Shown: in pieces, positions 1 to 28,695 of the stretch
Position numbering within the stretch: position 1 is the first letter of the stretch
Layout of the letters: every line of letters starts with the position of its first letter
DNA from: Nitrospinota bacterium
GTDB taxonomy: Bacteria; Nitrospinota_A; UBA7883; JACRLM01
NCBI GenBank assembly: GCA_015231995.1
Contig: JADGAO010000008.1
Coordinates: 1 to 28,695 of the forward strand
Reading direction: 5' to 3'
Length of the DNA: 28,695 bases
The notes under the pieces: model-generated
Told to the model about the DNA's origin: nothing
What the model saw: only the letters and a program-made list of their open reading frames with translations
Database searches by the model: none
Made by a program: the position numbers and the translations under genes

Positions 1-45
1 GTAAACTCCGCGTAGCGAAGTGAAGAATCTCAATGAAAAACAAAG
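1..45. repeat. Partial copy (cut by window edge) of dispersed palindromic repeat family A ('gtaaactccgcg...gaagaatc' module)
   Basis: 'gtaaactccgcg..gaagaatc' recurs at 17881-17903 and as the reverse complement at 21222-21248. Confidence 0.45.
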
Positions 46-99
46 CAATCAGGAGTCAAAGCTTTTTCAACTTCGGAATCAGGGATAAATTCAACTGCC

Positions 100-200
100 A
101 GCAACCGATTGGAAAATATATTGAGTTGGATTTTTTTTCACCCACCCCCTTCCCCCTCCCCTCAAGGGAGGGGTGAAGAGTAAGAGTAGTAGAGGGACAG
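100..200. repeat. GC-rich short-hairpin element (family B-like; CCCCYT-N3-ARGGGG type palindromes) after a T8 run
   Basis: Sequence 'ttttttttcacccaccccc..cccctcaagggaggggtgaagag' shares CCCCT..AGGGG mini-palindromes and the 'ggggtgaaga' motif with the elements at 3995-4234, 7298-7545 and 17958-17978. Confidence 0.3.
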
Positions 201-318
201 GTCTTTACGGCGTGTTGTAGTCCACAAGAGCGCCGCCGAAATCTTCATTGGAAGCGCAGGACGGCGGGGTTACGCTTTTCAAGCTTAAACACCCCGCCAA
301 GCGACTTTATGACATCCG

Positions 319-1278
319 TCAATAAAGCCAGCAGGCCGTTTCCGTCTCTTTCCCCACTTTCTTCAGCTCCGGTATTTTCACACGGCATACATCCATAACT
401 TTCGGGCAACGTGGATGGAACGCGCATCCCGGCGGGGTGTCCATAAGGCTCGGCACCACGCCTTTTATCTCGCGTAGCCGCCCGTCGCCTCTGCGTCTGC
501 TGGTTACGGAATCCAGCAGACCCTGTGTGTATGGGTGCTTGGGATTGGCGAATATCTCGCGGACAGGCGCGGTCTCGGCGACTCGTCCCGCATACATCAC
601 CACCACACGCTCGCACATCTGCGCTACGACCCCAAGGTCGTGGGTTATCAGAATCACCGACATCGAAAATTTATCTTTAAGCTCCGCCAATAGCTCCAGT
701 ATCTGAGCCTGTATCGTAACGTCGAGCGCGGTCGTAGGCTCGTCGGCCAGGAGCAGGGCAGGGCTTAACGATAACGCCATCGCGATCATCGCCCGCTGGC
801 GCATCCCGCCGGAGAGCCTGTGCGGATAGTCGGCCACCTTTTGCTCCGGCGAGGAGATGTGAACGGCGCGAAGAGCCTCGATGGCGCGATCCCACGCCTC
901 TTGCCTGCTTGCGCCGAAATGCAGGCGTATCCCCTCCGCTATCTGGTCGCCGATAGTGAAGACGGGGTTGAGCGCGGTCATCGGCTCTTGAAAGATCATG
1001 CCTATCTTTTTTCCCCGGACTTTCCTCATCTCCTCGTTGGAGAGCGTCAGCAGGTCTGCGCCTTCAAAGACTATTTTTCCGCCCGCTATTTTTCCCGGCG
1101 GCGGGACTAGCCGCAGTATGGAAAGGGCTGATAGAGTTTTGCCGCAACCCGATTCCCCGACAACGCCAAGCGTCTCCCCGGCCATTACGGAGTACGACAC
1201 CCCGTCAACCGCCTTGGCGACCCCGCCCGGCGCGGGGAAATGGACTTGCAGGTCTTGAATGTCTAATAGATTGGGCAT
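319..1278 (-). CDS. ABC transporter ATP-binding protein, oligopeptide/dipeptide (DppD/OppD) family
   Basis: 319-aa ORF. Walker A 'GESGCGKT'; signature/Walker B region '[27 protein letters not shown]'; conserved C-terminal oligopeptide-ABC domain. N-terminus '[11 protein letters not shown]' is typical of DppD. No partner permease or ATPase lies inside the window. Confidence 0.85.
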
Positions 1279-1649
1279 GGGAGAATGGTATATGAAGAGA
1301 GACGTTGGGGCAATACTTCCAAAGTAAACCTAGTCGCTGACTTCTTACCCTCTCCCGCGCTATATCGCGGGAGAGGGCAGGGTGAGGGTGTCAAACAGTG
1401 TTTTTCAAATCCCTCATCCTTTTCAAGTCCCTCAAGTCTTTCAAGTCGCTCAAATGCTCCAAGTCGCTCACCTGCCGTTTCCAGCGCAAATGCTTTGGGT
1501 TATCCTGCGTATCAGCATGTTGAATAAAGGAACATGATGAGAGACGAGATTCGGTTTCCCGTGGCCACCCACCACGGAACCATGACCCTGGAGCGTGGAC
1601 GGCCAGAACGCGGGCGAGCTTTGTTGAGCGTCCGCGCTGTCTTTTTTGC

Positions 1650-1780
1650 GCGTGCGACCATTGTCATTCTGAGGCGAAGCCGAAGAATCCATTTAGAAAA
1701 GAATTTGTTCTACTTTGATCCTTCAGTCGCAAAGCTCCTTCAGGATGACAACGGTCGCAGAGCCTCCCTCAGGATGACAA
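1650..1780. repeat. Dispersed imperfect-palindrome repeat, family A (MITE-like)
   Basis: 'cattgtcattctgaggcgaagccgaagaatccat..gttctactttgatccttc..cctcaggatgacaa' is the reverse complement of the units at 22905-23115 and 21115-21215. Confidence 0.6.
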
Positions 1781-1871
1781 TGGGTAAAAGGCGCCCCCCC
1801 CCGGGGACGACTACGGGGAAGCAAGGGTGATATGTTAGCTGTAGAAAGATGGCAACCTGTTAGGACGCGGA

Positions 1872-2618
1872 ATGATAACGATGAATGAACGATGGTTAAA
1901 CTATACGGCTGAATGCGTTGGAACAGCATTCATGGTCGCCTTCGGACTTTCCTCCGTGGCTCTCTTCTGGAGCTCTTTTTCGCCCATTCCAGCTTTGATG
2001 CCAGACCCGGGCATTCGACGGCTTTTAACAGGCGCGTTATTTGCCACGGGCGTTGTGGCGGTCATTTATTCGCCTGTGGGTCGCAAAACAGGCGCGCATA
2101 TAAATCCTTCGGTGACGATCTCACTATTGTTCCTGAAAAAAATTGCGGCGCCGGACGCCTTCGGGTATGTTATCGCGCAATGTGTCGGCGCAGTATTCGG
2201 CAGTGGAGCGGTCTATCTGGTGTTCAATGTTCTTTTGGGATGGCACGATGGGTTAATGAAAGGCGTAACCCTTCCCGACCCGACATATGGAGCAGGCGCC
2301 GCATTCGCGGGGGAGCTGATATCCACATTCATTCTCATGGCCGCCATATTGGGAATGGCGAATTTCGGCCATCACTCGCGCTATACGGGTCTCGTCGTTG
2401 GCGCGGTCGTCACGCTGGCGGTATGGATTGAAGCGCCGTTTTCAGGAACCAGCCTCAATGCGGCCCGTAGTTTCGGCCCGGCGTTATTGACGGGTGAATG
2501 GAACGCATTTTGGGTTTATGCGGTGGCTCCGCTCGCGGGAGCGTTGATAGCCGCCGTATCCTATCGCCTGATTTTCCGTGGAGCCGGCAAATGCCCTGCC
2601 GGCTGTCGAGGAGCTTGA
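1872..2618 (+). CDS. MIP-family channel protein (aquaporin/glycerol-facilitator-like) with non-canonical NPS / NAA signature motifs
   Basis: 248 aa. N-terminus 'AECVGTAFMVAFG' resembles AqpZ 'AEFFGTFWLVFGG'. First half-helix motif 'GAHINPSVT' (NPS in place of NPA). Second motif 'GTSLNAARSFGPA' (NAA in place of NPA). Hydrophobic six-helix pattern. Confidence 0.8.
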   Translation: MITMNERWLNYTAECVGTAFMVAFGLSSVALFWSSFSPIPALMPDPGIRRLLTGALFATGVVAVIYSPVGRKTGAHINPSVTISLLFLKKIAAPDAFGYVIAQCVGAVFGSGAVYLVFNVLLGWHDGLMKGVTLPDPTYGAGAAFAGELISTFILMAAILGMANFGHHSRYTGLVVGAVVTLAVWIEAPFSGTSLNAARSFGPALLTGEWNAFWVYAVAPLAGALIAAVSYRLIFRGAGKCPAGCRGA

Positions 2619-2632
2619 AATTGACGGCGCTA

Positions 2633-3445
2633 TCACGAACTCCGCTTCATCAGCTCGGCCCTCACCTCTTCGGCGATCAACTCCTCTACACTGGCGTTGA
2701 GGCCAGGGGCCGGGGTCAGCGGGGCTTCCGCGTTCGTGGGACACGCGGAAAATTTGCCGCAGGCGTTGCACGAGTTGCACATGTCGGTAATAATCTTTTT
2801 CTTGGGCCAGCCCATCTTCTCGCCGATGGCCTGCAGGTTCTCTATCTGCGCGGCGGTCAACGGCTTTATATTGCCAATCTGCCGGGCGTGGAAGGTTATC
2901 TCCGCCACATGCTCCATCCGCTCCAGCGTGTTGTATGCGGCGAACACGTCCGTCCCCACCGTGACGGAGCCGTGACGGGCAAGTATCACCGCGTCGAAAT
3001 CCTTGATATGGCTCCTGACGGACTCGGCGACGTCAACCGTCGTAGGCGCGGCGTATTCGGCGGTTGGTATGGAGCCGAGCGTGAAGATGACCTCCGGCAG
3101 AAGGCATTTGGCAAGCGACACCCCAGCCAGCGAGAACGCCACGCACATCGTCGGATGCGCGTGGACGACCGAGTTTACGTCGGGCCGTTCGCGGTAGCAG
3201 GTCAGATGCAGGACCATCTCGGTGGACGGATTTCGCGAGCCTGCGATAAGTCTGCCGTCCATGTCCACCACGATAACGTCACGTTCGGACATGTAACCTT
3301 TGTGTATGCCCGTGGGGGTTATGAGGATTTTGTCGCGGGAGAGGCGCACGGAGACGTTGCCGTCCGTGCTGGATATCCATCCGCGATTGTGTATGCGTTT
3401 GCACACTTCAACGATGTCGCGCCTGCTTTGAGCTTCCGATTTCAT
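2633..3445 (-). CDS. Class II aldolase/adducin-family protein (L-fuculose-phosphate aldolase-like) with C-terminal Cys cluster and putative encapsulation peptide; BMC cargo
   Basis: 270 aa. 'GWISSTDGNVSVR..ILITPTG..HLTCYRERPDVNSVVHAHP' matches the class II aldolase fold including the metal-binding His region. C-terminal extension 'CNSCNACGKFSACP' is followed by a Pro/Ala linker and the amphipathic helix 'SVEELIAEEVRAELMKR'. It is the last gene of the BMC operon, overlapping by one stop/start with the BMC-P gene. Confidence 0.8.
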   Translation of the reverse strand: MKSEAQSRRDIVEVCKRIHNRGWISSTDGNVSVRLSRDKILITPTGIHKGYMSERDVIVVDMDGRLIAGSRNPSTEMVLHLTCYRERPDVNSVVHAHPTMCVAFSLAGVSLAKCLLPEVIFTLGSIPTAEYAAPTTVDVAESVRSHIKDFDAVILARHGSVTVGTDVFAAYNTLERMEHVAEITFHARQIGNIKPLTAAQIENLQAIGEKMGWPKKKIITDMCNSCNACGKFSACPTNAEAPLTPAPGLNASVEELIAEEVRAELMKRSS

Positions 3446-3448
3446 CTT

Positions 3449-3721
3449 CTACGCCTCCAGATCGACACTGTCCACGATCCCCTCGATAACCGAGTGGACG
3501 GGCGCGTTGTTATCCATAAAAAGCTGTCGCGCCGCGTTGCCTTCCACTGCAACCAGCACGACATCACCCGGCCCGGCCTGCGCGAAATCCACCGCCAGGA
3601 AGGTCTGCCCGTCGTCTTTCAGGTTTTCGTCGAGCGGCTGGACGATCATTATTTTGTGTCCGCGATAGACATCGTGTTGCACCGTGGACTGCACGTTGCC
3701 AACAACTCTCGCAAGTTTCAT
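3449..3721 (-). CDS. BMC vertex (pentamer) protein, EutN/CcmL/PduN family (BMC-P)
   Basis: 90 aa; 'MKLARVVGNVQSTVQHDVYRGHKIMIVQPLD..GPGDVVLVAVEGNAARQ' is the canonical EutN/CcmL pattern. Its start overlaps the upstream gene's stop (ATGA at 3718-3721). Confidence 0.85.
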   Translation of the reverse strand: MKLARVVGNVQSTVQHDVYRGHKIMIVQPLDENLKDDGQTFLAVDFAQAGPGDVVLVAVEGNAARQLFMDNNAPVHSVIEGIVDSVDLEA

Positions 3722-3990
3722 GGCGCCTCCCTGTTCACGATATCCACGATGCCGACGATGCCAGCGTCCACCGGGGTGAACGTCTCGTCGAGCGCCAGCG
3801 TGGCCTCTCTGCCAGCGACGTATGTAACGATGTCGCCTGGGCCGGACTGGATCGGGTCGGTTGCGATGATGGGCGAGCCTTTGGGTTTGCCGGCGTCGTC
3901 TATCGGCTGGATGATGAGTAGTTTCACCCCTTCGAGCGCCTCGTGTTTCACCGTCGCCACCACTCGTCCTATTACCTTGGCAAGATGCAT
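3718..3990 (-). CDS. BMC vertex (pentamer) protein, EutN/CcmL/PduN family (BMC-P)
   Basis: 90 aa; 'MHLAKVIGRVVATVKHEALEGVKLLIIQPID..GPGDIVTYVAGREA'. Second of three BMC-P paralogues. Confidence 0.85.
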   Translation of the reverse strand: MHLAKVIGRVVATVKHEALEGVKLLIIQPIDDAGKPKGSPIIATDPIQSGPGDIVTYVAGREATLALDETFTPVDAGIVGIVDIVNREAP

Positions 3991-3994
3991 GTCG

Positions 3995-4234
3995 TCAATC
4001 TCTATAATAGTATTTCATCGCTGTCCGGGGTGTTCTTCACCCCGGACTCTTATCCACGTGAACCTAACTTCGTCCCCCTTACCAAGGGGGACCGCCACGA
4101 AGTGGCGAGGGGGTTTAACCTCCCGGCGCTTTGCGCCACCCCCCTTATCAGGGGGGCTACCCCTCCGGCGCGATTACGCTCCACCTTCCCGATTTTCGGG
4201 GAGGAAAAAGAACACCCCGCCACGCGAAACCCGC
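3995..4234. repeat. GC-rich multi-hairpin intergenic element (family B), inverted partner of 7298-7545
   Basis: Contains 'cccccttaccaaggggga', 'ccccccttatcagggggg', 'ccggggtgttcttcaccccgg' and 'cccgattttcgggg'. The reverse complement aligns at roughly 75% by eye with 7340-7500 ('gcgccgggaggttaaaccccctcgcc..' vs 'gcgccggaggggttaggaaacccccgctcgc..'; 'cccctgataagggg' in both). Confidence 0.5.
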
Positions 4235-4792
4235 TTACAGCAGTTTGAGGTTTATGTCTTCATGCGGGTTGGGGATGATCTCTCTGCACACGAGCGTCCC
4301 TGCGGATTTGATTATCGCCACACCCGCCTCGACCGCCGCTTCCAGCTCGTTAAGCGGCCCGGTCATCGTGTAAAAAGATTTGCCGCCAAGCCCGTTGGCC
4401 ATGCGGACTTCGATCAGGCTAACGCCAGCCGCTTTCACCGCCGCGTCTGCGGAAAGTATCACAGAGGCCACGGTAAACGTCTCCACCACGCCGAGCGCAT
4501 CCATTTTGGGAACCACAGCGCAAGCCTGCATCGCAGGGATAAGCTGATGGCTCGCGTATGGCAGGAAAAGCTCGTCCACCACCATCTCCCCGCCGGTCGC
4601 CACGCCGATCCGATAAGACTCTTCCACCGCCGCCGTTTCCCCGGCGATGAGGATCATATATTTGCCGGGGCAAACAGTGCGCGCGTCCAGCAGGCGCACC
4701 GGGGCTTTCTTTACCATGTCGTCGGCGGTCTTCACCCCGCGCGCGATCGAGCGCAGTTCGATAAGCGCCACAGCTGGTTCTTTGAGGGTCAT
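4235..4792 (-). CDS. BMC-T shell protein with tandem BMC domains, PduT-like (resembles Haliangium BMC-T1); candidate Fe-S site
   Basis: 185 aa. Two BMC-domain cores: 'ALIELRSIARGVKTADDMVKKAPV' and 'ALGVVETFTVASVILSADAAVKAAGVSLIEV'. C-terminal 'IIPNPHEDI' parallels PduT 'VIPRPHEAM'. A Cys precedes the PGK motif ('TVCPGKYMIL') at the position of the PduT cluster ligand. Confidence 0.8.
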   Translation of the reverse strand: MTLKEPAVALIELRSIARGVKTADDMVKKAPVRLLDARTVCPGKYMILIAGETAAVEESYRIGVATGGEMVVDELFLPYASHQLIPAMQACAVVPKMDALGVVETFTVASVILSADAAVKAAGVSLIEVRMANGLGGKSFYTMTGPLNELEAAVEAGVAIIKSAGTLVCREIIPNPHEDINLKLL

Positions 4793-4901
4793 ATGGTTGA
4801 CAAAGCCTCGAATTGCCTATAAGATATATTCAGATTTGAAGGGATGAATGTCGGCCTCAGCGCCGTGTGAATTCCGGGTTTCCCGGAGGTTCCTAGTCCC
4901 T

Positions 4902-5960
4902 TCATTTTTTGTTTCCCCAAACATAATCGTTGTTTGTATAAACACGGTTTTCTCCGGGGCGTATCTCCTCAATGCGATCAACTTTGCCCCAGATATACTC
5001 GATATACCGCTCCTCGCCCCTTTCATAATATCTTTGCAACGCCCACAAACAGTAATCCACAACTTGCAACATAGGGTTTTGTGAAGGGTAGGTGCCGTTC
5101 AGCTGAATAAGTTTGCCTGAACGAACATGTTCACGTTGCATCTCATTAAGACGCAACATGTGTTTGACCTGATCCATAATTATCTTATGGTGCTTTAGAT
5201 TGCGAGATACTTCTTTCTGTTCACCTTCCAGGTCATCAAGAATGATCGTTACGTTCATATTCCCCGTCGCGCAATCTTCGGGTTGTATAAGTTGAAGCTT
5301 ATTGTCAATATCAGCCATTCTTTTCCTGATATCTTTTAATAGTTCATCGCCGAAGGCGAGGTGTGTTTCAACAGTATTGAAAATCTTTTCCCGCTCGTCA
5401 TAAAGAGCTTTCTCAAGAGCTTTTGTTTTTTCCCGGTTTCCCCGGAAAGCAAACAAAATATCTAGCCAATGGTTGGGATAATCTTTATTCAGCAAAAACG
5501 GCTTGAACAACTCGCGCGTCATTAATTCATAAGATTCGCTCTCTTTGTATCGGTAATTTTTATCCTCCAAATTCCTCGTCCGCACTGCGGCAAGCGTATC
5601 CTCCTTGTTTATTATGACGGCGGAAAACTTAATATCGAGTTTTTCAATAAACCTGTAAACCTTCCATCGAGCTTCGGGTATTTCATCTTTTGCGTGGAAT
5701 AACATTGCGGTCTTATTCGCCGAAGCCTGCATGGAAGGAACTTTCTTGAAATAGGGATCGCTACACAATTCTGATCTCAAGGAATCCAGTTCTTTTTCTA
5801 TGTGATTAGTTTCTTCGGCCGAGACAAAACCTAAAATGAAATATTTCGAGCACCCATCCGTTCCAATGATAACGTCACCGTGACGATTAAAAATAGCGCC
5901 ATCGCCGGTCTCATCCACGAAACAGCGCAATACTTTTATTGGATGTGGTGAAGAACTCAT
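4902..5960 (-). CDS. DUF3800-like protein (putative RNase H-fold/DExx-motif enzyme), compositionally foreign (low GC)
   Basis: 352 aa. N-terminal 'LRCFVDETGDG' resembles the DUF3800 'yiDESG' motif; C-terminal 'LQVVDYCLWAL' resembles its 'LQxaD' motif (family assignment from memory). GC is about 40% against about 60% in flanking genes. ATG at 5958-5960 overlaps the TGA of the PduS-like gene (ATGA). Confidence 0.5.
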   Translation of the reverse strand: MSSSPHPIKVLRCFVDETGDGAIFNRHGDVIIGTDGCSKYFILGFVSAEETNHIEKELDSLRSELCSDPYFKKVPSMQASANKTAMLFHAKDEIPEARWKVYRFIEKLDIKFSAVIINKEDTLAAVRTRNLEDKNYRYKESESYELMTRELFKPFLLNKDYPNHWLDILFAFRGNREKTKALEKALYDEREKIFNTVETHLAFGDELLKDIRKRMADIDNKLQLIQPEDCATGNMNVTIILDDLEGEQKEVSRNLKHHKIIMDQVKHMLRLNEMQREHVRSGKLIQLNGTYPSQNPMLQVVDYCLWALQRYYERGEERYIEYIWGKVDRIEEIRPGENRVYTNNDYVWGNKK

Positions 5961-7297
5961 TTCACTTGCCCGCTAATCCCGATGTGGCTTGTACTAATAG
6001 CGGTCACCACGCCGGAAATCGAGGCGTGGTATCTCGCGCCAAGTTTGCCCTCCGGTATCTCGCCGATCAACTGGCCCTTCGTCACTTTTTCACCCTGTTT
6101 CACAACGGGGAGCGCTGTAGCTCCGATATGCTGATTCAAAGGTATCCGCACGGACGATACAGGCCACGGCGCAGGGTCGAACGGCGCCTTAACGTCGTAC
6201 TCGCTAAGTCCGAGCCGTCTCATCAGCTTATCCGCCGGGACGCCACGGAACGGGCGGTAAGAATCTTGCGTCAGGTCTGCTCGCCTGTGCGGGTTTTTGA
6301 TTCCGGCCTCTCTCATCCGGCGTTTGAACTCCCGGTATATCACGCGGGGAGAGAGGAACATCGGACACGCCCACAGGTCACACAATCCGCACTCGCAACA
6401 GAGCCACGCCGACGTTATCGTGTCCGAATCCAGGTCGCGGTCATAGTTGATGACGCGCATTATTTTGTGAGGCTCCAGCCTGTGTCCCAAAAGGTAACGA
6501 GGGCAGAAATCGGTGCAGTACCGGCACACTTCGCAGGCGGATTTGCCGATGCGTATCTCCGTGGAGAGCGGACGCGCCATACGCATGACGTGGCTGTGGT
6601 CTTTCGGCAAAACGAAAAGCCCGCCGGTGGTCTTGGTAACGACCTCGTTCATATCCTCCGTGACACGTCCCATCATCGGGCCGTTGACCAGGATGACGTA
6701 GTCGTCTATCTTCACACCAAGGCGGGGGATGATTTCGCCAAACGCGGTTCCCACAGGGATGAACGCCACCTTCGGGTTGTCCATAGCCCCGCCAAGCGTT
6801 ACAATCCGCTCCGTCACCGGTTTGCCGTTCACGGCTTCTGCGATGTTCACCATCGTGCCCACGTTGATAACGACCACGCCGACATCCAGCGGGATGCCGC
6901 CTTCCGGCACGGCGCGGCCTGTGGCCTCGAATACAAGATAATGTTCATCGCCCGCAGGGTACACGTTGTCCAGCTCCAGCACGCTTACGCCATGCTTGCC
7001 AGCCTGATCCCGAAACGACTTCACCGCGTGGTCATATTTTTGTTTCACGCCGATGACGCCTTTAACCTCGGAGCCTGTCCGTCCCGAAATCTCATCTACG
7101 ATTTTTCTAAGCGTCGCCACGATATCGCCAGCGCGCGTTTCCATCAGATGAAGGTCGCCGCACATGAGCGGCTCGCATTCCGCGCCGTTGACGATGACAG
7201 TGTTGACGGCGGAGGCGAGTTTTATGTGAGTCGGGAACCCCGCGCCACCCGCGCCAATTACCCCGGCCTGCCGCGCTAAATCGGCTACAGTGGGCAT
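5957..7297 (-). CDS. RnfC/NuoF-like Fe-S flavoprotein, PduS-like (BMC-associated oxidoreductase)
   Basis: 446 aa. N-terminal Gly-rich nucleotide-binding motif 'VIGAGGAGFPTHIKL' (complex I 51K / RnfC). Two Cys clusters 'CEVCRYCTDFCP' and 'CCECGLCDLWACP' (2x[4Fe-4S]). C-terminal barrel-sandwich-like 'VKQGEKVTKGQLIGEI..ISGVVTAI'. Lies inside the BMC operon. Confidence 0.75.
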   Translation of the reverse strand: MPTVADLARQAGVIGAGGAGFPTHIKLASAVNTVIVNGAECEPLMCGDLHLMETRAGDIVATLRKIVDEISGRTGSEVKGVIGVKQKYDHAVKSFRDQAGKHGVSVLELDNVYPAGDEHYLVFEATGRAVPEGGIPLDVGVVVINVGTMVNIAEAVNGKPVTERIVTLGGAMDNPKVAFIPVGTAFGEIIPRLGVKIDDYVILVNGPMMGRVTEDMNEVVTKTTGGLFVLPKDHSHVMRMARPLSTEIRIGKSACEVCRYCTDFCPRYLLGHRLEPHKIMRVINYDRDLDSDTITSAWLCCECGLCDLWACPMFLSPRVIYREFKRRMREAGIKNPHRRADLTQDSYRPFRGVPADKLMRRLGLSEYDVKAPFDPAPWPVSSVRIPLNQHIGATALPVVKQGEKVTKGQLIGEIPEGKLGARYHASISGVVTAISTSHIGISGQVK

Positions 7298-7545
7298 AAT
7301 GCGGGATTGGTGTTGTTTGTCAAAGATCGGGTCGCGCCTCTTTTTGCCCCCGCCCCTTGCGGGAGAGAGCTTGCCCTGAGTCTTCCGAAGGGGTGGCTCC
7401 CCTGATAAGGGGAGGTGACGCGTCTTCGCGCCGGAGGGGTTAGGAAACCCCCGCTCGCTTCGCTCGCCGCCCCCTTGTCAGGGGGCCTAAGAACGTTACG
7501 CAAAGCCTCCCTAGGCACGGGGGACAAATGGAAGATTGGCATAAT
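7298..7545. repeat. GC-rich multi-hairpin intergenic element (family B), inverted partner of 3995-4234
   Basis: 'ctcccctgataaggggag', 'cccccttgtcaggggg', 'gcgccggaggggttaggaaaccccc'. Alignment with the reverse complement of 3995-4234 is given under that feature. Confidence 0.5.
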
Positions 7546-9003
7546 TCAAATGATCCTGAATCTGTCTTTTAACGTGCAACGGCGTTCCCGGGTGAAGTTT
7601 ATTGCCGTCGTCAGGCCCTCTCCGGTGGGGCTTGCTATCGTGAAAGATGTGTAACCCTCGCCGCCCCATCCGAGGCCGGCGTAGCTTGGGCCGTTCTTTA
7701 TGAAAAGGGAGGTGTTTATCGCACGCGCCATTTTCGACAGGTTGTCCACGTTCGTCGAATGCATCACTGCGGTGTGGCCGAAACCGTGTTCCACCTTTCT
7801 GGCGAGCTCGATACCTTCGTCCACATCGGCGACGCGCACGAGCGGCAACACAGGCGTCAACTGCTCCATTATGACGAGCGGGTTGGTTTTCTCCGCTTCG
7901 AATACGATGAGGCGCACATCCTCGGATGTCTCCACGCCGATGGCGCGTAATATCTTGCCCGCGTCTTTGCCCACCCAGCTTTTGTTCATCACCCCATGGT
8001 CGCCGGGGCCTTGCGGGGCGCGTTCTATTATGAGCTTCTCAAGTTTTTTCACCTGATGCGGGTTAAGCTCGTATGCGCCCGATTTTTTCATTTCGCGCTT
8101 AAGCGCGTCGGCGACCTTGTCCACGCAGATAAGGACTTTTTCCACTATGCACACTATATTGTTGTCGAACGAGGCTCCGTCAACCACATGCTTGGCCGCT
8201 TCGGCGATGTTGGCGGTTTCGTCAACGACGACGGGAGGGTTGCCCGGCCCTGCCGCGATTACTTTCTTGCCGGAGTTCATCGCCGCTTTCACGACGGCCG
8301 GCCCTCCGGTGACGACAAGCAGGCGTATGTCGGGATGGCGCATAAGCTCCCCGGCGCTCTCCACAGTGGGGCTTGCGATTTCCGTAAGCAGGTTCGCCGG
8401 GCCGCCAGCAGAGATTATCGCTTCGTTGAGCAGGTTGATCATGTACGAGGTGACGTTCTTCGCCGTCGGATGGGCGTTGAAGACGACCGCGTTGCCGCCT
8501 GCGATCATCCCAATGGCGTTGCACAGCACCGTCTCCGTAGGGTTCGTGCAAGGCGTGATGGAGCCGATGACCCCGTATGGCGCGCGTTCCATCAGCGCTA
8601 TGCCGTCGTCGCCTGTGAAGGCGCGAGGTTCCAGAATCTCGATTCCCGGCGTTTTTTCGACAGCGAGCGTGTTTTTGAGTATTTTATCGGCTACTCGGCC
8701 CAATCCTGTCTCCTCGACGGCCATCTTCGACAGGTTAGGTATCTCGCGCCGCACGGCTTCACGCATGGCGTTAATCATCAGCCTGCGTTCCGCCAGCGGG
8801 TATGAATCCAGCGAGATGAACGCCGCTTTTGCAGAAGCCACGGCCTCGTTGACAGTCGCGTAACTGCCGATACGTTTTCCGTTACTCGTGGGAATGGTTT
8901 GAGCTGGTAAAACCGGGGCCAGTTTCGCTCCGGCTTTGGAGGCGGAAAGCCTCGCCGCGACCCGTTCCACGATGCCCGCTATCTGGTCTTTGTCCAGCGT
9001 CAT
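7546..9003 (-). CDS. Aldehyde dehydrogenase (CoA-acylating, PduP/EutE-like) with N-terminal encapsulation peptide
   Basis: 485 aa Aldedh-family fold ('GSYATVNEAVASAKAAF..', 'ASPTGEG', conserved NAD-binding Gly-rich segments). N-terminal amphipathic helix 'DQIAGIVERVAARL' plus an Ala/Pro/Ser linker precede the catalytic domain. RBS 'GGAGG' sits 8 nt upstream. Confidence 0.85.
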   Translation of the reverse strand: MTLDKDQIAGIVERVAARLSASKAGAKLAPVLPAQTIPTSNGKRIGSYATVNEAVASAKAAFISLDSYPLAERRLMINAMREAVRREIPNLSKMAVEETGLGRVADKILKNTLAVEKTPGIEILEPRAFTGDDGIALMERAPYGVIGSITPCTNPTETVLCNAIGMIAGGNAVVFNAHPTAKNVTSYMINLLNEAIISAGGPANLLTEIASPTVESAGELMRHPDIRLLVVTGGPAVVKAAMNSGKKVIAAGPGNPPVVVDETANIAEAAKHVVDGASFDNNIVCIVEKVLICVDKVADALKREMKKSGAYELNPHQVKKLEKLIIERAPQGPGDHGVMNKSWVGKDAGKILRAIGVETSEDVRLIVFEAEKTNPLVIMEQLTPVLPLVRVADVDEGIELARKVEHGFGHTAVMHSTNVDNLSKMARAINTSLFIKNGPSYAGLGWGGEGYTSFTIASPTGEGLTTAINFTRERRCTLKDRFRII

Positions 9004-9018
9004 GAATCAAGCCTCCGG

Positions 9019-9333
9019 TCAGACATCCGCCGTTTTCGCAGACGCATACTTTGTGTAAACGGTCTTGTCGTCAACGTCCCATGTGTCCACGATGCCCATG
9101 ACGACAGCGTCCACAGGCTTGCCGTTGGTGATATCCGTCTGCCGCGCGGACGAGCCTGTGGCGTACAGCACCACCTCGCCAAGCCCCGCGCCAACCGAAT
9201 CCGCCGCCACGACGTAACCTTTGCCCACCTCGCCTGTGACATCCACGTTGCGCACGAGAAGCAGTTTTAACCCCTCAAGCGATTCCGCCTTGCGGGTCGA
9301 GACAACCGTCCCGGCCACTTTTCCGAACAACAT
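9019..9333 (-). CDS. BMC vertex (pentamer) protein, EutN/CcmL/PduN family (BMC-P)
   Basis: ATG at 9331-9333 gives '[49 protein letters not shown]'. The longer ORF-track N-terminus (to 9423) is not family-like and overlaps the BMC-H gene. Confidence 0.8.
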
Positions 9334-9337
9334 GGCT

Positions 9338-9631
9338 TCACTCCGCCGCGATGGCTTTTCTGCCCAGCGGAAGCGCAAGGTCGATGTTGCTGTGCGGCCT
9401 GGGGATGACATGGACGGAGACAAGCTCGCCCACTTTCTCCGCCGCGCGCGAACCGGCCTCGGTTGCCGCCTTCACAGCCGCAACGTCGCCGCGCACGATG
9501 GCGGTGACATACCCTCCGCCGATTTTCTCGTATCCCACCAGCTCGACCTTCGCCGCTTTCAGCATGGCGTCGGAGGCTTCGACCATGCCGACAAAACCCT
9601 TGGTCTCGATCATTCCCAATGCGTCTGACAT
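9338..9631 (-). CDS. BMC-H hexameric shell protein (PduA/EutM/CcmK family)
   Basis: ATG at 9629-9631 gives '[63 protein letters not shown]', a near-consensus BMC domain. The upstream TTG in the ORF track is unlikely to be the start. Confidence 0.9.
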
Positions 9632-9655
9632 CTTTGACAATCTCCAAAAAAGACG

Positions 9656-10291
9656 TTATTCAGCTTTTCCCTTTTTCGCTGCTTTTCCCGTGACGCTCTC
9701 CAGAGCTTTCACGGCGGCGTCTGCGGCGGAGTCGATCTCCGCTTCAGAGCCTGACATGTAAAGCCGTCCGAACGCGCCGAACGGCCGCACTTCCACTAGT
9801 TTTACGTTGGCCGCTTTCTCCGCCTCGTTCGCGGCGAAAATGGCGTAACCGGCAGGCTCTGTCTCCAGTATGAAAAGCGACTCGCCCGGCAAAATCATGG
9901 AGCCGCTTTTGTTCCTGTTGATGAGCTGGCACTGGTAAGCCTCCATGCTCCGTATGATCTGGTTGGCGACGATGGTGGGCTTTATCCTGTCGGCCTCTGT
10001 GACGCCCAGATGGTCGAGTATCGCCCTCCCGGCGCTTATAACCTCGCCTTTGTCCATGTCGTGCACTTCAAGAAGGCCGTAAGCGCGTTCGACAATCTGC
10101 ACGGCTGGCTGGACTTTCGTGGCTTTCAGAGCCACGTCGGTCACGCGGTTGATGGCCAACCCCGGAGCAATCTCCACAAACAGGGACGCAACCCCCGGCA
10201 CGGGCAGGAAACCTTTGGCGGTGGAGCCTATGTAGGAGGCCAGCTGATCCTGGAGGCTGTCGAGGAATATGAAAGTCCTAAGTGTGATCAT
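9656..10291 (-). CDS. BMC-T shell protein with tandem BMC domains, CcmP/CsoS1D-like (resembles Haliangium BMC-T2)
   Basis: Start '[71 protein letters not shown]' and second domain '[47 protein letters not shown]' closely parallel, from memory, the Haliangium ochraceum BMC-T2 sequence ('[62 protein letters not shown]'). ATG at 10289-10291. Confidence 0.75.
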
Positions 10292-10337
10292 TTTTTCAAA
10301 TACCCCTGTCAATTCCCGTTGTATGTTTCTTGCGCGA

Positions 10338-11153
10338 TCAATACTGCTTCGCTGTTATCACGTCTTCGATCTTCCGTATGCTGGTGAGCGCCCTCTCGCC
10401 GCGCCGCAACCCCAACGCCACATGCAGAAGGTCTATGATGCTCGCCTGCGCGATTCTGGAGGCCAAAGCCTCGCTCCGAAACCTCGTCTCCTTGCTCGAT
10501 GTCACCAACGTCACGTCCGACGCTTTCGCAAGCGGCGACAACAGGCTGTTCGTCACCGCAACGGCGCGAGCGCCCGCGTTGCGCCCGACCCGCACCGTCT
10601 CCACCGGGTCCTTGGTGGAGCCGGAATGGCTTATCGCCAATATCGCGTCGCCTTTTTTAAGCAGGGCCGCCTCCATCATCTGCAGGTGTCCGTCTGTCTG
10701 CAAAGTCACCGGAAGCCCAAGCCGCATAAGCTTCGTGTACGCGTCGAACGCGATGGGAGCCGACGTGCCTACGCCGATAATAAGAGTTCTACCCGCATTG
10801 TCCAGTATGCCGATGGCCCGCTCCACGGAACGTGGGTCTATCACGGCGAGCGTGTCTTTTAATGTGCTGATGTTGGCTTCGAACACCTTGCCCGCCAGCG
10901 CGGCCACGTCGTCTTTTTCGGTGATAGCCTCGTGGATCGCGCCTGCGATGGGTGTTACAAGCTCACGGGCCAGGGCTATCTTAAGGTCGGCGAAACCGAG
11001 GAAATTGGCCGCCCTGCAAAACCGTATGACCGTGGCCTCGGATACACCCGCTTCCCGCGCCACCTCGCCGACAGACATGCCGATGGCGTTCTCCGCGTTT
11101 TTCAATATGAACTCGCCCACCTTGCGCTCCGCCGGTAGAAGGGACGGCAACAT
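10338..11153 (-). CDS. RpiR/MurR-family transcriptional regulator (HTH_6 + SIS phosphosugar-binding domain)
   Basis: From ATG at 11151-11153: '[45 protein letters not shown]' is the canonical RpiR N-terminal HTH. SIS domain '[35 protein letters not shown]'. Co-oriented and 25 bp upstream of the first shell gene. Confidence 0.8.
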
Positions 11154-11467
11154 GCCGCTCACTTTCCCGGTGGCGCCCGGCCCGTGGGCGCGGCTGACTG
11201 CTCCCCTTGTCTTTGGCCTACGCTGTGATCTTCCGGTTGCTATGGTCATATCCATTCCACTTTCCATGAGGCTCTTCGCAGTCTCGATGATTATAGTCCG
11301 CGCCATTCCGCGTGTCAAGTAAAACTACATATCAATTAAGTATCCATGAAGTAAAATTTCATAGAACGCATGGTTGCAAGGTGGCCGCTGACCAGTTTTG
11401 ATTTTAGGGCGTTGCGGGGGCAATCTTGGGGGGCGTGGAAGAAATGTCCGGCGCTGAGTGGGACGCC
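11154..11467. promoter_or_regulatory. Large intergenic/5' region upstream of the BMC regulator and operon, AT-rich core with small inverted repeats
   Basis: The 11319-11380 stretch 'taaaactacatatcaattaagtatccatgaagtaaaatttcatagaacgcatgg' is markedly AT-rich in a GC-rich genome. It contains the IR 'atgaa-N7-ttcat' and the outer IR 'ccatg..catgg'. Likely promoter and operator region; no specific site is proven. Confidence 0.3.
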
Positions 11468-12085
11468 TTACGCCCCGGTAGCGAGAAGAAGATAAAACGC
11501 CCTGATCTTCTGGCTGTTGGCGGTATCGAGCTGGTTGAAGTTTATACCGAGCGAAACTTTGGTCCCATTCGGTTTAACCGTGCATATCTTGCATTCGAAA
11601 TCCGTGATCTTCTCGCCGTTGGGAAGAGCCATGTCCATCCTGGCCGTCTGTCCGGGCTGTATGGCCGCTTTGCCGGGGGCGACGAAGAACCCGCCTCCCT
11701 CGCTTATGTCCACAATCGCGCCGGTTATGACCCCAGCGTCGTTTTTCAATATGGCGGGTATGAACGTGTCTACGCGCTCGCTTTTGCGCAGGTTTACCGT
11801 TTGTATCTCGTCGGGGTAGCGCAGAACCCATATGTTGATGGGCGTCGTGTACTGTTTCATCAGCATGGACTCGTATCCGTAAACCAGGCCCATGTAAATG
11901 AACCGCACCACATAAAGCGTACCGCTGACGGCCACCACCGGGCCAGAGCGTGTCGCAGGCCCGTCAATAAGTATGTATTTGGGGTAGCTGTATCCTCGGA
12001 AGAATGATGGGAGTTTTCCCTGATCCAGTTGTATCTGGCACGGTTCCCCCACCGGGATGCTTACCTCGCTTTTTACCGTTGCCAT
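11468..12085 (-). CDS. PilZ-domain protein, YcgR-like (c-di-GMP receptor / flagellar brake-like)
   Basis: From ATG at 12083-12085 ('MATVKSEV..'; RBS GGAG at -11). PilZ c-di-GMP motifs 'RKSERV' .. 'DISEGGG'. N-terminal half resembles the YcgR/PilZN domain. The longer ORF-track N-terminus overlaps the upstream gene. Confidence 0.65.
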   Translation of the reverse strand: MATVKSEVSIPVGEPCQIQLDQGKLPSFFRGYSYPKYILIDGPATRSGPVVAVSGTLYVVRFIYMGLVYGYESMLMKQYTTPINIWVLRYPDEIQTVNLRKSERVDTFIPAILKNDAGVITGAIVDISEGGGFFVAPGKAAIQPGQTARMDMALPNGEKITDFECKICTVKPNGTKVSLGINFNQLDTANSQKIRAFYLLLATGA

Positions 12086-12098
12086 AACGCCGTCTCCA

Positions 12099-12692
12099 TC
12101 AAGCGCCGTGAACTGTTTTGACCATACCCAGGAACCGCGACAACGACCTTTCGTCATCTGGAGGGATGGAGTCGAACCGGCACCGGATTTCAAACTTACC
12201 GTCAGATCCGTTGGAGGCCAGCGCCGTCAACAATATCCCCGAAAAGCTTTCGCCGGTGGGGAAAGAGCCTGAGAGGGTGAAAGTCTCGTTGACGCTAAAG
12301 GAGCGTTGCGACCTGATAAGGCACCCGCCTTTGCTCAAGTCGGTTATCACGCCCTGATAGGTGAATTCCTTTCCCTTGTTTTTGGCGGAGAGGGTCACAG
12401 GGAGGGTTACGGGATAGCGTTCGGTCGTGCGAAGCACGCTGTCCACTATGTCTTCAGGATATTCGAGGATCACAATGTTGATTTCCGGCAGAACCCCAAG
12501 GTATTTTGTGGTAAACCCGTAGTATTTACCGCCCCTTGACGCTCTGCCAACGATGGGGCTTTGATCGTTTTGTTTCCAGCGAAGGTCGGGCATCTCCATC
12601 AGAATGTAAGCCCCGTCCTTCCATCCACGCACCAGGGCGCGGGCGGAAAGGCGGTTCCGCTCCAGCGTGATCTCCATTCCCGATTTGAACAT
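12099..12692 (-). CDS. PilZ-domain protein, YcgR-like (paralogue in tandem)
   Basis: 197 aa; PilZ motifs 'RTTERYPV' .. 'DLSKGGCLI'. Same two-domain architecture as the downstream paralogue. Confidence 0.65.
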   Translation of the reverse strand: MFKSGMEITLERNRLSARALVRGWKDGAYILMEMPDLRWKQNDQSPIVGRASRGGKYYGFTTKYLGVLPEINIVILEYPEDIVDSVLRTTERYPVTLPVTLSAKNKGKEFTYQGVITDLSKGGCLIRSQRSFSVNETFTLSGSFPTGESFSGILLTALASNGSDGKFEIRCRFDSIPPDDERSLSRFLGMVKTVHGA

Positions 12693-12812
12693 AAGCCCTT
12701 GGAATAAGTGGAGGACTTAAACTTACAGTAATGCTACAAGGTGATGGCAGGTAAAATTACCTCTCTATAAGAAAAGCTATTTACGTACTGCCATTTATCC
12801 CCTCTTTAGCTA

Positions 12813-12842
12813 ATTATAACATGCTGTTGAGGAAAATATCAA
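12813..12842 (-). promoter_or_regulatory. Candidate sigma70-like promoter for the tandem PilZ genes within a ~230 bp AT-rich intergenic region
   Basis: On the minus strand: 'TTGATA'-N17-'TTATAAT' (forward-strand 'tatcaa' 12837-12842 and 'attataa' 12813-12819). Predicted leader ~110 nt. Pattern match only. Confidence 0.3.
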
Positions 12843-12924
12843 TGGCTCACAATGATATGTATTGTTACAATGAGAAGCGGAAATTGATATTTATCGAGAA
12901 GATGTGGACGTTTTTAACGTTTCG

Positions 12925-14202
12925 TCAGGGTTTGCGGATGGTTTCCATTCCACCCATGTAAGGGCGGAGGGCGGGGGGGATAGTTACGGAGCCATCGGGA
13001 TTCTGGAAGTTTTCCAGAATGGCTACGACCGTCCTTCCAACAGCAAGGCCGGAGCCGTTCAGAGTATGCACGAATTCGGGTTTGGCTTTTTTATCCCGCC
13101 GGAAGCGCAGATTCATTCGTCTTGCCTGGAAGTCGGTAAACGTGGAGCAGGACGATATCTCGCGGTATTTGTTCTGGCTGGGGACCCAGACCTCCAGGTC
13201 GTATGTCCGCGCCGACGAGAAACCGATGTCTGCGGAGCATAGCGCAATCACGCGGTACGCAAGCCCGAGCCGTTTCAAAACTTCTTCCGCGTCCGCCGTC
13301 AGGCTTTCCAGTTCCGAGTCGCTTTCTTCGGGGCGGACGAGTTTTACCAATTCCACCTTATTGAACTGATGCTGGCGGATGAGGCCTGTTGTGTCTTTCC
13401 CGTACGATCCGGCCTCGGAGCGGAAACATGGAGTGTGCGCCACGGTTTTTAGCGGCAGATTTTCATTTTCCAGTATTTCTCCGGCATGTATGTTCGTCAA
13501 CGGGACTTCCGCCGTTGGAATAAGCCACAGGTCCGCGCCCTCAAGCTTGAACAGATCGGCGGAGAACTTGGGCAATTGCCCCGTGCCGGTCATCGTTTCG
13601 GATGTGACCATGAACGGCGGCAGGATTTCCGTGTATCCGCGTTCCCTCGTATGCAGGTCGAGCATGAAGTTGATGAGCGCCCTCTCCAGCAAAGCCCCCG
13701 CCCCGCGATAGAGGGCGAACCGGGCGCCGGATAATTTAGCCGCCCGTTTGAAGTCGAGTATCCCAAGCTCCTCGCCGATCTCCACGTGGGATTTGGGAGA
13801 GATGATCGCCGGTATCGCGCCCCACCGCCGTATTTCCACGTTGTCTTCTTCTGATTTTCCGTCCGGGGTGGATGGGTGCGGCAGGTTGGGGATCAACAGC
13901 AGTCTCTGGCGCAGGTCGTTTTCCAGTTCGCCTAGCTTTCCCTCGTTTTCTTTTATAACGTCGCCCGCTGTTCGCATCTGCGCCTGAAGAGCCTCGGTGT
14001 CCTGACCGGATTTTTTCAGCTCGCCGATTTTTTTGCTCATCTCGTTGCGTTGCCGCAGGAGTTCCTCGTTGCGCCGCTGGATATCCCTTCGCTCCGCGTC
14101 GAGCGAGATTATTGCGTCTATGCCATAATCGGCGCCGCCTCTGCGGGAGAGGGGGCCTTTCACTGCGTCCGGGGTTTCTCTGACGAGGCGTATGTCAAGC
14201 AT
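12925..14202 (-). CDS. serS: Seryl-tRNA synthetase
   Basis: 425 aa. N-terminal coiled-coil arm ('[27 protein letters not shown]'). Class II aaRS core motifs ('[25 protein letters not shown]', '[15 protein letters not shown]'). Confidence 0.92.
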
Positions 14203-14207
14203 GGTTC

Positions 14208-14993
14208 TTACTTGGTGGGTTTCTTGGATAAACGTTTTTTGACGGACTCGATTTTTCTGACGATAAGCGTCTTGTCGGGGTATCTTTTTTTCAGGTCGTT
14301 ATACTCTTCGAGGGCTTTGGGAAGCTGTTCCAACTCCTCAAGGCAGATAGCCACACCGAGGCGCACGTCGTACTCGTACTTGCTTTTGGGGTAGTCCTGC
14401 AGTATTTTCCCGAAAAGCTCCAGAGCGTTTTTCGCGTCGCCCATAATGAATTTACTGTTGGCTATCTGGTAGCGGGCGTCTATGGAGCGGGCGCCGTTGG
14501 GATGTTTGGACAGAAGCTCCTGGCTTTCAATGATGGCCTGGGCGTAATCGCCTTTTTTGAAGTAAGCCTCGGCCATCTTGCTGATATACTCTTCTTCGTC
14601 TACTTTGCCCTTGTATTCGTTTCTTATCCGCTGGTACTGCATGATCGCAAGGTCGTAATTCCTCAGGGACTGCTCGTAGATCACGGCCAGTTTCTGCAGG
14701 GCTTTGAGGGCCAGGTCGCTTTTCCCCTCTTTTTCGGCGGCGCGGGCCAGGAAGTCTATCGCCTTTTCAGGCTCGTTGAGATCGAGGTCGTGTATCTCGC
14801 CGAGTTTGATGAGAGCTCGGCTGGTGTAGGGGGAGTTGGGGTACTCCTCCACGATAACCCGGAGCTTGGAAACCGCCTCCGTATGCCGTCCGGCCAGCCA
14901 CAGCGACTCGGCGTCATCGAACAGATCCGCCACGCGGTCGGAACAGGCCGCCAAAAACAGGGCGAGCACGCAAGCCGACGCAAGCTTGCTCAA
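14208..14993 (-). CDS. TPR-repeat outer-membrane lipoprotein, BamD-like
   Basis: 261 aa. Lipoprotein signal with lipobox 'FLAAC'. Multiple TPR-like helix pairs ('[30 protein letters not shown]', '[24 protein letters not shown]') parallel the BamD layout. Only a TTG start is available, overlapping the gyrA stop (TTGA). Confidence 0.55.
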
Positions 14994-17500
14994 GCCGGCT
15001 CGCCCTCCACGCCCGGCTCGTCCCCGGTTTCGTCAGGGGAACCCTCGTTGTCCTGTTCGCTTTCCTGCGCGTCCATCACGCCCACGGACACTACCCTGTC
15101 TCCCTCGCCGAGGTTTATCACCCGGACGCCTTTGGTGTTCCTGCCGACGACGGAAACGTCGCTTGCGTTCATGCGTATGGCCACGCCGTCTTTGCTCATG
15201 ACAAGCAGGTCGTGCGTGTCTTTCACCAGCTTTATGCCGACAACGCCTCCCGACTGTTCGTCGCATTTGATGTCTATGACCCCTTTGCCGGCCCTCGCCT
15301 GGACGGGGTATCTGCTGGTCTCCGACCTTTTGCCGTATCCATCTTCCTTTAGGGTGAACACAGTTTCGTCGGCGTCGCCTTCGGACGGAAGCGCGACCAT
15401 TCCCACCACCAGGTCGCCCTCGTCGAGCCTGACGGCGCGCACGCCCCTGGTGTCTCTGCCGATGGGCCTAAGGTCGCTTTCAGGGAAGGTGATGGACATA
15501 CCTTGCTGTGTGGCCACAAGTATGTTTTTGCTTCCGTCGGTCACGGTGACGGCTATCACGTCGTCGCCTTCTTCAAGGTCTATGGCTATGATGCCGCCTG
15601 CGTGGATGCGGGCGAACGCTTCCATGTCGGTCTTCTTGATGAAACCTTTCCTTGTGGCGGTGACAAGGAACGTTCCCGGATCGAAACCGGAAACCGGGAA
15701 AACCGTCTGCACCTTTTCATCCGGCTGTAGCTGGATAAGGTTGACCACGGCCTTGCCCTTGCCTGCGCGGGAGGATTCCGGCGCTTCGTAAACCTTCGTC
15801 CGAAACACCCTGCCGGTGTTTGTGAAGAATAGGAGGTTGTCGTGGGTAGAGGCCACGAACAGCTCTTTAAGATCGTCCTCTTCTTTCATGCTTATGCCGC
15901 GAACGCCTTTGCCGCCCCGTTTTTGCGCCTTGTACAGGTCGAGCGGCGTGCGTTTGATATAACCCTGGCTGGAGATCGCCACGACCATGTCCTCTTTGGC
16001 TATGAGGTCTTCGATGTCAACCTCGTTCTCCAGCGGAACCAGCCTCGTGCGCCTCTCGTTGCCGTATTTGGCCTTTATCTCCGCCAGTTCTTCCTTGATC
16101 ACGCGGAGCTTTTCCTCTTCGTGGTCGCGGATGTAAACAAGCCGCTCGATGATCCTGTTCGTCTCGGCCAGGTCGTCGGCTATTTTCTGGCGTTCAAGCC
16201 CGGTCAAGCGCTGGAGCCTTAACTCCAGTATCGCCTTGGCCTGAGCTTCGGAGAACGACCAGTTTTCAATAAGCCCTCTCCTGGCCTCATCTGGGGAGGC
16301 GGATTTGCGTATGAGGGCGATGACCTGATCCAGATGGTCGAGCGCCTTGGCGTAACCTTCCAGTATGTGCGCCCGCTCCGAAGCCTTGCGAAGCTCGAAA
16401 AGCGTCCGGCGGGTGACTATCTCCACCCGGTGGCTTACGAAATGACGCAGAATGTCTTTTAAAGTCAACTGCTTGGGTTGGCCGTCCACAAGGGCGAGCA
16501 GGATTACGCCGAAAGTCTCCTGCATCTGCGTATGTTTGAAAAGCTGGTTCAACACGATTTGCGCCATCGCGTCGCGTTTAAGCTCCACAACCACCCGCAT
16601 TCCTTGCCGGTCGGATTCGTCCCGCAGGTCGGATATGCCCAGAATCTTCTTGTCGCGCACGAGGTAGGCTATCTTCTCGACGAGCCTGGCCTTGTTGACC
16701 TGATACGGTATCTCGCTGATTACGATCCGTTCCCGGTCGCCTTTTTCCATAGGCTCGATGTGCGCCTTGGCCCGCATGATGATAAGCCCCCTGCCGGTGT
16801 GGTAGGCGGAGCGTATCCCTGCGGTTCCGTGTATCTCGCCAAAGGTCGGGAAATCCGGCCCGGGGATTACCTTCATCAGTTCGTCTATCGTGATATGCGG
16901 GTTGTCTATAAGGAGCATTAACCCGTCTATCACTTCGCTGAGGTTATGCGGGGGTATGTTGGTAGTCATGCCGACGGCTATGCCGCCAGACCCGTTTATA
17001 AGCAGGTTAGGGGCGCGAGCCGGAAGAACCGTCGGCTCGGACTCCGCCTCGTCGTAGTTGGGGATGAAATTTACGGTGTCCTTATCGAGGTCGGAGAGCA
17101 TCTCGTCGGAGATGCGGGCCAGCCGCGCCTCGGTGTACCTCATTGCGGCGGGCGAGTCACCGTCCACCGAGCCGAAGTTGCCCTGTCCGTCCACCAGCGG
17201 ATACCGCATGGAGAAGGGCTGGGCCATACGCACCAGAGCCTCGTAAACAGGCTGGTCGCCGTGTGGGTGGTACTTTGCTATCACGTCACCGACCGTTCTG
17301 GCCGATTTCTTGTAGGCTTTGTTGTGATGGTTTCCTATGGAGTGCATCGCGAACAAAATCCTGCGGTGCACAGGTTTGAGACCGTCACGGACATCCGGCA
17401 GGGCGCGGGAAACTATGACGCTCATTGAGTATTCGAGGAAGGAGGAACGCATCTCGTCCTCGATGGCTATCGGGATTATGCTAAGGCCGCTTTCGTTCAT
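14990..17500 (-). CDS. gyrA: DNA gyrase subunit A
   Basis: From ATG at 17498-17500 ('[56 protein letters not shown]'). GyrA C-terminal beta-pinwheel repeats and acidic tail follow. RBS 'AAGAG' at -9. Confidence 0.95.
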
Positions 17501-17724
17501 CTTAACTCTTTGAAGTTTCGAATGTTGTCGTGTGAATATAAAAGAGCTATTGTAGCGCTTTCGCTCTTCTTTTGGAACCACTATTTTGATTTATGGCGGG
17601 AAACGTTCCGGCAGGCCTCTAATCGGGTTTTGTGGGATAATTTGGATAATCCTCTCTTGCCGCTGTTAGAGGCGCTCTTCGGGCGGTCACCCAGAACATT
17701 GCGCAGAAGCGAACCTGAAAGAGT

Positions 17725-17935
17725 TTGTCATTCTTGTGCGCCCCTTGTCATTCTGAACGAGCGCAGTGAAGTGAAGAATCCATCGAAGGAACATTTTGTT
17801 CTACTTTGATCCTTCGGTTGCCGGAGGCTCCCTCAGGATGACAAAAACATTGTCATTCTGAGCCCTTCGCTTTGCTCAGGGTAAACTCCGCGAAGAATCC
17901 ATCAAAAAATTTTTACTCTACTTCGATCTTTAACC
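17725..17935. repeat. Dispersed repeat family A (about two units plus the 'gtaaactccgcgaagaatccatc' module)
   Basis: 'gtcattctgaacgagcgcagtgaagtgaagaatccatc..gttctactttgatccttcgg..ggctccctcaggatgacaa..gtcattctgagcccttcgctttgctcagggtaaactccgcgaagaatccatc' matches units at 1650-1780, 21108-21275 and 22866-23115. Confidence 0.6.
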
Positions 17936-17996
17936 CGCCCTCTTGTCGAACAAGGGGCCGGGGTGAAGAACACCCCGGCATCCCACGATAGCCTCT

Positions 17997-19445
17997 TCAA
18001 TCGGCGTTCGGATTGTCGCTTACAACGGGTTTTGGGGCGCCTGAAACATCGGCGGACGCGATTTCCCTGCCCATATCCGGTTTTATGAAAACTGGCTTTA
18101 TATGTTTGTCCACATCCGGCTTGTTGTTGACGCAACGCAGTTTTTTGAACAGGAAGTCGAACTTGGCCTCCAGCTCCCCCCGCAGTTTGACCTTCGTCTC
18201 TTCGGGCATCGTCCACAGCTCTTCTTTGACCAGGCCAAAGCCTTTTTTGCGGGTCTTGTAGATGAACTGCTCCTCGGTCTGTCCTGATTTCCACTCGTCC
18301 TTGAAATTTTCCTTCAACAACGAATACATCTTCTCCCTCATAGCCTTTGGCAGATTGGGCGAATCGTAAATCATGTTCTGGAACCCCGTGGCCAGATGAA
18401 CCTCAGATGTCGTGGCTTCCGGGAACCTGTGGAACGCTTCGTCGGGCAGGGTGGAGGCGCCATGCTGAACCGCGCCTGAAAGACCATACTTCTCCCTGGC
18501 CGTTTTGCTCATTTTCTCCAGCGTATCGAAATCCAGTTTCACCTGGGCCACAGTGCCGTCCGGCAGTGGGATACCGCCGTGCGACGTGCCTGTCTGCACC
18601 GACACTTTGCTGATGCCCTTGAGATTGGCGCCATGTTTCTTGAGGCTGGCGTTATACCCGTCCATATAAGCGACCAGTTCCTCGACGGTGGAGTTTTTCT
18701 CCCCGACTTCGCCGATTTCACCGCCGACAGATACGGTCAATCCGGCAGGCTCCTGACTGCGGACATGGGCGGTAAGCTCCGCGCCGACTTCAAAATTAGC
18801 CCTCTGTTGCTCGTAAATTGTAGGCTTGGAGAGGTCAACGAGCGTGGAAGTGTCTATGTCTATGTTATAGAACCCGGCGGCAAGGGCCTCAGTGATGAGT
18901 TTTTTAAGGCCCTCTATCTCCTTGGCGGGATCGGCCTTGAATTTCTTGACGTTCACCTGGAAATGGTCGCCCTGCACAAACACTGGGCCACTCCAGCCTT
19001 CCTTGATTCCGGCGGCGAGCATGACGACGGCGTATTCGGCGGGACGCTGGAAAGTGTAATCAATCTCCGACTTTGCGATTTCGAATATGAACGGGCCGGA
19101 GCCGTTTTTGATTGCGGCGTGGAAAAGGGCGCGGGCCACGTCGTATGTCATTCCGCGGATGTTGACGGCGGGAACGGTGTAACCTTTCACCTCGCCTCTG
19201 CCCATCGCCTCGTACAACCCCTCTATGGAGGCGCAGTAAACTCCCAAATCCAGCCCGGCGGACTTTATCGCCCAACGCGCCGTTCCCCGTATTGCGGGCG
19301 TCTGTCCGAAAACGGCGTTATAAATGAGCAGGTCAATGGCCTTCTCGCGGAACGCCGCGCGATCGGACACTTTCACGGCGCCGTTGTCAACCTTGGCGCA
19401 GTTGGATATAGCGGCCAGAAGCTCTTTTTCGGTTTGAACTTTCAT
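17997..19445 (-). CDS. Class II fructose/tagatose-bisphosphate aldolase-family protein (long form, ~480 aa)
   Basis: Family motifs 'VQGDHF' (DH), 'VGGEIGEVGEK' (ELGxxGG-like), 'VQTGTSHGG' and 'VQHGASTLP' (HGgSG). The ~100-aa C-terminal extension is unusual for the family. Confidence 0.65.
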   Translation of the reverse strand: MKVQTEKELLAAISNCAKVDNGAVKVSDRAAFREKAIDLLIYNAVFGQTPAIRGTARWAIKSAGLDLGVYCASIEGLYEAMGRGEVKGYTVPAVNIRGMTYDVARALFHAAIKNGSGPFIFEIAKSEIDYTFQRPAEYAVVMLAAGIKEGWSGPVFVQGDHFQVNVKKFKADPAKEIEGLKKLITEALAAGFYNIDIDTSTLVDLSKPTIYEQQRANFEVGAELTAHVRSQEPAGLTVSVGGEIGEVGEKNSTVEELVAYMDGYNASLKKHGANLKGISKVSVQTGTSHGGIPLPDGTVAQVKLDFDTLEKMSKTAREKYGLSGAVQHGASTLPDEAFHRFPEATTSEVHLATGFQNMIYDSPNLPKAMREKMYSLLKENFKDEWKSGQTEEQFIYKTRKKGFGLVKEELWTMPEETKVKLRGELEAKFDFLFKKLRCVNNKPDVDKHIKPVFIKPDMGREIASADVSGAPKPVVSDNPNAD

Positions 19446-19617
19446 TGTCGCTCCCTCACCATTTTTGAAATGGGTTCACATGCAAGATCGCCCGTTCCCC
19501 CCTTTGGGAGAGGGCCGCCGCGATTACAACAAGACACACCAGCCATGTATTGCGCCAATACGATATCACAAGAGGGCGCCCCACGCCAGCCTGTCGATAA
19601 CCAAACGATTTCCATAT

Positions 19618-19675
19618 TTTGTCATCCTGAGGGAGCTCTAGCGACCGATCAAAGTATAATTGAACATTCTATCGT
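19618..19675. repeat. Half-unit of repeat family A followed by GC hairpin 'gcgggcg ggac gcccgc'
   Basis: 'ttgtcatcctgagggagctctagcgaccgatcaaagta' is the left arm of the family A unit. Confidence 0.5.
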
Positions 19676-19739
19676 TGCGGGCGGGACGCCCGCACTCCCA
19701 GGGAAAAAGCGCATGATTGGACTCCCTCGACCTGTTACA

Positions 19740-19762
19740 GGACATTCTTTAGACAAATGTCC
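19740..19762. promoter_or_regulatory. Perfect 7-bp inverted repeat GGACATT-N9-AATGTCC (candidate operator) upstream of the lipoprotein gene pair
   Basis: 'ggacattctttagacaaatgtcc', flanked by the further half-sites 'tgttacagg' / 'aacaggaca'. About 240 bp upstream of the 20001 start. Confidence 0.3.
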
Positions 19763-19944
19763 AAAAACAGGACAACATTAAGCGGCCTATCCTTCCAAAA
19801 CATTTCCAACGCCAAAACACGATGCTGGCCACCCATTTACAATCAATCAGTTATGCGTTGCCTTGTTTTTATGGAAATGGCATTGGTCGTGGCACATAAT
19901 GTGCTTTTTAAATTGAATCTTATCTGCATTTTGGCGGATCCGTA

Positions 19945-19975
19945 TTGGCGTTGAAAAACGTCATTTGGTTATAAT
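19945..19975 (+). promoter_or_regulatory. Candidate sigma70 promoter for lipoprotein gene 20001-20516
   Basis: Consensus -10 'tataat' at 19970-19975. Possible -35 'ttggcg' (19 nt spacer) or 'ttgaaa' (13 nt spacer). RBS 'GGGAGG' at 19985-19990. Confidence 0.35.
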
Positions 19976-20000
19976 GTTAATTTTGGGAGGATGTTTCGTA

Positions 20001-20516
20001 ATGAACAAGGTTTTTCTAAGGTACGCGTTGGCCGTCATGTTGGTGGTGACGCCTGCGATGATAGCCGCATGTGGTTCTTCATCTTCGTCTACGCCTAGTA
20101 GCTCCAGCACTAGCGGCGACTCTTCCACTAGCGGTGGCACGACCACGAGCGGCGGAACGACAACGAGCGGCGGCACCAGCGGTGACACTTCCACGAGCGG
20201 TGGAACGACCACCAGCGGCGGAACATCCACCAGCGGTGGCACGACCGGCACACCGGCCCCCGCCACTTGCACAGAGGGCGCGGCTGACGCTTATTACGGA
20301 ACGACTGTTACTCCGAATACGGCGATCACCATCACTGAAACCAGCGGCACGGTCATCACCACAACCAGCGGCGCCGACGGCAAGTTCTGCGTGACGGGCA
20401 ACCCGGCTGGCGGTTATGGTTCATCCACCGCCGCCGGCGCGATGGTCACCAGGCCGACCAACGGCTCCTGCGCCACTGGCGGGGCGTTGTGTCACAGCCT
20501 TCTGCCCCTGCGGTAG
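20001..20516 (+). CDS. Lipoprotein with Ser/Thr/Gly-rich repeat linker and C-terminal beta-sandwich-like (CarboxypepD_reg-like) domain; haem-less paralogue of the downstream gene
   Basis: ATG at 20001 preceded by GGAGG. Signal peptide plus lipobox 'MIAAC'. Linker '(TSGGTTTSGG)n'. C-terminal domain 'CTEGAADAYYGTTV..ITETSGTVITTTSGADGKFCVTGNPAGGYG..GSCATGGALCH' aligns with the downstream paralogue, but CTGCH is replaced by CTEGA. Confidence 0.6.
   Translation: MNKVFLRYALAVMLVVTPAMIAACGSSSSSTPSSSSTSGDSSTSGGTTTSGGTTTSGGTSGDTSTSGGTTTSGGTSTSGGTTGTPAPATCTEGAADAYYGTTVTPNTAITITETSGTVITTTSGADGKFCVTGNPAGGYGSSTAAGAMVTRPTNGSCATGGALCHSLLPLR
20075..20250 (+). repeat. Imperfect tandem nucleotide repeats (about 24-30 bp) encoding the (TSGGTTTSGG)n linker
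   Basis: Reiterated 'acgagcggcggaacgacaacgagcggcggcaccagcggtgac..acgagcggtggaacgaccaccagcggcgga'. Could undergo slippage or length variation. Confidence 0.5.
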
Positions 20517-20560
20517 ATTGCGGCCAACGCTTTCGCAAGACTGCGTGAGATAGTATAATT

Positions 20561-20596
20561 CGGCTCCCGGCGCTCATGCCGGGAGCCGTTTTTTTT
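20561..20596 (+). terminator. Rho-independent terminator (10-bp perfect stem, 8-nt loop, T8 tail)
   Basis: 'cggctcccgg cgctcatg ccgggagccg tttttttt', 45 bp after the stop of the 20001-20516 gene. Confidence 0.7.
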
Positions 20597-20615
20597 AGGG
20601 GGTTCGATACAGACA

Positions 20616-21038
20616 ATGAAAAGTTCGTTTCTAAGGTTGCTTGCCACTGGGTTTATAGCCTTGTCTCCCGTGATTATTTCCGCGTGTGGAGAGCATCAAA
20701 AACTTGGCGAAAGCGGAGCTGGCGGCTCATCTCATAACGAGGGACGCGACTGCACCGGGTGCCATACCGCCAATTACGCAGGCACTGTTTATAAGAGCGC
20801 GACTGGCGGCGTGGCGCCTAACGCCGTTGTCGTTATCACGGAAAACAACGGGACGGTTCTTGAAGTGACTGCGGACAATAGCGGCAATTTCTACACGTCC
20901 AGAGGCAACCCTTCCGGCGGGTACTCGGTCACCATCAGGGGAAACACGTTCGGCATGGTCAGCAAACCTACCAGCGGGGCATGTTCATCTGGCGGCTGTC
21001 ACGACGGGATAACCACGCTGGTAGTTCATAAGAACTGA
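20616..21038 (+). CDS. Small lipoprotein with CxxCH haem-c binding motif and beta-sandwich-like (CarboxypepD_reg-like) domain; putative monohaem c-type cytochrome
   Basis: Signal peptide plus lipobox 'IISAC'. 'RDCTGCHTANYAG' (CxxCH). 'AVVVITENNGTVLEVTADNSGNFYT..GNPSGGYSVTIRG' fits the GxVxDxxG..F....G.Y pattern of the CarboxypepD_reg fold. C-terminal 'GACSSGGCHDG' is a second Cys pair plus His. Confidence 0.6.
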   Translation: MKSSFLRLLATGFIALSPVIISACGEHQKLGESGAGGSSHNEGRDCTGCHTANYAGTVYKSATGGVAPNAVVVITENNGTVLEVTADNSGNFYTSRGNPSGGYSVTIRGNTFGMVSKPTSGACSSGGCHDGITTLVVHKN

Positions 21039-21057
21039 ATTCCGCTTAACAGTGGTC

Positions 21058-21090
21058 GCCTCGGTTTTTTTGCAGGGGCGACCCACCGGG
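21058..21090. repeat. Degenerate copy of hairpin family C ('caggggcgaccc acc gggggcc')
   Basis: Resembles the perfect hairpin at 27211-27243 ('gtaggggcgaccc ggt gggtcgcccctac'). Nested IRs 'ggtcgcc..ggcgacc' and 'cagtgg..ccactg'. Confidence 0.3.
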
Positions 21091-21107
21091 GGCCACTGCA
21101 AAGGATC

Positions 21108-21275
21108 CAGGATGACAATGTTCTTGTCATCCTGAGGGAGGCTCTGCGACCGAAGGATCAAAGTAGAATAGAATATTCTTTTTGATAGATTCTTCGCGTT
21201 GCTCAGAATGACAAACTCTGATGGATTCTTCGCGGAGTTTACCCTGAGTCCTCGAAGGGCTCGCAATGACAATCG
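21108..21275. repeat. Dispersed repeat family A (one full palindromic unit plus the 'gatggattcttcgcggagtttaccctgag' module)
   Basis: 'ttgtcatcctgagggaggctctgcgaccgaaggatcaaagtagaatagaatattctttttgatagattcttcgcgttgctcagaatgacaa'. Confidence 0.6.
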
Positions 21276-21372
21276 CAGGCGTCTTTCGCTTCAATACGGT
21301 TTTTTCAATTCCCCCTCACACCCTCTCCCGGTTACAATTCACTCTGATTTCAAATACCAGCGGAGTTTTCGC

Positions 21373-22863
21373 ATGATCGCAGGTTCCCATATACGGCGTC
21401 TACTACTGCTGTTGGCGTTATTGATCGCCCCTGCGGGAGAGGCCGGGGCAGAGTCGAGGACGGAACGGATCAACAACGCCGTCGTCAAGATTTTTTCCGT
21501 CATAAGGGAATCGAGCTATTTCCAGCCGTGGCAGTACGAAAGCTCCGTCAACGTAAGCGGCTCCGGCGTGATAATCTCCGGCAACCGGATACTTACAAAC
21601 GCCCATGTAGTCGCCGATTCCGTCTTCATAGAGGTCAAAAAAGCGGGCGACCCGCGCAAGTACACCGCGTCCGTGGAGGCTGTCGGCCACCAGTGCGACC
21701 TTGCGACGCTGAAGGTCAATGACGAGAGATTCTTCGACGGGGTCGTCCCGATAAAGTTCGGGGAGCTTCCAAGCCCGATGGATAAAATAACCGCGCACGG
21801 CTACCCCGAAGGCGGCGACGACATATCCGTCACCCAGGGGGTCGTCTCCCGGATCGAACAGGTGCGGTACGCCCACAGCGGGTTGAACCTTCTCGGCGCG
21901 CAGGTGGACGCCGCCATAAACCCCGGCAACAGCGGCGGCCCCGCCGTCAAGGGCGACAGGCTTATAGGGATCGTCATGCAGACCCTCTCCACAGCCCAGA
22001 ACATAAGTTATGTGATCCCCACCCCGATAATTCAGCATTTTCTCGATGATGTGAAAGACGGCGTATTCGACGGATTCCCCGAAGATGGGGTAACCATACA
22101 GAGCATGGAAAACGAGTCCCTGCGCAAGTATTACGGACTCACGGCAAAACATAGCGGCGTCCTCGTGATTGAAGTGGCCTACGGCGGGTCGGCCTGGGGC
22201 CTCATTAAACCCGACGACGTGATAACCTCCATTGACGGCGTTTCCATCGGCAACGACGGGGCGGCGCCGTTAAACAAAAAACTCCGGGCGCAGTGCGACC
22301 ATCTTGTGCAAAGGCGGTTTCTGGGCGACACGATAAAGTACGAGATTATCCGCGACAAGAAACCGATGACGTTGAGCCTGCGCCTTAAAAAATCTGCGCA
22401 ACTCGTCCCATACGAGCAGAGCGGAAAACCGCCCGCCTATTATATTTACGGCGGCCTTGTGTTCATGCCGCTTACGCTCAACTACCTGATGACGTGGGGA
22501 GAAATGTGGTGGAAGGAGGCTCCGGTGGATCTGCTACATGCGGAACTTAAGGAGCAACCGTCCGAAAAGCGCGGCGAGCTGGTGATCTTGCGCAAAGTCC
22601 TGGCCCATGAGGTAAACGCGGGATACCACGAGAGCCAGGACCGCATCGTCAAGAAGGTCAACGGAGCCACAGTCTCCAGTATGGCCGATCTTGTGATCAA
22701 GCTCAGGTCGCACAACGGCGCGTTCACCACGGTGGAGTTGGAAGACGGCGGAAGAATAGCGCTTAACACGCTGGCTGTGGCGAAGTCGAAAAACGAACTG
22801 TTGAAGCTTTACGGCATACAGAACGAAGCGTCGCCGGACCTGGCGGGATTGAAGGGGAAGTAG
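21373..22863 (+). CDS. Trypsin-like serine protease (S1, HtrA/DegP-like) with signal peptide and C-terminal PDZ-like region
   Basis: ATG at 21373 (RBS GGAG at -9). Signal 'MIAGSHIRRLLLLLALLIAPAGEAGA'. Catalytic triad context 'TNAHVV', 'CDLATLKV', 'GNSGGPAV'. The upstream part of the ORF-track ORF (21199-21372) lies in repeat sequence. Confidence 0.8.
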   Translation: MIAGSHIRRLLLLLALLIAPAGEAGAESRTERINNAVVKIFSVIRESSYFQPWQYESSVNVSGSGVIISGNRILTNAHVVADSVFIEVKKAGDPRKYTASVEAVGHQCDLATLKVNDERFFDGVVPIKFGELPSPMDKITAHGYPEGGDDISVTQGVVSRIEQVRYAHSGLNLLGAQVDAAINPGNSGGPAVKGDRLIGIVMQTLSTAQNISYVIPTPIIQHFLDDVKDGVFDGFPEDGVTIQSMENESLRKYYGLTAKHSGVLVIEVAYGGSAWGLIKPDDVITSIDGVSIGNDGAAPLNKKLRAQCDHLVQRRFLGDTIKYEIIRDKKPMTLSLRLKKSAQLVPYEQSGKPPAYYIYGGLVFMPLTLNYLMTWGEMWWKEAPVDLLHAELKEQPSEKRGELVILRKVLAHEVNAGYHESQDRIVKKVNGATVSSMADLVIKLRSHNGAFTTVELEDGGRIALNTLAVAKSKNELLKLYGIQNEASPDLAGLKGK

Positions 22864-22865
22864 GA

Positions 22866-23115
22866 CGTCATCCTGAGGGGGCTTCTCTTTGTCATTATGA
22901 GGGAGCTTTTTTTGTCATCCTGAGGGAGCCTTAGCGACCGAAGGATCAAAGTAGAACAGGATATTCTATTTGATAGATTCTTCGGCTTCGCCTCAGAATG
23001 ACAATACCACCGCTCAGAATGACAATGTTTTTTGTCATCCTGAGGGAGCCTTAGCGACCGAAGGATCAAAGTAGAATAAAGCATTCTTTTGATGGATTCT
23101 TCACTTCGTTCAGAA
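22866..23115. repeat. Two tandem full units (plus a partial) of palindromic repeat family A; the 3' unit supplies the stop codon of the heptosyltransferase gene
   Basis: Units at ~22905-23010 and ~23025-23115: 'ttgtcatcctgagggagccttagcgaccgaaggatcaaagtagaa(N5)attct(n)tttgat(r)gattcttc(N3-4)tcg(NN)tcagaatgacaat'. Left and right arms are imperfect reverse complements, giving a ~90-nt hairpin potential. Confidence 0.65.
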
Positions 23116-24093
23116 TGACAATGATCGCGCCGTTTCCACAATCTCGTCAACCGATACCGCTGTCATGCAACGGTGGTCTGTTGGACATTCGCGTTTGAAA
23201 CAGGGCGCGCAATCGGCCTTGTGCCGGATGACCGTCACGTTGGCTCCCAGCGGCTTTGTCTCCTCTGGCGACGTGGGGCCGAAAATAGCGATAGTCGGCG
23301 CGCCAAGCCCCGCAGAGATGTGCATGGGGCCGGTGTCGTTTGTGACATAGAGGGATAGGCGCGACATCACCGCCGCAAGCGTCGCAAGATCGGTCTTACC
23401 CACCAGCGATATCGCCTTGCTGTCTGCAAGCGTCATTATCTCCCGCTCCATCTCCCTGTCGGACTCCGCTCCAAGCAAAACCACATCCGCTCTTTCCGCA
23501 AGCCTGCCGATCAACTCCGCGTAACGATCCTTCGCCCACATCTTGGCGTGTCCGTATGTCGCGCCAAACCCCAGCCCGACAAGCGGACGCGCCGTCTTCG
23601 GCAACAGCTCATACGACCTTTGCAAGGCCGACGATGGAATGGTTAGGCTGACCGGCCCGATAGTTATCTCCGGGAATACCGCCTGCGCCACGCGAAGGTA
23701 ATAGTCGCTCATGTGCATGGAGTGAGGCTCTGGGCGTTTGACCCGATGGGTAAGCAGAACAGACCGGAAGTCGCTGGCGTAACCTGCGCGGACTGGAACG
23801 CCCGCCCGCCACATCTCCCACGCCGAACGGAACGAGTTTGGCAATATCAGCGCTGTGTCGTAACGCGCCTGCCGCACGGCGTTGATGGCGGAAGCGGAGT
23901 CGCCCTCCAGCTTTATCACATCGTCCACGCCGGGGATTATCGCGCCAAGCCCAGCCATGCCGCTTTTAATCATGAGGCTCACGGAAACGTCAGGGCGGCT
24001 TTTTTTGATAGCGCAGATCATAGGCGCGGACATCACGCAATCGCCCAGCCAGTTGGGCATACGGATGATCAGGCGTGATGGTGAAGATGTCAT
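23110..24093 (-). CDS. ADP-heptose:LPS heptosyltransferase (glycosyltransferase family 9, WaaF/WaaC-like)
   Basis: 'LIIRMPNWLGDCVMSAPMI' and 'TNDTGPMHISAGLGAPTIAIFGPTSP' match GT9 heptosyltransferase motifs. ATG overlaps the upstream stop (ATGA at 24090-24093). Confidence 0.85.
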   Translation of the reverse strand: MTSSPSRLIIRMPNWLGDCVMSAPMICAIKKSRPDVSVSLMIKSGMAGLGAIIPGVDDVIKLEGDSASAINAVRQARYDTALILPNSFRSAWEMWRAGVPVRAGYASDFRSVLLTHRVKRPEPHSMHMSDYYLRVAQAVFPEITIGPVSLTIPSSALQRSYELLPKTARPLVGLGFGATYGHAKMWAKDRYAELIGRLAERADVVLLGAESDREMEREIMTLADSKAISLVGKTDLATLAAVMSRLSLYVTNDTGPMHISAGLGAPTIAIFGPTSPEETKPLGANVTVIRHKADCAPCFKRECPTDHRCMTAVSVDEIVETARSLSF

Positions 24094-25067
24094 CGAACTT
24101 GCGCGGTTTTTGACGAGGCGGAAATTATCTCCATGTCACGCCGGATAGCTGTTATATCTTTTTCGCCGGGCCGTGTTTTCCAGCGTTTGTGAAACCATAG
24201 CCATTGCTCCGGCGCGTGGCGGATCGCCTCTTCGAGCGCGTCATTTATCTTCATCGTGATAAGCCGTATGTCGGCGGAGCGGTCGCCAGTGGGCTGGATG
24301 ATTATCTCCGGCCAGAACTTCGCCGTATATACGCCGGTGGTCTGGTCGAGAAAAGAAAAGTAGGGTATCACCGCAGACCCTGTCCGCAGGCTCGCCACCG
24401 CCGGGGTTACGACCGTCGCGCAAAGCTTGCCGAAAAACGGGACGAAGATGTTGTTGAACCCGGCGTTCTGATCCACCGCCACGGTGACAACCCCGCCTTC
24501 ACGAACCCTTTTGATTATCTCCATCGCGGAATGTTCGCGTTTTATCACTTTAAGCCCGGTGGCCATCCGGCAATCGTCGGTTATCCGGTCTACCCCCTCG
24601 TTGTCCACCGTGCGTATCACCGACCATACCGGAAACCCAAGCAGGGCCAACGCGCCGTTTGCCATTTCGAAATGGCCGGAATGGGCCGTGGCCAGTATCA
24701 CACCCTTGCCTCTGGCGTGGGCCTCTTTCAAAATCTCCAGCCCCTCGATTGTGACGATCTGCTCGGCCGTCTCCCTGTCGAGCGTCTTGAGTCTTCCCGC
24801 CTCCACAATGAACCTGCCGAAATGCAGGCACATCTTGCGCGTGATGGTTTTAAGTTTTTCCTCATCTTCGTCCGGGTAGAGATTCCGCATGTTCTCGACA
24901 GCGACTTTGACGCGCCCGCTCAACAAAAGAAATATCCAGAGAAGGTATCCCAACGCAGACCCTATCATCAGAGCGGTATTGCGGGGAACGGACTGGACAA
25001 GCTTTGCCAGCCCCAACACGGCGGCGTATCCTGCCTTGTCCGCGATGGAGCTGTGTTTGCCGCCCAT
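24090..25067 (-). CDS. Lipid A biosynthesis (lauroyl/myristoyl) acyltransferase, LpxL/HtrB family
   Basis: From ATG at 25065-25067 ('MGGKHSSIADKAGYAAVLGLAKLVQ..AVENMRNLYPDED..ATAHSGHFEMAN'), the family N-terminal pattern and HX4E motif. The longer upstream extension in the ORF track is not family-like and overlaps hisH. Confidence 0.78.
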   Translation of the reverse strand: MGGKHSSIADKAGYAAVLGLAKLVQSVPRNTALMIGSALGYLLWIFLLLSGRVKVAVENMRNLYPDEDEEKLKTITRKMCLHFGRFIVEAGRLKTLDRETAEQIVTIEGLEILKEAHARGKGVILATAHSGHFEMANGALALLGFPVWSVIRTVDNEGVDRITDDCRMATGLKVIKREHSAMEIIKRVREGGVVTVAVDQNAGFNNIFVPFFGKLCATVVTPAVASLRTGSAVIPYFSFLDQTTGVYTAKFWPEIIIQPTGDRSADIRLITMKINDALEEAIRHAPEQWLWFHKRWKTRPGEKDITAIRRDMEIISASSKTAQVR

Positions 25068-25071
25068 GGCG

Positions 25072-25698
25072 TTAGGAAAGCCCGACGGCTCTGGCGGTGA
25101 AGTTGCGAAGGACGGCAAGGCCCGCCTGCTGGCTTTTTTCCGGGTGGAACTGGACGGCGAACACCGAGCCGCGTTCCACAGCCGAAGCGAAGGGCACGCC
25201 ATACTCCGTGGAGGCGACGGCGATATCCTCCTCCGGTTTGGGATAGTAGGAGTGGACGAAATAAAAATCCGACCCGTCGGCCACGCCGTCGAAGAGCTTT
25301 CCGCTTTTCGTGTAACGAACCTGGTTCCAGCCCATGTGCGGCACCTTAAGTCCGGCTTCTCGCGGTGGCGTAAACTTCAGGCATTGCCCTTTGAACACGC
25401 CAAGCCCCGTTACTCCCGGCGATTCCTCGCTACCCTCGAACAGTATCTGGTATCCGACACATATGCCGAGGAACGGCCTGCCGGAGGCGATGAAATCCTT
25501 CACCGCGCCCACAAGCCCGAATTTTTCCAGATGCGCCATACATTCGCCGAACGCGCCGACTCCGGGTAAAACCAGAGCCTCCGCGTTCACAACGTCTTCA
25601 GGACTGCGCGAAACGACGGCCTTCGCCCCGATTTTCTCGAACGCTTTCTGGACGGAGCGAAGATTGCCCGCGTCGTAATCAACGATGACTATCGGCAT
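25072..25698 (-). CDS. hisH: Imidazole glycerol phosphate synthase, glutamine amidotransferase subunit
   Basis: 208 aa; 'MPIVIVDYDAGNLRSVQKAFEKIG..LPGVGAFG..GICVGYQIL' (catalytic Cys in 'GICVG'); 'HSYY' and 'QFHPEKS'. Confidence 0.92.
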   Translation of the reverse strand: MPIVIVDYDAGNLRSVQKAFEKIGAKAVVSRSPEDVVNAEALVLPGVGAFGECMAHLEKFGLVGAVKDFIASGRPFLGICVGYQILFEGSEESPGVTGLGVFKGQCLKFTPPREAGLKVPHMGWNQVRYTKSGKLFDGVADGSDFYFVHSYYPKPEEDIAVASTEYGVPFASAVERGSVFAVQFHPEKSQQAGLAVLRNFTARAVGLS

Positions 25699-25710
25699 AC
25701 AGAAGCCCGA

Positions 25711-26301
25711 TTACAGAGCGCCTTTGGTGGACGGAACCGCCCCGGCGAGCCTTGGGTCGATCCTCACAGCGTCGCCAAGCGCTCGCGCAAGAGCCTTGAA
25801 GATCGCCTCTATCACATGATGCAGGTTCGTGCCTCTGCGGACGGTGATGTGGAGCGTAAGCCCTGCGGCGTTGACGAGGGCGCGGAGGAACTCCTCGGCA
25901 AGCTCCGAGTCGAACTCTCCAACCTTGCTCTTCGGCAAATCCGCATCGAACACCATGAACGGCCTGCCGGATATGTCCAGGCTCACGTCCACAAGGGCTT
26001 CGTTCATCGGGATGGAGGCGAAGCCGTAGCGTGTCATGCCGCTCTTGTCGCCGAAGGCTTTCGTAAGGGCCTGCCCAAGCGACAGCCCGACGTCCTCCAC
26101 TGTGTGATGGCCGTCTATCTCAAGATCGCCTTTGGCGTCCACCATCATGTCTATCAGAGAGTGGCGCGAGAGATGGTCGAGCATGTGGGCGAAAAATGGA
26201 ATCCCTGCGTTTATCCGGCTCTGCCCGGAGCCGTCGAGGTTTACTTCAACGGTTATGTCTGTCTCTTTTGTTTTGCGTGTTACGCTTGCGGTTCGTGGCA
26301 T
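25711..26301 (-). CDS. hisB: Imidazoleglycerol-phosphate dehydratase
   Basis: 196 aa; 'RKTKETDITVEVNLDGSG..GIPFFAHMLDHLSRHS..DGHHTVEDVGLSLGQAL' gives canonical IGPD motifs. Confidence 0.92.
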   Translation of the reverse strand: MPRTASVTRKTKETDITVEVNLDGSGQSRINAGIPFFAHMLDHLSRHSLIDMMVDAKGDLEIDGHHTVEDVGLSLGQALTKAFGDKSGMTRYGFASIPMNEALVDVSLDISGRPFMVFDADLPKSKVGEFDSELAEEFLRALVNAAGLTLHITVRRGTNLHHVIEAIFKALARALGDAVRIDPRLAGAVPSTKGAL

Positions 26302-26374
26302 CGCTTTTGGCCGTCTCAGGTTAAATTTCCCTTAATATATCATATGGAGGACTTTGCATAATCTATCGCATTCG

Positions 26375-26435
26375 CAATATTGTCATTCTGAGGCGAAGCC
26401 GAAGAATCCATCTAAAAAACAATTTGTTCTACCCG
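26375..26435. repeat. Half-unit of repeat family A
   Basis: 'cattctgaggcgaagccgaagaatccatctaaaaaacaatttgttctac' is near-identical to 1660-1710. Confidence 0.5.
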
Positions 26436-26443
26436 GTTCATCT

Positions 26444-27181
26444 TCACTCCCTCACCTTGACGACCCTGGCTGGCGACCCGACGGCCACAACCCTCTGCGG
26501 CAGGCTTGCGGTGACAATCGCCCCGGCCCCGATTACCGCGCTCTCGCCGATATTAACGCCGTCCAACACAGTGACCTTTGCGCCAAGCCAGCAGTCGTTG
26601 GCTATCTCTATCCCTTCGCTCGTCCATCCCTGGTCGAGGATCGCCTCGTCCACATCGTCGAAGTTGTGCCTCGTGGCGAACAGGGAGACGTAAGGGCCAA
26701 GTAAAGACTTCTCCCCTATCACTATCCTGGAGTTGGAGGAGATGTTGCAGTAGGTGGAGATGTTGGCGTAGTCCTTGAGGATGATGTCGCCTTCCTTGCA
26801 ACTGAAAATCGTGCCACGCCCCACATAGCAGTTTTCGCCGATTATTATCCCTGTGTTGTCGGAGCCTTTGGCGTCCAGCAAAACGCCGTCGTCAATGATG
26901 GAGCCGTTCCCGATTTCTATTTTCAGCGGGTGGCGAAGCGACACATCCATTCCGAAGACCACGCCGCGTCCAACCCTGCCGATGATCATGGGATAAAAAA
27001 TCTTCCGCAACACTATTCCCAACGCGCCGGGTATCCGGGAAAAAAGGAGGATGACAAGTTCGAACTTTATCAGAAACCAGATGGAGCGCGTTCCCAATAT
27101 GAGATCCTGATACTGCTCAAGCCTCGATTTGCCCTTCCCGCCGTACTCGTGCTGAATCTGGATGTTTATCTTATCGCTCAT
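26444..27181 (-). CDS. Hexapeptide-repeat (left-handed beta-helix) acetyl/acyltransferase, WcaF/NeuD-like
   Basis: 245 aa. Repeated [LIV]G-x4 hexapeptides ('IGNGSIIDDGVLLDAKG..IIIGENCYVGRGTIF..IGEKSLLGPYVSL..IANDCWLGAKVTVLDGVNIGESAVIGAGAIV'). N-terminal hydrophobic segment. Confidence 0.7.
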   Translation of the reverse strand: MSDKINIQIQHEYGGKGKSRLEQYQDLILGTRSIWFLIKFELVILLFSRIPGALGIVLRKIFYPMIIGRVGRGVVFGMDVSLRHPLKIEIGNGSIIDDGVLLDAKGSDNTGIIIGENCYVGRGTIFSCKEGDIILKDYANISTYCNISSNSRIVIGEKSLLGPYVSLFATRHNFDDVDEAILDQGWTSEGIEIANDCWLGAKVTVLDGVNIGESAVIGAGAIVTASLPQRVVAVGSPARVVKVRE

Positions 27182-27210
27182 GATACTCGCCTGTTCTGAA
27201 TAGCCGTATA

Positions 27211-27243
27211 AAATCTGTAGGGGCGACCCGGTGGGTCGCCCCT
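27211..27243. repeat. Perfect 13-bp-stem hairpin (family C) between divergent genes
   Basis: 'gtaggggcgaccc ggt gggtcgcccctac'. No T-tract on either side, so it is not a canonical terminator. A degenerate copy lies at 21058-21090. Confidence 0.4.
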
Positions 27244-27389
27244 ACAATATGCAAAACTCCATCATAAATCCCAATCAGCCGCGTCCCGTATTAAGTTAAA
27301 ATGTATAATACGTCAAAATGCGGTCTTGTTGAAAATCAGGATAGTTTAAGCTGGTTTTGTTTGTCCATACCGGCATTTGTGGAGCGATG

Positions 27390-28695
27390 ATGTCTAAGAC
27401 ATATCTTGACGCGGAAACCTTCCGCGATCTTTTCACCGCCGGCGCCAGACGGGTCAATGAATCCAGAGAGTACCTCAACAGCATAAACGTTTTCCCCGTT
27501 CCCGACGGCGACACAGGCTCCAACATGGCCGATACGCTCACCAACGCCGCCAACGCGCTGGCCTCATCCGATTGCGCTACCCTCGATGAGACCCTTGCGA
27601 CGTTATCGAAAAAACTGCGGATGGAGGCTAAGGGCAATTCCGGCATAATACTCTCCGAGTTCTTCCACGGCATGTTTCTCAAACTCAAGGAAGCACGCGC
27701 CATCCATCCCGAACGGTTCATAGACGCCGTCAACCACGGCAAGGAAGCCGCCTACGCCGCCCTTGCCGAACCGAGGGAAGGCACCATGCTCACCGCCATC
27801 CGCAAGTCCGCCGAAAAACTAAGGGACGTCCACCCGAAAATAGAAGACATGAAAATAGCCGTCGAAACGTTGGTGGACAGCGCCCGGACAGCCGTCAAAG
27901 AGACTACGGCCCAGTTGAGCGTGTTAAAAGAGAGCCATGTTGTTGATTCCGGCGCGCACGGGTTCCTGCTCTTCTGGGAGGGCGCCTTGGGATACCTCAA
28001 AGGCGAAATAAAAAGCGTCGTTATCGAGCCGGTCAAGCGTGTGTTCACAAGGGCCAAAGCGGAGAGTATATCCGTCCGTTATTGCGTCGAGGGCCTTGTC
28101 ACCGGCGAAGGTTTCGACCGCAAGGCAATCGGCGGGAAACTTTCGTCAATGGGCGAGTCCCTGATAGTCACAAGCGACGGGAACATGCTCAAAGTCCACA
28201 TCCACACGAACGACCCGAAGGCTGTCTTCGAATATCTCGGACAGTTCGGGACGTTGATAAAGACCAAAGTGGACGACATGATGGATCAGAGCATGACCAA
28301 AGCCGCTCTGGCCAGAAGGCCAGTGATGATCGTGACGGATTCCACGTGCGATCTGGAACTGGCGCTCATGGAGCGGAACGACATCGAGATGGCCCCGTTG
28401 CAGGTCATGTTCGGAGAGGAGACTTTCCGCGACCGAATAGACCTCACCGCCGACGAGTTCTACCACAGGCTCAAAACGTCGGAGACGATCCCGCACACAA
28501 GTCTTCCGCAGGGTTCAGCGTTTCTGGAGGCGTTCGAGCATCACGCCCCGCGTTGCGACAAGATTCTGGGAATCTACATTTCAAGCGCCCTTTCCGGCAC
28601 ATGGCAGGCGGGACGAAAATGGGGAGAGGAGTTTGAAAGCGGCAAGACCATCGCGTACGACTCCAGACAGGCGTCGCTCGGAATGGGGTTGATGA
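27390..28695 (+). CDS. DAK2-domain / DegV-domain fusion protein (YloV-like), 3'-truncated by window end
   Basis: Absent from the ORF track because it runs off the window. Translating from ATG 27390 (RBS GGAG at 27381-27384) gives an open frame to 28695. 'VFPVPDGDTGSNMADTL' is the DhaL/DAK2 motif; 'MIVTDSTCDL' is the DegV motif. Confidence 0.8.
   Translation, partial: MSKTYLDAETFRDLFTAGARRVNESREYLNSINVFPVPDGDTGSNMADTLTNAANALASSDCATLDETLATLSKKLRMEAKGNSGIILSEFFHGMFLKLKEARAIHPERFIDAVNHGKEAAYAALAEPREGTMLTAIRKSAEKLRDVHPKIEDMKIAVETLVDSARTAVKETTAQLSVLKESHVVDSGAHGFLLFWEGALGYLKGEIKSVVIEPVKRVFTRAKAESISVRYCVEGLVTGEGFDRKAIGGKLSSMGESLIVTSDGNMLKVHIHTNDPKAVFEYLGQFGTLIKTKVDDMMDQSMTKAALARRPVMIVTDSTCDLELALMERNDIEMAPLQVMFGEETFRDRIDLTADEFYHRLKTSETIPHTSLPQGSAFLEAFEHHAPRCDKILGIYISSALSGTWQAGRKWGEEFESGKTIAYDSRQASLGMGLM

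Follow-up and report, generated by a model that had tools for sequence, protein, structure and literature searches.

A conserved Nitrospinota gene cluster for a protein-shelled organelle resembling the SPU5 and HO type II metabolosomes

A contig of a Nitrospinota bacterium (JADGAO010000008.1; this entire stretch of 28,695 nucleotides is called the window below) carries, at positions 2633–11318, a complete and well-conserved cluster of genes for a bacterial organelle with a protein shell. The reality of the metabolosome locus is confirmed, and its arrangement is not due to chance, because at least 15 independent loci repeat the gene order and the dN/dS ratios are only 0.02–0.13. Judged by its sequence, the locus would encode a catabolic metabolosome of the SPU5 or HO type II kind acting by the mechanism proposed below, a reading given a probability of about 0.7; the organelle's probable task is the splitting of a sugar phosphate, followed by oxidation, within the shell, of the toxic aldehyde so formed. 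Organelles of this type are already catalogued and the locus is an additional member, not a new system, its novelty having been overrated in the original prediction.

The locus is a single operon of eleven genes, all on the minus strand, as had been predicted, and all with intact ORFs. A profile search matched every Pfam domain named for them (HTH_6 with SIS, BMC, EutN_CcmL in three proteins, Aldedh, Complex1_51K with RnfC_N, and Aldolase_II), each at its expected ORF, including the BMC and EutN models proposed as the check on the locus. At least 15 loci from Nitrospinota MAGs have ten genes in an identical order, and the operon genes are all under strong purifying selection, the ratios given above holding for every BMC gene compared with the closest relative. 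A version devoid of PduS/T, with a matching gene order and a matching RpiR regulator, is present in Eiseniibacteriota (L054). The predicted tight packing with frequent ATGA overlaps is borne out in part: such 4-nt overlaps exist, but only at two of the ten junctions (PduS/DUF3800 and P2/P3), the others including six gaps of 3–46 nt, one of 109 nt, and two of 244 and 248 nt. The locus is, as foreseen, no typical PDU, EUT, or GRM operon, signature enzymes of these systems being absent from the 28.7-kb contig and from the flanks of the relatives. Likewise, genes for alcohol dehydrogenase, phosphotransacylase (PTAC), deoxyribose-5-phosphate aldolase (DERA), and RpiB are absent from the 10-kb flanks of the relatives, and no sugar kinase, isomerase, or transporter is conserved near the operon. 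The convergent gene for a MIP-family channel (1872–2618, plus strand; Pfam MIP, 7e-42), 14 nt from the aldolase stop, is a neighbour only, present in this genome and missing from the relatives; tblastn finds it in L001 alone, and it is absent 3' of the aldolase gene in L050, L052, L055, and L056.

The first gene of the operon, here and in every complete related locus, codes for an RpiR-family regulator (10338–11249; HTH_6, 5e-18; SIS, 1e-17), on which the HexR, MurR, and AlsR models all score under their cut-offs. A sigma-70-type promoter candidate (11290–11318, minus strand; TTGACA-17-TATAAT, 12/12) lies upstream of the regulator, within its mechanical long ORF (10338–11318); the TTG "start" of that ORF coincides with the TTGACA hexamer. 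The true start is uncertain, with ATG codons at 11249, 11255, and 11264; sequence conservation among the homologues sets in ca. 20 codons upstream of M56 (11153), and therefore the start is most likely one of these ATGs at 11249–11264, and the locus end originally placed at 11153 falls inside the gene.

The regulator gene is followed by that of a double-stacking BMC-T of the CsoS1D/CcmP-like type (Tdp, 211 aa; 9656–10291 within an ORF of 9656–10312; Pfam BMC), which is 73% identical to HO-5816 across 204 gap-free residues (1.2e-94 in the PDB) and also matches CcmP (7e-71) and CsoS1D (1e-59), its homologues bearing the Pfam CsoS1D_N domain. The hexamer protein BMC-H (97 aa; 9338–9631, ORF 9338–9640; Pfam BMC, 1e-30) has HO-5815 as its best natural PDB match (3.5e-46), and the BMC-P pentamer P1 (104 aa; 9019–9333; EutN_CcmL), starting from an ATG at 9333, 4 nt past the BMC-H stop, best matches the H. 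ochraceum BMC-P in 5V74 (3.7e-23). Two other BMC-P proteins of 90 aa each, P2 (3718–3990; EutN_CcmL, 1.5e-28) and P3 (3449–3721; EutN_CcmL, 1.8e-23), are encoded towards the operon's end; the three are divergent, the identities being 40% for P1 and P2, 43% for P2 and P3, and 36% for P1 and P3. The second BMC-T, of the single-layer PduT type and bearing a cysteine in its pore (Ts, BMC-T^SE; 4235–4792; two BMC domains), matches 3NWG (2e-44) and PduT (1e-36), and HO-5812 only at 1e-28 to 4e-30; the claimed Haliangium likeness of both BMC-T proteins thus holds for Tdp and fails for Ts. The cysteine of its pore motif CPGKY is retained, xC[PA]GK[YF] occurring in all 120 Ts homologues and CPGK[YF] in 119, and in the relatives the Ts-encoding gene always lies beside that of the PduS homologue. 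A weak terminator-like hairpin is found directly 3' of the BMC-T stop.

The CoA-acylating aldehyde dehydrogenase (AldDH; EutE/PduP type; 7546–9003; Pfam Aldedh) reaches 665 bits with NCBIfam PRK15398 (cut-off 403), and its PDB matches include R. palustris PduP 5JFL (9e-133) and 4C3S (5e-131), the latter presumably from a clostridial BMC using fucose or rhamnose. Its catalytic cysteine stands in the context FDNNIVC285, and its N-terminal amphipathic helix, followed by a linker and with the hydrophobic-moment peak at residues 6–16 (DQIAGIVERVA), appears to be encapsulation-peptide-like. The PduS homologue, an MNdh-type NADH:acceptor Fe-S flavoprotein (5957–7297; Complex1_51K, 1e-36; Fer4_17; RnfC_N), has the GAGGAGFP motif (NADH/FMN), CxxCxxCxxxCP at 255, and a second cysteine cluster at 300–311.

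The presumed signature enzyme, encoded by the last operon gene in all complete Nitrospinota loci, is of the class II (metal-dependent) aldolase fold (2633–3445; Aldolase_II, 8e-50). It is equidistant from its PDB matches DrdA (2e-25, the top one), YgbL (3e-23), and FucA (ca. 1e-22), with 27–30% identity to each; the Foldseek TM values are alike (0.86–0.89), with YgbL the best match, and none of the NCBIfam equivalogs reaches its cut-off. Glu76, which aligns to the DrdA "SSE" and is the catalytic residue according to PMC6079011, and the metal-binding His95, His97, and His158 are invariant in 101 homologues, as are the cysteines C114 and C223xxC226xxC229, a signature not mentioned in the locus descriptions of the Sutter 2021 catalogue. 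In the alignment an invariant Leu takes the position of FucA Tyr113, and therefore the aldehyde pocket would differ from those of known enzymes. The AF2 model (pLDDT 87.7) ends with a disordered linker and an amphipathic helix (residues 251–269), another putative encapsulation-peptide-like element.

In the proposed mechanism, the RpiR-family regulator would sense a phosphosugar by its SIS domain and control the single operon from the sigma-70 promoter. BMC-H hexamers would form the facets of the shell and the three paralogous BMC-P pentamers its vertex caps, the double-stacked BMC-T would let bulky metabolites, phosphorylated or of the CoA type, pass through a large gated pore, and the PduT-type BMC-T would carry a [4Fe-4S] cluster in its pore. 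The class II aldolase, recruited via its C-terminal helix, would cleave a ketose-1-phosphate into DHAP and a short aldehyde, which the acylating AldDH, recruited via its N-terminal helix, would convert with NAD+ and CoA into acyl-CoA and NADH. Because no alcohol dehydrogenase is encoded, NAD+ would be regenerated by the PduS homologue (MNdh), the electrons passing through two [4Fe-4S] clusters to the cluster of the BMC-T pore and on to a cytosolic acceptor; because no phosphotransacylase is encoded, acyl-CoA would have to leave and CoA to enter through the shell.

The conserved catalytic Glu and three metal-binding His make the cleavage of a ketose-1-phosphate into DHAP and an aldehyde chemically consistent. 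The substrate is a guess, because the aldolase is no closer to any one of DrdA, FucA, and the decarboxylase YgbL than to the others, and no equivalog model passes; the foremost, still tentative, candidate would be a deoxy-pentulose-1-phosphate, e.g., 5-deoxy-D-ribulose-1-phosphate, giving acetaldehyde and then acetyl-CoA. Counted for acetaldehyde are the rank of DrdA as the top PDB sequence match and two points from the catalogue's descriptions (Sutter 2021): of about 8 SPU5 loci, 5 have the pfam00596 aldolase and 4 the acetaldehyde-forming DERA, the two subsets overlapping, and the HO/SPU5 dehydrogenases are placed on the EUT1 branch beside other types of SPU. It is unlikely that the same machine handles L-fuculose-1-phosphate or L-rhamnulose-1-phosphate with L-lactaldehyde as the product, as in PVM, PVM-like, and GRM5 organelles; the pfam00596 aldolases of PVM and GRM5 process these substrates according to the catalogue descriptions (Sutter 2021), FucA ranks among the aldolase's closest matches in sequence and fold, and the BMC enzymes 5JFL and 4C3S are among the best solved relatives of AldDH, but no fucose or rhamnose isomerase or kinase, lactaldehyde reductase, or PTAC was found in or near any locus, the FucA equivalog models give 99–125 bits against cut-offs of 250–400, and another residue stands in place of FucA's catalytic Tyr113. 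Similarly low odds are given to D-ribulose-1-phosphate or D-xylulose-1-phosphate from nucleoside or pentose breakdown, processed by the same machine through glycolaldehyde to glycolyl-CoA: the nucleic-acid catabolism on which the catalogue speculates for HO from its SPU kinship (Sutter 2021) would agree with it, as would a match to the haloarchaeal ribulose-1-phosphate aldolase model, but the 105 bits lie under a cut-off of 300, and the operon is devoid of linked nucleoside phosphorylase or pentose-phosphate enzymes.

More doubtful is a true SPU organelle with DERA, encoded elsewhere, as the signature enzyme and the class II aldolase as an accessory acting on triose phosphates. DERA has been proposed as the universal SPU signature, with such an accessory role of the class II aldolase (Dwyer 2024, PMC11585597), and some HO genomes have, according to the catalogue, a distal pfam01791 gene whose product bears an EP-like extension (Sutter 2021). 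However, pfam01791 and pfam02502 are both missing from the 28.7-kb contig and, in four relatives, from the 10-kb flanks, the constant final place of the aldolase gene and the EP-like tail of its product argue against an accessory, and the PF00596 fold has no known FBP synthesis activity. A YgbL/OtnC-like decarboxylase or epimerase, or a redox enzyme using the four invariant cysteines, is improbable: the best NCBIfam match is indeed 3-oxo-tetronate-4-phosphate decarboxylase, in line with YgbL as the best Foldseek match, but its 136 bits are far under the 250-bit cut-off, and a metabolosome with an acylating AldDH needs an aldehyde source, for which no other candidate is encoded.

Three insertions, outside the machine and secondary, interrupt the operon. 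The eleventh gene, left unnamed in the original prediction, codes for a DUF3800 protein (4902–5960; Pfam DUF3800, 1e-9; PADLOC DUF3800_VII, 8e-9); its G+C content is 0.42 against ca. 0.58–0.60 in the adjoining genes, its GC3 0.45 against 0.70–0.77, and its dN/dS 0.24. The AF2 model (pLDDT 89; best fold match RNase HII 1EKE) shows a core like that of RNase HII, into which a long helical hairpin is inserted. The site is empty in L056 and occupied at the equal position in L055, L057, L058, and L059; the gene is a horizontally acquired insertion outside the ancestral operon, fixed in a Nitrospinota sub-clade. The two longest gaps, whose repeats had been missed, are intercistronic hairpin-repeat insertions: one of G+C-rich, REP-like repeats (7298–7545; fold z-score −3.1), absent from the relatives (L050 and L055 have 4 nt between AldDH and PduS), and one (3991–4234; −4.8) that has ca. 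60 nt in common, inverted, with 7385–7440 and stands where the Ts–P2 gap is 10–15 nt in L050, L055, and L056. Decay of the locus through these insertions, missing in most relatives, and with the hairpin past the BMC-T stop as a further sign, is very hard to credit against the intact ORFs, the low dN/dS of the BMC genes, and the intergenic position of the insertions, PduS having only its last ca. 12 codons replaced, with the frame left open.

By the written descriptions in the Sutter et al. 2021 catalogue (Supplementary Data 2), on which the assignment rests, the catabolic metabolosome proposed here best matches SPU5, or else an HO type II locus with an acquired PduS/T pair. The catalogue places SPU5, of unknown function, at the border of HO type II and terms the HO function "enigmatic", as the original prediction had it. 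With SPU5 the locus shares AldDh with a predicted N-terminal EP, the pfam00596 aldolase with a predicted C-terminal EP, the missing pfam02502, a triplet of BMC-P proteins, one BMC-H protein, a PduS-associated BMC-T whose pore has a cysteine, and the CsoS1D-like-clade BMC-Tdp present in half of the SPU5 loci. It differs in its host (Nitrospinota; Proteobacteria and one Chloroflexi for SPU5), in the lack of DERA, present in four catalogued members, and in the leading RpiR regulator, of which the SPU5 text makes no mention. The predicted resemblance to the H. ochraceum BMC, especially of type II, holds for Tdp, BMC-H, and P1, whose best natural solved matches are HO proteins. The composition shows differences: a BMC-T1 devoid of cysteine and a second Tdp, of which there is none on this contig, belong to the HO shell, in place of the PduT-type trimer with its pore Cys and adjacent PduS, and PduS/T occur in only three HO genomes, as satellites. 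PVM, PVM-like, and GRM5 (fucose, rhamnose) are alike in that an encapsulated pfam00596 aldolase makes the aldehyde for an acylating AldDh, but include genes for PTAC, acetate kinase, lactaldehyde reductase, or a glycyl-radical enzyme, all of them missing here. The PduS homologue adjoining a Cys-pore BMC-T, together with AldDh and no alcohol dehydrogenase, is exactly the setting of the MNdh/BMC-T^SE module, where electron export has been put forward, with experiments, as the means of regenerating NAD+ (Sutter et al. 2024, PMC11275729), although the partners are parted by the DUF3800 gene in this genome and its sub-clade. Finally, the aldolase shares with DrdA (5-deoxyribulose-1-phosphate aldolase), FucA, and YgbL/OtnC the common fold and the Glu and three His metal ligands, and has in addition C114 with CxxCxxC, the linker, and the terminal helix.

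The window is one whole contig of 28,695 nt, on which the organelle genes form a run of eleven co-directional genes on the minus strand, extending from 11318 to 2633. In gene order, the Pfam content of their products is HTH_6 with SIS (an RpiR-type regulator), BMC (211 aa), BMC-H (97 aa), EutN_CcmL, Aldedh, Complex1_51K with Fer4_17 and RnfC_N (a PduS homologue), DUF3800, a tandem-BMC protein, two further EutN_CcmL and, finally, Aldolase_II. The BMC, EutN_CcmL, Aldedh and Aldolase_II models match ORFs of the operon, which bears out the original prediction of a microcompartment locus. A predicted sigma-70 promoter, identical to the consensus at 12 of 12 positions, is located at 11318-11290, within the mechanically called long ORF of the regulator, whose start, judging from an alignment of homologues, is probably an ATG at 11249-11264. 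Two gene junctions are 4-nt overlaps, six measure 3-46 nt, one 109 nt, and the remaining two 244 and 248 nt. A second assembly of the same organism (GCA_015234085.1, locus L001) is 99.8% identical to the window between 9270 and 1405; at ca. 1405 of the window (ca. 7866 of L001), just beyond a repeat cluster, the two part, the window running into a gene for an ABC ATPase and L001 into RimP/NusA. This divergence points to a strain rearrangement or a mis-assembly at the repeats.

Three stretches of the operon are secondary insertions. One is the DUF3800 gene (4902-5960), whose start overlaps the stop codon of the PduS homologue. Its GC3 is 0.45 versus 0.70-0.77 in the neighbouring genes, and its dN/dS is 0.24; the low GC3 combined with such a dN/dS indicates that it was acquired and then kept in a Nitrospinota sub-clade. 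The related locus L056 represents the empty site (ca. 6004-6025), in which the PduS gene leads straight into the BMC-T gene, and by comparison with it the insertion is ca. 1.17 kb in size and replaces the last ca. 12 PduS codons. On contigs long enough, every close homologue (324-360 aa; identity of 67% or more) occupies the identical operon position, between the PduS and PduT-type BMC-T genes (L055, 6018-7049; L057, 5302-6384; L058, 1522-2565; L059, 1808-2782), while shorter and more distant relatives are found in mobile or defence islands, e.g., L060. PADLOC matches the protein to the retron type VII DUF3800 model. The literature likens the domain to RNase H2 and assigns it the motifs DE and QxxD, both of which are invariant in this case. 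The sole meaningful fold match of the AF2 model (pLDDT 89) is RNase HII, and the model has in addition a helical hairpin insert of ca. 100 residues.

The other two insertions are the largest intergenic gaps, 7298-7545 and 3991-4234, which are filled with G+C-rich hairpins of the CCCCCTGAYAAGGGGG type and have ca. 60 nt in common, one copy being inverted relative to the other. Compared with shuffled sequence, both fold much better. A regulatory RNA was considered for them and rejected, the hairpin-repeat arrays being confined to the operon of this genome and missing from its closest relatives, with no Rfam match anywhere on the 28.7-kb contig. Elsewhere in the window there is a dispersed intergenic repeat family, likewise with no Rfam match, which comprises two related units, TTGTCATCCTGAGGGAGC...GCGACCGAAGGATC and ATTGTCATTCTGAGGCGAAGCCGAAGAATC, present in both orientations at no fewer than six sites (1660-1780, 17768-17904, 19617-19648, 21098-21272, 22909-23121 and 26378-26449). 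A putative lipoprotein gene at 19965-20516 (plus strand), with no Pfam match, carries a Thr/Ser/Gly-rich tandem repeat (TSGGTTTSGG...) of 18-nt period at 20108-20246.

The shell is encoded by clustered genes for one BMC-H (PF00936), two BMC-T and three BMC-P (PF03319) proteins, all scoring above the Pfam gathering score and having solved shell proteins as their best PDB matches. The three pentamers share 36-43% identity pairwise and thus constitute a true triplet. The best natural solved relatives of BMC-H and of the first pentamer are shell proteins of Haliangium ochraceum (HO). Both BMC-T proteins had been predicted to be Haliangium-like, which holds for only one of them. The double-stacking Tdp (9656-10291; 211 aa) matches HO-5816 of H. 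ochraceum with an E-value of 1e-94 and 73% identity across 204 gap-free residues, CcmP and CsoS1D ranking lower. The single-layer Ts (4235-4792) is closest to the PduT-like 3NWG (2e-44, 43% identity) and to PduT (1e-36), whereas HO-5812 reaches 1e-28 and 5DII, the engineered Cys variant, 4e-30; the pore motif xC[PA]GK[YF] is present in 120 of the 120 Ts homologues listed. In the tree of the microcompartment catalogue of Sutter et al. 2021 (PMC8217296), Hoch_5816 is placed in Tdp_apricot_S1Dlike, the clade of HO-T2, and the window Tdp belongs to this S1D-like clade expected of an HO-type locus. The Ts expected of that type is of the HO-T1 kind (Ts_auburn_HO) and has no PduS association; that of the window has a CPGKY pore cysteine and an adjoining PduS gene. 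A second Tdp, of the CcmP-like clade and in HO usually a satellite, is absent from the 28.7-kb contig.

The aldehyde dehydrogenase belongs to the EutE/PduP subfamily (PRK15398, 665 bits against a cut-off of 403), matches PduP of R. palustris (9e-133) and shows the catalytic context FDNNIVC. Its domain begins only at residue 47, being preceded by an amphipathic helix and a linker of ca. 30 residues, an N-terminus which resembles an encapsulation peptide, as had been proposed; the enzyme is thus a putative encapsulated acylating aldehyde dehydrogenase of the kind expected in a microcompartment. The PduS homologue possesses a GAGGAGFP motif and two Fe-S cysteine clusters. No NCBIfam equivalog reaches its cut-off for the regulator, PduS or the BMC-T proteins. 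In L057 an additional gene (1952-2482), coding for a 176-aa PNPOx_N-like protein of FMN-binding fold, separates the gene of the first pentamer from that of the aldehyde dehydrogenase.

An aldolase profile run against species-representative genomes gave 48 loci. The order RpiR, Tdp, BMC-H, BMC-P, AldDH, PduS, Ts, BMC-P, BMC-P, aldolase, established by tblastn with the window proteins, is common to every Nitrospinota locus long enough (L002, L005, L006, L007, L008, L014, L016, L018, L019, L022 and L036). It was confirmed in L050, L052, L055 and L056 with precomputed gene calls, which were used for the relatives' genes, greedy ORF calling on high-GC loci yielding many antisense artefacts. All BMC genes have a dN/dS of 0.02-0.13 relative to L055. 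L054 of Eiseniibacteriota and L028 show the common order minus PduS/Ts, with a second Tdp following their aldolase. The aldolase of Minicystis rosea is an orphan beside a TRAP transporter, and in other Myxococcota the aldolase is flanked by housekeeping genes (glutamine synthetase, acyl-CoA dehydrogenase, a PLP enzyme). The 10-kb flanks of L050, L052, L055 and L056 contain no alcohol dehydrogenase, phosphotransacylase, DeoC-type aldolase or RpiB.

The neighbours were considered as a substrate hint and rejected, since the flanks differ between the Nitrospinota loci. A MIP-family channel gene (1872-2618, plus strand) is convergent with the aldolase gene and ends 14 nt from its stop codon; it is absent from this position in all the related loci examined. 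PduF, encoded next to pdu operons, is a comparable neighbour. Three lineages have a lone DppD/OppD-like ABC ATPase (ABC_tran with oligo_HPY), with no permease partners visible, downstream of their aldolase (window 319-1278, minus strand; L004, 2827-3792; L050, 14535-15497), but this recurrence resembles plain synteny and was also rejected as a substrate hint. Upstream of gyrA, the window encodes a 482-aa protein (17997-19445, minus strand), an atypical long FBA-like enzyme that resembles class II fructose-bisphosphate aldolases only weakly (4e-16 in Pfam, and far under the NCBIfam cut-offs).

The aldolase (2633-3445) retains Glu76, His95, His97 and His158, Glu76 being aligned with the catalytic Glu76 of DrdA. 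None of the NCBIfam equivalogs for FucA, DrdA, RhaD, MtnB, AraD and OtnC reaches its curated cut-off (in bits, score against cut-off: OtnC 136/250, FucA_Meth 125/250, FucA TIGR01086 99/400, MtnB 98/137, RhaD 56/170, AraD 64/389), so that the curated models do not predict a substrate. Nor does structure, as YgbL, FucA and DrdA tie in Foldseek; in sequence and fold searches taken together, the three are equally close relatives at 27-30% identity. C114 lies in the active-site loop, two residues ahead of the position of FucA Tyr113, and the tail is made up of CxxCxxC, a disordered linker and a helix at its end. C114, C223, C226 and C229 are invariant across 101 homologues, and CxxCxxC is present in 120 of the 120 homologues listed. 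The two elements occur together in all six examined aldolases of the window's subfamily and are both missing from all 14 more distant BMC-associated aldolases; one Planctomycetota aldolase has CxxCxxC and a proline at position 114. From this pattern, the four cysteines may together bind a metal or an Fe-S cluster where the active site opens, perhaps at a subunit interface. The signature is not mentioned in the accessible text of the catalogue (PMC8217296). That C114 and C223xxC226xxC229 define an uncharacterised class II aldolase subfamily, with a possible metal or Fe-S site and a substrate that is none of the known ones, is a tentative reading, to which we give a probability of about one in five. 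One possibility as to its function would be a disposal of 5-deoxy-pentoses within the shell, similar to the DHAP shunt, with electrons leaving via the PduS/PduT relay. If the subfamily is indeed new, the function of the "enigmatic" HO/SPU5 organelle would be most cleanly approached through the Nitrospinota operon, which is compact and self-regulated.

The gene content suggests the following pathway. The RpiR/SIS regulator would respond to a phosphosugar, and the aldolase would split a ketose-1-phosphate into DHAP and an aldehyde, as its class II catalytic residues are intact and it is the only candidate source of an aldehyde. The EutE/PduP-type enzyme would convert the aldehyde to acyl-CoA and NADH. 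Since no alcohol dehydrogenase is encoded, regeneration of NAD+ would fall to the PduS homologue and the Cys-pore BMC-T; electron export by such a module (MNdh/BMC-T^SE) has been proposed with biochemical support (PMC11275729). In the absence of an encoded phosphotransacylase, the acyl-CoA would have to cross the shell, most obviously through the gated pore of the Tdp. Lactaldehyde and glycolaldehyde are live alternatives as the aldehyde. We lean slightly to acetaldehyde, formed from a deoxy-pentulose-1-phosphate, because the top sequence match of the aldolase is DrdA and because, as far as the catalogue's descriptions go, the AldDh falls in a lineage next to the SPU and EUT1 branches, and the SPU5 loci with a class II aldolase overlap with those that have DERA (deoxyribose-5-phosphate aldolase, pfam01791), which forms acetaldehyde (five and four of ca. 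eight).

It is the H. ochraceum shell that serves as the principal model of microcompartments, both structurally and for engineering, although the native function of the HO-type and SPU5-type organelles is unsolved. The window extends this HO/SPU5-like type to Nitrospinota, and one conserved transcription unit holds the regulator, the shell, the presumed signature enzyme, the aldehyde dehydrogenase and the NAD+-recycling module, which makes it a small, testable system. No paper describing a Nitrospinota microcompartment was found in the literature library searched, and "Nitrospin*" is absent from the catalogue's main text and the searchable portions of its supplements (PMC8217296); a literature search with H. 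ochraceum locus tags gave no match, and one combining RpiR, microcompartment and aldolase gave a 2014 taxonomy only.

The locus is a Nitrospinota case of a catalogued, functionally unsolved type, whose composition has already been described, and is therefore in itself no surprise to a specialist. The overall reading in the original prediction was largely right, but its HO likeness and novelty were overstated. Signature enzymes of PDU, EUT and GRM operons (diol dehydratase, ethanolamine ammonia-lyase, glycyl-radical enzyme) are absent by Pfam from the contig and its relatives, so the locus is not a typical operon of these types. DERA, the universal SPU signature enzyme according to Dwyer 2024 (PMC11585597), is lacking from the contig and from the 10-kb flanks of L050, L052, L055 and L056, and no ORF scanned on the contig has an RpiB or DeoC domain. 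In the catalogue (PMC8217296, Supplementary Data 2), HO is represented by 41 loci with a shell of two Tdp and one Ts; its AldDh is nearest those of SPU5 and SPU7, and its function is called "enigmatic", in agreement with the earlier statement that its substrate is not established. In HO type II the main locus includes the pfam00596 aldolase and both of the extra pentamers, and PduS/T are satellites in three genomes only. SPU5 (8 loci) has, in the same source, an AldDh with an N-terminal encapsulation peptide and no RpiB; five of its loci have a pfam00596 aldolase with a C-terminal encapsulation peptide, and four have DERA. Its shell comprises a P triplet, one BMC-H and a Ts that is associated with PduS and bears a pore cysteine, with a CsoS1D-like Tdp in four loci. 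The window likewise combines an AldDh with a predicted N-terminal and an aldolase with a predicted C-terminal encapsulation peptide, and has no pfam02502 in the ORFs scanned. It matches the written account of SPU5 item by item, and can also be read as an HO type II locus that has gained the PduS/T pair.

Follow-up and report, generated by a model that had tools for sequence, protein, structure and literature searches.

C-terminal encapsulation peptides (EPs) have been published for the class II aldolases that accompany BMC shell genes. One survey found such a peptide on 21 of 23 BMC-associated aldolases (PMC4594438), and EPs on these enzymes are also described in PMC8217296. Together the two papers cover PF00596 aldolases encoded with shell genes in PVM, PVM-like, GRM5, ACI, SPU5 and HO loci. 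The linker that precedes the aldolase EP ranges from 23 to 81 aa, and the survey found no conservation of its composition or sequence; Table 2 of the same paper gives it the highest cysteine content among linkers, at 5.5% (PMC4594438). The HO type supplies the principal model shell of structural and engineering studies, with a function that has been called enigmatic (PMC8217296), and in the main loci of HO type II and the satellite loci of type I two BMC-P genes are followed by the aldolase (Sutter et al., 2021, PMC8217296). For the aldolase fold itself the point of reference is E. coli FucA, in which the active site of one subunit is completed by the 110s loop and C-terminal tail of its neighbour: Tyr113′ extends into the adjacent active site (PMC11841055) and the tail residue Tyr209 makes a similar contact (PMC5434028).

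The aldolase gene considered here lies at positions 2633–3445 on the minus strand of the window, the whole 28,695-nucleotide stretch of DNA that was analysed. In the list of open reading frames it comprises 270 codons plus a stop, and it is the terminal gene of a BMC operon carried entirely on that strand, with three BMC-P genes, one BMC-H, two BMC-T, an aldehyde dehydrogenase (AldDH) and a PduS-like protein. At the head of the operon is an RpiR/SIS-family regulator (10338–11318; Pfam HTH_6 and SIS) that is syntenic in related Nitrospinota loci. It is followed by a block of shell genes (9019–10312; Pfam EutN and BMC) made up of a CcmP-like double-domain BMC-T (9656–10312; NCBIfam 284 bits, below cut-off), the BMC-H (9338–9640) and the third BMC-P (approximately 9019–9333). 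The acylating AldDH (7546–9003; Pfam Aldedh; NCBIfam NF011927, 665 bits, above cut-off) begins with an EP-like helix, DQIAGIVERVAARL, whose best 11-mer has a hydrophobic moment of 0.61. Next come a PduS-like flavo-Fe-S protein (5957–7297; Nuo51 FMN domain, 4Fe-4S dicluster and RnfC_N by Pfam, RnfC-like by NCBIfam) and a tandem-domain BMC-T shell protein (4235–4792; Pfam BMC in two stretches) that is PduT-like by an NCBIfam eut_PduT-like match below cut-off. The translation of the latter contains ‘VCPGKY’ and with it the CPGK Fe-S motif of BMC-Ts (PMC12747264). Finally, two BMC-P (EutN/CcmL) pentamer genes at 3449–3721 and 3718–3990 (3449–3990 overall; Pfam PF03319, E = 1.8e-23 and 1.5e-28) precede the aldolase gene, which starts 3 nt downstream of the nearer one.

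The order BMC-P, BMC-P, aldolase recurs in related loci, and over 15 loci, from Nitrospinota and others, have the same gene order. The three EutN/CcmL genes, the CcmP-like BMC-T, the AldDH and the BMC-P/BMC-P/aldolase order agree with the published description of HO type II gene content, which names a BMC-P triplet, a double-stacking BMC-T, AldDH and, within the main locus, an aldolase with two BMC-P genes (PMC8217296). No DERA or RpiB gene was found in the locus, which is therefore not of the SPU type. The best explanation is an aldolase-type metabolosome similar to the HO and PVM-like types, with the product of this gene as its signature cargo aldolase.

The catalytic domain (aa 1–212; 2810–3445, minus strand) corresponds in global alignment to full-length FucA, and residues 10–184 match Pfam Aldolase_II (PF00596) with an E-value of 7.8e-50 and 169.7 bits against a cut-off of 22.2. 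AlphaFold2, run on an alignment of 80 sequences with 52–91% identity (A1), modelled the domain with a pLDDT of 87–98, except for the 111–120 block at 76. Foldseek matched the model to FucA and YgbL with a probability of 1.00 and a TMt of 0.87–0.89 over approximately 200–216 columns. The fold is thus that of FucA (TMt 0.88), although sequence identity is only about 29%. The zinc ligands E76, H95, H97 and H158 are invariant in A1 and align with the His3/Glu site of FucA, whilst the phosphate site N30, T45, G46, S74 and T75 aligns with FucA N29, T43, G44, S71 and S72; across A1 the residues of both sites are invariant or nearly so. On these alignments the protein looks like an active, zinc-dependent, DHAP-type class II aldolase. 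FucA equivalog status was not reached, the best FucA-type NCBIfam scores being 99–125 bits against cut-offs of 250–400. Whereas the His3/Glu and DHAP-phosphate sites are kept, the position of FucA Tyr113 is occupied by Leu116, which is invariant in A1 and opens an invariant L-P-E. The PDB contains FucA mutant entries Y113F/Y209F, which appeared in the fold search. FucA ends where the Cys motif of the window aldolase starts, and has neither the Cys114 discussed below nor an EP.

Beyond the catalytic domain the aldolase has a 58-residue C-terminal extension, for which we propose three separable parts: a Cys motif, a linker and a helix. Re-translation places residues 216–270 at 2636–2800 and the stop codon at 2633–2635, and the tail reads KKIITDM-C223NSC226NAC229GKFSAC235P, then TNAEAPLTPAPGL, then NASVEELIAEEVRAELMKRSS. 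The spacing C-x2-C-x2-C-x5-C-P, the strings and the coordinates given in the first-pass annotation of this DNA were all exact. A base of ten residues (aa 213–222, WPKKKIITDM; 2780–2809, minus strand; pLDDT about 91 for 211–220) links the final helix of the core with the Cys module, C223-N-S-C226-N-A-C229-G-K-F-S-A-C235-P236 (aa 223–236; 2738–2779, minus strand). Model confidence is 66 for residues 221–230, with a short helical turn predicted at 223–225. A flexible, Pro/Ala-rich linker, TNAEAPLTPAPGL, follows (aa 237–249; 2699–2737, minus strand), and residues 232–247 are predicted to be disordered, with a pLDDT below 50. The terminal helix, NASVEELIAEEVRAELMKRS (aa 250–269; 2639–2698, minus strand), is modelled with a pLDDT of about 80–83. 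No solved aldolase has such a tail: the sequence and fold matches in the PDB all end at about aa 206–216, as do the NCBIfam matches, no model of which covers the tail.

By analogy with the published aldolases, the helix is the C-terminal EP that earlier work describes on BMC class II aldolases, and it does not constitute a discovery. It is terminal (250–269 of 270 aa), follows a flexible linker and belongs to a gene that sits among shell genes, as an EP should. The published aldolases and the window protein have in common a C-terminal helix of about 17–20 aa past a poorly conserved linker; hydrophobic residues alternate with hydrophilic ones in this helix, a pattern that in the window protein is weak. 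The window linker, if taken to start where the core domain ends, is about 37 aa long, against the published 23–81. The columns of the linker are unconserved and rich in P, A, S and G across 121 tails, the best 120 database homologues plus the window protein.

That the tail would show the hydrophobic periodicity of an EP, as had been claimed for this sequence, is clear in the family profile and weak in the window helix as judged by hydrophobic moment. Our amphipathicity check gave the 17-residue window helix an Eisenberg moment of 0.21 at 100 degrees, which is not above that of shuffled sequences, and its best 11-mer reached 0.53 (z = 0.34 against shuffles). Four validated EPs have best 11-mer moments of 0.61–0.82. 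As the moment of the window helix did not exceed that of the shuffles, conservation and periodicity at the level of the family were used instead. Among the 121 tails, five columns at i, i+1, i+4, i+8 and i+12, spaced as in a helix, are 98–99% hydrophobic, and the periodicity peaks at 90–100 degrees (p = 0.011 at 100 degrees; p < 2e-4 for the maximum over 90–110 degrees). The window's own helix is thus weakly amphipathic, and a clear amphipathic pattern is seen at the family level only. The modelled helix, the disordered linker and the BMC operon nevertheless bear out the earlier description of an encapsulation-peptide-like terminal helix after a Pro/Ala linker, and a lumenal position of the aldolase is to be expected from the operon, the two BMC-P genes 3 nt away and the EPs published for the family.

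The part that seems to be new is the Cys motif at the start of this supposedly unconserved linker. Where the published view has an unconserved linker running from the domain to the EP, the first 7–14 residues of that region hold an invariant C-x2-C-x2-C in the window protein and its relatives. CxxCxxC occurs at the same position in 121 of 121 sequences, a count that includes two N-terminally truncated homologues that carry the motif but lie outside the position filter, and C223, C226 and C229 are invariant columns of A1 in an otherwise unalignable region. The conservation that the first-pass annotation had suggested looking for by alignment is therefore there. Its further remark, that such a module is not typical of the enzyme class, applies to the solved and curated class II aldolases, which lack the motif, but not to the BMC-associated branch, where the module is the rule. 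In the open-access papers and preprints searched we found no description of the motif, and neither PvmN nor the H. ochraceum aldolase locus tags were found mentioned there; an orthologue named for Haliangium ochraceum was absent from the matches of a homologue search seeded with the Minicystis protein. The survey's finding of an unconserved linker (PMC4594438) would favour a Cys-rich stretch that merely reflects linker composition, with no specific function. That view, which we regard as extremely improbable, is already contradicted by the conservation of three invariant columns in all 121 homologues down to about 52% identity; the state of the motif also co-varies with a residue of the catalytic domain, Cys114, and the aldolase linker tops the published cysteine contents of linkers (5.5%; PMC4594438 Table 2).

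The fourth cysteine of the tail behaves differently from the first three. C235-P is restricted to the window protein's own clade, the Nitrospinota-type one, where it is found in 40 of 50 sequences and is missing even from a homologue 88% identical to the window protein (P0004), and it occurs in none of the 64 sequences of the sister, Myxococcota-type clade. The spacing to the fourth tail cysteine ranges from 4 to 12 residues among homologues, and the distance from the motif to the C-terminus from 25 to 117 aa among relatives of the aldolase. The cysteine that is universal in these alignments is instead C114 (codon 3104–3106, minus strand), invariant in A1 and situated in the loop that precedes the invariant L116-P117-E118; we propose that it acts with the tail cysteines, as a fourth ligand or as their partner. 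The C-x2-C-x2-C-x5-CP stretch had been read as a ferredoxin-like spacing that could be a small Fe-S or zinc site, and this part of the earlier description needs correcting, since C235-P is not conserved as part of the unit (40/50 against 0/64) whilst C114 is universal.

The ferredoxin motif CxxCxxCxxxCP and the window tail have the same two-residue spacing between cysteines, hydrophobic residues ahead of the first cysteine and a Cys-Pro nearby, and after the second cysteine each has a small or left-handed-turn residue, Gly in the ferredoxin motif and Asn in the aldolase. Single-cluster ferredoxins use three contiguous ligands and one remote one, an arrangement that the aldolase would share if C114 serves as the putative remote ligand. 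The two differ in the spacing to the last cysteine (x3 in ferredoxin, x5 here), in the aldolase Cys-Pro not being conserved and in the absence of a ferredoxin fold around the motif; unlike ferredoxin, moreover, the aldolase has no redox chemistry, and any cluster in it is putative. Against Pfam, the window tail scored 14.6, 13.8 and 13.4 bits with Fer4_6, Fer4_2 and Fer4, below the cut-offs of 25, 24.5 and 21.1 (E = 0.03–0.07), the matches spanning KKIITDMCNSCNACGKFSACP. These weak matches, the fourth tail cysteine within 12 residues in 40 of the 50 sequences of the window's clade and the existence of relatives with four tail cysteines and no C114 (P0135, P0140, P0179, P0269) are what one would expect if C223, C226, C229 and C235-P formed an Fe-S or zinc site by themselves, without the catalytic domain. 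Such a tail-borne site is, however, unlikely in our estimation: every Pfam score lies under its gathering threshold and the isolated tails of three other relatives gave no Pfam match at E ≤ 10, C235 has the restricted distribution and variable spacing described above, and C114 is invariant wherever the tail has three cysteines only.

Among more distant relatives the tail Cys motif varies together with C114. This residue is present in all of the approximately 35 genomic relatives with a Cys-rich tail, and position 114 is mostly S, T, D, P, I or K in relatives without a tail or with a Cys-free one. In 141 representatives of clusters at 50% identity, the presence of at least one tail cysteine is associated with C114 with an odds ratio of 8 (p = 1.5e-7, kinship ignored). 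A tally of the 78 representatives with tails of at least 25 aa, which again ignores kinship, gives 0, 1, 2, 3 and 5 tail cysteines in 2, 10, 7, 15 and 2 cases, respectively, when C114 is present, and 0, 1, 2, 3, 4 and 5 in 17, 9, 10, 0, 5 and 1 cases when it is absent. Four cysteines are thus attained in two ways, as three in the tail plus C114 or as four in the tail. An example of the second is P0140, with A114 and a tail reading CSACVGCGAC, whose gene surroundings match those in the window (AldDH, BMC, BMC-P, BMC-P, aldolase). Conversely, in one lineage (L030/P0305) C114 has become serine and all cysteines of the motif have been lost jointly, whereas neighbours with 74–76% core identity keep both. 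C114 also occurs without any tail cysteine (L044, P0131, P0174, P0216, P0231), so it can be kept for other reasons.

Several of these patterns would also suit metal-free disulfides, for instance between C114 and C223, with the role of a redox switch or of a covalent tether for the tail. The first tail cysteine has a preferred distance of 8–11 residues past G212 in diverse relatives; many relatives have C114 and just one tail cysteine at a fixed distance, which in 8 of 13 cases is 8–9 residues past G212. Decaying tails keep exactly this pair, C114 and the first cysteine, and the total of C114 plus tail cysteines is even in 59 of the 78 representatives. The bacterial cytoplasm, however, is reducing, and C-x2-C-[G/N]-x-C, in which the second cysteine is followed by Gly or Asn, is typical of metal knuckles. 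The favoured total of four, reached by two routes, is easier to reconcile with a single tetrahedral or cubane site than with a pair of disulfides, and histidine enters the motif in some variants, as CDHCNAC in 40 of the 64 Myxococcota-type sequences and as H-C-x-C (HCVC) in PVC-group relatives. We consider disulfides improbable, and prefer the reading that the tail Cys motif and C114 probably make up a four-ligand metal site, a proposal drawn from the alignments. Two qualifications apply: with C114 and the four of the tail there are five cysteines in the window's clade, so which four bind is ambiguous; and as the PVC-group relatives use H-C-x-C, one chemistry may not fit all members.

The best reading of these comparisons is that the Cys site would be separate from targeting. 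The motif does lie in a region regarded in the literature as the EP linker (PMC4594438), and the locus encodes both a PduS-like Fe-S flavoprotein and a BMC-T with a CPGK motif, with either of which a targeting device that touches shell proteins might share a cluster or metal. Yet the motif adjoins the catalytic domain, 20–110 residues from the EP, and co-varies with a residue of the core. Dependence of the motif on the PduS/PduT pair was rejected, since two loci (L018, L026) that have neither PduS nor BMC-Ts within the locus keep both motif and C114, and stand-alone genes such as that of Minicystis also retain the motif. The idea that the motif is part of the EP itself was likewise rejected: aldolases with an EP and no tail cysteine exist (L041, L046, L047), which also means that the Cys site is dispensable for an encapsulated aldolase. 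A role for the motif in targeting is accordingly very unlikely.

In the model that we favour, C-x2-C-x2-C and the invariant Cys114 would together bind a metal through four ligands, and this centre would fix the beginning of the tail to a loop on the rim of the active site between subunits. This loop would be the equivalent of the FucA loop bearing the catalytic Tyr113′, as C114 aligns, in an ungapped register, with FucA Ile111, two residues ahead of that tyrosine. For the metal we rate two options about equally: a structural zinc, as Zn(Cys)4, or an Fe-S cluster of the ferredoxin-like kind, held by three contiguous ligands and a single remote one. The structural zinc lobe of horse liver alcohol dehydrogenase (ADH) is bound by Cys97, Cys100, Cys103 and Cys111 in a Cx2Cx2Cx7C arrangement, with all four ligands in one loop. 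If the aldolase site holds zinc, it would resemble this lobe in its C-x2-C-x2-C, in placing a non-catalytic, structural zinc beside a catalytic one and in its location near a subunit interface; the folds are unrelated, and the conserved fourth ligand of the aldolase is about 110 residues away in sequence. Past the Cys module, the disordered Pro/Ala linker (aa 237–249) would lead to the helix of about 20 residues with its conserved hydrophobic stripe (aa 250–269), which would recruit the aldolase into the shell, where it would release its aldehyde beside the EP-tagged aldehyde dehydrogenase. Taken as a whole, with metal site, linker and EP helix combined in an encapsulated aldolase, we judge this explanation to be somewhat more probable than its negation. 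A bolder version, which seems to us rather doubtful, is that C114 and CxxCxxC hold an Fe-S cluster at the rim of the active site, either a [4Fe-4S] cluster or, in the HCxC variants, a 3Cys-1His [2Fe-2S] cluster, and that it acts as a redox or oxygen sensor gating aldehyde production. Aldehyde would then be made only when the PduS-like/PduT-like electron outlet can keep NAD+ regenerated and, if this is true, a non-redox signature enzyme of a BMC would be gated by an Fe-S cluster.

Aldolase-type metabolosomes, including the PVM, PVM-like, HO and ACI types and others, are widespread. On the present reading a second metal site is to be expected whenever these aldolases are expressed, assayed or truncated, and likewise when their tails are used as targeting tags. 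Should the metal prove to be an Fe-S cluster, a non-redox enzyme would join the Fe-S proteins of BMCs, which would suggest that the production of aldehyde is under redox control.

The aldolase gene (2633..3445, minus strand) encodes a 270-residue protein with a Pfam Aldolase_II domain over residues 10–184 (E = 7.8e-50), and is the last gene of a same-strand operon, starting 3 nt downstream of a gene for a BMC-P shell protein of bacterial microcompartments (BMCs). The remaining minus-strand genes encode an RpiR/SIS regulator (10338–11318), a CcmP-like BMC-T (9656–10312), a BMC-H (9338–9640), a BMC-P (about 9019–9333), an acylating aldehyde dehydrogenase (7546–9003), a PduS-like flavo-Fe-S protein (5957–7297), a PduT-like BMC-T (4235–4792) and a BMC-P pair (3718–3990 and 3449–3721). 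The same gene order is found in more than 15 of 48 related loci, mostly Nitrospinota MAGs, identified in a survey that sampled each species by a single genome, and by gene content the locus fits the published description of the HO-type (type II) BMC locus (PMC8217296). Neither a phosphotransacylase nor an alcohol dehydrogenase is present in the window's BMC locus. A CPGK Fe-S motif of the PduT type is present in the tandem BMC-T, which has the PduS-like protein as its operon partner, and electron export through the shell has recently been proposed for such pairs (PMC12747264); NAD+ regeneration by this route seems the likely cofactor logic here. A MIP-family channel gene of the aquaporin/glycerol-facilitator type (Pfam E = 6.9e-42; 1872–2618, plus strand) is convergent with that of the aldolase, the stop codons lying 14 bp apart, and may bring in or carry off some small polar metabolite of the organelle.

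Inside the operon, a DUF3800 gene (4902–5960, minus strand; 352 aa, Pfam E = 9.8e-10) lies between the PduS-like and PduT-like BMC-T genes, which abut in syntenic Nitrospinota loci, and with a GC content of 0.42–0.44 against 0.58–0.60 in its flanks it looks like a foreign insertion. Intergenic gaps at 3991–4234 and 7298–7545 measure ~245 bp each, compared with only ~5–30 bp in syntenic loci, and have in common an inverted ~55-nt segment (4141–4190 and 7385–7440, 84–89% complementary), a pattern pointing to copies of a small MITE/REP-like repeat.

An AF2 model of the aldolase (mean pLDDT 87.7) superposes on E. coli FucA, the aldolase of L-fuculose-1-phosphate, and on YgbL with TMt 0.87–0.89 over about 200–216 columns. 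Aligned with the E. coli FucA sequence, in which the published residues fall at the correct numbers, the zinc ligands E73, H92, H94 and H155 correspond to E76, H95, H97 and H158, and the phosphate-site residues are also matched; across 80 aligned sequences both sets are fully or almost fully invariant. The position of Tyr113′, which is catalytic in FucA (PMC11841055), is in this family an invariant Leu116, with Pro-Glu after it. Because of this substitution, and because no FucA equivalog model reached its cut-off, the protein appears to be a DHAP-type class II aldolase but not FucA proper. FucA ends at the equivalent of residue ~218, and the remainder is extra.

Residues 216–270 (2636–2800, before the stop codon at 2633–2635) read KKIITDM-C223-N-S-C226-N-A-C229-G-K-F-S-A-C235-P-TNAEAPLTPAPGL-NASVEELIAEEVRAELMKRSS; the strings, cysteine spacing and coordinates quoted in the first-pass annotation were reproduced exactly on re-translation. 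That annotation had also proposed an encapsulation peptide (EP)-like amphipathic helix at the end of the tail. AF2 places a helix at 250–269 (pLDDT 80–83) behind a segment, 232–247, with pLDDT below 50. Across 121 family members, an alignment of the C-terminal 32 residues had five columns (i, i+1, i+4, i+8, i+12) that were 98–99% hydrophobic, with acidic or basic columns between them, and the mean-hydrophobicity profile peaked at 90–100 degrees per residue (p = 0.011 at 100 degrees; p <2e-4 for the maximum over 90–110 degrees). The amphipathic pattern is clear for the family, and the window's own helix is a weak example of it: its 17-mer moment (0.21) does not exceed shuffles, and its best 11-mer reaches 0.53 (z = 0.34), against 0.61–0.82 for four experimentally validated EPs. 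The aldehyde dehydrogenase begins with its own EP-like amphipathic helix, MTLDKDQIAGIVERVAARL, whose best 11-mer moment of 0.61 is above that of the aldolase. That a BMC class II aldolase bears a C-terminal EP is correct but already known, such peptides having been described on 21 of 23 BMC-associated aldolases with linkers of 23–81 aa (Aussignargues et al., PMC4594438) and recorded for ACI and SPU5 aldolases (PMC8217296).

The cysteines are a different matter. CxxCxxC, with consensus C-[NDE]-x-C-N-A-C, is found at the same place in all 120 best homologues and in the window protein, bearing out the conservation of the cluster, and C223, C226 and C229 are invariant columns in an otherwise unalignable region of the 80-sequence alignment. 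The four-cysteine C-x2-C-x2-C-x5-CP does not hold as a general unit: a further cysteine, variably spaced but no more than 12 residues away, occurs in 40 of 50 members of the Nitrospinota-type clade (CNxCNAC[GNS][KR], window included) and in 0/64 of the Myxococcota-type clade (C[DE]xCNAC[PS]; His at motif position 3 in 40/64), and C235 is Phe in P0004, a homologue 88% identical to the window protein.

The fourth invariant cysteine is instead C114, in the catalytic domain, opposite FucA Ile111 and two residues before Tyr113′ (ungapped register); FucA and other solved aldolases have no cysteine there. Among 48 genomic relatives, Cys-rich tails always accompany C114, whether CxxCxxC or the H-C-x-C of one PVC-group clade, and relatives with no tail or a Cys-free one mostly have another residue (Ser in L030, Thr/Asp in L032–34, Pro in L041 and L046, Ile in L047, Lys in L045). 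HMMER, run exhaustively against 1.84 billion cluster representatives, returned 11,778 relatives at E <= 1e-3. Among the best 150 (29–60% identical to the window protein; n = 141 once two-domain fusions were dropped), at least one tail cysteine was associated with Cys114 (odds ratio 8, p = 1.5e-7, kinship ignored). For the 78 representatives whose tails measure 25 aa or more, raw counts that ignore kinship give 2, 10, 7, 15, 0 and 2 proteins with zero to five tail cysteines where C114 is present, and 17, 9, 10, 0, 5 and 1 where it is absent. A total of four thus comes from C114 together with three tail cysteines or from four tail cysteines, and three tail cysteines without C114 occur in none of the 78. 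P0140, from a locus (AldDH, BMC, BMC-P, BMC-P, aldolase) like the window's, has Ala114 and a CSACVGCGAC tail. In the L030/P0305 lineage C114 (now Ser) and all three motif cysteines were lost together, and neighbours at 74–76% core identity keep both. Lineages whose motif is decaying (L027, L031, P0307, P0310, P0313) retain C114 and the first tail cysteine, and a sole tail cysteine accompanying C114 lies 8–9 residues past Gly212 in 8/13 cases; these individual cases fit the coupling. C114 without any tail cysteine occurs in L044, P0131, P0174, P0216 and P0231. P0135 (L050/L051 8001–8807) has Leu at 114, CTNCGAC plus a fourth cysteine and an EP-like end; its cluster (RhaA, ribulose-P 3-epimerase, aldolase, PfkB kinase, ABC transporter, Dak1/Dak2), with no shell genes within 8 kb, hints at a rhamnulose-type substrate for this branch.

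The cysteine site appears not to be part of the targeting signal, since EP-bearing aldolases without the cysteines exist (L041, L046, L047), loci lacking both PduS and the PduT-like BMC-T (L018, L026) keep the motif, which also rules out a tie to that pair, and so do stand-alone aldolase genes. One of these, from Minicystis rosea (CP016211.1; L025 9935–10831), combines CDHCNAC, C114 and an EP-like tail, with no shell genes within 10 kb and with MscS-like channel, tRNA_anti-like and DctQ-like neighbours; several further Myxococcota loci resemble it.

In FucA the Tyr113′ loop and the C-terminal tail with Tyr209 both complete the active site of the neighbouring subunit (PMC11841055, PMC5434028; Y113F/Y209F mutants have PDB entries), and the motif starts ~11 residues past the last core helix (AF2 confidence only 66 for residues 221–230), so a contact between C114 and the motif is sterically reasonable. 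The best-supported reading is a putative four-ligand metal centre, of C114 and the tail cysteines, that would anchor the start of the tail at the rim of the active site and leave the flexible linker and EP hanging from it. In BMC-locus aldolases of the PVC group and uncultured MAGs (L036, L037, L038, L040, L042), the shorter H-C-V-C-A, three residues nearer the core, replaces CxxCxxC and C114 is retained, which would give this site a 3Cys-1His form. An Fe-S cluster and zinc are about equally likely. The C-x2-C-[G/N]-x-C pattern, the three contiguous ligands plus a remote one, sub-threshold matches of the window tail to three Pfam Fer4 models and an organelle context rich in Fe-S would favour an Fe-S cluster; the lack of redox chemistry in an aldolase, the His-containing and short variants and the parallel with the structural zinc lobe of alcohol dehydrogenases (Cx2Cx2Cx7C) would favour zinc. 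A disulfide tethering the tail is a weaker alternative, in keeping with the many relatives that have just C114 and the first cysteine.

The aldolase, the operon type and the EP are of known kinds. For the motif and its C114 partner we found no mention in open-access papers and preprints, though an earlier one elsewhere is possible; the aldolase linker has been described as conserved in neither composition nor sequence, and its cysteine content, 5.5%, is the highest of all linkers tabulated (Aussignargues et al., PMC4594438, Table 2). From the alignments, the motif appears to be an overlooked, family-wide trait of these aldolases, and if the site proves to be an Fe-S cluster the finding would be clearly more significant than otherwise.

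Follow-up and report, generated by a model that had tools for sequence, protein, structure and literature searches.

The described elements closest to those reported here are the MITEs, the REP/BIME/REPIN palindromes and the BOX elements. MITEs are defined as small, non-coding and multi-copy elements (PMC3049150, PMC10969869), and are AT-rich according to PMC3049150. REP elements, which occur in Enterobacteria, Pseudomonas and Stenotrophomonas, are recognized by a GTAG or CGTC tag that is conserved, stays unpaired and sits at one palindrome end (PMC3733652), and according to PMC2817692 also by a cognate RAYT gene (IS200/IS605-like Y1) flanked by REPs. The BOX element of Streptococcus is modular, with the architecture boxA-(boxB)n-boxC (PMC3049150).

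In this work we analyzed a window of 28,695 nucleotides from a Nitrospinota bacterium, in which a microcompartment (BMC) operon contains two related hairpin-rich spacers, in inverted orientation around a block that includes a DUF3800 gene. We consider it likely that these spacers are two separate insertions of lineage-specific, small, non-coding, hairpin-rich interspersed repeats from an uncultured Nitrospinota group. The repeat family is previously undescribed and genome-wide; it is MITE-like in its target duplications and BOX/BIME-like in the variable number of a 39-42 nt sub-unit.

Two related elements in inverted orientation

The spacers 3991-4234 (A; 3995-4234 in the preliminary description) and 7298-7545 (B) had been presented there as homologous in reverse complement, and this was borne out. 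Self-blastn aligned A 4068-4168 with B 7385-7491 on opposite strands (74.5% over 110 columns, E 4.7e-11), and a second piece matched at 80% over 46 columns. For A against the reverse complement of B, the Smith-Waterman score was 51, compared with 12.1 +/- 2.0 (maximum 20) in 500 dinucleotide shuffles; the direct orientation reached only 25, a score explained by the palindromic modules. The hairpins quoted as shared (ccccttatcagggg, 4141-4154; cccctgataagggg, 7400-7413) and the quoted blocks (gggggtttaacctcccggcgc, 4109-4129; gcgccggaggggttaggaaaccccc, 7429-7453) are all present. The clearly alignable stretch covers only about 110-135 nt and not 190-240 nt, and the description as GC-rich applies to a modest excess only (59-61% in the spacers versus 55.7% in the window); the family cores have 66-74% GC in comparison with 55.7% for the contig. 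A and B are indeed two of the three operon spacers longer than 100 nt, the third of which (4793-4901) is part of the DUF3800 cassette. The features of the region are the following:

4002-4010, minus strand: degenerate copy of the PduT end, sense CTATTATAG (Leu-Leu-stop), putative right target duplication of A
4011-4234, plus strand: element A, whole insert of 224 nt; the family ('alpha') strand is the plus strand of the window, antisense to the operon
4018-4037, plus strand: left subterminal inverted repeat of A, TCGCTGTCCGGGGTGTTCTT, overlapping the hairpin CCGGGGTG-TTCTT-CACCCCGG at 4023-4047
4072-4156, plus strand: core of A, five hairpins in family order (hpI 4072-4092, hpII 4093-4107, hpIII 4109-4124, hpIV 4126-4138, hpV 4139-4156)
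4208-4227, plus strand: right subterminal inverted repeat of A, AAGAACACCCCGCCACGCGA
4235-4243, minus strand: real PduT end, sense CTGCTGTAA, left copy of the putative target duplication of A
4793-5960, minus strand: DUF3800 cassette (gene 4902-5960 plus a 109-nt spacer), a separate indel outside the repeat family
7293-7300, minus strand: right target-site duplication of B, sense ATTATGCC, including the PduS start codon
7301-7537, minus strand: element B, whole insert of 237 nt; the family ('alpha') strand is the minus strand of the window, sense to the operon
7397-7487, minus strand: core of B (in plus coordinates hpV 7397-7414, hpIV 7418-7433, hpIII 7436-7451, hpII 7453-7467, hpI 7469-7486)
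7397-7436, minus strand: hpIV-hpV sub-unit of B, about 40 nt, an indel in the pairwise alignment with the orthologous copy in L051, where it is absent
7538-7545, minus strand: left target-site duplication of B, sense ATTATGCC, immediately past the AldDH stop codon

When A was searched with the family model R1 (cmsearch), the plus strand scored 63.1 bits (E 4e-10) and the minus strand 51.4; for B the minus strand scored 102.1 bits (E 2e-17) and the plus strand 43.4. The inverted relationship is therefore real, given these strand-specific covariance-model scores. The two cores share only 67.5% identity and fall into different sub-families, and the longest exact run shared by A and the reverse complement of B is 15 nt. 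With 22 copies from another species, the core of B shares 87-96% identity; at 4-fold sites, that species and the window are about 67% identical. The core of A is 64-77% identical to 22 metagenome cores, and A thus represents a divergent sub-family.

The suggested folding check showed that both elements fold far better than shuffled sequences (z -2.6 to -7.3). The core of A reaches z -7.3 and has perfect stems, and on the sense strand the two elements fold with -118.6 and -106.8 kcal/mol (z -4.8 and -3.1); their hairpins are stable in either orientation. In predicted folds of A a long-range closing stem is present, and a local alignment of its first 60 nt with the reverse complement of its last 60 nt gives 18/21 matches. 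Terminal inverted repeats are convincing in A only; in B and in the element of L040 they are absent or weak, with nothing beyond the internal hairpins. The terminal module ..ACACCCCGCCAAGCGG.. of A also ends the elements located at the NrdR/CysG site in L040, L054 and L055.

Filled and empty insertion sites

The presence of A, B and the DUF3800 gene was compared among seven orthologous BMC operons from relatives. In five of them (L049, L050, L051, L052 and L056) the PduT/EutN junction consists of only 11-15 nt, and the alignment of the window to these empty A sites picks up again at 4010 and 4235. The putative duplication flanking A (CTGCTGTAA/CTATTATAG) has 9 bp and is degenerate, with 5/9 positions matching and differences that are all transitions; the degenerate copy at 4002-4010 matches the L052 sequence CTGTTATAG at 8/9 positions, and beyond it follow a conserved spacer and then the EutN start.

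For B, the AldDH/PduS junction has 4 nt in L049, L050, L052, L056 and L058, and in these empty sites ..ATGCC.. is present once only. L051 carries a B insert at this junction, oriented as in the window, with one sub-unit fewer. The direct repeat ATTATGCC matches at 8/8 positions in the window and at 7/8 in L051. Between these orthologous copies 62 nucleotides of the core do not differ and the identity is 87.7%, in comparison with 65-67% at the 4-fold sites of the flanking genes. The hpIV-hpV sub-unit missing from the L051 copy is therefore a variable tandem module of the family. B is common to the window and L051 (PduS 84% nucleotide identity) and absent from the closer L058 (91%) and L056 (88%); given this patchy presence, a history with a single insertion requires precise loss or recombination. 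At a third site, between NrdR and CysG, L040 and L054 are filled, L053 is empty, and a 7-bp duplication (ATGAGCC) is found.

From the filled-versus-empty comparisons at these three sites, one of which has a degenerate duplication, we conclude that copies were inserted, in either orientation, at the few-nucleotide stop/start junctions of packed operons with duplication of a 7-8 bp target. The elements probably integrate at a staggered cut, in the manner of transposase-mobilized MITEs. Two random orientations would produce the inverted layout of A and B as a 50% outcome.

The DUF3800 gene (Pfam PF12686; codon log-odds of only 10.6 over 352 aa under a home-made codon model) has a distribution of its own. 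L049 and L058 carry the cassette with identical junctions, a replaced PduS C-terminus and an empty B site, and in L049 the A site is empty as well despite the DUF3800 gene. L051 has B with neither A nor DUF3800, and the remaining four operons (L050, L052, L056, L057) have none of the three. In every relative PduS and PduT belong to the ancestral gene set of the operon. A and B hence arrived in the operon at different times, unrelated to the DUF3800 cassette.

A dispersed repeat family

The preliminary description had proposed a search for further copies, with even dispersal as a possible refutation of a special link with this block. The search revealed a dispersed, REP/BIME-like family with no preference for the 4235-7297 block. 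A pattern derived from A, B and a third copy (C) gave 23 matches on 22 contigs, all from metagenome Ga0315281, whose organism is 88% identical to the window in the nucleotide sequence of gyrA. With the family model, at least 32 distinct copies were detected in 170 kb of these contigs of a related species (22 contigs), all of them intergenic in their cores and with hairpins of 13-21 nt; further copies were detected in L054, L059 and L060. The third copy is located upstream of rimP-nusA in a sister MAG that is 99.8% identical. The genes beside the copies are unrelated housekeeping genes, i.e. those for enolase, MqnC, FBPase, NrdR, CysG and histidine kinases. No member of the family is present in Rfam, the GTDB representatives, plasmids or phages; Rfam 15 gave no match at gathering thresholds in the whole window, and only chance-level matches (E >= 0.14) on 3950-7600.

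The family core of about 90 nt consists of five short GC-rich stem-loops in the fixed order hpI to hpV, in which hpV repeats the palindrome of hpI with a flipped loop and hpII has a tandem G.A mismatch. The hpIV-hpV unit (39-42 nt) is absent or tandemly amplified among copies: 0 in L051, 1 in B and 4.5 in L028 (period 39, 97% matches), and it is also repeated in L048. Whole-element arrays were found in L035 and L059. Together with variable outer hairpin modules, the core forms inserts of 160-240 nt.

In the family alignment 90.9% of the cells are paired and six pairs show compensatory changes; none of 500 shuffles matched its covariation. In hpII one pair switches between C-G and U-A (11 and 8 sequences) and another between G-C and A-U (16 and 7). 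Core conservation is 88-100%, versus about 66% at neutral sites. With respect to the genes, 11 copies are sense and 17 antisense, with no strand bias (p 0.34, based on gene calls from a home-made codon model). The hairpins themselves are probably what is under selection; recognition by a mobilizing or maintaining enzyme, or tolerance by the host, may need them. The strong core conservation could also signal a host function instead of selfish maintenance.

The family resembles MITEs in being small (160-240 nt), non-coding, multi-copy, highly base-paired and intergenic, in its presence or absence at three orthologous sites with both filled and empty junctions, and in the 7-8 bp target-site duplications. 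It differs from them in that it is GC-rich and not AT-rich, in that its terminal inverted repeats are inconsistent and subterminal, and in that no parental IS with a transposase, or other mobilizing gene, was identified; the one relative that carries a gene encodes a DUF559 nuclease.

The likeness to REP, BIME and REPIN elements lies in short GC-rich palindrome clusters in mosaic combinations, lineage-specific and with many extragenic copies, also between co-directional genes inside operons, in the compensatory stem changes, in tandem arrays comparable to BIME-2, and in the opposite loop orientations of hpI and hpV. In contrast to those elements, five distinct hairpins occur in fixed order instead of one alternating REP, and no GTAG or CGTC tag is conserved at any of the five hairpins in an alignment of 24 sequences; in A, CTAC adjoins hpV, where the family consensus is GCAAC (reverse complement GTTGC). 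In the loci analyzed, which cover only a small part of a genome, none of the genes with Pfam annotation is a RAYT gene. The insertions also differ in having target duplications (8 bp, 7 bp and a degenerate 9 bp), which are not expected from the single-strand mechanism of IS200/IS605-type HUH enzymes. As in BOX elements, constant end modules enclose an internal unit, which may be lacking, single or tandem and varies between orthologous copies. The modules here are discrete GC hairpins; because the phylum and base composition are different, no sequence similarity to boxA, boxB or boxC is expected.

Alternative origins and roles

By analogy with RAYT and REP/REPIN, the short elements could have arisen by deletion from an element of about 0.6 kb that encodes a DUF559 (Vsr-like PD-(D/E)XK) protein, or could be its homing target, with the nuclease mobilizing or maintaining the family. 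This proposal is tentative, and we judge it rather doubtful. It is suggested by a 127-aa DUF559 ORF (Pfam E 2e-27) in the three related genomes L035, L059 and L060, which is placed exactly between the arms of hpIII (GGGGGTTTCCTGA/TAATG...AAATA/ACCCCCC), with hpI-hpII before it, an hpV-type hairpin after it and co-oriented element arrays on both sides. The three copies occur in different gene contexts and their D..ExD..H motif is intact. PMC3424549 and PMC3239194 place homing endonucleases among Vsr-fold enzymes. Against the proposal, the three genes share 83-87% identity and may all stem from one chance capture, only about one copy occurs per metagenome, neither the window nor L001 has a DUF559 gene, and E. 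coli YcjD (DUF559) lies without annotated repeats nearby. In addition, strand transfer is not known for a lone PD-(D/E)XK nuclease. The DUF559 endonuclease gene, outside the window, may be the autonomous partner of the repeat family.

A second proposal is that the elements are mainly selected as cis-acting RNA structures of the BMC operon mRNA, acting as stabilizers, as processing sites or through an RNase III-type duplex between A and B over 3.1 kb; in that case they would tune the stoichiometry of shell and enzymes. The very stable sense-strand folds are compatible with it, as are a predicted A/B sense cofold of -258.5 kcal/mol versus -225.4 for the separate elements (92 intermolecular pairs) and a core conservation that exceeds the neutral rate, and PMC3049150 and PMC3733652 describe effects of REP, ERIC and Correia elements on mRNA decay or processing. 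We regard it as unlikely, however, given that five of the seven related operons work with neither element, that the copies lie beside unrelated genes in either orientation to transcription (A antisense, B sense), that there is no Rfam match, and that T-tract terminators are lacking except for one weak site. The local GC-rich hairpins of B would also have formed by the time transcription reaches A, about 3 kb later, and this would kinetically disfavor the duplex. For inserted repeats, the hairpins in the operon mRNA would probably be incidental barriers to 3'-exonucleases, as in REP or BOX elements, which would uncouple translation and shift the stability of the segment upstream in relation to the one downstream.

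It is less probable still that a host protein, such as a nucleoid protein, gyrase or a polymerase, binds the copies at the DNA level and that they are kept for chromosome organization, an idea with a precedent in the E. coli BIMEs (PMC2817692). The conservation of the core across species beyond neutral expectation and the intergenic, orientation-independent placement would agree with such sites, whereas occupancy is patchy among very close relatives, the compensatory changes keep pairing and not one fixed duplex sequence, and no protein partner is known.

Finally, that the inverted pair marks a composite insertion of PduT-DUF3800-PduS or of DUF3800, or a substrate for inversion of the 3.1-kb block, as proposed in the preliminary description from two homologous inverted elements around a compositionally foreign gene, is extremely improbable, because among the seven operons cargo occurs without flanks and a flank without cargo, A and B each have their own direct-repeat flanks, the block has the same orientation in the window and in an independent sister assembly, inversion would disrupt the operon, and a Pfam domain search of 4235-7297 found no recombinase domain. 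The shared run of 15 nt and the core identity of 67.5% are also less than RecA-type recombination requires. With A and B as independent insertions, their bracketing of DUF3800 is a coincidence and no sign of a composite transposon or an invertible segment.

The repeat search also recovered a lone terminal hairpin module, GCCGGGGTG-AAGAA-CACCCCGGC, at 17957-17979 on the plus strand, with its loop flipped in comparison with the hairpin at 4023-4047.

Homology and setting of the two hairpin-rich spacers

The window is a complete contig (28,695 bp) from the MAG of an uncultured Nitrospinota bacterium; among named homologues, those nearest to its PduS come from Nitrospinae MAGs, and the protein names PduS-like and DUF3800 were taken from NCBI. 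Its BMC operon runs from an RpiR-type regulator through the BMC shell genes and a EutN gene to the features listed here in transcriptional order, and ends, after spacer A, with two EutN genes and a class II aldolase.

2633-11318, minus strand: BMC operon
7546-9003, minus strand: aldehyde dehydrogenase (AldDH)
7298-7545: spacer B, with hairpin-rich element B
5957-7297, minus strand: PduS-like flavoprotein
4902-5960, minus strand: DUF3800 gene, followed by a 109-nt spacer
4235-4792, minus strand: PduT-like tandem BMC protein
3991-4234: spacer A, with hairpin-rich element A

The preliminary description had regarded A and B as homologous in reverse complement, and the sequence strings that it quoted were found in place. 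Self-blastn paired 4068-4168 with the reverse strand of 7385-7491 (E 4.7e-11; 110 columns, 74.5% identical), along with a second piece of 80% identity over 46 columns. This inverted similarity is not trivial: A against the reverse complement of B gave a local score of 51, compared with 12.1 +/- 2.0 (maximum 20) for 500 dinucleotide-preserving shuffles, and the direct orientation reaches 25, an effect of the palindromic modules. On either strand, each spacer folds much more stably than shuffled sequences do (z -2.6 to -7.3). The description of a homologous pair of ~190-bp GC-rich elements was right as to the pair, but the confidently homologous stretch covers only ~110-135 nt, and the GC content is 59-61% in the elements against 55.7% in the contig. 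A and B are both unchanged, and in the same orientation, in a sister assembly, GCA_015234085.1, whose contig JADFWQ010000020.1 (L001) is 99.8% identical to window 1405-9270.

Some gene boundaries in the window deserve a comment. ORF 9000-9242 has no Pfam match, and its frame shows only ~31-38% amino acid identity to the relatives at a nucleotide identity of 85-94%; the EutN homologue of the relatives (104 aa) corresponds to the frame of ORF 9019-9423, that is, L001 gene 1-252 (region 9000-9333). The GTG-started gyrA ORF is probably overlong (region 17500-17581) and its likely start is an ATG near 17500, given that the homologue in the related locus L028 has an upstream in-frame stop and that conservation starts at MNESGLS. 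ORF 19965-20516, also without a Pfam match, contains at 20091-20258 an 18-nt tandem repeat (ACGAGCGGCGGA-type, at least 6 units) that encodes a Thr/Ser/Gly-rich stretch.

A repeat family of uncultured Nitrospinota

A third copy, C, lies upstream of rimP-nusA in the sister assembly (L001:8087-8196), with its modules in the same order as in A and B. A loose pattern covering A, B and C, AAGGGGN{9,17}GCGCCGGN{5,11}AAACCCCC, did not recover the family in 185,579 GTDB species representatives; the 25 single matches in unrelated taxa show no similarity outside the pattern and were discarded as chance. A tighter pattern gave 23 matches on 22 contigs in JGI metagenomes, all from the sample Ga0315281. 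One of these contigs overlaps the gyrA of the window with 88% nucleotide identity and ~67% identity at 4-fold degenerate sites, so the contigs belong to a related species, or to a pair of them, as the loci L031 and L032 are 90% identical homologues.

From an alignment of 24 copies a 90-nt core was defined, with five hairpins that are written here in the alpha orientation (plus strand of the window for A, minus strand for B).

hpI: GCCCCCT-GACA-AGGGGGC
hpII: GCGAGC-GAA-GCGAGC and variants
hpIII: GGGGTT-TCCT-AACCCC
hpIV: GGCGCG-AAGA-CGCGCC
hpV: CTCCCCT-TRTC-AGGGGAG

hpI and hpV are one palindrome with the loop flipped. Standard pairs occupy 90.9% of the cells of the core alignment, in comparison with 35-65% when the partners are slid, and compensatory changes are found at six pairs, an amount of covariation that none of 500 shuffles reached. 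The most informative hairpin is hpII, whose second pair is C-G or U-A (11/8 sequences) and whose fifth is G-C or A-U (16/7); its two central positions form a tandem G.A in most copies and Watson-Crick pairs in two sub-families. A search of 170 kb with a covariance model of the family (R1) detected 32 distinct copies, and further ones turned up in the loci fetched afterwards; it scores B at 102 bits (minus strand), A at 63 bits (plus strand) and C at 47 bits, and the cores of A and B are only 67.5% identical. Many copies carry after hpV extra tandem units of 39-42 nt with the form [AACCCC..-hpIV-ACC-hpV], as in L028, which has 4.5 hpIV-hpV units with 97% identity, and in the loci L035 and L059 whole elements follow one another in tandem every 101-108 nt. 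Beyond the core, different hairpin modules are combined from copy to copy in a mosaic-like manner. An insertion of the core into the loop of a GGGGTG-TTCTT-CACCCC hairpin, suggested by the GTTCTT...AACCCC flanks, is not supported, because the 5' arm is absent in most copies.

No match to the family was found in Rfam, even at permissive E-values, or among plasmids and phages by blastn, and a literature search on the assembly accession and on repeats in Nitrospinota returned nothing relevant. This is an undescribed repeat family in uncultured Nitrospinota. The preliminary description had listed a general REP/BIME-like family as a point to check, and the evidence supports this alternative. The family behaves as a small non-autonomous interspersed bacterial repeat; it is a clean member of no named class. 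With REP sequences it shares GC hairpins and compensatory evolution, but the GTAG or CGTC tag that is their hallmark (PMC3733652) is not conserved in the 24-copy alignment; a GTAG resembling this tag, immediately 5' of the hairpin CCCCCCTGATAAGGGGGG in A (GTGG in B), was dropped, as the consensus of the 24 copies is GTTG. It has target duplications as MITEs do, but its elements are GC-rich and not AT-rich, and terminal inverted repeats, considered as a family-wide feature, are convincing only in A, where they are subterminal (18/21, at 4018-4037 and 4208-4227); none were seen in B or in the copy in locus L040. The variable-module design is shared with BOX elements, to which no sequence relationship would be expected, given the different phylum and the GC-rich composition.

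The window also holds a second interspersed repeat family, AT-richer, in six other intergenic regions and in both orientations, with modules that include TTGTCATYCTGAGG, GAAGAATCCAT and CGACCGAAGGATCAAAGTAGAA.

1-35, 1660-1780, 17740-17904, 19617-19677, 21098-21272, 22888-23121, 26378-26449: copies of the AT-richer family
27216-27246, 1348-1377, 153-173, 20561-20588: long perfect palindromes, intergenic (e.g. TGTAGGGGCGACCCGGTGGGTCGCCCCTACA, 14-bp stem)

Half-copies of the first palindrome (27216-27246) directly abut cores of the hairpin family in the loci L037, L038 and L047, so this palindrome is a further module of that mosaic system. The MIP|ABC spacer measures 594 nt in the window and 65 nt in the orthologous locus L050. 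The contig begins inside a copy of the AT-richer family, and L001 diverges from it at window 1405, beside such a cluster. Interspersed repeats of these kinds fragment MAG assemblies, and they also yield spurious ORFs.

Separate insertions in an ancestrally compact operon

Seven orthologous operons of related genomes, whose PduS genes are 79-91% identical in nucleotides to that of the window, were compared.

Occupancy of the DUF3800, B and A sites in orthologous operons
L049: DUF3800 present; B site empty; A site empty
L058 (closest, 91%): DUF3800 present; B site empty; contig ends before A site
L051: DUF3800 absent; B site filled, same place and orientation as in the window; A site empty
L050: DUF3800 absent; B site empty; A site empty
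L052: DUF3800 absent; B site empty; A site empty
L056: DUF3800 absent; B site empty; A site empty
L057: DUF3800 absent; B site empty; A site empty

In the empty state the AldDH-PduS gap is 4 nt and the PduT-EutN gap 11-15 nt. The ancestral operon was tightly packed, and A, B and DUF3800 are indels separate from one another, three in all. Junctions of its own delimit the DUF3800 cassette, and the window and L049 agree in them: about a dozen codons at the end of PduS are replaced, the PduS end (5957-5995) changing from ..TEVNAKWIGITT* to ..TAISTSHIGISGQVK*, and the 109-nt spacer is added. The DUF3800 codon score is very low for this genome (10.6 for 352 aa, window 4793-5960), and the protein evolves faster than its neighbours, with 75% amino acid identity to that of L049 against 88-96% for the flanking genes.

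The inverted pair had been proposed to mark a composite insertion that brought the foreign gene, or to allow inversion of the 3.1-kb block between the elements. The first proposal is refuted, as cargo and flanks occur separately among the seven operons. Inversion of the 4235-7297 block by recombination between A and B is unlikely, given that their longest exact inverted match is only 15 nt and that three operon genes would be removed from the transcribed strand; the two assemblies share one orientation, and this proposal was abandoned as well. This does away with an attractive but mistaken account, that of a foreign gene brought by a composite transposon or lying in an invertible cassette, and explains the odd large spacers of an otherwise overlapping BMC operon as recent parasitic insertions, which plausibly break translational coupling at two of its junctions.

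B is common to the window and L051 yet absent from closer relatives, and DUF3800 is common to the window, L049 and L058 and absent from L050 and L056. These patterns are at odds both with one another and with sequence similarity, by which the window is closest to L058, L056 and L050, so that either repeated precise loss (for B, between the 8-bp repeats) or recombination among these populations is needed to account for them.

At site B the insert (7301-7537) lies between direct repeats of ATTATGCC (7538-7545 and 7293-7300, sense strand), the right one of which includes the start codon of PduS; at empty sites a single ..ATGCC.. is present. The insert of site A (4011-4234) separates the real PduT end (CTGCTGTAA) from a decayed copy of it (CTATTATAG), in which all four differences are transitions and after which the conserved spacer and the start of EutN still follow. 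The unrelated NrdR|CysG site, picked for its compact insert, is empty in L053 (TAA, then directly ATGAGC) and filled in L040 and L054, with the element between two copies of ATGAGCC; L055 carries there a related insert with the same ends, without the five-hairpin core. The target duplications of 7-9 bp at the filled sites point to integration by a staggered cut, as for transposase-mobilised MITEs. Such duplications are not expected where HUH enzymes mobilise the element, as they do for REP/REPIN and IS200/IS605.

Two signals in the inserts may be recorded. The end of B contains a promoter-like TTGACA-16-CATTAT (10/12; 7296-7323, minus strand) that faces PduS, its -10 box overlapping the start codon, and that is not conserved in the orthologous L051 copy. 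Within A, just past the PduT stop, a weak terminator-like hairpin is followed by GTTCTTTTTC (4214-4230, minus strand), the sole T-rich tail in either element.

Constraint on the core and a candidate partner gene

Between the window and L051, the orthologous B copies share 87.7% identity and an unbroken run of 62 identical core nucleotides, and 22 non-orthologous copies from the Ga0315281 species match the B core at 87-96%; in comparison, the 4-fold degenerate sites of AldDH, PduS and PduT are 65-67% identical between the window and L051. What keeps the core constant is therefore selection, gene conversion between copies, or ongoing spread from a master that is itself conserved.

At the RNA level, the stable hairpins may plausibly affect mRNA decay or translational coupling regardless of orientation, as REP, ERIC, Correia and BOX elements are known to do (PMC3049150, PMC3733652). 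Pairing of B with A over the operon mRNA would be thermodynamically possible, since their sense RNAs reach -258.5 kcal/mol when cofolded and -225.4 kcal/mol when folded separately, but is kinetically unlikely. A strand-specific RNA function is also unlikely, because neither orientation nor co-directional location is significantly biased: with genes called by a codon log-odds caller trained on Pfam-supported genes, the alpha strand is sense in ~11 copies and antisense in ~17 (p 0.34), and 15 of 16 copies lie between co-directional genes, against a background of 83% (p 0.22). Length-greedy ORF calls were discarded because they produced shadow ORFs (e.g. 2498-4822, plus strand). The counts of G.U and A.C in a functional-strand test, 15 vs 7, do not decide between the strands: they are partly alignment artefacts, and the G.A tandem is inherited.

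A lead to the enzyme comes from outside the window. In L035 two element arrays enclose a single gene, which codes for a DUF559 / Vsr-like PD-(D/E)XK endonuclease of 127 aa; the nearest homologues of this gene, from L059 and L060 of two further related genomes, are 83-87% identical in amino acids and likewise embedded. All three genes lie between the hpIII arms of a family copy.

L035:320-703: DUF559 gene
L059:3001-3384: DUF559 gene
L060:967-1350: DUF559 gene

The layout is hpI, hpII and the hpIII 5' arm (GGGGGTTTCCTGA), TA-ATG, the ORF, AAATA, the 3' arm (ACCCCCC) and an hpV-type hairpin, with more co-oriented elements on either side. The neighbours differ: one locus lies between an SBP gene and SMC, one upstream and one downstream of a histidine-kinase gene. 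It is conceivable, if rather doubtful, that the hairpin repeats are the non-autonomous form of a ~0.6-kb element whose sole gene, DUF559, is nested in the hpIII loop, and that the nuclease recognises the core and drives or maintains the family. One would expect this arrangement if the short elements arose by internal deletion from a DUF559-carrying element, and likewise if a homing-type nuclease gene colonised the repeat, and it could equally descend from one chance capture that was then inherited. Among the papers on DUF559 in the literature searched, none links it with repeats in title or abstract, and the E. coli DUF559 gene ycjD has no annotated repeats nearby, so that it offers no general precedent for the association. 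Trichlorobacter lovleyi has several more distant DUF559 genes. A partnership of DUF559 with the repeats, if true, would be analogous to RAYT-REPIN, with a different enzyme fold and target duplications of 7-8 bp, and would give this widespread orphan family its first function; the link with DUF559 thus offers a lead, open to testing, to the enzyme that underlies repeat families of this sort.

What the first reader, a model, noticed from the sequence alone, without database searches (positions are those of the whole stretch)
4793..5960. Low-GC DUF3800-like gene inserted into, and translationally coupled within, the BMC operon
A ~1.17 kb segment (the gene plus the 109-bp spacer to the PduT-like gene) has about 40% GC by eye, against about 60% for every neighbouring gene. 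It lies between two conserved BMC genes, and its ATG overlaps the TGA of the PduS-like gene (ATGA). It is therefore co-transcribed and coupled rather than an independent island gene. The protein has a DExx-type N-terminal motif ('FVDETGD') and a C-terminal 'LQVVD' motif reminiscent of DUF3800, a family of unknown function with a predicted RNase H-like fold. It has no encapsulation peptide. A foreign putative nuclease or hydrolase embedded in a metabolosome operon is not a described BMC component. It could be a selfish or defence-type passenger, or a novel accessory factor.
Basis: partly seen in the sequence, partly recalled or inferred. Interest (0 to 1): 0.72.

Follow-up and report, generated by a model that had tools for sequence, protein, structure and literature searches.

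The report
Nuclease-plus-sRNA module inside microcompartment operon
A foreign two-part module, made of an RNase H-like DUF3800 nuclease gene and a small structured RNA gene facing it, was inserted long ago exactly between two translationally coupled genes of a bacterial microcompartment operon and has stayed intact in at least six related lineages, which is unusual both for microcompartments and for defence-type genes.

Summary
ORF 4902-5960 (-) has 41.6% GC against 57-61% for its neighbours. It is a true DUF3800 protein with an RNase HII-like fold, and its ATG overlaps the PduS-like TGA.

Three points change the picture.

1. It is not a recent island. Six diverged lineages carry it in the same slot, still low-GC. 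Its synonymous divergence matches the flanking genes, and its catalytic core is under strong purifying selection (dN/dS 0.05-0.27). Six more distant Nitrospinota BMC loci lack it, and there PduS and PduT overlap directly by ATGA/GTGA. So it was one old insertion into that junction.

2. The "109-bp spacer" is not a spacer. On the opposite strand it holds an ~80-nt structured sRNA gene with its own sigma70-like promoter and U-tract. All nine independent loci of this DUF3800 subfamily that I examined have a homologue at the same place. Covariation across 35 distinct sequences supports the structure, and no Rfam 15 family matches it. Copies without DUF3800 occur in phage contigs.

3. The BMC clade alone gained an ~85-aa hypervariable coiled-coil hairpin.

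Homologues sit in restriction-modification and defence islands. Most likely this is a defence/toxin-antitoxin-type nuclease-RNA pair fixed in a BMC operon. Its function is inferred, not shown.

The parts
4902..5960 (-). DUF3800 (PF12686) gene, 352 aa, with an RNase HII-like catalytic core. It is low-GC (0.416).
   Evidence: dN/dS of the core is 0.05-0.27.
5957..5960 (-). ATGA overlap: the PduS-like stop codon and the DUF3800 start codon.
   Evidence: The same overlap is present in L002, L003, L004, L020 and L021.
5133..5384 (-). Clade-specific insertion (aa ~193-276) that forms a long antiparallel coiled-coil hairpin. It is hypervariable and carries indels.
   Evidence: It is absent from all 85 non-BMC homologues in the 91-sequence alignment, and the library search found no comparably close relative outside the clade (next-best hit 44% identity, matching in two stretches). 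The model shows helices 179-224 and 235-281 with pLDDT 83-96. dN/dS is 0.37-0.65 among close pairs, and the region is saturated between sub-clades.
4797..4825 (+). Sigma70-like promoter of the convergent sRNA: TTGACA (4797-4802), 17-nt spacer, TAAGAT (4820-4825).
   Evidence: Equivalent promoters scoring at least 9/12 occur in 13 of 34 motif instances in this orientation, 0 of 34 in the reverse orientation, and 1.6% of random windows. In the clade the -35 is invariant and the -10 keeps T1, A2 and T6.
4833..4914 (+). An ~80-nt structured sRNA gene forming a three-way junction. P1 pairs 4837-4844 with 4897-4904. P2 pairs 4852-4855 with 4862-4865. P3 pairs 4874-4878 with 4882-4886. The U-tract is 4905-4914. 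The gene overlaps the last 11 nt of the DUF3800 ORF in antisense.
   Evidence: Covariance model R1, built only from non-window sequences, hits 4836-4912 (+) at 41.4 bits, E 1e-9. Substitutions within the clade are G-U wobbles on the + strand and A-C mismatches on the - strand.
4789..4905 (-). A 38-codon open frame. Its ATG overlaps the DUF3800 TGA and its TGA overlaps the PduT ATG, so both ends are ATGA overlaps. It may act as a translational relay to PduT.
   Evidence: The frame and the 109-nt length are kept in the 5 lineages whose full spacer sequence is available. However, substitutions are not biased to third positions, so it is probably not a conserved peptide.
5957..7297 (-). PduS-like flavin/Fe-S protein, the upstream flank. 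It is natively coupled to PduT in loci that lack the insert.
4235..4792 (-). PduT-like tandem-BMC-domain shell protein, the downstream flank.

Best explanation
The low-GC segment is a two-gene module of mobile or defence-island origin. One gene encodes a DUF3800 RNase H-fold nuclease. The other, facing it, encodes an ~80-nt structured sRNA with its own promoter and U-tract terminator, and it overlaps the 3' end of the nuclease ORF.

The module was inserted once, into the ATGA stop/start overlap that couples the pduS-like and pduT-like genes in the ancestral Nitrospinota BMC operon. It has since been inherited vertically.

The nuclease is made as part of the BMC polycistron, by ATGA coupling to pduS. 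A 38-codon frame with ATGA at both ends can pass ribosomes on to pduT, so the operon still works.

I infer that the sRNA binds and restrains, or programmes, the nuclease in the manner of a type III toxin-antitoxin or abortive-infection pair. I also infer that the module serves in genetic conflict (phage or foreign nucleic acid) rather than in BMC metabolism, and that the fast-evolving coiled-coil arm is a sensor or partner-binding surface.

Shown by sequence evidence: the anatomy, the single old insertion, purifying selection, the homology and structure of the RNA, and its strand. Inferred: the protein-RNA interaction, the nuclease activity and the defence role.
For: - Family and fold.
- Catalytic motifs are kept.
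- Six lineages carry the gene in the same slot, all low-GC.
- Six sister BMC loci lack it and have a direct PduS/PduT ATGA or GTGA overlap.
- dS is 0.40-0.63 against 0.39-0.74 in the flanks. Core dN/dS is 0.05-0.27.
- The spacer is invariant at 84% of positions, against 42-46% at four-fold degenerate sites.
- The RNA motif is shared with homologues.
- Model R1, built without window-clade sequences, finds the window element (E 9e-9; 1e-9). It finds none in the DUF3800-less BMC loci at E below 0.8.
- Covariation: 90.8% of cells are paired against 66.5% when shuffled and 36-44% when slid. 15 of 18 pairs show double-sided changes (0 of 500 shuffles reach this).
- Strand: promoters appear in 13 of 34 instances against 0 of 34 in reverse, and G-U outnumbers A-C 27 to 16.
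- 9 of 9 independent subfamily loci have the motif convergent with the ORF, overlapping its end by 5-27 nt.
- Five of the six non-BMC homologue contexts examined are RM or defence islands, including a position inside a type I RM operon.
- Motif copies without any detected DUF3800 lie in phage-like contexts. This fits an antidote or decoy RNA.
- Literature: DUF3800 is described as an RNase H-fold nuclease accessory to retron type VII and to Cas12a2 and type VI-F CRISPR systems, and as associated with many ncRNA motifs (PMC7736814, PMC10910872, PMC12669027, PMC5737381).
Against: - None of the papers I read reports an experimentally shown biochemical activity for a DUF3800 protein.
- Defence genes usually turn over fast. 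This one has been stable across a dS of about 0.5-0.7, and its core is as constrained as the BMC genes themselves.
- Nothing explains why it should sit in a BMC operon.
- The coiled-coil arm is unique to the BMC clade, which could point to a BMC-related role.
- One homologue (L152) sits alone among housekeeping genes, not in a defence island.
- The RNA is a single structured unit, not the tandem repeats of known type III antitoxins.
- Most motif copies in viral contigs have no DUF3800 nearby, so the RNA may have a function independent of DUF3800.
- The promoter and terminator are consensus matches only.
Confidence: 0.5

Rival explanations
1. Co-opted BMC accessory or regulator. The nuclease and its antisense sRNA have been domesticated to control the operon itself. 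For example, the sRNA could pair with the polycistronic mRNA between DUF3800 and pduT, and the nuclease or RNase III could cut there, setting the ratio of enzyme genes (upstream) to shell genes (downstream). Alternatively, the coiled-coil arm could dock the protein onto shell or cargo.
For: - The position has been fixed for a long time, and core dN/dS equals that of BMC genes.
- The coiled-coil insertion arose only in the BMC-embedded clade.
- The sRNA is perfectly complementary to the operon mRNA across the DUF3800 stop and the start of ORF38.
- PduT has no well-placed Shine-Dalgarno sequence (GAGG lies 14 nt upstream of the ATG), so its translation depends on what happens in this interval.
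Against: - Six sister BMC loci have the same gene order without the module.
- The same nuclease-RNA pair occurs outside BMCs, in RM/defence islands, once alone among housekeeping genes, and in phage contigs.
- There is no terminal encapsulation peptide.
- The coiled-coil is hypervariable while the shell proteins are 92-94% identical.
Confidence: 0.2
2. Selfish addiction module. DUF3800 is a toxin and the sRNA is its antidote. The pair persists because losing the RNA is lethal, and it gives the host no benefit. The BMC operon is simply a tolerated landing site that supplies expression.
For: - The convergent nuclease/sRNA architecture overlaps at the 3' ends, as in some type I toxin-antitoxin systems.
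- The composition is foreign and codon adaptation is poor.
- The homologues examined lie mostly in mobile or defence islands next to IS elements and integrases.
- Copies of the RNA alone occur in phage contigs.
Against: Under pure addiction the toxin should decay once it is immobile. Instead the nuclease core is under strong purifying selection in six lineages, and all catalytic residues are kept. No mobility was seen: the clade occupies a single context.
Confidence: 0.15
3. RNA-guided mobile element or RNA-guided nuclease. An RNase H-fold enzyme plus a structured RNA encoded at the end of a ~1.2-kb unit inserts precisely between genes, in the manner of IS110/IS1111 bridge-RNA elements or OMEGA systems.
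For: - The 1.17-kb insert is bounded by ATGA on both sides and leaves the junction otherwise seamless.
- The same kind of module sits between hsdM and hsdS inside a type I RM operon.
- The RNA has a hypervariable helix, P3.
Against: - No terminal inverted repeats and no target duplication longer than 4 bp.
- The window holds a single copy.
- Identical proteins are always found in the same context.
- The clade is found only in the BMC slot.
- P3 varies as a helix, not as single-stranded guide loops.
- The protein is small and has no second catalytic domain.
Confidence: 0.05
4. Recent horizontal transfer specific to this genome, or an assembly chimera.
For: Only the compositional jump itself.
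Against: Six independently assembled, diverged lineages share the insert, its junctions and its composition. Its dS matches the flanks.
Confidence: 0.01

Closest known systems
DUF3800 genes with adjacent structured RNA motifs (DUF3800-I to -XI; Weinberg et al. 2017, PMC5737381)
   Same: A DUF3800 ORF is tightly linked to a conserved structured ncRNA. The RNA may lie on either strand, and several are followed by terminators. The function is unknown.
   Different: No Rfam 15 family matches this motif. There was no hit even at E up to 10 on canonical copies, and Rfam does hold DUF3800-I and DUF3800-IX. This motif is a 78-position three-way junction convergent with the 3' end of the ORF. It also occurs without DUF3800 in phage contigs. 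I could not check it against all eleven published drawings, because the supplement is not held.
Retron type VII DUF3800 effector (Mestre et al. 2020, PMC7736814; PADLOC model DUF3800_VII)
   Same: The same Pfam family, the N-terminal DE motif and an RNase H2-like model. The PADLOC model hits the window protein at 33 bits.
   Different: There is no reverse transcriptase or msr/msd next to it, since both neighbours are BMC genes. The window protein keeps the QxxD glutamine, which the retron-linked proteins lack according to that paper. The PADLOC hit covers only residues 36-157.
TPR-DUF3800 accessory proteins of Cas12a2/Cas12a3 and type VI-F CRISPR loci (PMC10910872, PMC12669027)
   Same: An RNase H-fold DUF3800 domain serving as an add-on to a nucleic-acid-targeting immune system.
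   Different: There is no TPR domain, no cas gene and no CRISPR array adjacent. A coiled-coil hairpin is present instead of TPR repeats.
PrrC anticodon nuclease embedded in the EcoprrI type I restriction-modification operon (from my own knowledge, not checked here)
   Same: A latent RNase gene is lodged between genes of a host operon. Homologues of the window gene sit between hsdM and hsdS.
   Different: The fold is unrelated (PrrC is an ABC-ATPase/HEPN-like protein). No RNA partner is known for PrrC. The host operon here is metabolic, not a defence operon.
Type III toxin-antitoxin ToxIN and phage-borne pseudo-ToxI (from my own knowledge, not checked here)
   Same: A ribonuclease is restrained by a structured RNA encoded next to it, and phages carry RNA copies that neutralise it. 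This would explain the RNA copies without DUF3800 in phage contigs.
   Different: ToxI is a tandem repeat upstream on the same strand and is processed by ToxN. Here the RNA is a single convergent three-way-junction RNA. The protein fold also differs.
Described BMC operon components (shell BMC-H/T/P proteins, PduS, AldDH, aldolase; catalogue in PMC8217296)
   Same: It lies within the operon, is coupled to BMC genes and is conserved in a clade.
   Different: It is not found in sister loci of the same BMC type. It has no encapsulation peptide, and the BMC papers I read do not describe a nuclease or sRNA component.

Membership tests
DUF3800 (Pfam PF12686) | Profile match above Pfam's gathering score | tested here: met
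   39.7 bits against a cut-off of 21, spanning residues 13-311 and model positions 2-149.
DUF3800 (Pfam PF12686) | N-terminal DE motif and C-terminal QxxD motif | tested here: met
   D16 and E17 are conserved in at least 90% of 91 homologues, and Q299 and D302 are invariant. The motif definition comes from PMC7736814.
DUF3800 (Pfam PF12686) | RNase H (type 2)-like fold | tested here: met
DUF3800 (Pfam PF12686) | Nuclease activity | not testable with these tools
   The papers I read offer predictions only.
DUF3800-associated RNA motifs (Rfam DUF3800-I, -IX and others) | Match to one of the curated covariance models | tested here: not met
   No Rfam 15 hit on the motif at the gathering score in 7 loci, nor at E up to 10 in window 4000-7500, L020, L028 or L029.
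DUF3800-associated RNA motifs (as a phenomenon) | A conserved, covarying structure consistently next to DUF3800 genes | tested here: met
   9 of 9 independent subfamily loci carry it. 15 of 18 pairs show compensatory changes, with a covariation score of 0.52 against 0.14.
BMC cargo or accessory protein | Terminal amphipathic encapsulation helix | tested here: not met
   In the model, residues 1-8 and 343-352 are coil and beta-strand 1 starts at residue 9. The internal coiled-coil was not tested for shell binding.
BMC cargo or accessory protein | Presence across loci of the same BMC type | tested here: not met
   It is absent from L005-L010, which have the same gene order and PduS at 58-67% identity. 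It is present only in the clade with PduS at 87-89% identity.
Retron type VII | Adjacent retron reverse transcriptase and msr/msd ncRNA | tested here: not met
   The neighbours are the PduS-like and PduT-like genes. There is no Rfam retron or group II hit in 4000-7500.
Type III toxin-antitoxin | Tandem-repeat antitoxin RNA upstream of the toxin on the same strand, and toxicity relieved by the RNA | tested here: not met
   The RNA is a single unit, convergent and downstream. Toxicity and rescue cannot be tested here.
IS110-like bridge-RNA element | Multiple copies or contexts, and a DEDD domain plus a serine Tnp domain | tested here: not met
   There is one copy in the window, the clade occupies one context, and the only domain is DUF3800.

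The most novel reading that the evidence does not exclude
A defence-derived nuclease-sRNA pair has been domesticated as a built-in controller or guardian of a bacterial organelle operon. In this reading the convergent sRNA and the RNase H-fold protein act on the BMC polycistron at the boundary between enzyme genes and shell genes, or sense interference with the BMC. The clade-specific coiled-coil arm would tether the nuclease to BMC proteins. This would be the first nucleic-acid-level regulatory or immune component intrinsic to a metabolosome locus. It would also assign a cellular role to the long-unexplained DUF3800-RNA partnership.
Probability: 0.12. Interest if true: 0.85.

Novelty: new variant of a known kind. 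Interest (0 to 1): 0.66.

Why it matters
DUF3800 proteins are widespread. They recur as accessories of retrons and CRISPR systems and next to many unrelated structured RNAs, yet the papers I read assign them no established function.

This locus offers three things.

1. It defines a structured RNA class that covaries clearly and matches no Rfam 15 family. The RNA has a defined strand, promoter and 3' end, and it is paired one-to-one with a DUF3800 subfamily. Copies without DUF3800 lie in phage contigs. That immediately suggests a testable toxin/antidote or decoy relationship.

2. It is a natural case in which such a module has been frozen in one place for a long time. Selection on the protein core, the variable arm and the RNA can therefore be read separately.

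3. For microcompartment biology, it shows that a tightly coupled BMC operon can absorb a foreign nuclease gene and a convergent promoter at a stop/start overlap without being lost. It also raises the question of whether the module now influences the ratio of enzymes to shell proteins.

Tried and rejected
- **Rfam scans.** Gathering and E-value modes on the window and on homologue loci returned nothing at the motif.
- **NCBIfam and PHROGs.** Nothing useful.
- **Folding the spacer from four or five near-identical sequences.** The z-score was -1.78 for the sense strand and -0.92 for the antisense strand, with no covariation possible, so this was uninformative. The structure only became testable after I noticed the shared core in L022 by eye.
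- **ORF38 as a conserved small protein.** Rejected. Its substitutions fall 6/7/4 on codon positions 1/2/3 and are mostly non-synonymous. It has no family hit.
- **Transposon or integron-cassette scars.** I found no terminal inverted repeats, no attC-like R''/R' sites and only a 4-bp ATGA repeat.
- **Amelioration test using singleton polarisation.** At DUF3800 third positions, W-to-S changes number 46 and S-to-W changes 52, implying an equilibrium GC3 of 0.44. There is no sign of drift towards the host value of 0.70-0.79. However, PduS itself shows 29 against 89, so the test is weak and I do not lean on it.
- **First impression that the spacer was 'ultra-conserved'.** Corrected. It is about as conserved as coding DNA (91-93% identity against an operon median of 88%) and far above four-fold degenerate sites.
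- **Metagenome scan for more clade members.** It returned only a near-duplicate of L002.
- **tblastn against plasmids.** No match.
- **The afdb50 fold library.** Unavailable.
- **Subfamily HMM on the flanks of motif copies without DUF3800.** Nothing at E up to 1, but this HMM also misses the other DUF3800 gene in L022. Distant DUF3800 genes near those copies are therefore not fully excluded. Pfam scans of 20 neighbouring ORFs found none.
Full report
**1. Observation.**

The window has a sharp composition trough at 4801-6000, with 0.407-0.44 GC in 400-nt windows against 0.58-0.61 on both sides. It is the deepest trough in the 28.7 kb. It coincides with ORF 4902..5960 on the minus strand (352 aa). 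The ATG of that ORF overlaps the TGA of the upstream ORF 5957..7297 as ATGA.

The minus-strand neighbours form a BMC operon:
- RpiR-type regulator (10338-11318)
- BMC-T (9656-10312)
- BMC-H and BMC-P
- aldehyde dehydrogenase (7546-9003)
- PduS-like flavin/Fe-S protein (5957-7297)
- the ORF in question
- PduT-like tandem-BMC protein (4235-4792)
- two BMC-P genes (3718-3990 and 3449-3721)
- class II aldolase (2633-3445)

The gene has 0.416 GC, GC3 0.448 and CAI 0.51. Thirteen other genes of the window have GC3 0.69-0.77, and their CAI is 0.66-0.76 (only MIP, at 0.54, is also low). The 109-bp interval to PduT is 0.486 GC, so it does not share the low GC.

**2. The protein.**

Pfam assigns DUF3800 (PF12686) at 39.7 bits against a cut-off of 21, spread over residues 13-311. 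PADLOC's retron-VII DUF3800 model hits weakly. NCBIfam and PHROGs give nothing useful.

In an alignment of 91 homologues the window protein keeps every conserved position, including D16 E17, H89, R98, R173 and Q299..D302.

**3. History of the insertion.**

The exact protein is annotated as coming from a Nitrospinae MAG. Five further proteins at 67-77% identity (P0002-P0006) exist, and each sits in the same slot. Each has the same ATGA overlap with PduS. Where the contig reaches far enough, each also has the same 109-nt interval before PduT (L002/L019, L003, L004, L020, L021). In all of them the gene is 0.41-0.44 GC with GC3 0.42-0.49, while the flanks are 0.54-0.63 GC (BMC genes 0.57-0.63) with GC3 0.65-0.80.

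A scan of species-representative genomes with PduS found six more distant Nitrospinota or 'Nitrospirae' MAG loci (PduS 58-67% identity). They have the same gene order but no DUF3800. In those loci PduS and PduT themselves overlap by ATGA, or by GTGA in one case. The module therefore sits exactly in an ancestral stop/start junction and is bounded by ATGA on both sides.

Nei-Gojobori estimates give dS 0.40-0.63 for DUF3800 and 0.39-0.74 for the flanking genes. This indicates co-divergence since a single insertion. Purifying selection is strong on the core: dN/dS is 0.08-0.27 for residues 1-192 and 0.05-0.12 for residues 277-352. The BMC genes give mostly 0.05-0.12 (one EutN pair reaches 0.21).

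Residues 193-276 behave differently. Their dN/dS is 0.37-0.65 among close pairs, they carry indels, and they cannot be aligned between sub-clades.

This ~85-aa segment is absent from all 85 other homologues in the alignment. In a library of 1.84 billion representatives, the next-best hit is only 44% identical and matches in two stretches.

Low GC is not intrinsic to the family, because a homologue in a GC-rich host has GC3 0.87. A crude polarisation of singletons shows no drift towards host composition, but the control gene behaves oddly, so I treat this as weak evidence.

**4. The 'spacer' is an RNA gene.**

Across five lineages the interval 4793-4901 is invariant at 84% of positions. Four-fold degenerate sites of DUF3800 and PduS are invariant at only 42-46% (p about 1e-17). 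The interval has no indels, whereas the REP-filled PduT-EutN spacer is largely unalignable. Its overall conservation is about that of coding DNA.

Read on the minus strand, it is an open 38-codon frame. The ATG overlaps the DUF3800 TGA, and the TGA overlaps the PduT ATG. Its substitutions are not concentrated at third positions, so the constraint is on the nucleotide sequence, not on a peptide.

While reading the DNA downstream of a 277-aa homologue, I saw the same core: CACACGGC, a short loop, GCCGA, then TTT and TCC. It lies immediately 3' of every homologue examined (L012, L015, L016, L022, L025, L028, L029).

I built a covariance model from six of these sequences, none from the window clade. 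It has 78 positions and 18 pairs, with helices P1, P2 and P3 around a three-way junction. It gives these results:
- It finds window 4836-4912 on the plus strand at 41.4 bits, E 1e-9, along its full length.
- It finds the four other clade members with spacer sequence at 40-43 bits, and L025 at 61 bits.
- It finds nothing convincing in the six DUF3800-less BMC loci.
- A more distant homologue (P0083, 35% identity) also has a hit at the same place.

That makes nine of nine independent loci. In each, the motif is convergent with the ORF and overlaps its last 5-27 nt.

A pattern scan of viral contigs followed by the model added about thirty more instances.

On the 37-sequence alignment (35 distinct rows):
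- 90.8% of cells pair, against 66.5% when shuffled and 36-44% when the partners are slid.
- 15 of 18 pairs show changes on both sides.
- The covariation score is 0.52 against 0.14 (0 of 500 shuffles reach it).

P2 is invariant, partly because the scan pattern fixed it, so it is untested. The alignment is fitted to the model, which inflates these numbers somewhat. The margin is nevertheless large, and P1 and P3 were not part of the scan pattern.

No Rfam 15 family matches the motif, even at E up to 10. Rfam does contain DUF3800-I and DUF3800-IX.

**5. Strand and ends of the RNA.**

In the orientation antisense to DUF3800, 13 of 34 distinct instances have a sigma70-like promoter scoring at least 9/12 whose -10 ends 3-15 nt upstream of P1. 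One instance (L029) is a perfect TTGACA-17-TATAAT. The reverse orientation gives 0 of 34, and random windows of the same loci give 1.6%.

In the window the promoter is TTGACA (4797-4802), a 17-nt spacer, then TAAGAT (4820-4825). Within the clade the -35 is invariant. The -10 varies (TAAGAT, TAAACT, TAGGCT) but keeps T1, A2 and T6.

Non-Watson-Crick cells favour this strand, with 27 G-U against 16 A-C. The two P3 substitutions inside the window clade are G-U wobbles on the plus strand and A-C mismatches on the minus strand.

P1 is followed by a U-rich tail, UUUUUUGUUU at 4905-4914 in the window. This tail is the antisense of the Lys codons that end the DUF3800 ORF. It may explain the Lys/Arg-rich C-termini seen across the family.

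**6. Context of relatives.**

Five of the six non-BMC members of the subfamily that I examined lie in restriction-modification or defence islands:
- L012: next to a MTase/KilA-N/ResIII unit, with an integrase and a primase-polymerase.
- L015, L016: behind Type-ISP-C/PLD nuclease genes and near IS66 and Y1 transposases.
- L025: beside type I and type IIG RM genes.
- L022-L024: between hsdM and hsdS, inside a type I RM operon that holds a second DUF3800 gene.

The sixth (L152) is solitary among housekeeping genes.

Most of the motif copies found in viral contigs have no DUF3800 gene within the held flanks. The exception is L147, which has a frameshifted one. Their neighbours include DNA methyltransferases, a terminase, Mu F, endonuclease VII and a sliding clamp.

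**7. Interpretation.**

The anatomy and history above are shown by sequence evidence. The mechanism is inferred.

The tight one-to-one pairing of an RNase H-fold protein with a structured RNA has three notable features. The conserved nucleotides are mostly in the junctions. The overlap with the ORF is small. Copies without DUF3800 occur in phage contigs. To me this is best explained by an RNA that binds and restrains, or programmes, the nuclease, in the style of a toxin-antidote or abortive-infection pair. Phages would then carry the antidote. The resemblance to ToxIN/pseudo-ToxI and to PrrC in EcoprrI comes from my own knowledge and is an analogy of logic, not of family.

The insertion into an ATGA junction gives the nuclease expression without its own promoter. 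The 38-codon frame with ATGA at both ends can hand ribosomes on to PduT, whose own GAGG lies 14 nt from the ATG. This may be why the insertion was tolerated.

Against a pure defence reading: the core is as constrained as the BMC genes over a long time, and a coiled-coil arm arose only in this clade. A co-opted role in the operon therefore stays a serious rival (about 0.2). Possible forms are antisense or nuclease control at the boundary between enzyme and shell genes, or docking to BMC proteins. A purely selfish addiction module (about 0.15) fits the architecture but not the sustained selection on the nuclease. An RNA-guided mobile element is not excluded but has no positive support beyond the precise junction (about 0.05).

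**8. Novelty.**

DUF3800, its RNase H-like fold and its habit of pairing with ncRNAs are known. The following are new as far as the searched literature and Rfam 15 go:
- this particular RNA class
- its defined strand and promoter
- copies of the RNA without DUF3800 in phage contigs
- the coiled-coil-bearing protein variant
- the long-term fixation of such a module inside a metabolosome operon

I could not compare the motif with all eleven published DUF3800 motif drawings. It might therefore correspond to one that is not in Rfam.

Noticed in passing
window 3991-4234 and 7298-7545: GC-rich, palindromic REP-like repeats fill the PduT-EutN and AldDH-PduS intergenic regions, and related copies lie in L001, L002 and L004. 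L003 has only 15 nt between PduT and EutN, and L002 has 4 nt between AldDH and PduS. The 85-aa ORF 7285-7542 has no Pfam hit and is probably spurious. A terminator-like hairpin lies at 4230-4214 (-), just after PduT.
   Followed up: partly
window 1-1405 versus L001 beyond position 7866: A second NCBI contig (L001, GCA_015234085.1) is 99.8% identical to window 9270-1405 and then continues into different genes (RimP/NusA instead of the ABC transporter). Short repeats shared with window 22912-23005 and 26379-26432 lie near the breakpoint. This indicates either a rearrangement or a chimeric join at a repeat in one of the two assemblies.
   Followed up: partly
L002 1952-2482 (same as L019 2645-3172); L005 2409-2936: A 176-aa PNPOx-like gene lies between BMC-P and AldDH in some loci of this BMC type. 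It is absent from the window, L006, L008 and L009, so the operon's accessory content varies.
   Followed up: partly
L022 929-9336 (also L023, L024): A type I RM operon carries two different DUF3800 genes. One lies after a split hsdR. The other lies 12 nt after hsdM and before hsdS, and only this second one has the R1 RNA motif.
   Followed up: partly
L099 310-388 and 401-1462; L111 3132-3209 and 3354-4988: In viral contigs the RNA motif without DUF3800 lies next to DNA methyltransferase genes. In L099 it ends 13 nt before an N6_N4 MTase ORF on the same strand. Together with the RM neighbours of the DUF3800-linked copies, this suggests a link between the RNA and DNA methylases that is independent of DUF3800.
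   Followed up: no
L147 8073-8151 and 8147-8846: A viral contig carries the RNA motif convergent with a DUF3800 gene that is split into two ORFs, either by a frameshift or by a sequencing error. The RNA itself scores 73 bits.
   Followed up: no
window 4902-4914, and the C-termini of homologues in alignment A1: The Lys/Arg-rich C-terminal tails of this DUF3800 subfamily (..NKK..KKKRRI..RKV) are encoded by the strand complementary to the sRNA's P1 3' arm and U-rich tail. The protein tail may therefore be shaped by the RNA's terminator rather than by protein function.
   Followed up: no
L005-L010, PduS/PduT junctions: The PduS-like and PduT-like genes overlap by ATGA (GTGA in L008) in all six loci without the insert. 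Stop/start coupling of these two genes is thus an ancestral, conserved feature of this BMC type.
   Followed up: yes
L012 14415-14487: A tRNA gene lies at the edge of the island that holds the DUF3800 homologue, an integrase fragment, RM genes and a primase-polymerase. This fits an integrative element inserted at a tRNA.
   Followed up: no

Follow-up and report, generated by a model that had tools for sequence, protein, structure and literature searches.

Introduction

The export of electrons from NADH through the shell of a metabolosome is a published mechanism (Sutter et al. 2024, PNAS, PMC11626177), in which the flavoprotein PduS is referred to as MNdh and the cysteine-bearing PduT as BMC-T^SE. 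MNdh is defined by four domains in a circularly permuted arrangement, lies adjacent to BMC-T^SE in 97% of loci and co-occurs almost exclusively with an aldehyde dehydrogenase (AldDH) (PMC11626177). The C. botulinum pair was studied by co-purification, an NADH oxidation assay, EPR, voltammetry and X-ray footprinting; it forms a stable complex with FMN and Fe-S that oxidizes NADH with a kcat of ~20 s^-1, and EPR showed that NADH reduces the T^SE cluster, while AlphaFold models were split over which shell face binds MNdh (PMC11626177). An alcohol dehydrogenase (ADH) accompanies MNdh in the majority of its loci (1,725), and in 361 BMC loci the pair is present and ADH is absent (PMC11626177).

Several catalogued locus types resemble the one described here. 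According to the SPU paper, NAD+ can be recycled by PduS/MNdh in the SPU types, and acetyl-CoA 'could exit the shell'. The catalogued members of SPU5 (Sutter et al. 2021, Supplementary Data 2) are Proteobacteria and one Chloroflexi, and half of these loci carry a DeoC aldolase (pfam01791). In the HO types the single-layer trimer HO-T1 (BMC-T^s) has no pore cysteine and PduS is usually missing. PVM and GRM5, which serve the fuculose/rhamnulose-phosphate pathways, have a complete core that includes a phosphotransacylase (PTAC) and ADH.

A complete BMC operon on a Nitrospinota contig

The window, that is, the whole stretch of DNA analysed, is an entire 28,695-bp contig of a Nitrospinota MAG, and the BMC operon lies wholly within it. 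From head to tail, the features are:

11318-11290, minus strand: promoter-like site TTGACA-17-TATAAT ahead of the RpiR gene (a 12/12 match to the sigma-70 consensus, and a consensus match only)
10338..11267, minus strand: RpiR-family regulator with HTH_6 (PF01418, 5e-18) and a SIS sugar-phosphate-binding domain (PF01380, 1e-17)
9656..10288, minus strand: BMC-T^dp, double-stacking shell protein of the CsoS1D/CcmP type with a gated pore, 210 aa (NCBIfam CcmP, 284 bits)
9338..9631, minus strand: BMC-H hexamer, 97 aa (PF00936, 1e-30; 97-99 aa in relatives)
9019..9333, minus strand: BMC-P pentamer, first of a triplet, 104 aa (PF03319, 8e-24)
7546..9003, minus strand: CoA-acylating AldDH of the EutE/PduP type, 485 aa (NCBIfam NF011927, 665 bits, cutoff 403)
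5957..7297, minus strand: MNdh, predicted NADH-oxidizing flavoprotein with FMN and 2x[4Fe-4S], 446 aa (Pfam, orthologs and PDB matches)
4235..4792, minus strand: BMC-T^SE, trimer with tandem BMC domains, 185 aa, pore motif C41-P-G-K (Cys codon 4670-4672)
3718..3990, minus strand: BMC-P pentamer, second of the triplet, 90 aa (PF03319, 1.5e-28)
3449..3721, minus strand: BMC-P pentamer, third of the triplet, 90 aa (PF03319, 1.8e-23)
2633..3445, minus strand: class II metal-dependent aldolase of the FucA fold, the presumed signature enzyme, 270 aa (PF00596, 8e-50)
1872-2618, plus strand: MIP gene, convergent, beyond the aldolase end of the operon

The shell gene set thus comprises one BMC-H, three BMC-P, one gated BMC-T^dp and one BMC-T^SE of the Fe-S type, and the three cargo genes encode the class II aldolase, the CoA-acylating AldDH and MNdh. 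Given the sigma-70 consensus at the head and the convergent MIP gene past the aldolase, nothing of the BMC operon should lie outside the window. The RpiR gene, whose start is uncertain (11267, 11255 or 11153), is the first of the cassette in all relatives. The ten-gene cassette is syntenic across Nitrospinota MAGs with MNdh identities of 58-93% and in differing genomic neighbourhoods; a GTDB genome scan recovered relatives at 58-63% identity.

Among the remaining shell proteins, BMC-T^dp finds its best PDB match in H. ochraceum HO-5816 (5v74, E 2e-94), with CcmP and CsoS1D next, and its relatives carry PF27545 (CsoS1D_N); 5v74 is also the source of the best match of the first BMC-P, namely the H. 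ochraceum BMC-P (E 8e-28). The AldDH carries an N-terminal encapsulation peptide (residues 4-19, 8947-8994) followed by a variable linker: the helix 'DQIAxIVERVxxRL' is conserved, whereas the linker varies in length and sequence. Its catalytic Cys285 is encoded at 8149-8151, and 'NNIVC' is invariant.

A glycyl-radical microcompartment, guessed from ORF sizes, was discarded, as the 863-aa ORF is GyrA and the 261-aa ORF a TPR protein. The ORFs 7285-7542 (85 aa), 9000-9242 (80 aa) and 9267-9647 (126 aa) match no known family and lie across repeat DNA or, in another frame, across real shell genes, so that we do not regard them as genes.

The flavoprotein and its Fe-S shell partner

A preliminary description of this DNA had placed an NAD(H)-binding 2x[4Fe-4S] flavoprotein of the RnfC/NuoF type in the operon, and the predicted protein agrees with this, the ORF being intact and of the PduS type with a NuoF-like FMN/NADH domain and two 4Fe-4S Cys motifs. 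Pfam assigns PF01512 (Complex1_51K) to residues 9-153 (E 1e-36), PF13534 (4Fe-4S dicluster) to residues 254-315 and PF13375 (RnfC barrel) to residues 381-438, while PF10531 (SLBB) falls below threshold and is weakly called in an ortholog of 67% identity that aligns throughout. The glycine-rich 'GAGGAGFP' (G15-AGGAGFP22) is encoded at 7232-7255, the first Fe-S motif (C255/258/261/265-P) at 6503-6535 and the second (C300/303/306/311-P) at 6365-6400; both Cys motifs and 'GAGGAGFP' are invariant in six orthologs of 63-93% identity.

The closest solved structures are the RnfC subunits 7zc6_C, 9eri_C and 8ahx_C (E 1e-48 to 1e-38). RnfC models match MNdh only from profile position ~124 (TIGR01945 at 239 bits, cutoff 246) and the barrel domain is C-terminal, which is the circular permutation relative to RnfC and NuoF that has been described for MNdh (PMC11626177). 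It shares the FMN/NADH fold and the 2x[4Fe-4S] ferredoxin domain with NuoF of complex I and with RnfC, a subunit of the Rnf complex, but it differs from both in the permuted, C-terminal position of its barrel; it is accompanied by no other rnf genes, and its partner is a shell protein rather than membrane subunits. The identity to a GRM5-type MNdh is only ~37%.

The partner, BMC-T^SE, carries two PF00936 stretches and can be aligned from end to end with PduT as solved in 3pac and 3n79, consistent with a single-layer BMC-T^s. Its best PDB matches are 3nwg (2e-44), C. freundii PduT 3pac (4e-40) and Salmonella PduT 3n79 (1e-36). The pore-facing cysteine that had been proposed from 'TVCPGKY' to occupy the PduT cluster position holds up in the alignment: Cys41 corresponds column for column to PduT Cys38, the 4Fe-4S ligand, with 'artvCpgky' aligned ungapped to 'sktiCpgkf' of 3pac and to 'sktiSpgkf' of 3n79. 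The latter is the C38S mutant of PduT. 'VCPGKY' is kept in four Nitrospinota orthologs, and C41-P-G-K agrees with the published CP(G/S)K motif (PMC11626177). The trimer presumably holds one 4Fe-4S cluster.

The locus carries neither phosphotransacylase nor alcohol dehydrogenase

Both PTAC and ADH had been described as missing between 2633 and 11153, and the searches gave the same picture. Pfam scans of the non-antisense ORFs of the window returned neither PTAC (PF06130) nor Pta (PF01515), nor any Fe-ADH (PF00465) or Zn-ADH (PF00107/PF08240). Likewise, six-frame tblastn with the PTAC, Zn-ADH and Fe-ADH of the complete-core BMC locus L014 gave no match at E<=1 in the window and 15 other loci (252 kb in total), while the MNdh and AldDH of L014, used as positive controls against the window, scored 7e-84 and 2e-133. 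In the related loci, too, neither enzyme was found within about 10 kb. As the operon is complete within the window, there is no room for a PduL-type PTAC or a tagged ADH in the same operon just outside it. The cassette encodes no CoA recycling.

The pair had been described as standing in place of these two enzymes. Both are indeed absent and the pair is present, but the reading as a replacement does not stand, as the sister locus L016, which has the same gene order minus MNdh/BMC-T^SE and two BMC-T^dp genes, also lacks PTAC and ADH. Their absence is therefore a property of the HO/SPU5 backbone. It also follows from L016 that this type of organelle can apparently work without the pair, so that MNdh/BMC-T^SE may be accessory rather than the only recycler. 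A 205-aa gene of L016 considered as a Cys-less BMC-T^s control turned out to be unrelated to BMC proteins, and the control is void.

Comparison with described locus types

With the published MNdh/BMC-T^SE module (PMC11626177) the window pair shares the C-terminal RnfC barrel, the two 4Fe-4S motifs, the FMN/NADH motif, the CPGK partner, an acylating AldDH and the lack of ADH. It differs in the DUF3800 gene between its two genes, in PF10531 falling below threshold and in its Nitrospinota host.

With SPU5 (Sutter et al. 2021, Supplementary Data 2) the locus shares the N-terminal encapsulation peptide of AldDH, the pfam00596 aldolase with a C-terminal encapsulation peptide and the absence of pfam02502; PF02502 was found by Pfam in none of the scanned ORFs of the window. 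It departs from the catalogued SPU5 loci in having no DeoC aldolase and in its host phylum; the string 'Nitrospin' is absent from the catalogue text and supplements of Sutter et al. 2021 that were searched. SPU in the strict sense, with DeoC (pfam01791) and RpiB (pfam02502) as signature enzymes, does not apply, as neither family is present in the window.

The likeness to HO type II extends to one BMC-H, a BMC-P triplet, a BMC-T^dp of the CsoS1D clade, the N-terminal encapsulation peptide of AldDH and a pfam00596 aldolase that sits in the main locus together with two BMC-P genes; in addition, the best solved matches of the window BMC-T^dp and BMC-P are H. ochraceum proteins. Gene order is identical to that of L016 save for the inserted pair. 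Unlike the HO types, the window has a BMC-T^s with a pore cysteine together with PduS, this BMC-T^s matches 3nwg/PduT (1e-44 to 1e-36) better than HO-T1 (~1e-30), and there is only one BMC-T^dp. These features fit a MNdh/BMC-T^SE pair sitting after AldDH in what is effectively an HO type II backbone, and the comparison with L016, in which the pair looks plugged into that backbone, supports the published idea that the module is a mobile, general-purpose add-on. PVM and GRM5 share the pfam00596 aldolase feeding an acylating AldDH, but have PTAC and ADH (PTAC, Zn-ADH and Fe-ADH in L014), whereas the window has neither.

Our conclusion is accordingly a modest one, namely that the locus represents a known type of system in a new phylum, Nitrospinota. 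As the mechanism was published in 2024 and the locus type entered the catalogue in 2021, the added value is incremental; the comparison nevertheless sharpens the question of how CoA is recycled in this organelle family and how NAD+ is recycled in relatives that have no pair.

The encapsulated aldolase and its cysteines

The aldolase ends in an encapsulation helix (residues 251-269, 2639-2695) that follows a disordered linker and is also seen in the AF2 model (helix 251-269, pLDDT 84.9). It carries an invariant tri-Cys motif, C223-x2-C226-x2-C229 (2759-2779), and an invariant Cys114; the tri-Cys motif is apparently undescribed and, located on an encapsulated aldolase, offers BMC biochemists a small, testable lead. 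As for its substrate family, no NCBIfam equivalog reached its cutoff, and Foldseek returned FucA, YgbL (YgbL/OtnC) and DrdA, all equally distant at 28-30% identity.

Proposed function and alternative readings

The idea in the preliminary description that the flavoprotein re-oxidizes NADH and passes the electrons out through the Cys-bearing trimer matches the experimentally supported MNdh/BMC-T^SE model, the features that define that model at the sequence level being present here. The component-by-component match with the SPU5 and HO descriptions in the catalogue, neither of which lists PTAC or AlcDh, supports the assignment to SPU5. We therefore consider it likely that the locus encodes a catabolic BMC (metabolosome) of the SPU5 type, close to an HO type II backbone, in which NAD+ is recycled by electron export through MNdh/BMC-T^SE.

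Such an organelle would operate as follows. The RpiR/SIS regulator would control the cassette. From what is known of the enzyme families, the aldolase would cleave a ketose-1-phosphate into DHAP and a small aldehyde (lactaldehyde or acetaldehyde), which AldDH would convert to acyl-CoA while reducing NAD+ to NADH. By analogy with the C. botulinum homologs, MNdh would be docked on the lumenal face of BMC-T^SE and oxidize NADH at its FMN; its two 4Fe-4S clusters would relay the electrons to the one 4Fe-4S cluster that three Cys41 residues would hold in the pore, and from there they would reach a cytosolic acceptor. NAD+ would thereby be regenerated without an alcohol by-product, and no ADH would be needed. 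As to CoA, we speculate that acyl-CoA and free CoA most likely cross the shell, for which the gated pore of BMC-T^dp would be the obvious route, or else that a housekeeping Pta acts outside the shell.

The electron-export reading could be extended to a minimal core of aldolase, AldDH and MNdh without organellar CoA recycling anywhere in the genome, with acyl-CoA and CoA exchanged through the BMC-T^dp pore, and with Cys114 and the tri-Cys motif of the aldolase forming a metal or Fe-S site linked to the lumenal redox state set by MNdh/BMC-T^SE. This combination is in our estimate improbable; if true, CoA exchange through BMC-T^dp would contradict the view that metabolosomes keep a 'private CoA pool'.

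The two enzymes might instead reside in satellite loci, which are common for BMCs: with PduL/Pta and an encapsulated ADH encoded elsewhere in the genome, the core would be complete and MNdh/BMC-T^SE would be no more than a redundant, second way of recycling NAD+, as is the case in Salmonella Pdu. The MAG is fragmentary, with one 28.7-kb contig in view, and ADH does accompany MNdh in the 1,725 loci mentioned above (PMC11626177). However, the cassette is kept without PTAC and ADH in every relative despite the differing neighbourhoods, and the 361 loci with the pair and without AlcDh (PMC11626177) show the same combination as here, which makes such a dispersed core unlikely.

L016, with its two BMC-T^dp and no MNdh/BMC-T^SE, ADH or PTAC, also brings up an organelle without any internal recycling, in which NAD(H) and CoA/acyl-CoA would be exchanged through BMC-T^dp and the pair would, for example, scavenge lumenal O2 or sense the redox state. 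Passage of cofactors through larger pores has been conceded as possible, and O2 serves as an acceptor in vitro (PMC11626177). We nevertheless regard this as very unlikely, as MNdh is found almost exclusively with AldDH and in 97% of cases next to T^SE, NADH reduces the T^SE cluster in vitro (PMC11626177), and the module here directly follows AldDH, an arrangement kept down to 58% identity. Finally, the notion that the flavoprotein is a PduS-type cobalamin reductase regenerating B12 for a B12-dependent enzyme, which goes back to the original annotation of Salmonella PduS (PMC11626177), can be rejected as extremely unlikely, as no diol/ethanolamine lyase, adenosyltransferase or reactivase, and thus no B12 enzyme, occurs in the window or the related loci, the signature enzyme is a metal-dependent aldolase, and the purified MNdh complex oxidizes NADH without cobalamin (PMC11626177).

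Insertions around the pair

The preliminary description was right about the PduS/PduT-like pair, but did not mention the gene that separates its two members. This gene and the flanking inserts are:

4799..6002, minus strand: 1.2-kb insertion relative to an 87% identical relative, which splits MNdh and BMC-T^SE and contributes the final ~15 codons of MNdh
4902-5960, minus strand: DUF3800 gene of an RNase H2-like family, 352 aa (PF12686, 1e-9; PADLOC DUF3800_VII, 8e-9)
7298..7545, no strand: hairpin-rich repeat insert in the AldDH/MNdh gap, with a promoter-like site at 7323-7296 (minus strand)
3991..4233, no strand: hairpin-rich repeat insert in the BMC-T^SE/BMC-P gap, with a terminator-like hairpin at 4230-4214 (minus strand)

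In the orthologous loci L002, L003 and L005 the MNdh and T^SE genes are adjacent and overlapping, which is taken as the ancestral arrangement. In the window one gene lies between them, so that the locus belongs with the ~1.8% that Sutter et al. 2024 list as 'two genes away'. The DUF3800 gene has a GC content of 0.416 and a GC3 of 0.448, compared with 0.58-0.61 and 0.70-0.77 for its neighbours; it is also present in L007 (71% aa identity) and absent in L002, L003 and L005. A retron context was discarded, as there is no reverse transcriptase nearby. Rfam gave nothing at gathering threshold in the window, and at E<=1 in 3900-7700 only two chance eukaryotic families. The split by the foreign DUF3800 gene and the flanking inserts with their promoter- and terminator-like sites may disturb the co-expression and stoichiometry of MNdh and T^SE.

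The insert at 7298..7545 is an inverted copy of the 3991-4233 element (75-80% identity by blastn; inverted repeats I1 and I2) and is absent from L002 and L007. Both hairpin-rich repeat inserts are specific to the lineage of the window.

Layout of the microcompartment operon

The contig is 28,695 bp long in its entirety and belongs to a Nitrospinota MAG. It carries one bacterial microcompartment (BMC) operon on the minus strand, running from about 11,320 to 2,633, whose elements are listed here in operon order.

Elements of the BMC operon
minus strand, RpiR/SIS regulator
minus strand, BMC-T^dp (CsoS1D-type tandem shell protein)
minus strand, BMC-H
minus strand, BMC-P
minus strand, CoA-acylating aldehyde dehydrogenase (AldDH)
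7298-7545, 248-nt spacer
5957-7297, minus strand, PduS-like flavoprotein
4902-5960, minus strand, DUF3800 gene
4235-4792, minus strand, PduT-like BMC-T
3991-4233, 243-nt spacer
minus strand, two BMC-P
minus strand, class II aldolase

A perfect sigma-70 consensus (sequence match) precedes the regulator gene and a convergent gene lies past the aldolase, so that the operon both starts and ends within the window; no phosphotransacylase (PTAC) or alcohol dehydrogenase (ADH) thus lies immediately outside it in the same operon, a possibility raised in the preliminary description. The convergent gene (1872-2618, plus strand) encodes a MIP-family channel, which may be a facilitator of a small polyol or acid; it is kept in L002, an 87% relative, is missing from the comparison loci L003, L005 and L007, and lies outside the conserved cassette. 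The remainder of the contig consists of unrelated housekeeping genes (PilZ, SerRS, GyrA, HtrA, LPS genes and his genes). A 482-aa protein encoded at 17997-19445 (minus strand), separated from the operon by gyrA and other genes, weakly matches class II ketose-bisphosphate aldolases (PF01116, 4e-16), far under NCBIfam cutoffs, and is unusually long for that family.

The flavoprotein and the cysteine-bearing shell protein

According to Pfam, the 446-aa flavoprotein (ORF 5957-7297; NCBI MBF0290717.1 / MBF0633475.1) combines a Nuo51 FMN/NADH domain, a 4Fe-4S dicluster domain and a C-terminal RnfC barrel domain; SLBB, one of the four Pfam domains of such proteins, stayed under threshold. RnfC subunits are its only relatives of solved structure (E 1e-48 to 1e-38), and RnfC models align to it solely from profile position ~124 onward, so that it has the circular permutation by which PduS-type proteins are told apart. 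In an alignment with five orthologs (63-93% identity), 'GAGGAGFP' and both Cys motifs were invariant, and with domains and cofactor motifs in place, the earlier assignment as a PduS-like NAD(H)-binding 2x[4Fe-4S] flavoprotein stands. Over its full length the 185-aa BMC-T can be aligned with PduT structures. Cys41, within 'TVCPGKY', shares a column with the Cys of Citrobacter freundii PduT (3pac) and with a Ser in 3n79, a structure of Salmonella PduT in which the cluster ligand is mutated (C38S), so that the pore cysteine does align with the PduT ligand as had been proposed. The motif is retained in four Nitrospinota orthologs.

For such protein pairs, Sutter et al. 2024 (PMC11626177) put forward a mechanism of electron export and tested it, naming the PduS homologs MNdh and the Cys-bearing PduT homologs BMC-T^SE. 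In that work, a CP(G/S)K motif was universally conserved in the partner shell protein, the two genes were adjacent in 97% of loci, their co-occurrence with AldDH was near-exclusive, and 361 loci had the pair but no alcohol dehydrogenase. The pair from C. botulinum was purified as a stable FMN/Fe-S complex that oxidised NADH at a kcat of ~20 s^-1; NADH reduced the shell-protein cluster, as seen by EPR, and five redox waves were assigned by voltammetry (PMC11626177). A 2024 paper on SPU types put forward the same idea of NAD+ recycling and suggested that acetyl-CoA 'could exit the shell' if no PTAC is encoded. Homology thus supports the earlier suggestion that NAD+ may be recycled by electron export through the PduS/PduT-like pair, which is the published MNdh/BMC-T^SE mechanism. 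In the window strain the two genes are no longer adjacent.

Absence of PTAC and ADH, and the locus type

Neither phosphotransacylase nor alcohol dehydrogenase families were detected in any ORF of the window by Pfam scans. We also searched the window and 15 other loci (252 kb, six frames) by tblastn with real PTAC, Zn-ADH and Fe-ADH sequences from L014, a complete-core GRM5-type locus, and obtained no match at E<=1, while the MNdh and AldDH of L014, used as positive controls, gave matches of 1e-47 to 1e-136 wherever the genes exist. The absence of both enzymes from the locus, noted in the preliminary description, was therefore reproduced by two approaches. The ten-gene cassette recurs in Nitrospinota MAGs and metagenome contigs with 58-93% flavoprotein identity and in varied genomic neighbourhoods, and in these PTAC or ADH was never found within about 10 kb of it.

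A more distant relative on a 4.58-Mb contig (L016, 5437-11772) has the order RpiR-T^dp-H-P-AldDH-P-P-aldolase-T^dp, the same backbone order as the window, but has no MNdh/BMC-T^SE pair, no PTAC and no ADH, so that no cofactor-recycling enzyme whatever is encoded in that locus. Since this pair-less locus also lacks both enzymes, comparison of gene content shows that their absence predates, or is independent of, the MNdh/BMC-T^SE module, and the pair may be accessory and not the sole route.

Two types of the 2021 BMC catalogue fit the window locus, HO type II and SPU5. In HO type II, the main locus holds nearly all components, among them a single BMC-H, a triplet of BMC-P, a T^dp of the CsoS1D clade, an AldDH with an N-terminal encapsulation peptide (EP) and a pfam00596 aldolase; PTAC and alcohol dehydrogenase are listed in neither type's description. 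In the window, shell proteins of Haliangium ochraceum are the closest solved matches of both BMC-T^dp (2e-94) and the first BMC-P (8e-28). The AldDH has a conserved helix at the N-terminus ('DQIAxIVERVxxRL') and, after it, a linker variable in length and sequence, and its catalytic Cys285 is invariant; the C-terminal extension of the aldolase comprises a disordered linker and a confidently predicted terminal helix (AF2). Both are standard encapsulation-peptide layouts. Because L016 shows the same order without the pair, the most fitting reading of the window locus is a backbone of HO type II into which the PduS/PduT module has been set right behind AldDH; this arrangement is SPU5 of the catalogue. 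The locus cleanly illustrates the modularity of MNdh/BMC-T^SE.

In the most likely scheme for this locus, and judging from family membership, the aldolase would free DHAP and a small aldehyde, which AldDH would convert to acyl-CoA with formation of NADH. As experiments on homologs suggest, MNdh, bound to BMC-T^SE on its lumenal side, would then oxidise the NADH, and the electrons would exit via the pore cluster to an acceptor. No gene of the cassette accounts for what becomes of CoA; one could speculate that it crosses the shell by the gated pore of BMC-T^dp, or that a Pta is encoded elsewhere.

The electron-export mechanism has already been published as a general one, and the catalogue already contains the locus type. 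What is new is the host phylum, Nitrospinota: none of the papers retrieved in a literature search for microcompartments in this phylum named either of the two in its title or abstract, and 'Nitrospin' is absent from the text of the 2021 catalogue and from the supplements examined.

A tri-cysteine motif in the aldolase

Directly past the aldolase catalytic domain, ahead of the linker and EP helix, lies a C223-x2-C226-x2-C229 motif ('CNSCNACGK', window 2759-2779). All of the 120 closest homologs (identity 53-91%) carry it, Myxococcota among them, and so do 19 of 150 representatives at greater distance, most of which have EP-like tails. Across 50 diverse aldolase sequences, all three cysteines as well as C114 of the catalytic domain were invariant; the pLDDT of the block was only 53 (AF2). 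The motif also occurs in L016, which has no MNdh, and is thus not tied to the pair. We found no mention of it in the BMC literature searched; the obvious hypothesis is that it may form a metal or Fe-S site.

As to substrate, identity is about 28-30% to each of the structural neighbours FucA, YgbL/OtnC and DrdA (5-deoxyribulose-1-P aldolase), and every NCBIfam equivalog scores under its cutoff. In Minicystis rosea (CP016211.1; L015, 8949-10897), the orthologous aldolase with the tri-Cys motif and EP is isolated, no shell gene lying within 10 kb of it, and adjoins a TRAP-type transporter (DctM, DctQ, TAtT), which could hint at an imported substrate in HO-type organisms.

Insertions and repeats in the operon

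Relative to L002, the window contains three insertions, namely a DUF3800 segment and two repeat inserts. The former, a 1.2-kb insertion at 4799-6002, places the DUF3800 ORF (4902-5960, minus strand) precisely at the junction of MNdh and BMC-T^SE. The ATG of this ORF overlaps the stop codon of MNdh, and the insert also provides the final ~15 codons of MNdh. The gene has a GC of 0.416 and a GC3 of 0.448, as against 0.58-0.61 and 0.70-0.77 in neighbouring genes. Its product bears both the DE ('VDETGD') and QxxD ('QVVD') motifs of the RNase H2-like family, a known retron type VII effector; neither a reverse transcriptase nor an Rfam RNA accompanies it. The gene is absent from L002, L003 and L005, and L007 (an 88% relative) carries it at the same site with only 71% protein identity, so that it is an older passenger, retained and evolving faster. 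It is likely a selfish or defence gene kept within the BMC operon.

The inserts at 3991-4233 (243 nt) and 7298-7545 (248 nt) are copies, inverted with respect to each other, of a single hairpin-rich repeat (e.g. CCCCCTTACCAAGGGGG and CCCCTTATCAGGGG). They flank the MNdh-DUF3800-BMC-T^SE segment, occur in this strain alone, the 87-88% relatives lacking them, and may be elements of the MITE or REP kind. A promoter-like site (7323-7296, minus strand) is predicted within the insert just upstream of MNdh, and a terminator-like hairpin (4230-4214, minus strand) within that just past BMC-T^SE.

A second intergenic repeat family, with 75-94% identity between copies, is spread over the contig.

Window copies of the second repeat family
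1652-1780
17736-17844
19619-19659
21124-21214
22912-23128 (nested or tandem copies around this position)
26379-26432

Further copies lie at 7520-7987 of L001 (GCA_015234085.1), a second assembly of this organism at NCBI. Over window 1405-9270, L001 matches at 99.8% identity; it diverges at window ~1405 (L001 ~7866), where, past the MIP gene, it has RimP/NusA and the window an ABC-transporter gene. This second family probably explains the different DNA joined there; L001 is probably chimeric, joined at a repeat, since it is the window arrangement, and not that of L001, that is syntenic with L002 and L003.

Follow-up and report, generated by a model that had tools for sequence, protein, structure and literature searches.

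The 28.7 kb stretch of DNA analysed here (the window; 55.7% G+C) carries ordinary chromosomal genes, namely those for an ABC ATPase, a MIP channel, a bacterial-microcompartment locus, SerRS, GyrA, a class-II aldolase-like protein, a DegP-like protease, a GT9 heptosyltransferase, a lipid A acyltransferase, HisH, HisB and a hexapeptide transferase. The earlier note described a dispersed palindromic repeat family in this stretch, with at least seven loci in both orientations, and copies were found at all seven by repeat detection, BLAST of the unit and direct reading. The motif TGTCATYCTGA was matched 18 times with at most one mismatch, compared with 0.66 ± 0.79 times in dinucleotide shuffles of the window, and CGAAGRATC was matched 12 times, compared with 0.94. 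The tag is TGTC in 17 of the 18 cases and CGTC in one (at 22866).

An nhmmer profile was built from the five full units and the coordinates were verified base by base. Full copies were returned at 1660–1752 (−), 17744–17847 (−), 21122–21214 (+), 22910–23005 (+) and 23030–23122 (+), with E values of 1e-27 to 1e-30, and three partial copies at 26379–26437, 19617–19674 and 17849–17931, with several short fragments besides. The inventory comprises five complete units of about 95 nt, four half units or single modules and at least six short terminal fragments at the seven loci, which bears out the mosaic of full, half and tandem copies proposed before. Two of the earlier positions are corrected: the tandem cluster at the junction of the DegP-like and GT9 genes (hereafter DegP/GT9) occupies 22866–23121, and the copy placed at 1–45 is the 3′ part of a long-loop module (1–31) cut by the window edge. 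The features are as follows (HH, head-to-head, with the tags outside).

1–31, plus strand: truncated long-loop module of which the window edge leaves the 3′ part (GTAAACTCCGCGTAGCGAAGTGAAGAATCTC); the GGGTAAACTCCGCGAAGAATC block is also at 17881–17901 and 21219–21245
1661–1751, minus strand: D1, HH heterodimer; arm 2 1661–1691, spacer 1692–1716, arm 1 (reverse complement) 1717–1751; E = 3.6e-27
1752–1780, minus strand: extra arm 1 copy, truncated (tag and first 29 nt), abutting D1; from nhmmer and repeat detection
17725–17744, plus strand: terminal 'stutter' fragment (TTGTCATTCTTGTGCGCCCC), from base-by-base reading
17745–17844, minus strand: D2, HH heterodimer; extended-loop arm 2 17745–17782, spacer, arm 1 (reverse complement) 17807–17844; E = 3.3e-27
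17850–17935, minus strand: long-loop module (17850–17901), spacer and decayed partner arm; E = 4e-08
19619–19677, plus strand: half unit of arm 1 (with a small deletion) and spacer, without arm 2; E = 2.1e-10
21107–21118, minus strand: terminal tag fragment (TTGTCATCCTGG), from the motif scan
21124–21214, plus strand: D3, HH heterodimer; arm 1 21124–21158, spacer 21159–21187, arm 2 (reverse complement) 21188–21214; E = 1.6e-28
21219–21272, minus strand: single long-loop module (TTGTCATTGCGAGCCCTTCGAGGACTCAGGGTAAACTCCGCGAAGAATCCA), its outer end common to relative L256
22866–22909, plus strand: two 'stutter' fragments (CGTCATCCTGAGGGGGC... and TTGTCATTATGAGGGAGC...), each followed by T/C-rich filler; missing from relative L257
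22912–23004, plus strand: D4, HH heterodimer; arm 1 22912–22946, spacer 22947–22975, arm 2 (reverse complement) 22976–23004; E = 5.2e-30
23011–23025, minus strand: terminal tag fragment (TTGTCATTCTGAGCG), from the motif scan
23032–23121, plus strand: D5, HH heterodimer; arm 1 23032–23066, spacer, arm 2 (reverse complement) 23095–23121; contains the GT9 stop codon (23110–23112); E = 3.4e-29
26380–26432, minus strand: half unit of arm 2 (26380–26410) and half the spacer, ending 12 nt from the hexapeptide-transferase stop codon; E = 4.1e-13

Every full copy consists of arm 1, a spacer and arm 2 in reverse complement, in that order, where arm 1 is TTGTCATCCTGAGGGAGCCTTAGCGACCGAAGGATC and arm 2, read from its own tag, is TTGTCATTCTGAGGCGAAGCCGAAGAATCCA. 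The arms are an inverted pair, as had been noted, but they are not simple reverse complements of one another. They are two differing variants of one hairpin module, with the stem ATCCT/AGGAT in arm 1 and ATTCT/AGAAT in arm 2. The module starts with an unpaired tag, (T/C)GTC (YTGTC), and its stem opens with an A–T and a T–A pair followed by three Watson–Crick pairs (ATyCT/AGrAT). The inner part holds a tandem G·A/A·G mismatch, one or two G–C pairs and a short loop, and there is a 3 nt tail; the apex is often GCGNAGC and the tail is often CCA, also CTA. Arm 2 is the compact form, TGTC-ATTCTGAGG-CGAAG-CCGAAGAAT-CCA, in which the ATTCTGAGG/CCGAAGAAT stem has nine positions with the tandem G·A included, and the loop is CGAAG (5 nt, or a GAA triloop closed by C–G). 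Arm 1 is the extended form, with two tandem G·A steps, a 13-position stem and a CTTA loop (ATCCT-GA-GG-GA-GC-CTTA-GC-GA-CC-GA-AGGAT). The five compact modules of the window have CCA tails in three cases and CTA tails in two, and CCA is also the tail of two long-loop modules and of arm 2 of D2.

The spacer is 24–29 nt long (CAAAGTAGAA...TTCT.TTTGAT) and its ends are complementary; with the arms opposed across it, the complete unit can also form one long hairpin. ViennaRNA folds of isolated arms reproduced our hand model exactly. By nearest-neighbour models single arms have only modest stability (z about 0 to −2), the tag strand being more stable than its complement (RNA, −12.8 versus −9.6 and −7.9 versus −6.4 kcal mol−1). 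Whole units gave z = −2.9 to −6.9 on both strands, in agreement with the long-hairpin folding suggested in the earlier note.

The ends of the units often bear extra copies of the tag and first half-stem, 12–29 nt long and mostly followed by T/C-rich filler (17725–17744, 22866–22909, 23011–25, 1752–1780 and 21107–18). These 'stutter' arrays are tandem duplications across the junction between flank and element. They are also seen in a Dehalococcoidia locus (L092; units of 25–26 nt) and a Nitrospirales locus (L014; at least seven units of 20–21 nt), and tandem units of 135 nt occur in Pedobacter (L099). Such arrays may be the footprint of a copying reaction.

Constraint on the stem was assessed with modules from other genomes. 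Because the pattern used to collect the loci leaves few stem positions free, part of the apparent cross-phylum conservation is ascertainment, and the copies are related by descent. At the single stem pair that the pattern leaves free, the 146 cross-phylum modules among the matches listed have C/G in 73, T/A in 71 and a mismatch in two; the two stem variants could represent two copy lineages rather than independent compensatory events. A search by layout, in which the G·A steps were required and the first two pairs were fixed, gave 134 distinct 28-mers. In these, 96.9% of cells are paired, compared with 19–52% in slid controls, and compensatory changes occur at five of the seven Watson–Crick pairs (for example ATGCT/AGCAT, ATTCC/GGAAT and GAAC/GTGA). 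None of 500 shuffles equalled the observed covariation values, and the same compensations are found in partner arms, which lie outside the selection made by the search pattern. The covariation is strong and, at the level of the compared sequences, demonstrates that base pairing in the stem is under constraint.

The apex is a GNA triloop, giving GCGNAGC, in 97 of the 134 28-mers, and the tag begins with T in 123 and with C in 11. A 5 nt spacer within the module is the commonest layout (65 of 146 among the matches listed), and the cross-phylum tails are CTN or CCN. GCGNAGC is the 'mini-hairpin DNA', which is extraordinarily stable (Tm about 76 °C) and nuclease resistant, and which occurs in primase/ssDNA priming sites and in N4 RNA-polymerase promoter sites on ssDNA (PMC13037366). 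The 28-mers have no wobble asymmetry (G·T 11, A·C 7) and single modules have no orientation bias relative to transcription of the flanking genes (22 versus 17), so that the strand, and folding as DNA or as RNA, are not told by these data.

This architecture belongs to a kind of repeat that is already known. Di Nocera, De Gregorio & Rocco (2013), BMC Genomics 14:522 (PMC3733652), divided REPs into a GTAG-tagged and a CGTC-tagged superfamily. The CGTC REPs have a terminal CGTC, often TGTC (CCTC is allowed), 8–9 bp stems that nearly always open with complementary AT, 4–5 nt loops and 3 nt tails fitting CCA (PMC3733652). They occur mainly as HH dimers, often heterodimers, with 20–100 bp spacers that have complementary ends, and lie between unidirectional and convergent ORFs, some being intragenic, without an associated transposase (PMC3733652). 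The window units match the superfamily in tag, stem opening, stem length (arm 2), loop, tail, HH dimers and spacers, and no transposase lies beside the copies.

The preference in gene context is matched as well. Across phyla, 122 element clusters divide into 69 unidirectional, 39 convergent and 14 divergent, compared with 309, 85 and 108 for the background (chi-square about 22); copies are enriched downstream of genes. The seven window loci comprise three unidirectional, one convergent and two divergent, with one at the window edge, a number too low to reveal a preference by itself. The module here differs from the superfamily description in its invariant tandem G·A and usual GCGNAGC apex, in the 13 nt stem and two G·A steps of arm 1, and in range: the superfamily is reported in five phyla, with Neisseria dRS3 and Rickettsia RPE-4/-6 classed in it (PMC3733652), compared with about 18–20 phyla and phages here, among the matches listed.

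As regards the families within the superfamily, the intragenic peptides of CGTC-1, CGTC-3 and CGTC-4 (VIPAKAGI, VIAGLDPAI and VIPWLDHGI) imply perfect stems and, in this comparison made through peptides, none is of the VILSEAKNL type found here. The 8 bp stem and 5 nt loop stated for CGTC-2 are the layout of our module, which, judged by that layout alone, may be CGTC-2. A literature search for the repeat as a DNA or peptide string in full text returned only irrelevant matches, and none of the later papers searched contained this consensus.

Four other families invite comparison. REPIN–RAYT elements (Bertels & Rainey, 2011; PMC3116915) resemble the units in having two inverted REP hairpins and a spacer, in being non-autonomous, about 100 nt long and able to fold as one long hairpin, and in their high copy number, intergenic position and lack of target-site duplications. 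They differ in their GTAG tag, compared with TGTC here, and in the RAYT, which is found neither in the window nor beside copies elsewhere; moreover, REPINs are described as lineage-specific and vertically inherited (PMC3116915), whereas the present module is near-identical across phyla. The dRS3/NIME system of Neisseria (PMC1797815) also has a 20 nt hairpin repeat (ATTCCC-N8-GGGAAT, classed CGTC-1), which flanks filler units of 50–150 bp, and is mosaic, dynamic and without its own transposase. In dRS3, however, the stem sequence is another and perfectly paired, and there are long arrays and proven phage attachment, neither of which was seen here. The E. coli REP/BIME elements are likewise mosaics at gene 3′ ends, in which inverted REP hairpins are combined with short linker motifs; they have a GTAG tag and another sequence, are RAYT-associated and are confined to enterobacteria. 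They stabilise mRNA and bind gyrase and IHF. [quoted passage not shown]

The DegP/GT9 junction provides a record of turnover. An exact look-up of the window's GT9 protein gave no record. Relatives of the DegP-like protein with 80–91% identity occur on metagenome contigs, and the next matches (59–62%) are in Nitrospinae MAGs. Three of these contigs (L131, L132 and L135; DegP identity 81–84%) keep the gene order DegP, GT9, acyltransferase, HisH, HisB. The junction holds 246 bp of repeats in the window, compared with a gap of 20 bp in L131 and overlapping genes in L135; in L132 there is a different insertion, a 243-residue ORF with ParD/ParE. The motif GTCATYCTGA occurs 16 times in the 28.7 kb window and not at all in 36 kb of L131–L135. 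The GT9 stop codon and last three codons are supplied by D5 (...ETARSLSF* compared with ...ETARRVAI* in L131), which upholds the overlap that had been noticed, with three codons rather than four. In L257 (DegP identity 87%) an identical arm 1 follows DegP, one base past the stop codon, and the two 'stutter' fragments of the window are missing. In L256, the closest relative (91%), there is no copy after DegP, but the long-loop module upstream has its outer end in common with the window.

Since L257 carries arm 1 and the closer L256 does not, presence and absence do not track relatedness, and at least two gain or loss events must have occurred at one site. These differences at the same sites among relatives with 81–91% identical DegP proteins indicate recent turnover, as the earlier note had surmised when it proposed a recently active element and a check for insertion polymorphism in relatives: the site is empty in L131, L135 and L256. 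No mobilising enzyme was identified and the source genome is represented by 28.7 kb, so that the term 'mobile' rests on this presence/absence polymorphism; recombination or deletion could give the same pattern.

The module is not confined to this organism. The genome search pattern TTGTCATYCTGAG-N4–32-CGAAGRATC, for which we estimate about eight chance matches in 596 Gb, matched at least 120 stretches, each in another GTDB species genome, and at least 120 viral stretches in IMG/VR, the latter being real tailed-phage loci with capsid, terminase and portal genes. A long-loop arm pattern matched at least 120 stretches in JGI metagenomes. Among the matches listed, the 28 nt module is almost unchanged in about 18–20 bacterial phyla and in phages. 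These matches include Chloroflexota, Acidobacteriota, Cloacimonadota, Nitrospirales, Bacteroidota, many Bacillota, Actinomycetota and alpha-, beta- and gamma-Proteobacteria; Helicobacter, Desulfovibrio, Bdellovibrionaceae, Verrucomicrobiota, Planctomycetota, Patescibacteria and Gemmatimonadota; and Abditibacteriales, Armatimonadota, Omnitrophota, Aminivibrio and Calditrichota. There are isolates among them (Mucilaginibacter, Pedobacter, Acidicapsa dinghuensis and Bifidobacterium pluvialisilvae) and no archaea. PLSDB plasmids gave one match (Calothrix) and GenBank phages none to the module pattern. A unit-specific 23-mer had no match in JGI metagenome contigs, and a unit-specific 17-mer gave only chance matches in coding sequence in the viral scan. 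Near-identity over so many phyla and phages, without a transposase, calls for explanation.

In our view, the most consistent interpretation, to which we assign a probability of about 0.55, is that the unit is an HH heterodimer of two CGTC/TGTC-tagged REP hairpins, non-autonomous and copied in trans near gene 3′ ends. A trans-acting enzyme would read the tag and the folded hairpin on single-stranded DNA. By analogy with RAYTs and the GTAG REPs the candidate is a HUH/Y1 nuclease, or, by analogy with Neisseria dRS3 and the recombinase of the Nf phage (PMC1797815), possibly a site-specific recombinase. Insertion would take place without duplication and close to gene 3′ ends; once transcribed, the element would form a stable 3′ hairpin on the upstream mRNA, and the short copies of tag and half-stem would be by-products of copying or slippage. 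How CGTC/TGTC-tagged REPs move has been a standing question since 2013, and because copies were recently gained and lost at defined sites in this lineage, alleles with and without the element are available for studying that mechanism.

The ends of the element were defined in 86 isolated dimers from other genomes, in which conservation stops at Y-T before GTCAT and at A-R after ATGAC; position −1 is T in 78 and C in eight. Across genomes the distance between outer tags is almost always 60–140 nt. The arms are identical in only 14 of 203 dimers, and T/C heterodimers show no excess over random pairing (94 observed, about 100 expected).

A bolder proposal, which we regard as doubtful, is that the 28 nt tandem-G·A hairpin (YTGTC-ATYCUGAGC-GNA-GCGAAGRAU-CYN) is a single element spread horizontally through most bacterial phyla and tailed phages without its own transposase. 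Its copying would depend on a conserved host function or on an unrecognised enzyme that reads the tag and mini-hairpin on ssDNA, and the 20–26 nt 'stutter' arrays would be the footprint of that process. If true, this would be a distinct, essentially pan-bacterial class of mobile DNA and not another lineage-specific REP family.

Against the reading as copied REP dimers, the copies could instead be selected cis-acting RNA elements, 3′-UTR hairpins that act against 3′ exonucleases or as processing sites and that spread, and are retained for that function, by recombination rather than transposition. The strong folds of whole units on both strands, the enrichment in convergent and unidirectional intergenic regions with depletion in divergent ones, and the role of E. 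coli REPs as mRNA stabilisers (PMC3733652) are consistent with this, as is the orientation of the copies between same-direction genes in the window, all four of which read from arm 1 to arm 2 along transcription. We nevertheless consider it unlikely. Of the seven window loci, two lie between divergent genes, in promoter regions; close relatives have gained and lost copies while the flanking genes are unchanged; and a merely protective hairpin would not need an invariant unpaired tag, a tandem G·A and a mini-hairpin apex. Single modules lack an orientation bias, and Rfam gave no match at the gathering score in the window, with only chance matches (E > 3) in 22840–23140, so the copies do not prove to be a known structured RNA. 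Readings as a hammerhead, k-turn, attC, CRISPR or IS200/IS605 end were dropped by inspection because the defining sequence features are absent.

The suggestion that the repeats act as terminators is not supported. A consensus scan of the window gave 16 terminator-like sites, none of which consists of a repeat hairpin followed by a T-run; A-runs or mixed sequence follow the hairpins instead, and a weak terminator-like site at 23143–23123 (−) merely abuts the outer end of D5. The other role suggested earlier, as an mRNA 3′ stability determinant, is possible.

The repeats might alternatively be sites for proteins or enzymes acting on DNA, such as targets of IS110/Piv-type recombinases, ssDNA initiation or priming signals, or weak promoters, in a mosaic that grows by recombination. 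In Neisseria, filamentous prophages integrate at dRS3 (CGTC-1) by means of a recombinase that the phage encodes, and the NIME arrays are dynamic (PMC1797815; PMC3733652); GCGNAGC occurs in the sites that primase and the N4 RNA polymerase recognise on ssDNA (PMC13037366). The DegP/GT9 gap also behaves as an insertion hotspot, given the ParDE cassette in L132. We regard this as quite unlikely, as no recombinase or prophage adjoins any window copy and the window has no large arrays (two units at most). Arm 2 fits TTGTCA-16 nt-AAGAAT, and promoter-like matches number 17 compared with 5.9 ± 2.1, but this match comes from a consensus scan only.

The earlier note called the family 'MITE-like', which holds in so far as the element is non-autonomous and non-coding. 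A classical MITE would be an internally deleted insertion sequence of the DDE-transposase type, which a full-length IS at another place in the genome mobilises by way of the terminal inverted repeats. Bacterial MITEs such as Correia and Nezha are similar in size, terminal inverted repeats, intergenic position and insertion polymorphism, and may add stop codons or promoters; the 60–140 nt between outer tags, the inverted termini of 27–38 nt and the presence/absence polymorphism found here agree with this. MITEs make target-site duplications and derive from insertion sequences with the same ends, and we tested for both. No excess of duplications over shuffled pairs was found in the 86 isolated dimers (2–8 nt, 16 offset combinations), and none is present at the window junctions, where a check had been proposed. 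The few inverted modules that lie 1.4–3.5 kb apart enclose ordinary genes (PIN, S13 peptidase, ABC permeases and RNR in Pfam), with no parent IS or transposase among the intervening ORFs. The window ORFs include no transposase and no Y1_Tnp match. No neighbour family recurs in 120 genome loci when 4,939 ORFs of 240 loci, among the matches listed, are clustered; the families that do recur are capsid, terminase and portal proteins of phages, from the viral loci. Moreover, each presumed terminal inverted repeat shows the REP signature, in that it forms a covarying hairpin and carries an unpaired tag. A classical MITE is therefore very improbable, and HH dimers of TGTC-tagged REP hairpins is the better label.

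That the similarity reflects local duplication or chance can be dismissed: only 28.7 kb of the source genome is at hand and the unit-specific 23-mer is unmatched in JGI contigs, but the seven loci, in either orientation and with unrelated surroundings, are spread across 26 kb, the shuffled expectation is far exceeded, an identical arm lies in another organism's contig (L257) and the module is in at least 120 species genomes.

The repeats have practical consequences for annotation. They create spurious ORFs, and the predicted peptide HCHSE...STLILRSLRLPQDDK pointed out before was confirmed; a protein-database search with the repeat-encoded peptide gave no match. As seen in GT9, a copy can rewrite the C-terminus and stop codon of a gene, and copies mark strain-level variation. 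They also break assemblies made from short reads: L256 and L257, the contigs of the two nearest relatives, are 1.7 kb long and both end inside repeats.

Tandem 'stutter' arrays are located at the ends of the TGTC-family units, at the following sites.

Window 22866-22909, 17725-17744 and 23011-23025: stutter copies
L092:1-1700 (Dehalococcoidia genome): stutter copies
L014:4100-4250 (Nitrospirales genome): stutter copies
L099:3500-4130 (Pedobacter): stutter copies

In each stutter unit of 20-26 nt, the tag and the module's first 11-17 nt precede a homopolymer-rich filler of T/C, C or G runs. In other phyla the copies are consecutive and number as many as seven or eight, and the relative L257 lacks the two copies seen in the window.

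A sigma-70-like -35/-10 pair, TTGTCA-16 nt-AAGAAT, can be read in the second arm of the unit, directed into the unit.

Window 26380-26407, 21182-21209 and 22970-22999: promoter-like pair
Window 23004-22977 (-): promoter-like pair

Promoter-like sites are enriched in window 16500-27500 (17 versus 5.9 ± 2.1), largely because of the TGTC-family repeats.

In IMG/VR phage contigs, modules are found in frame within genes (L230:11524-12912 (-); also L195 and L211). In one such phage the large terminase carries a duplicated in-frame insert, ..AVSPRHACGMTPPFRQGG..LAMLGRNDNG.., which is placed in the linker joining the ATPase and nuclease domains.

Alongside the TGTC family, further tagged hairpin families are hosted by the same genomes; examples are GTCATGCTGAGCTTGTCGAAGCATGAC, the long-loop block CTCAGGGTAAACTCCG and TGTCATTCCCGCGAAGGCGGGAATCC, which is Neisseria-like.

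L132:9870-9950 (contig of a relative): additional tagged hairpins
Window 21236-21272 and 17862-17890: additional tagged hairpins
L014:4010-4035: additional tagged hairpins

Since several of these families coexist in the same genomes, the data suggest that they form a larger superfamily with interchangeable stems.

In L132 the intergenic region between the protease and heptosyltransferase genes (DegP/GT9 gap; L132:4745-6550) is occupied by a 243-aa ORF, a protein of unassigned role, and by the ParD and ParE genes of a toxin-antitoxin system, which makes this site a hotspot where different insertions accumulate. The contigs of the closest relatives, L256 and L257, are only ~1.7 kb each and end within repeats on one or both sides; short-read assemblies are broken by the TGTC repeat family. 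A separate palindromic family, CCGGGGTGAAGAACACCCCGG, is common to the window and to relatives without the TGTC family.

Window 4025-4051 and 17952-17978: CCGGGGTGAAGAACACCCCGG palindromes
L135:~3195-3260, L132:~3130 and the L256 3' end: the same family in relatives

A bacterial microcompartment locus, within which a DUF3800 gene is inserted, contains another palindromic repeat, CCCCTTATCAGGGGGGCTACCCCTCCGG..., unrelated to the TGTC family and present as an inverted pair of ~50 nt copies 3.2 kb apart.

Window 2633-10312 (-): class II aldolase, three EutN/CcmL, two BMC-domain, aldehyde dehydrogenase and RnfC-like flavoprotein genes
Window 4141-4190 and 7385-7440: CCCCTTATCAGGGGGGCTACCCCTCCGG... 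pair, inverted

Between the paired copies lie the DUF3800 and RnfC-like genes together with a BMC shell gene, and the CCCCTGATAAGGGG core of this repeat is also found downstream of DegP in L256. The 774-aa ORF at window 2498-4822 (+), which has no Pfam match, is a shadow of the microcompartment genes on the - strand. Within the ORF at 19965-20516 (+), likewise without a Pfam match, an 18-nt periodic repeat (window 20091-20258) codes for a Ser/Thr/Gly-rich stretch.
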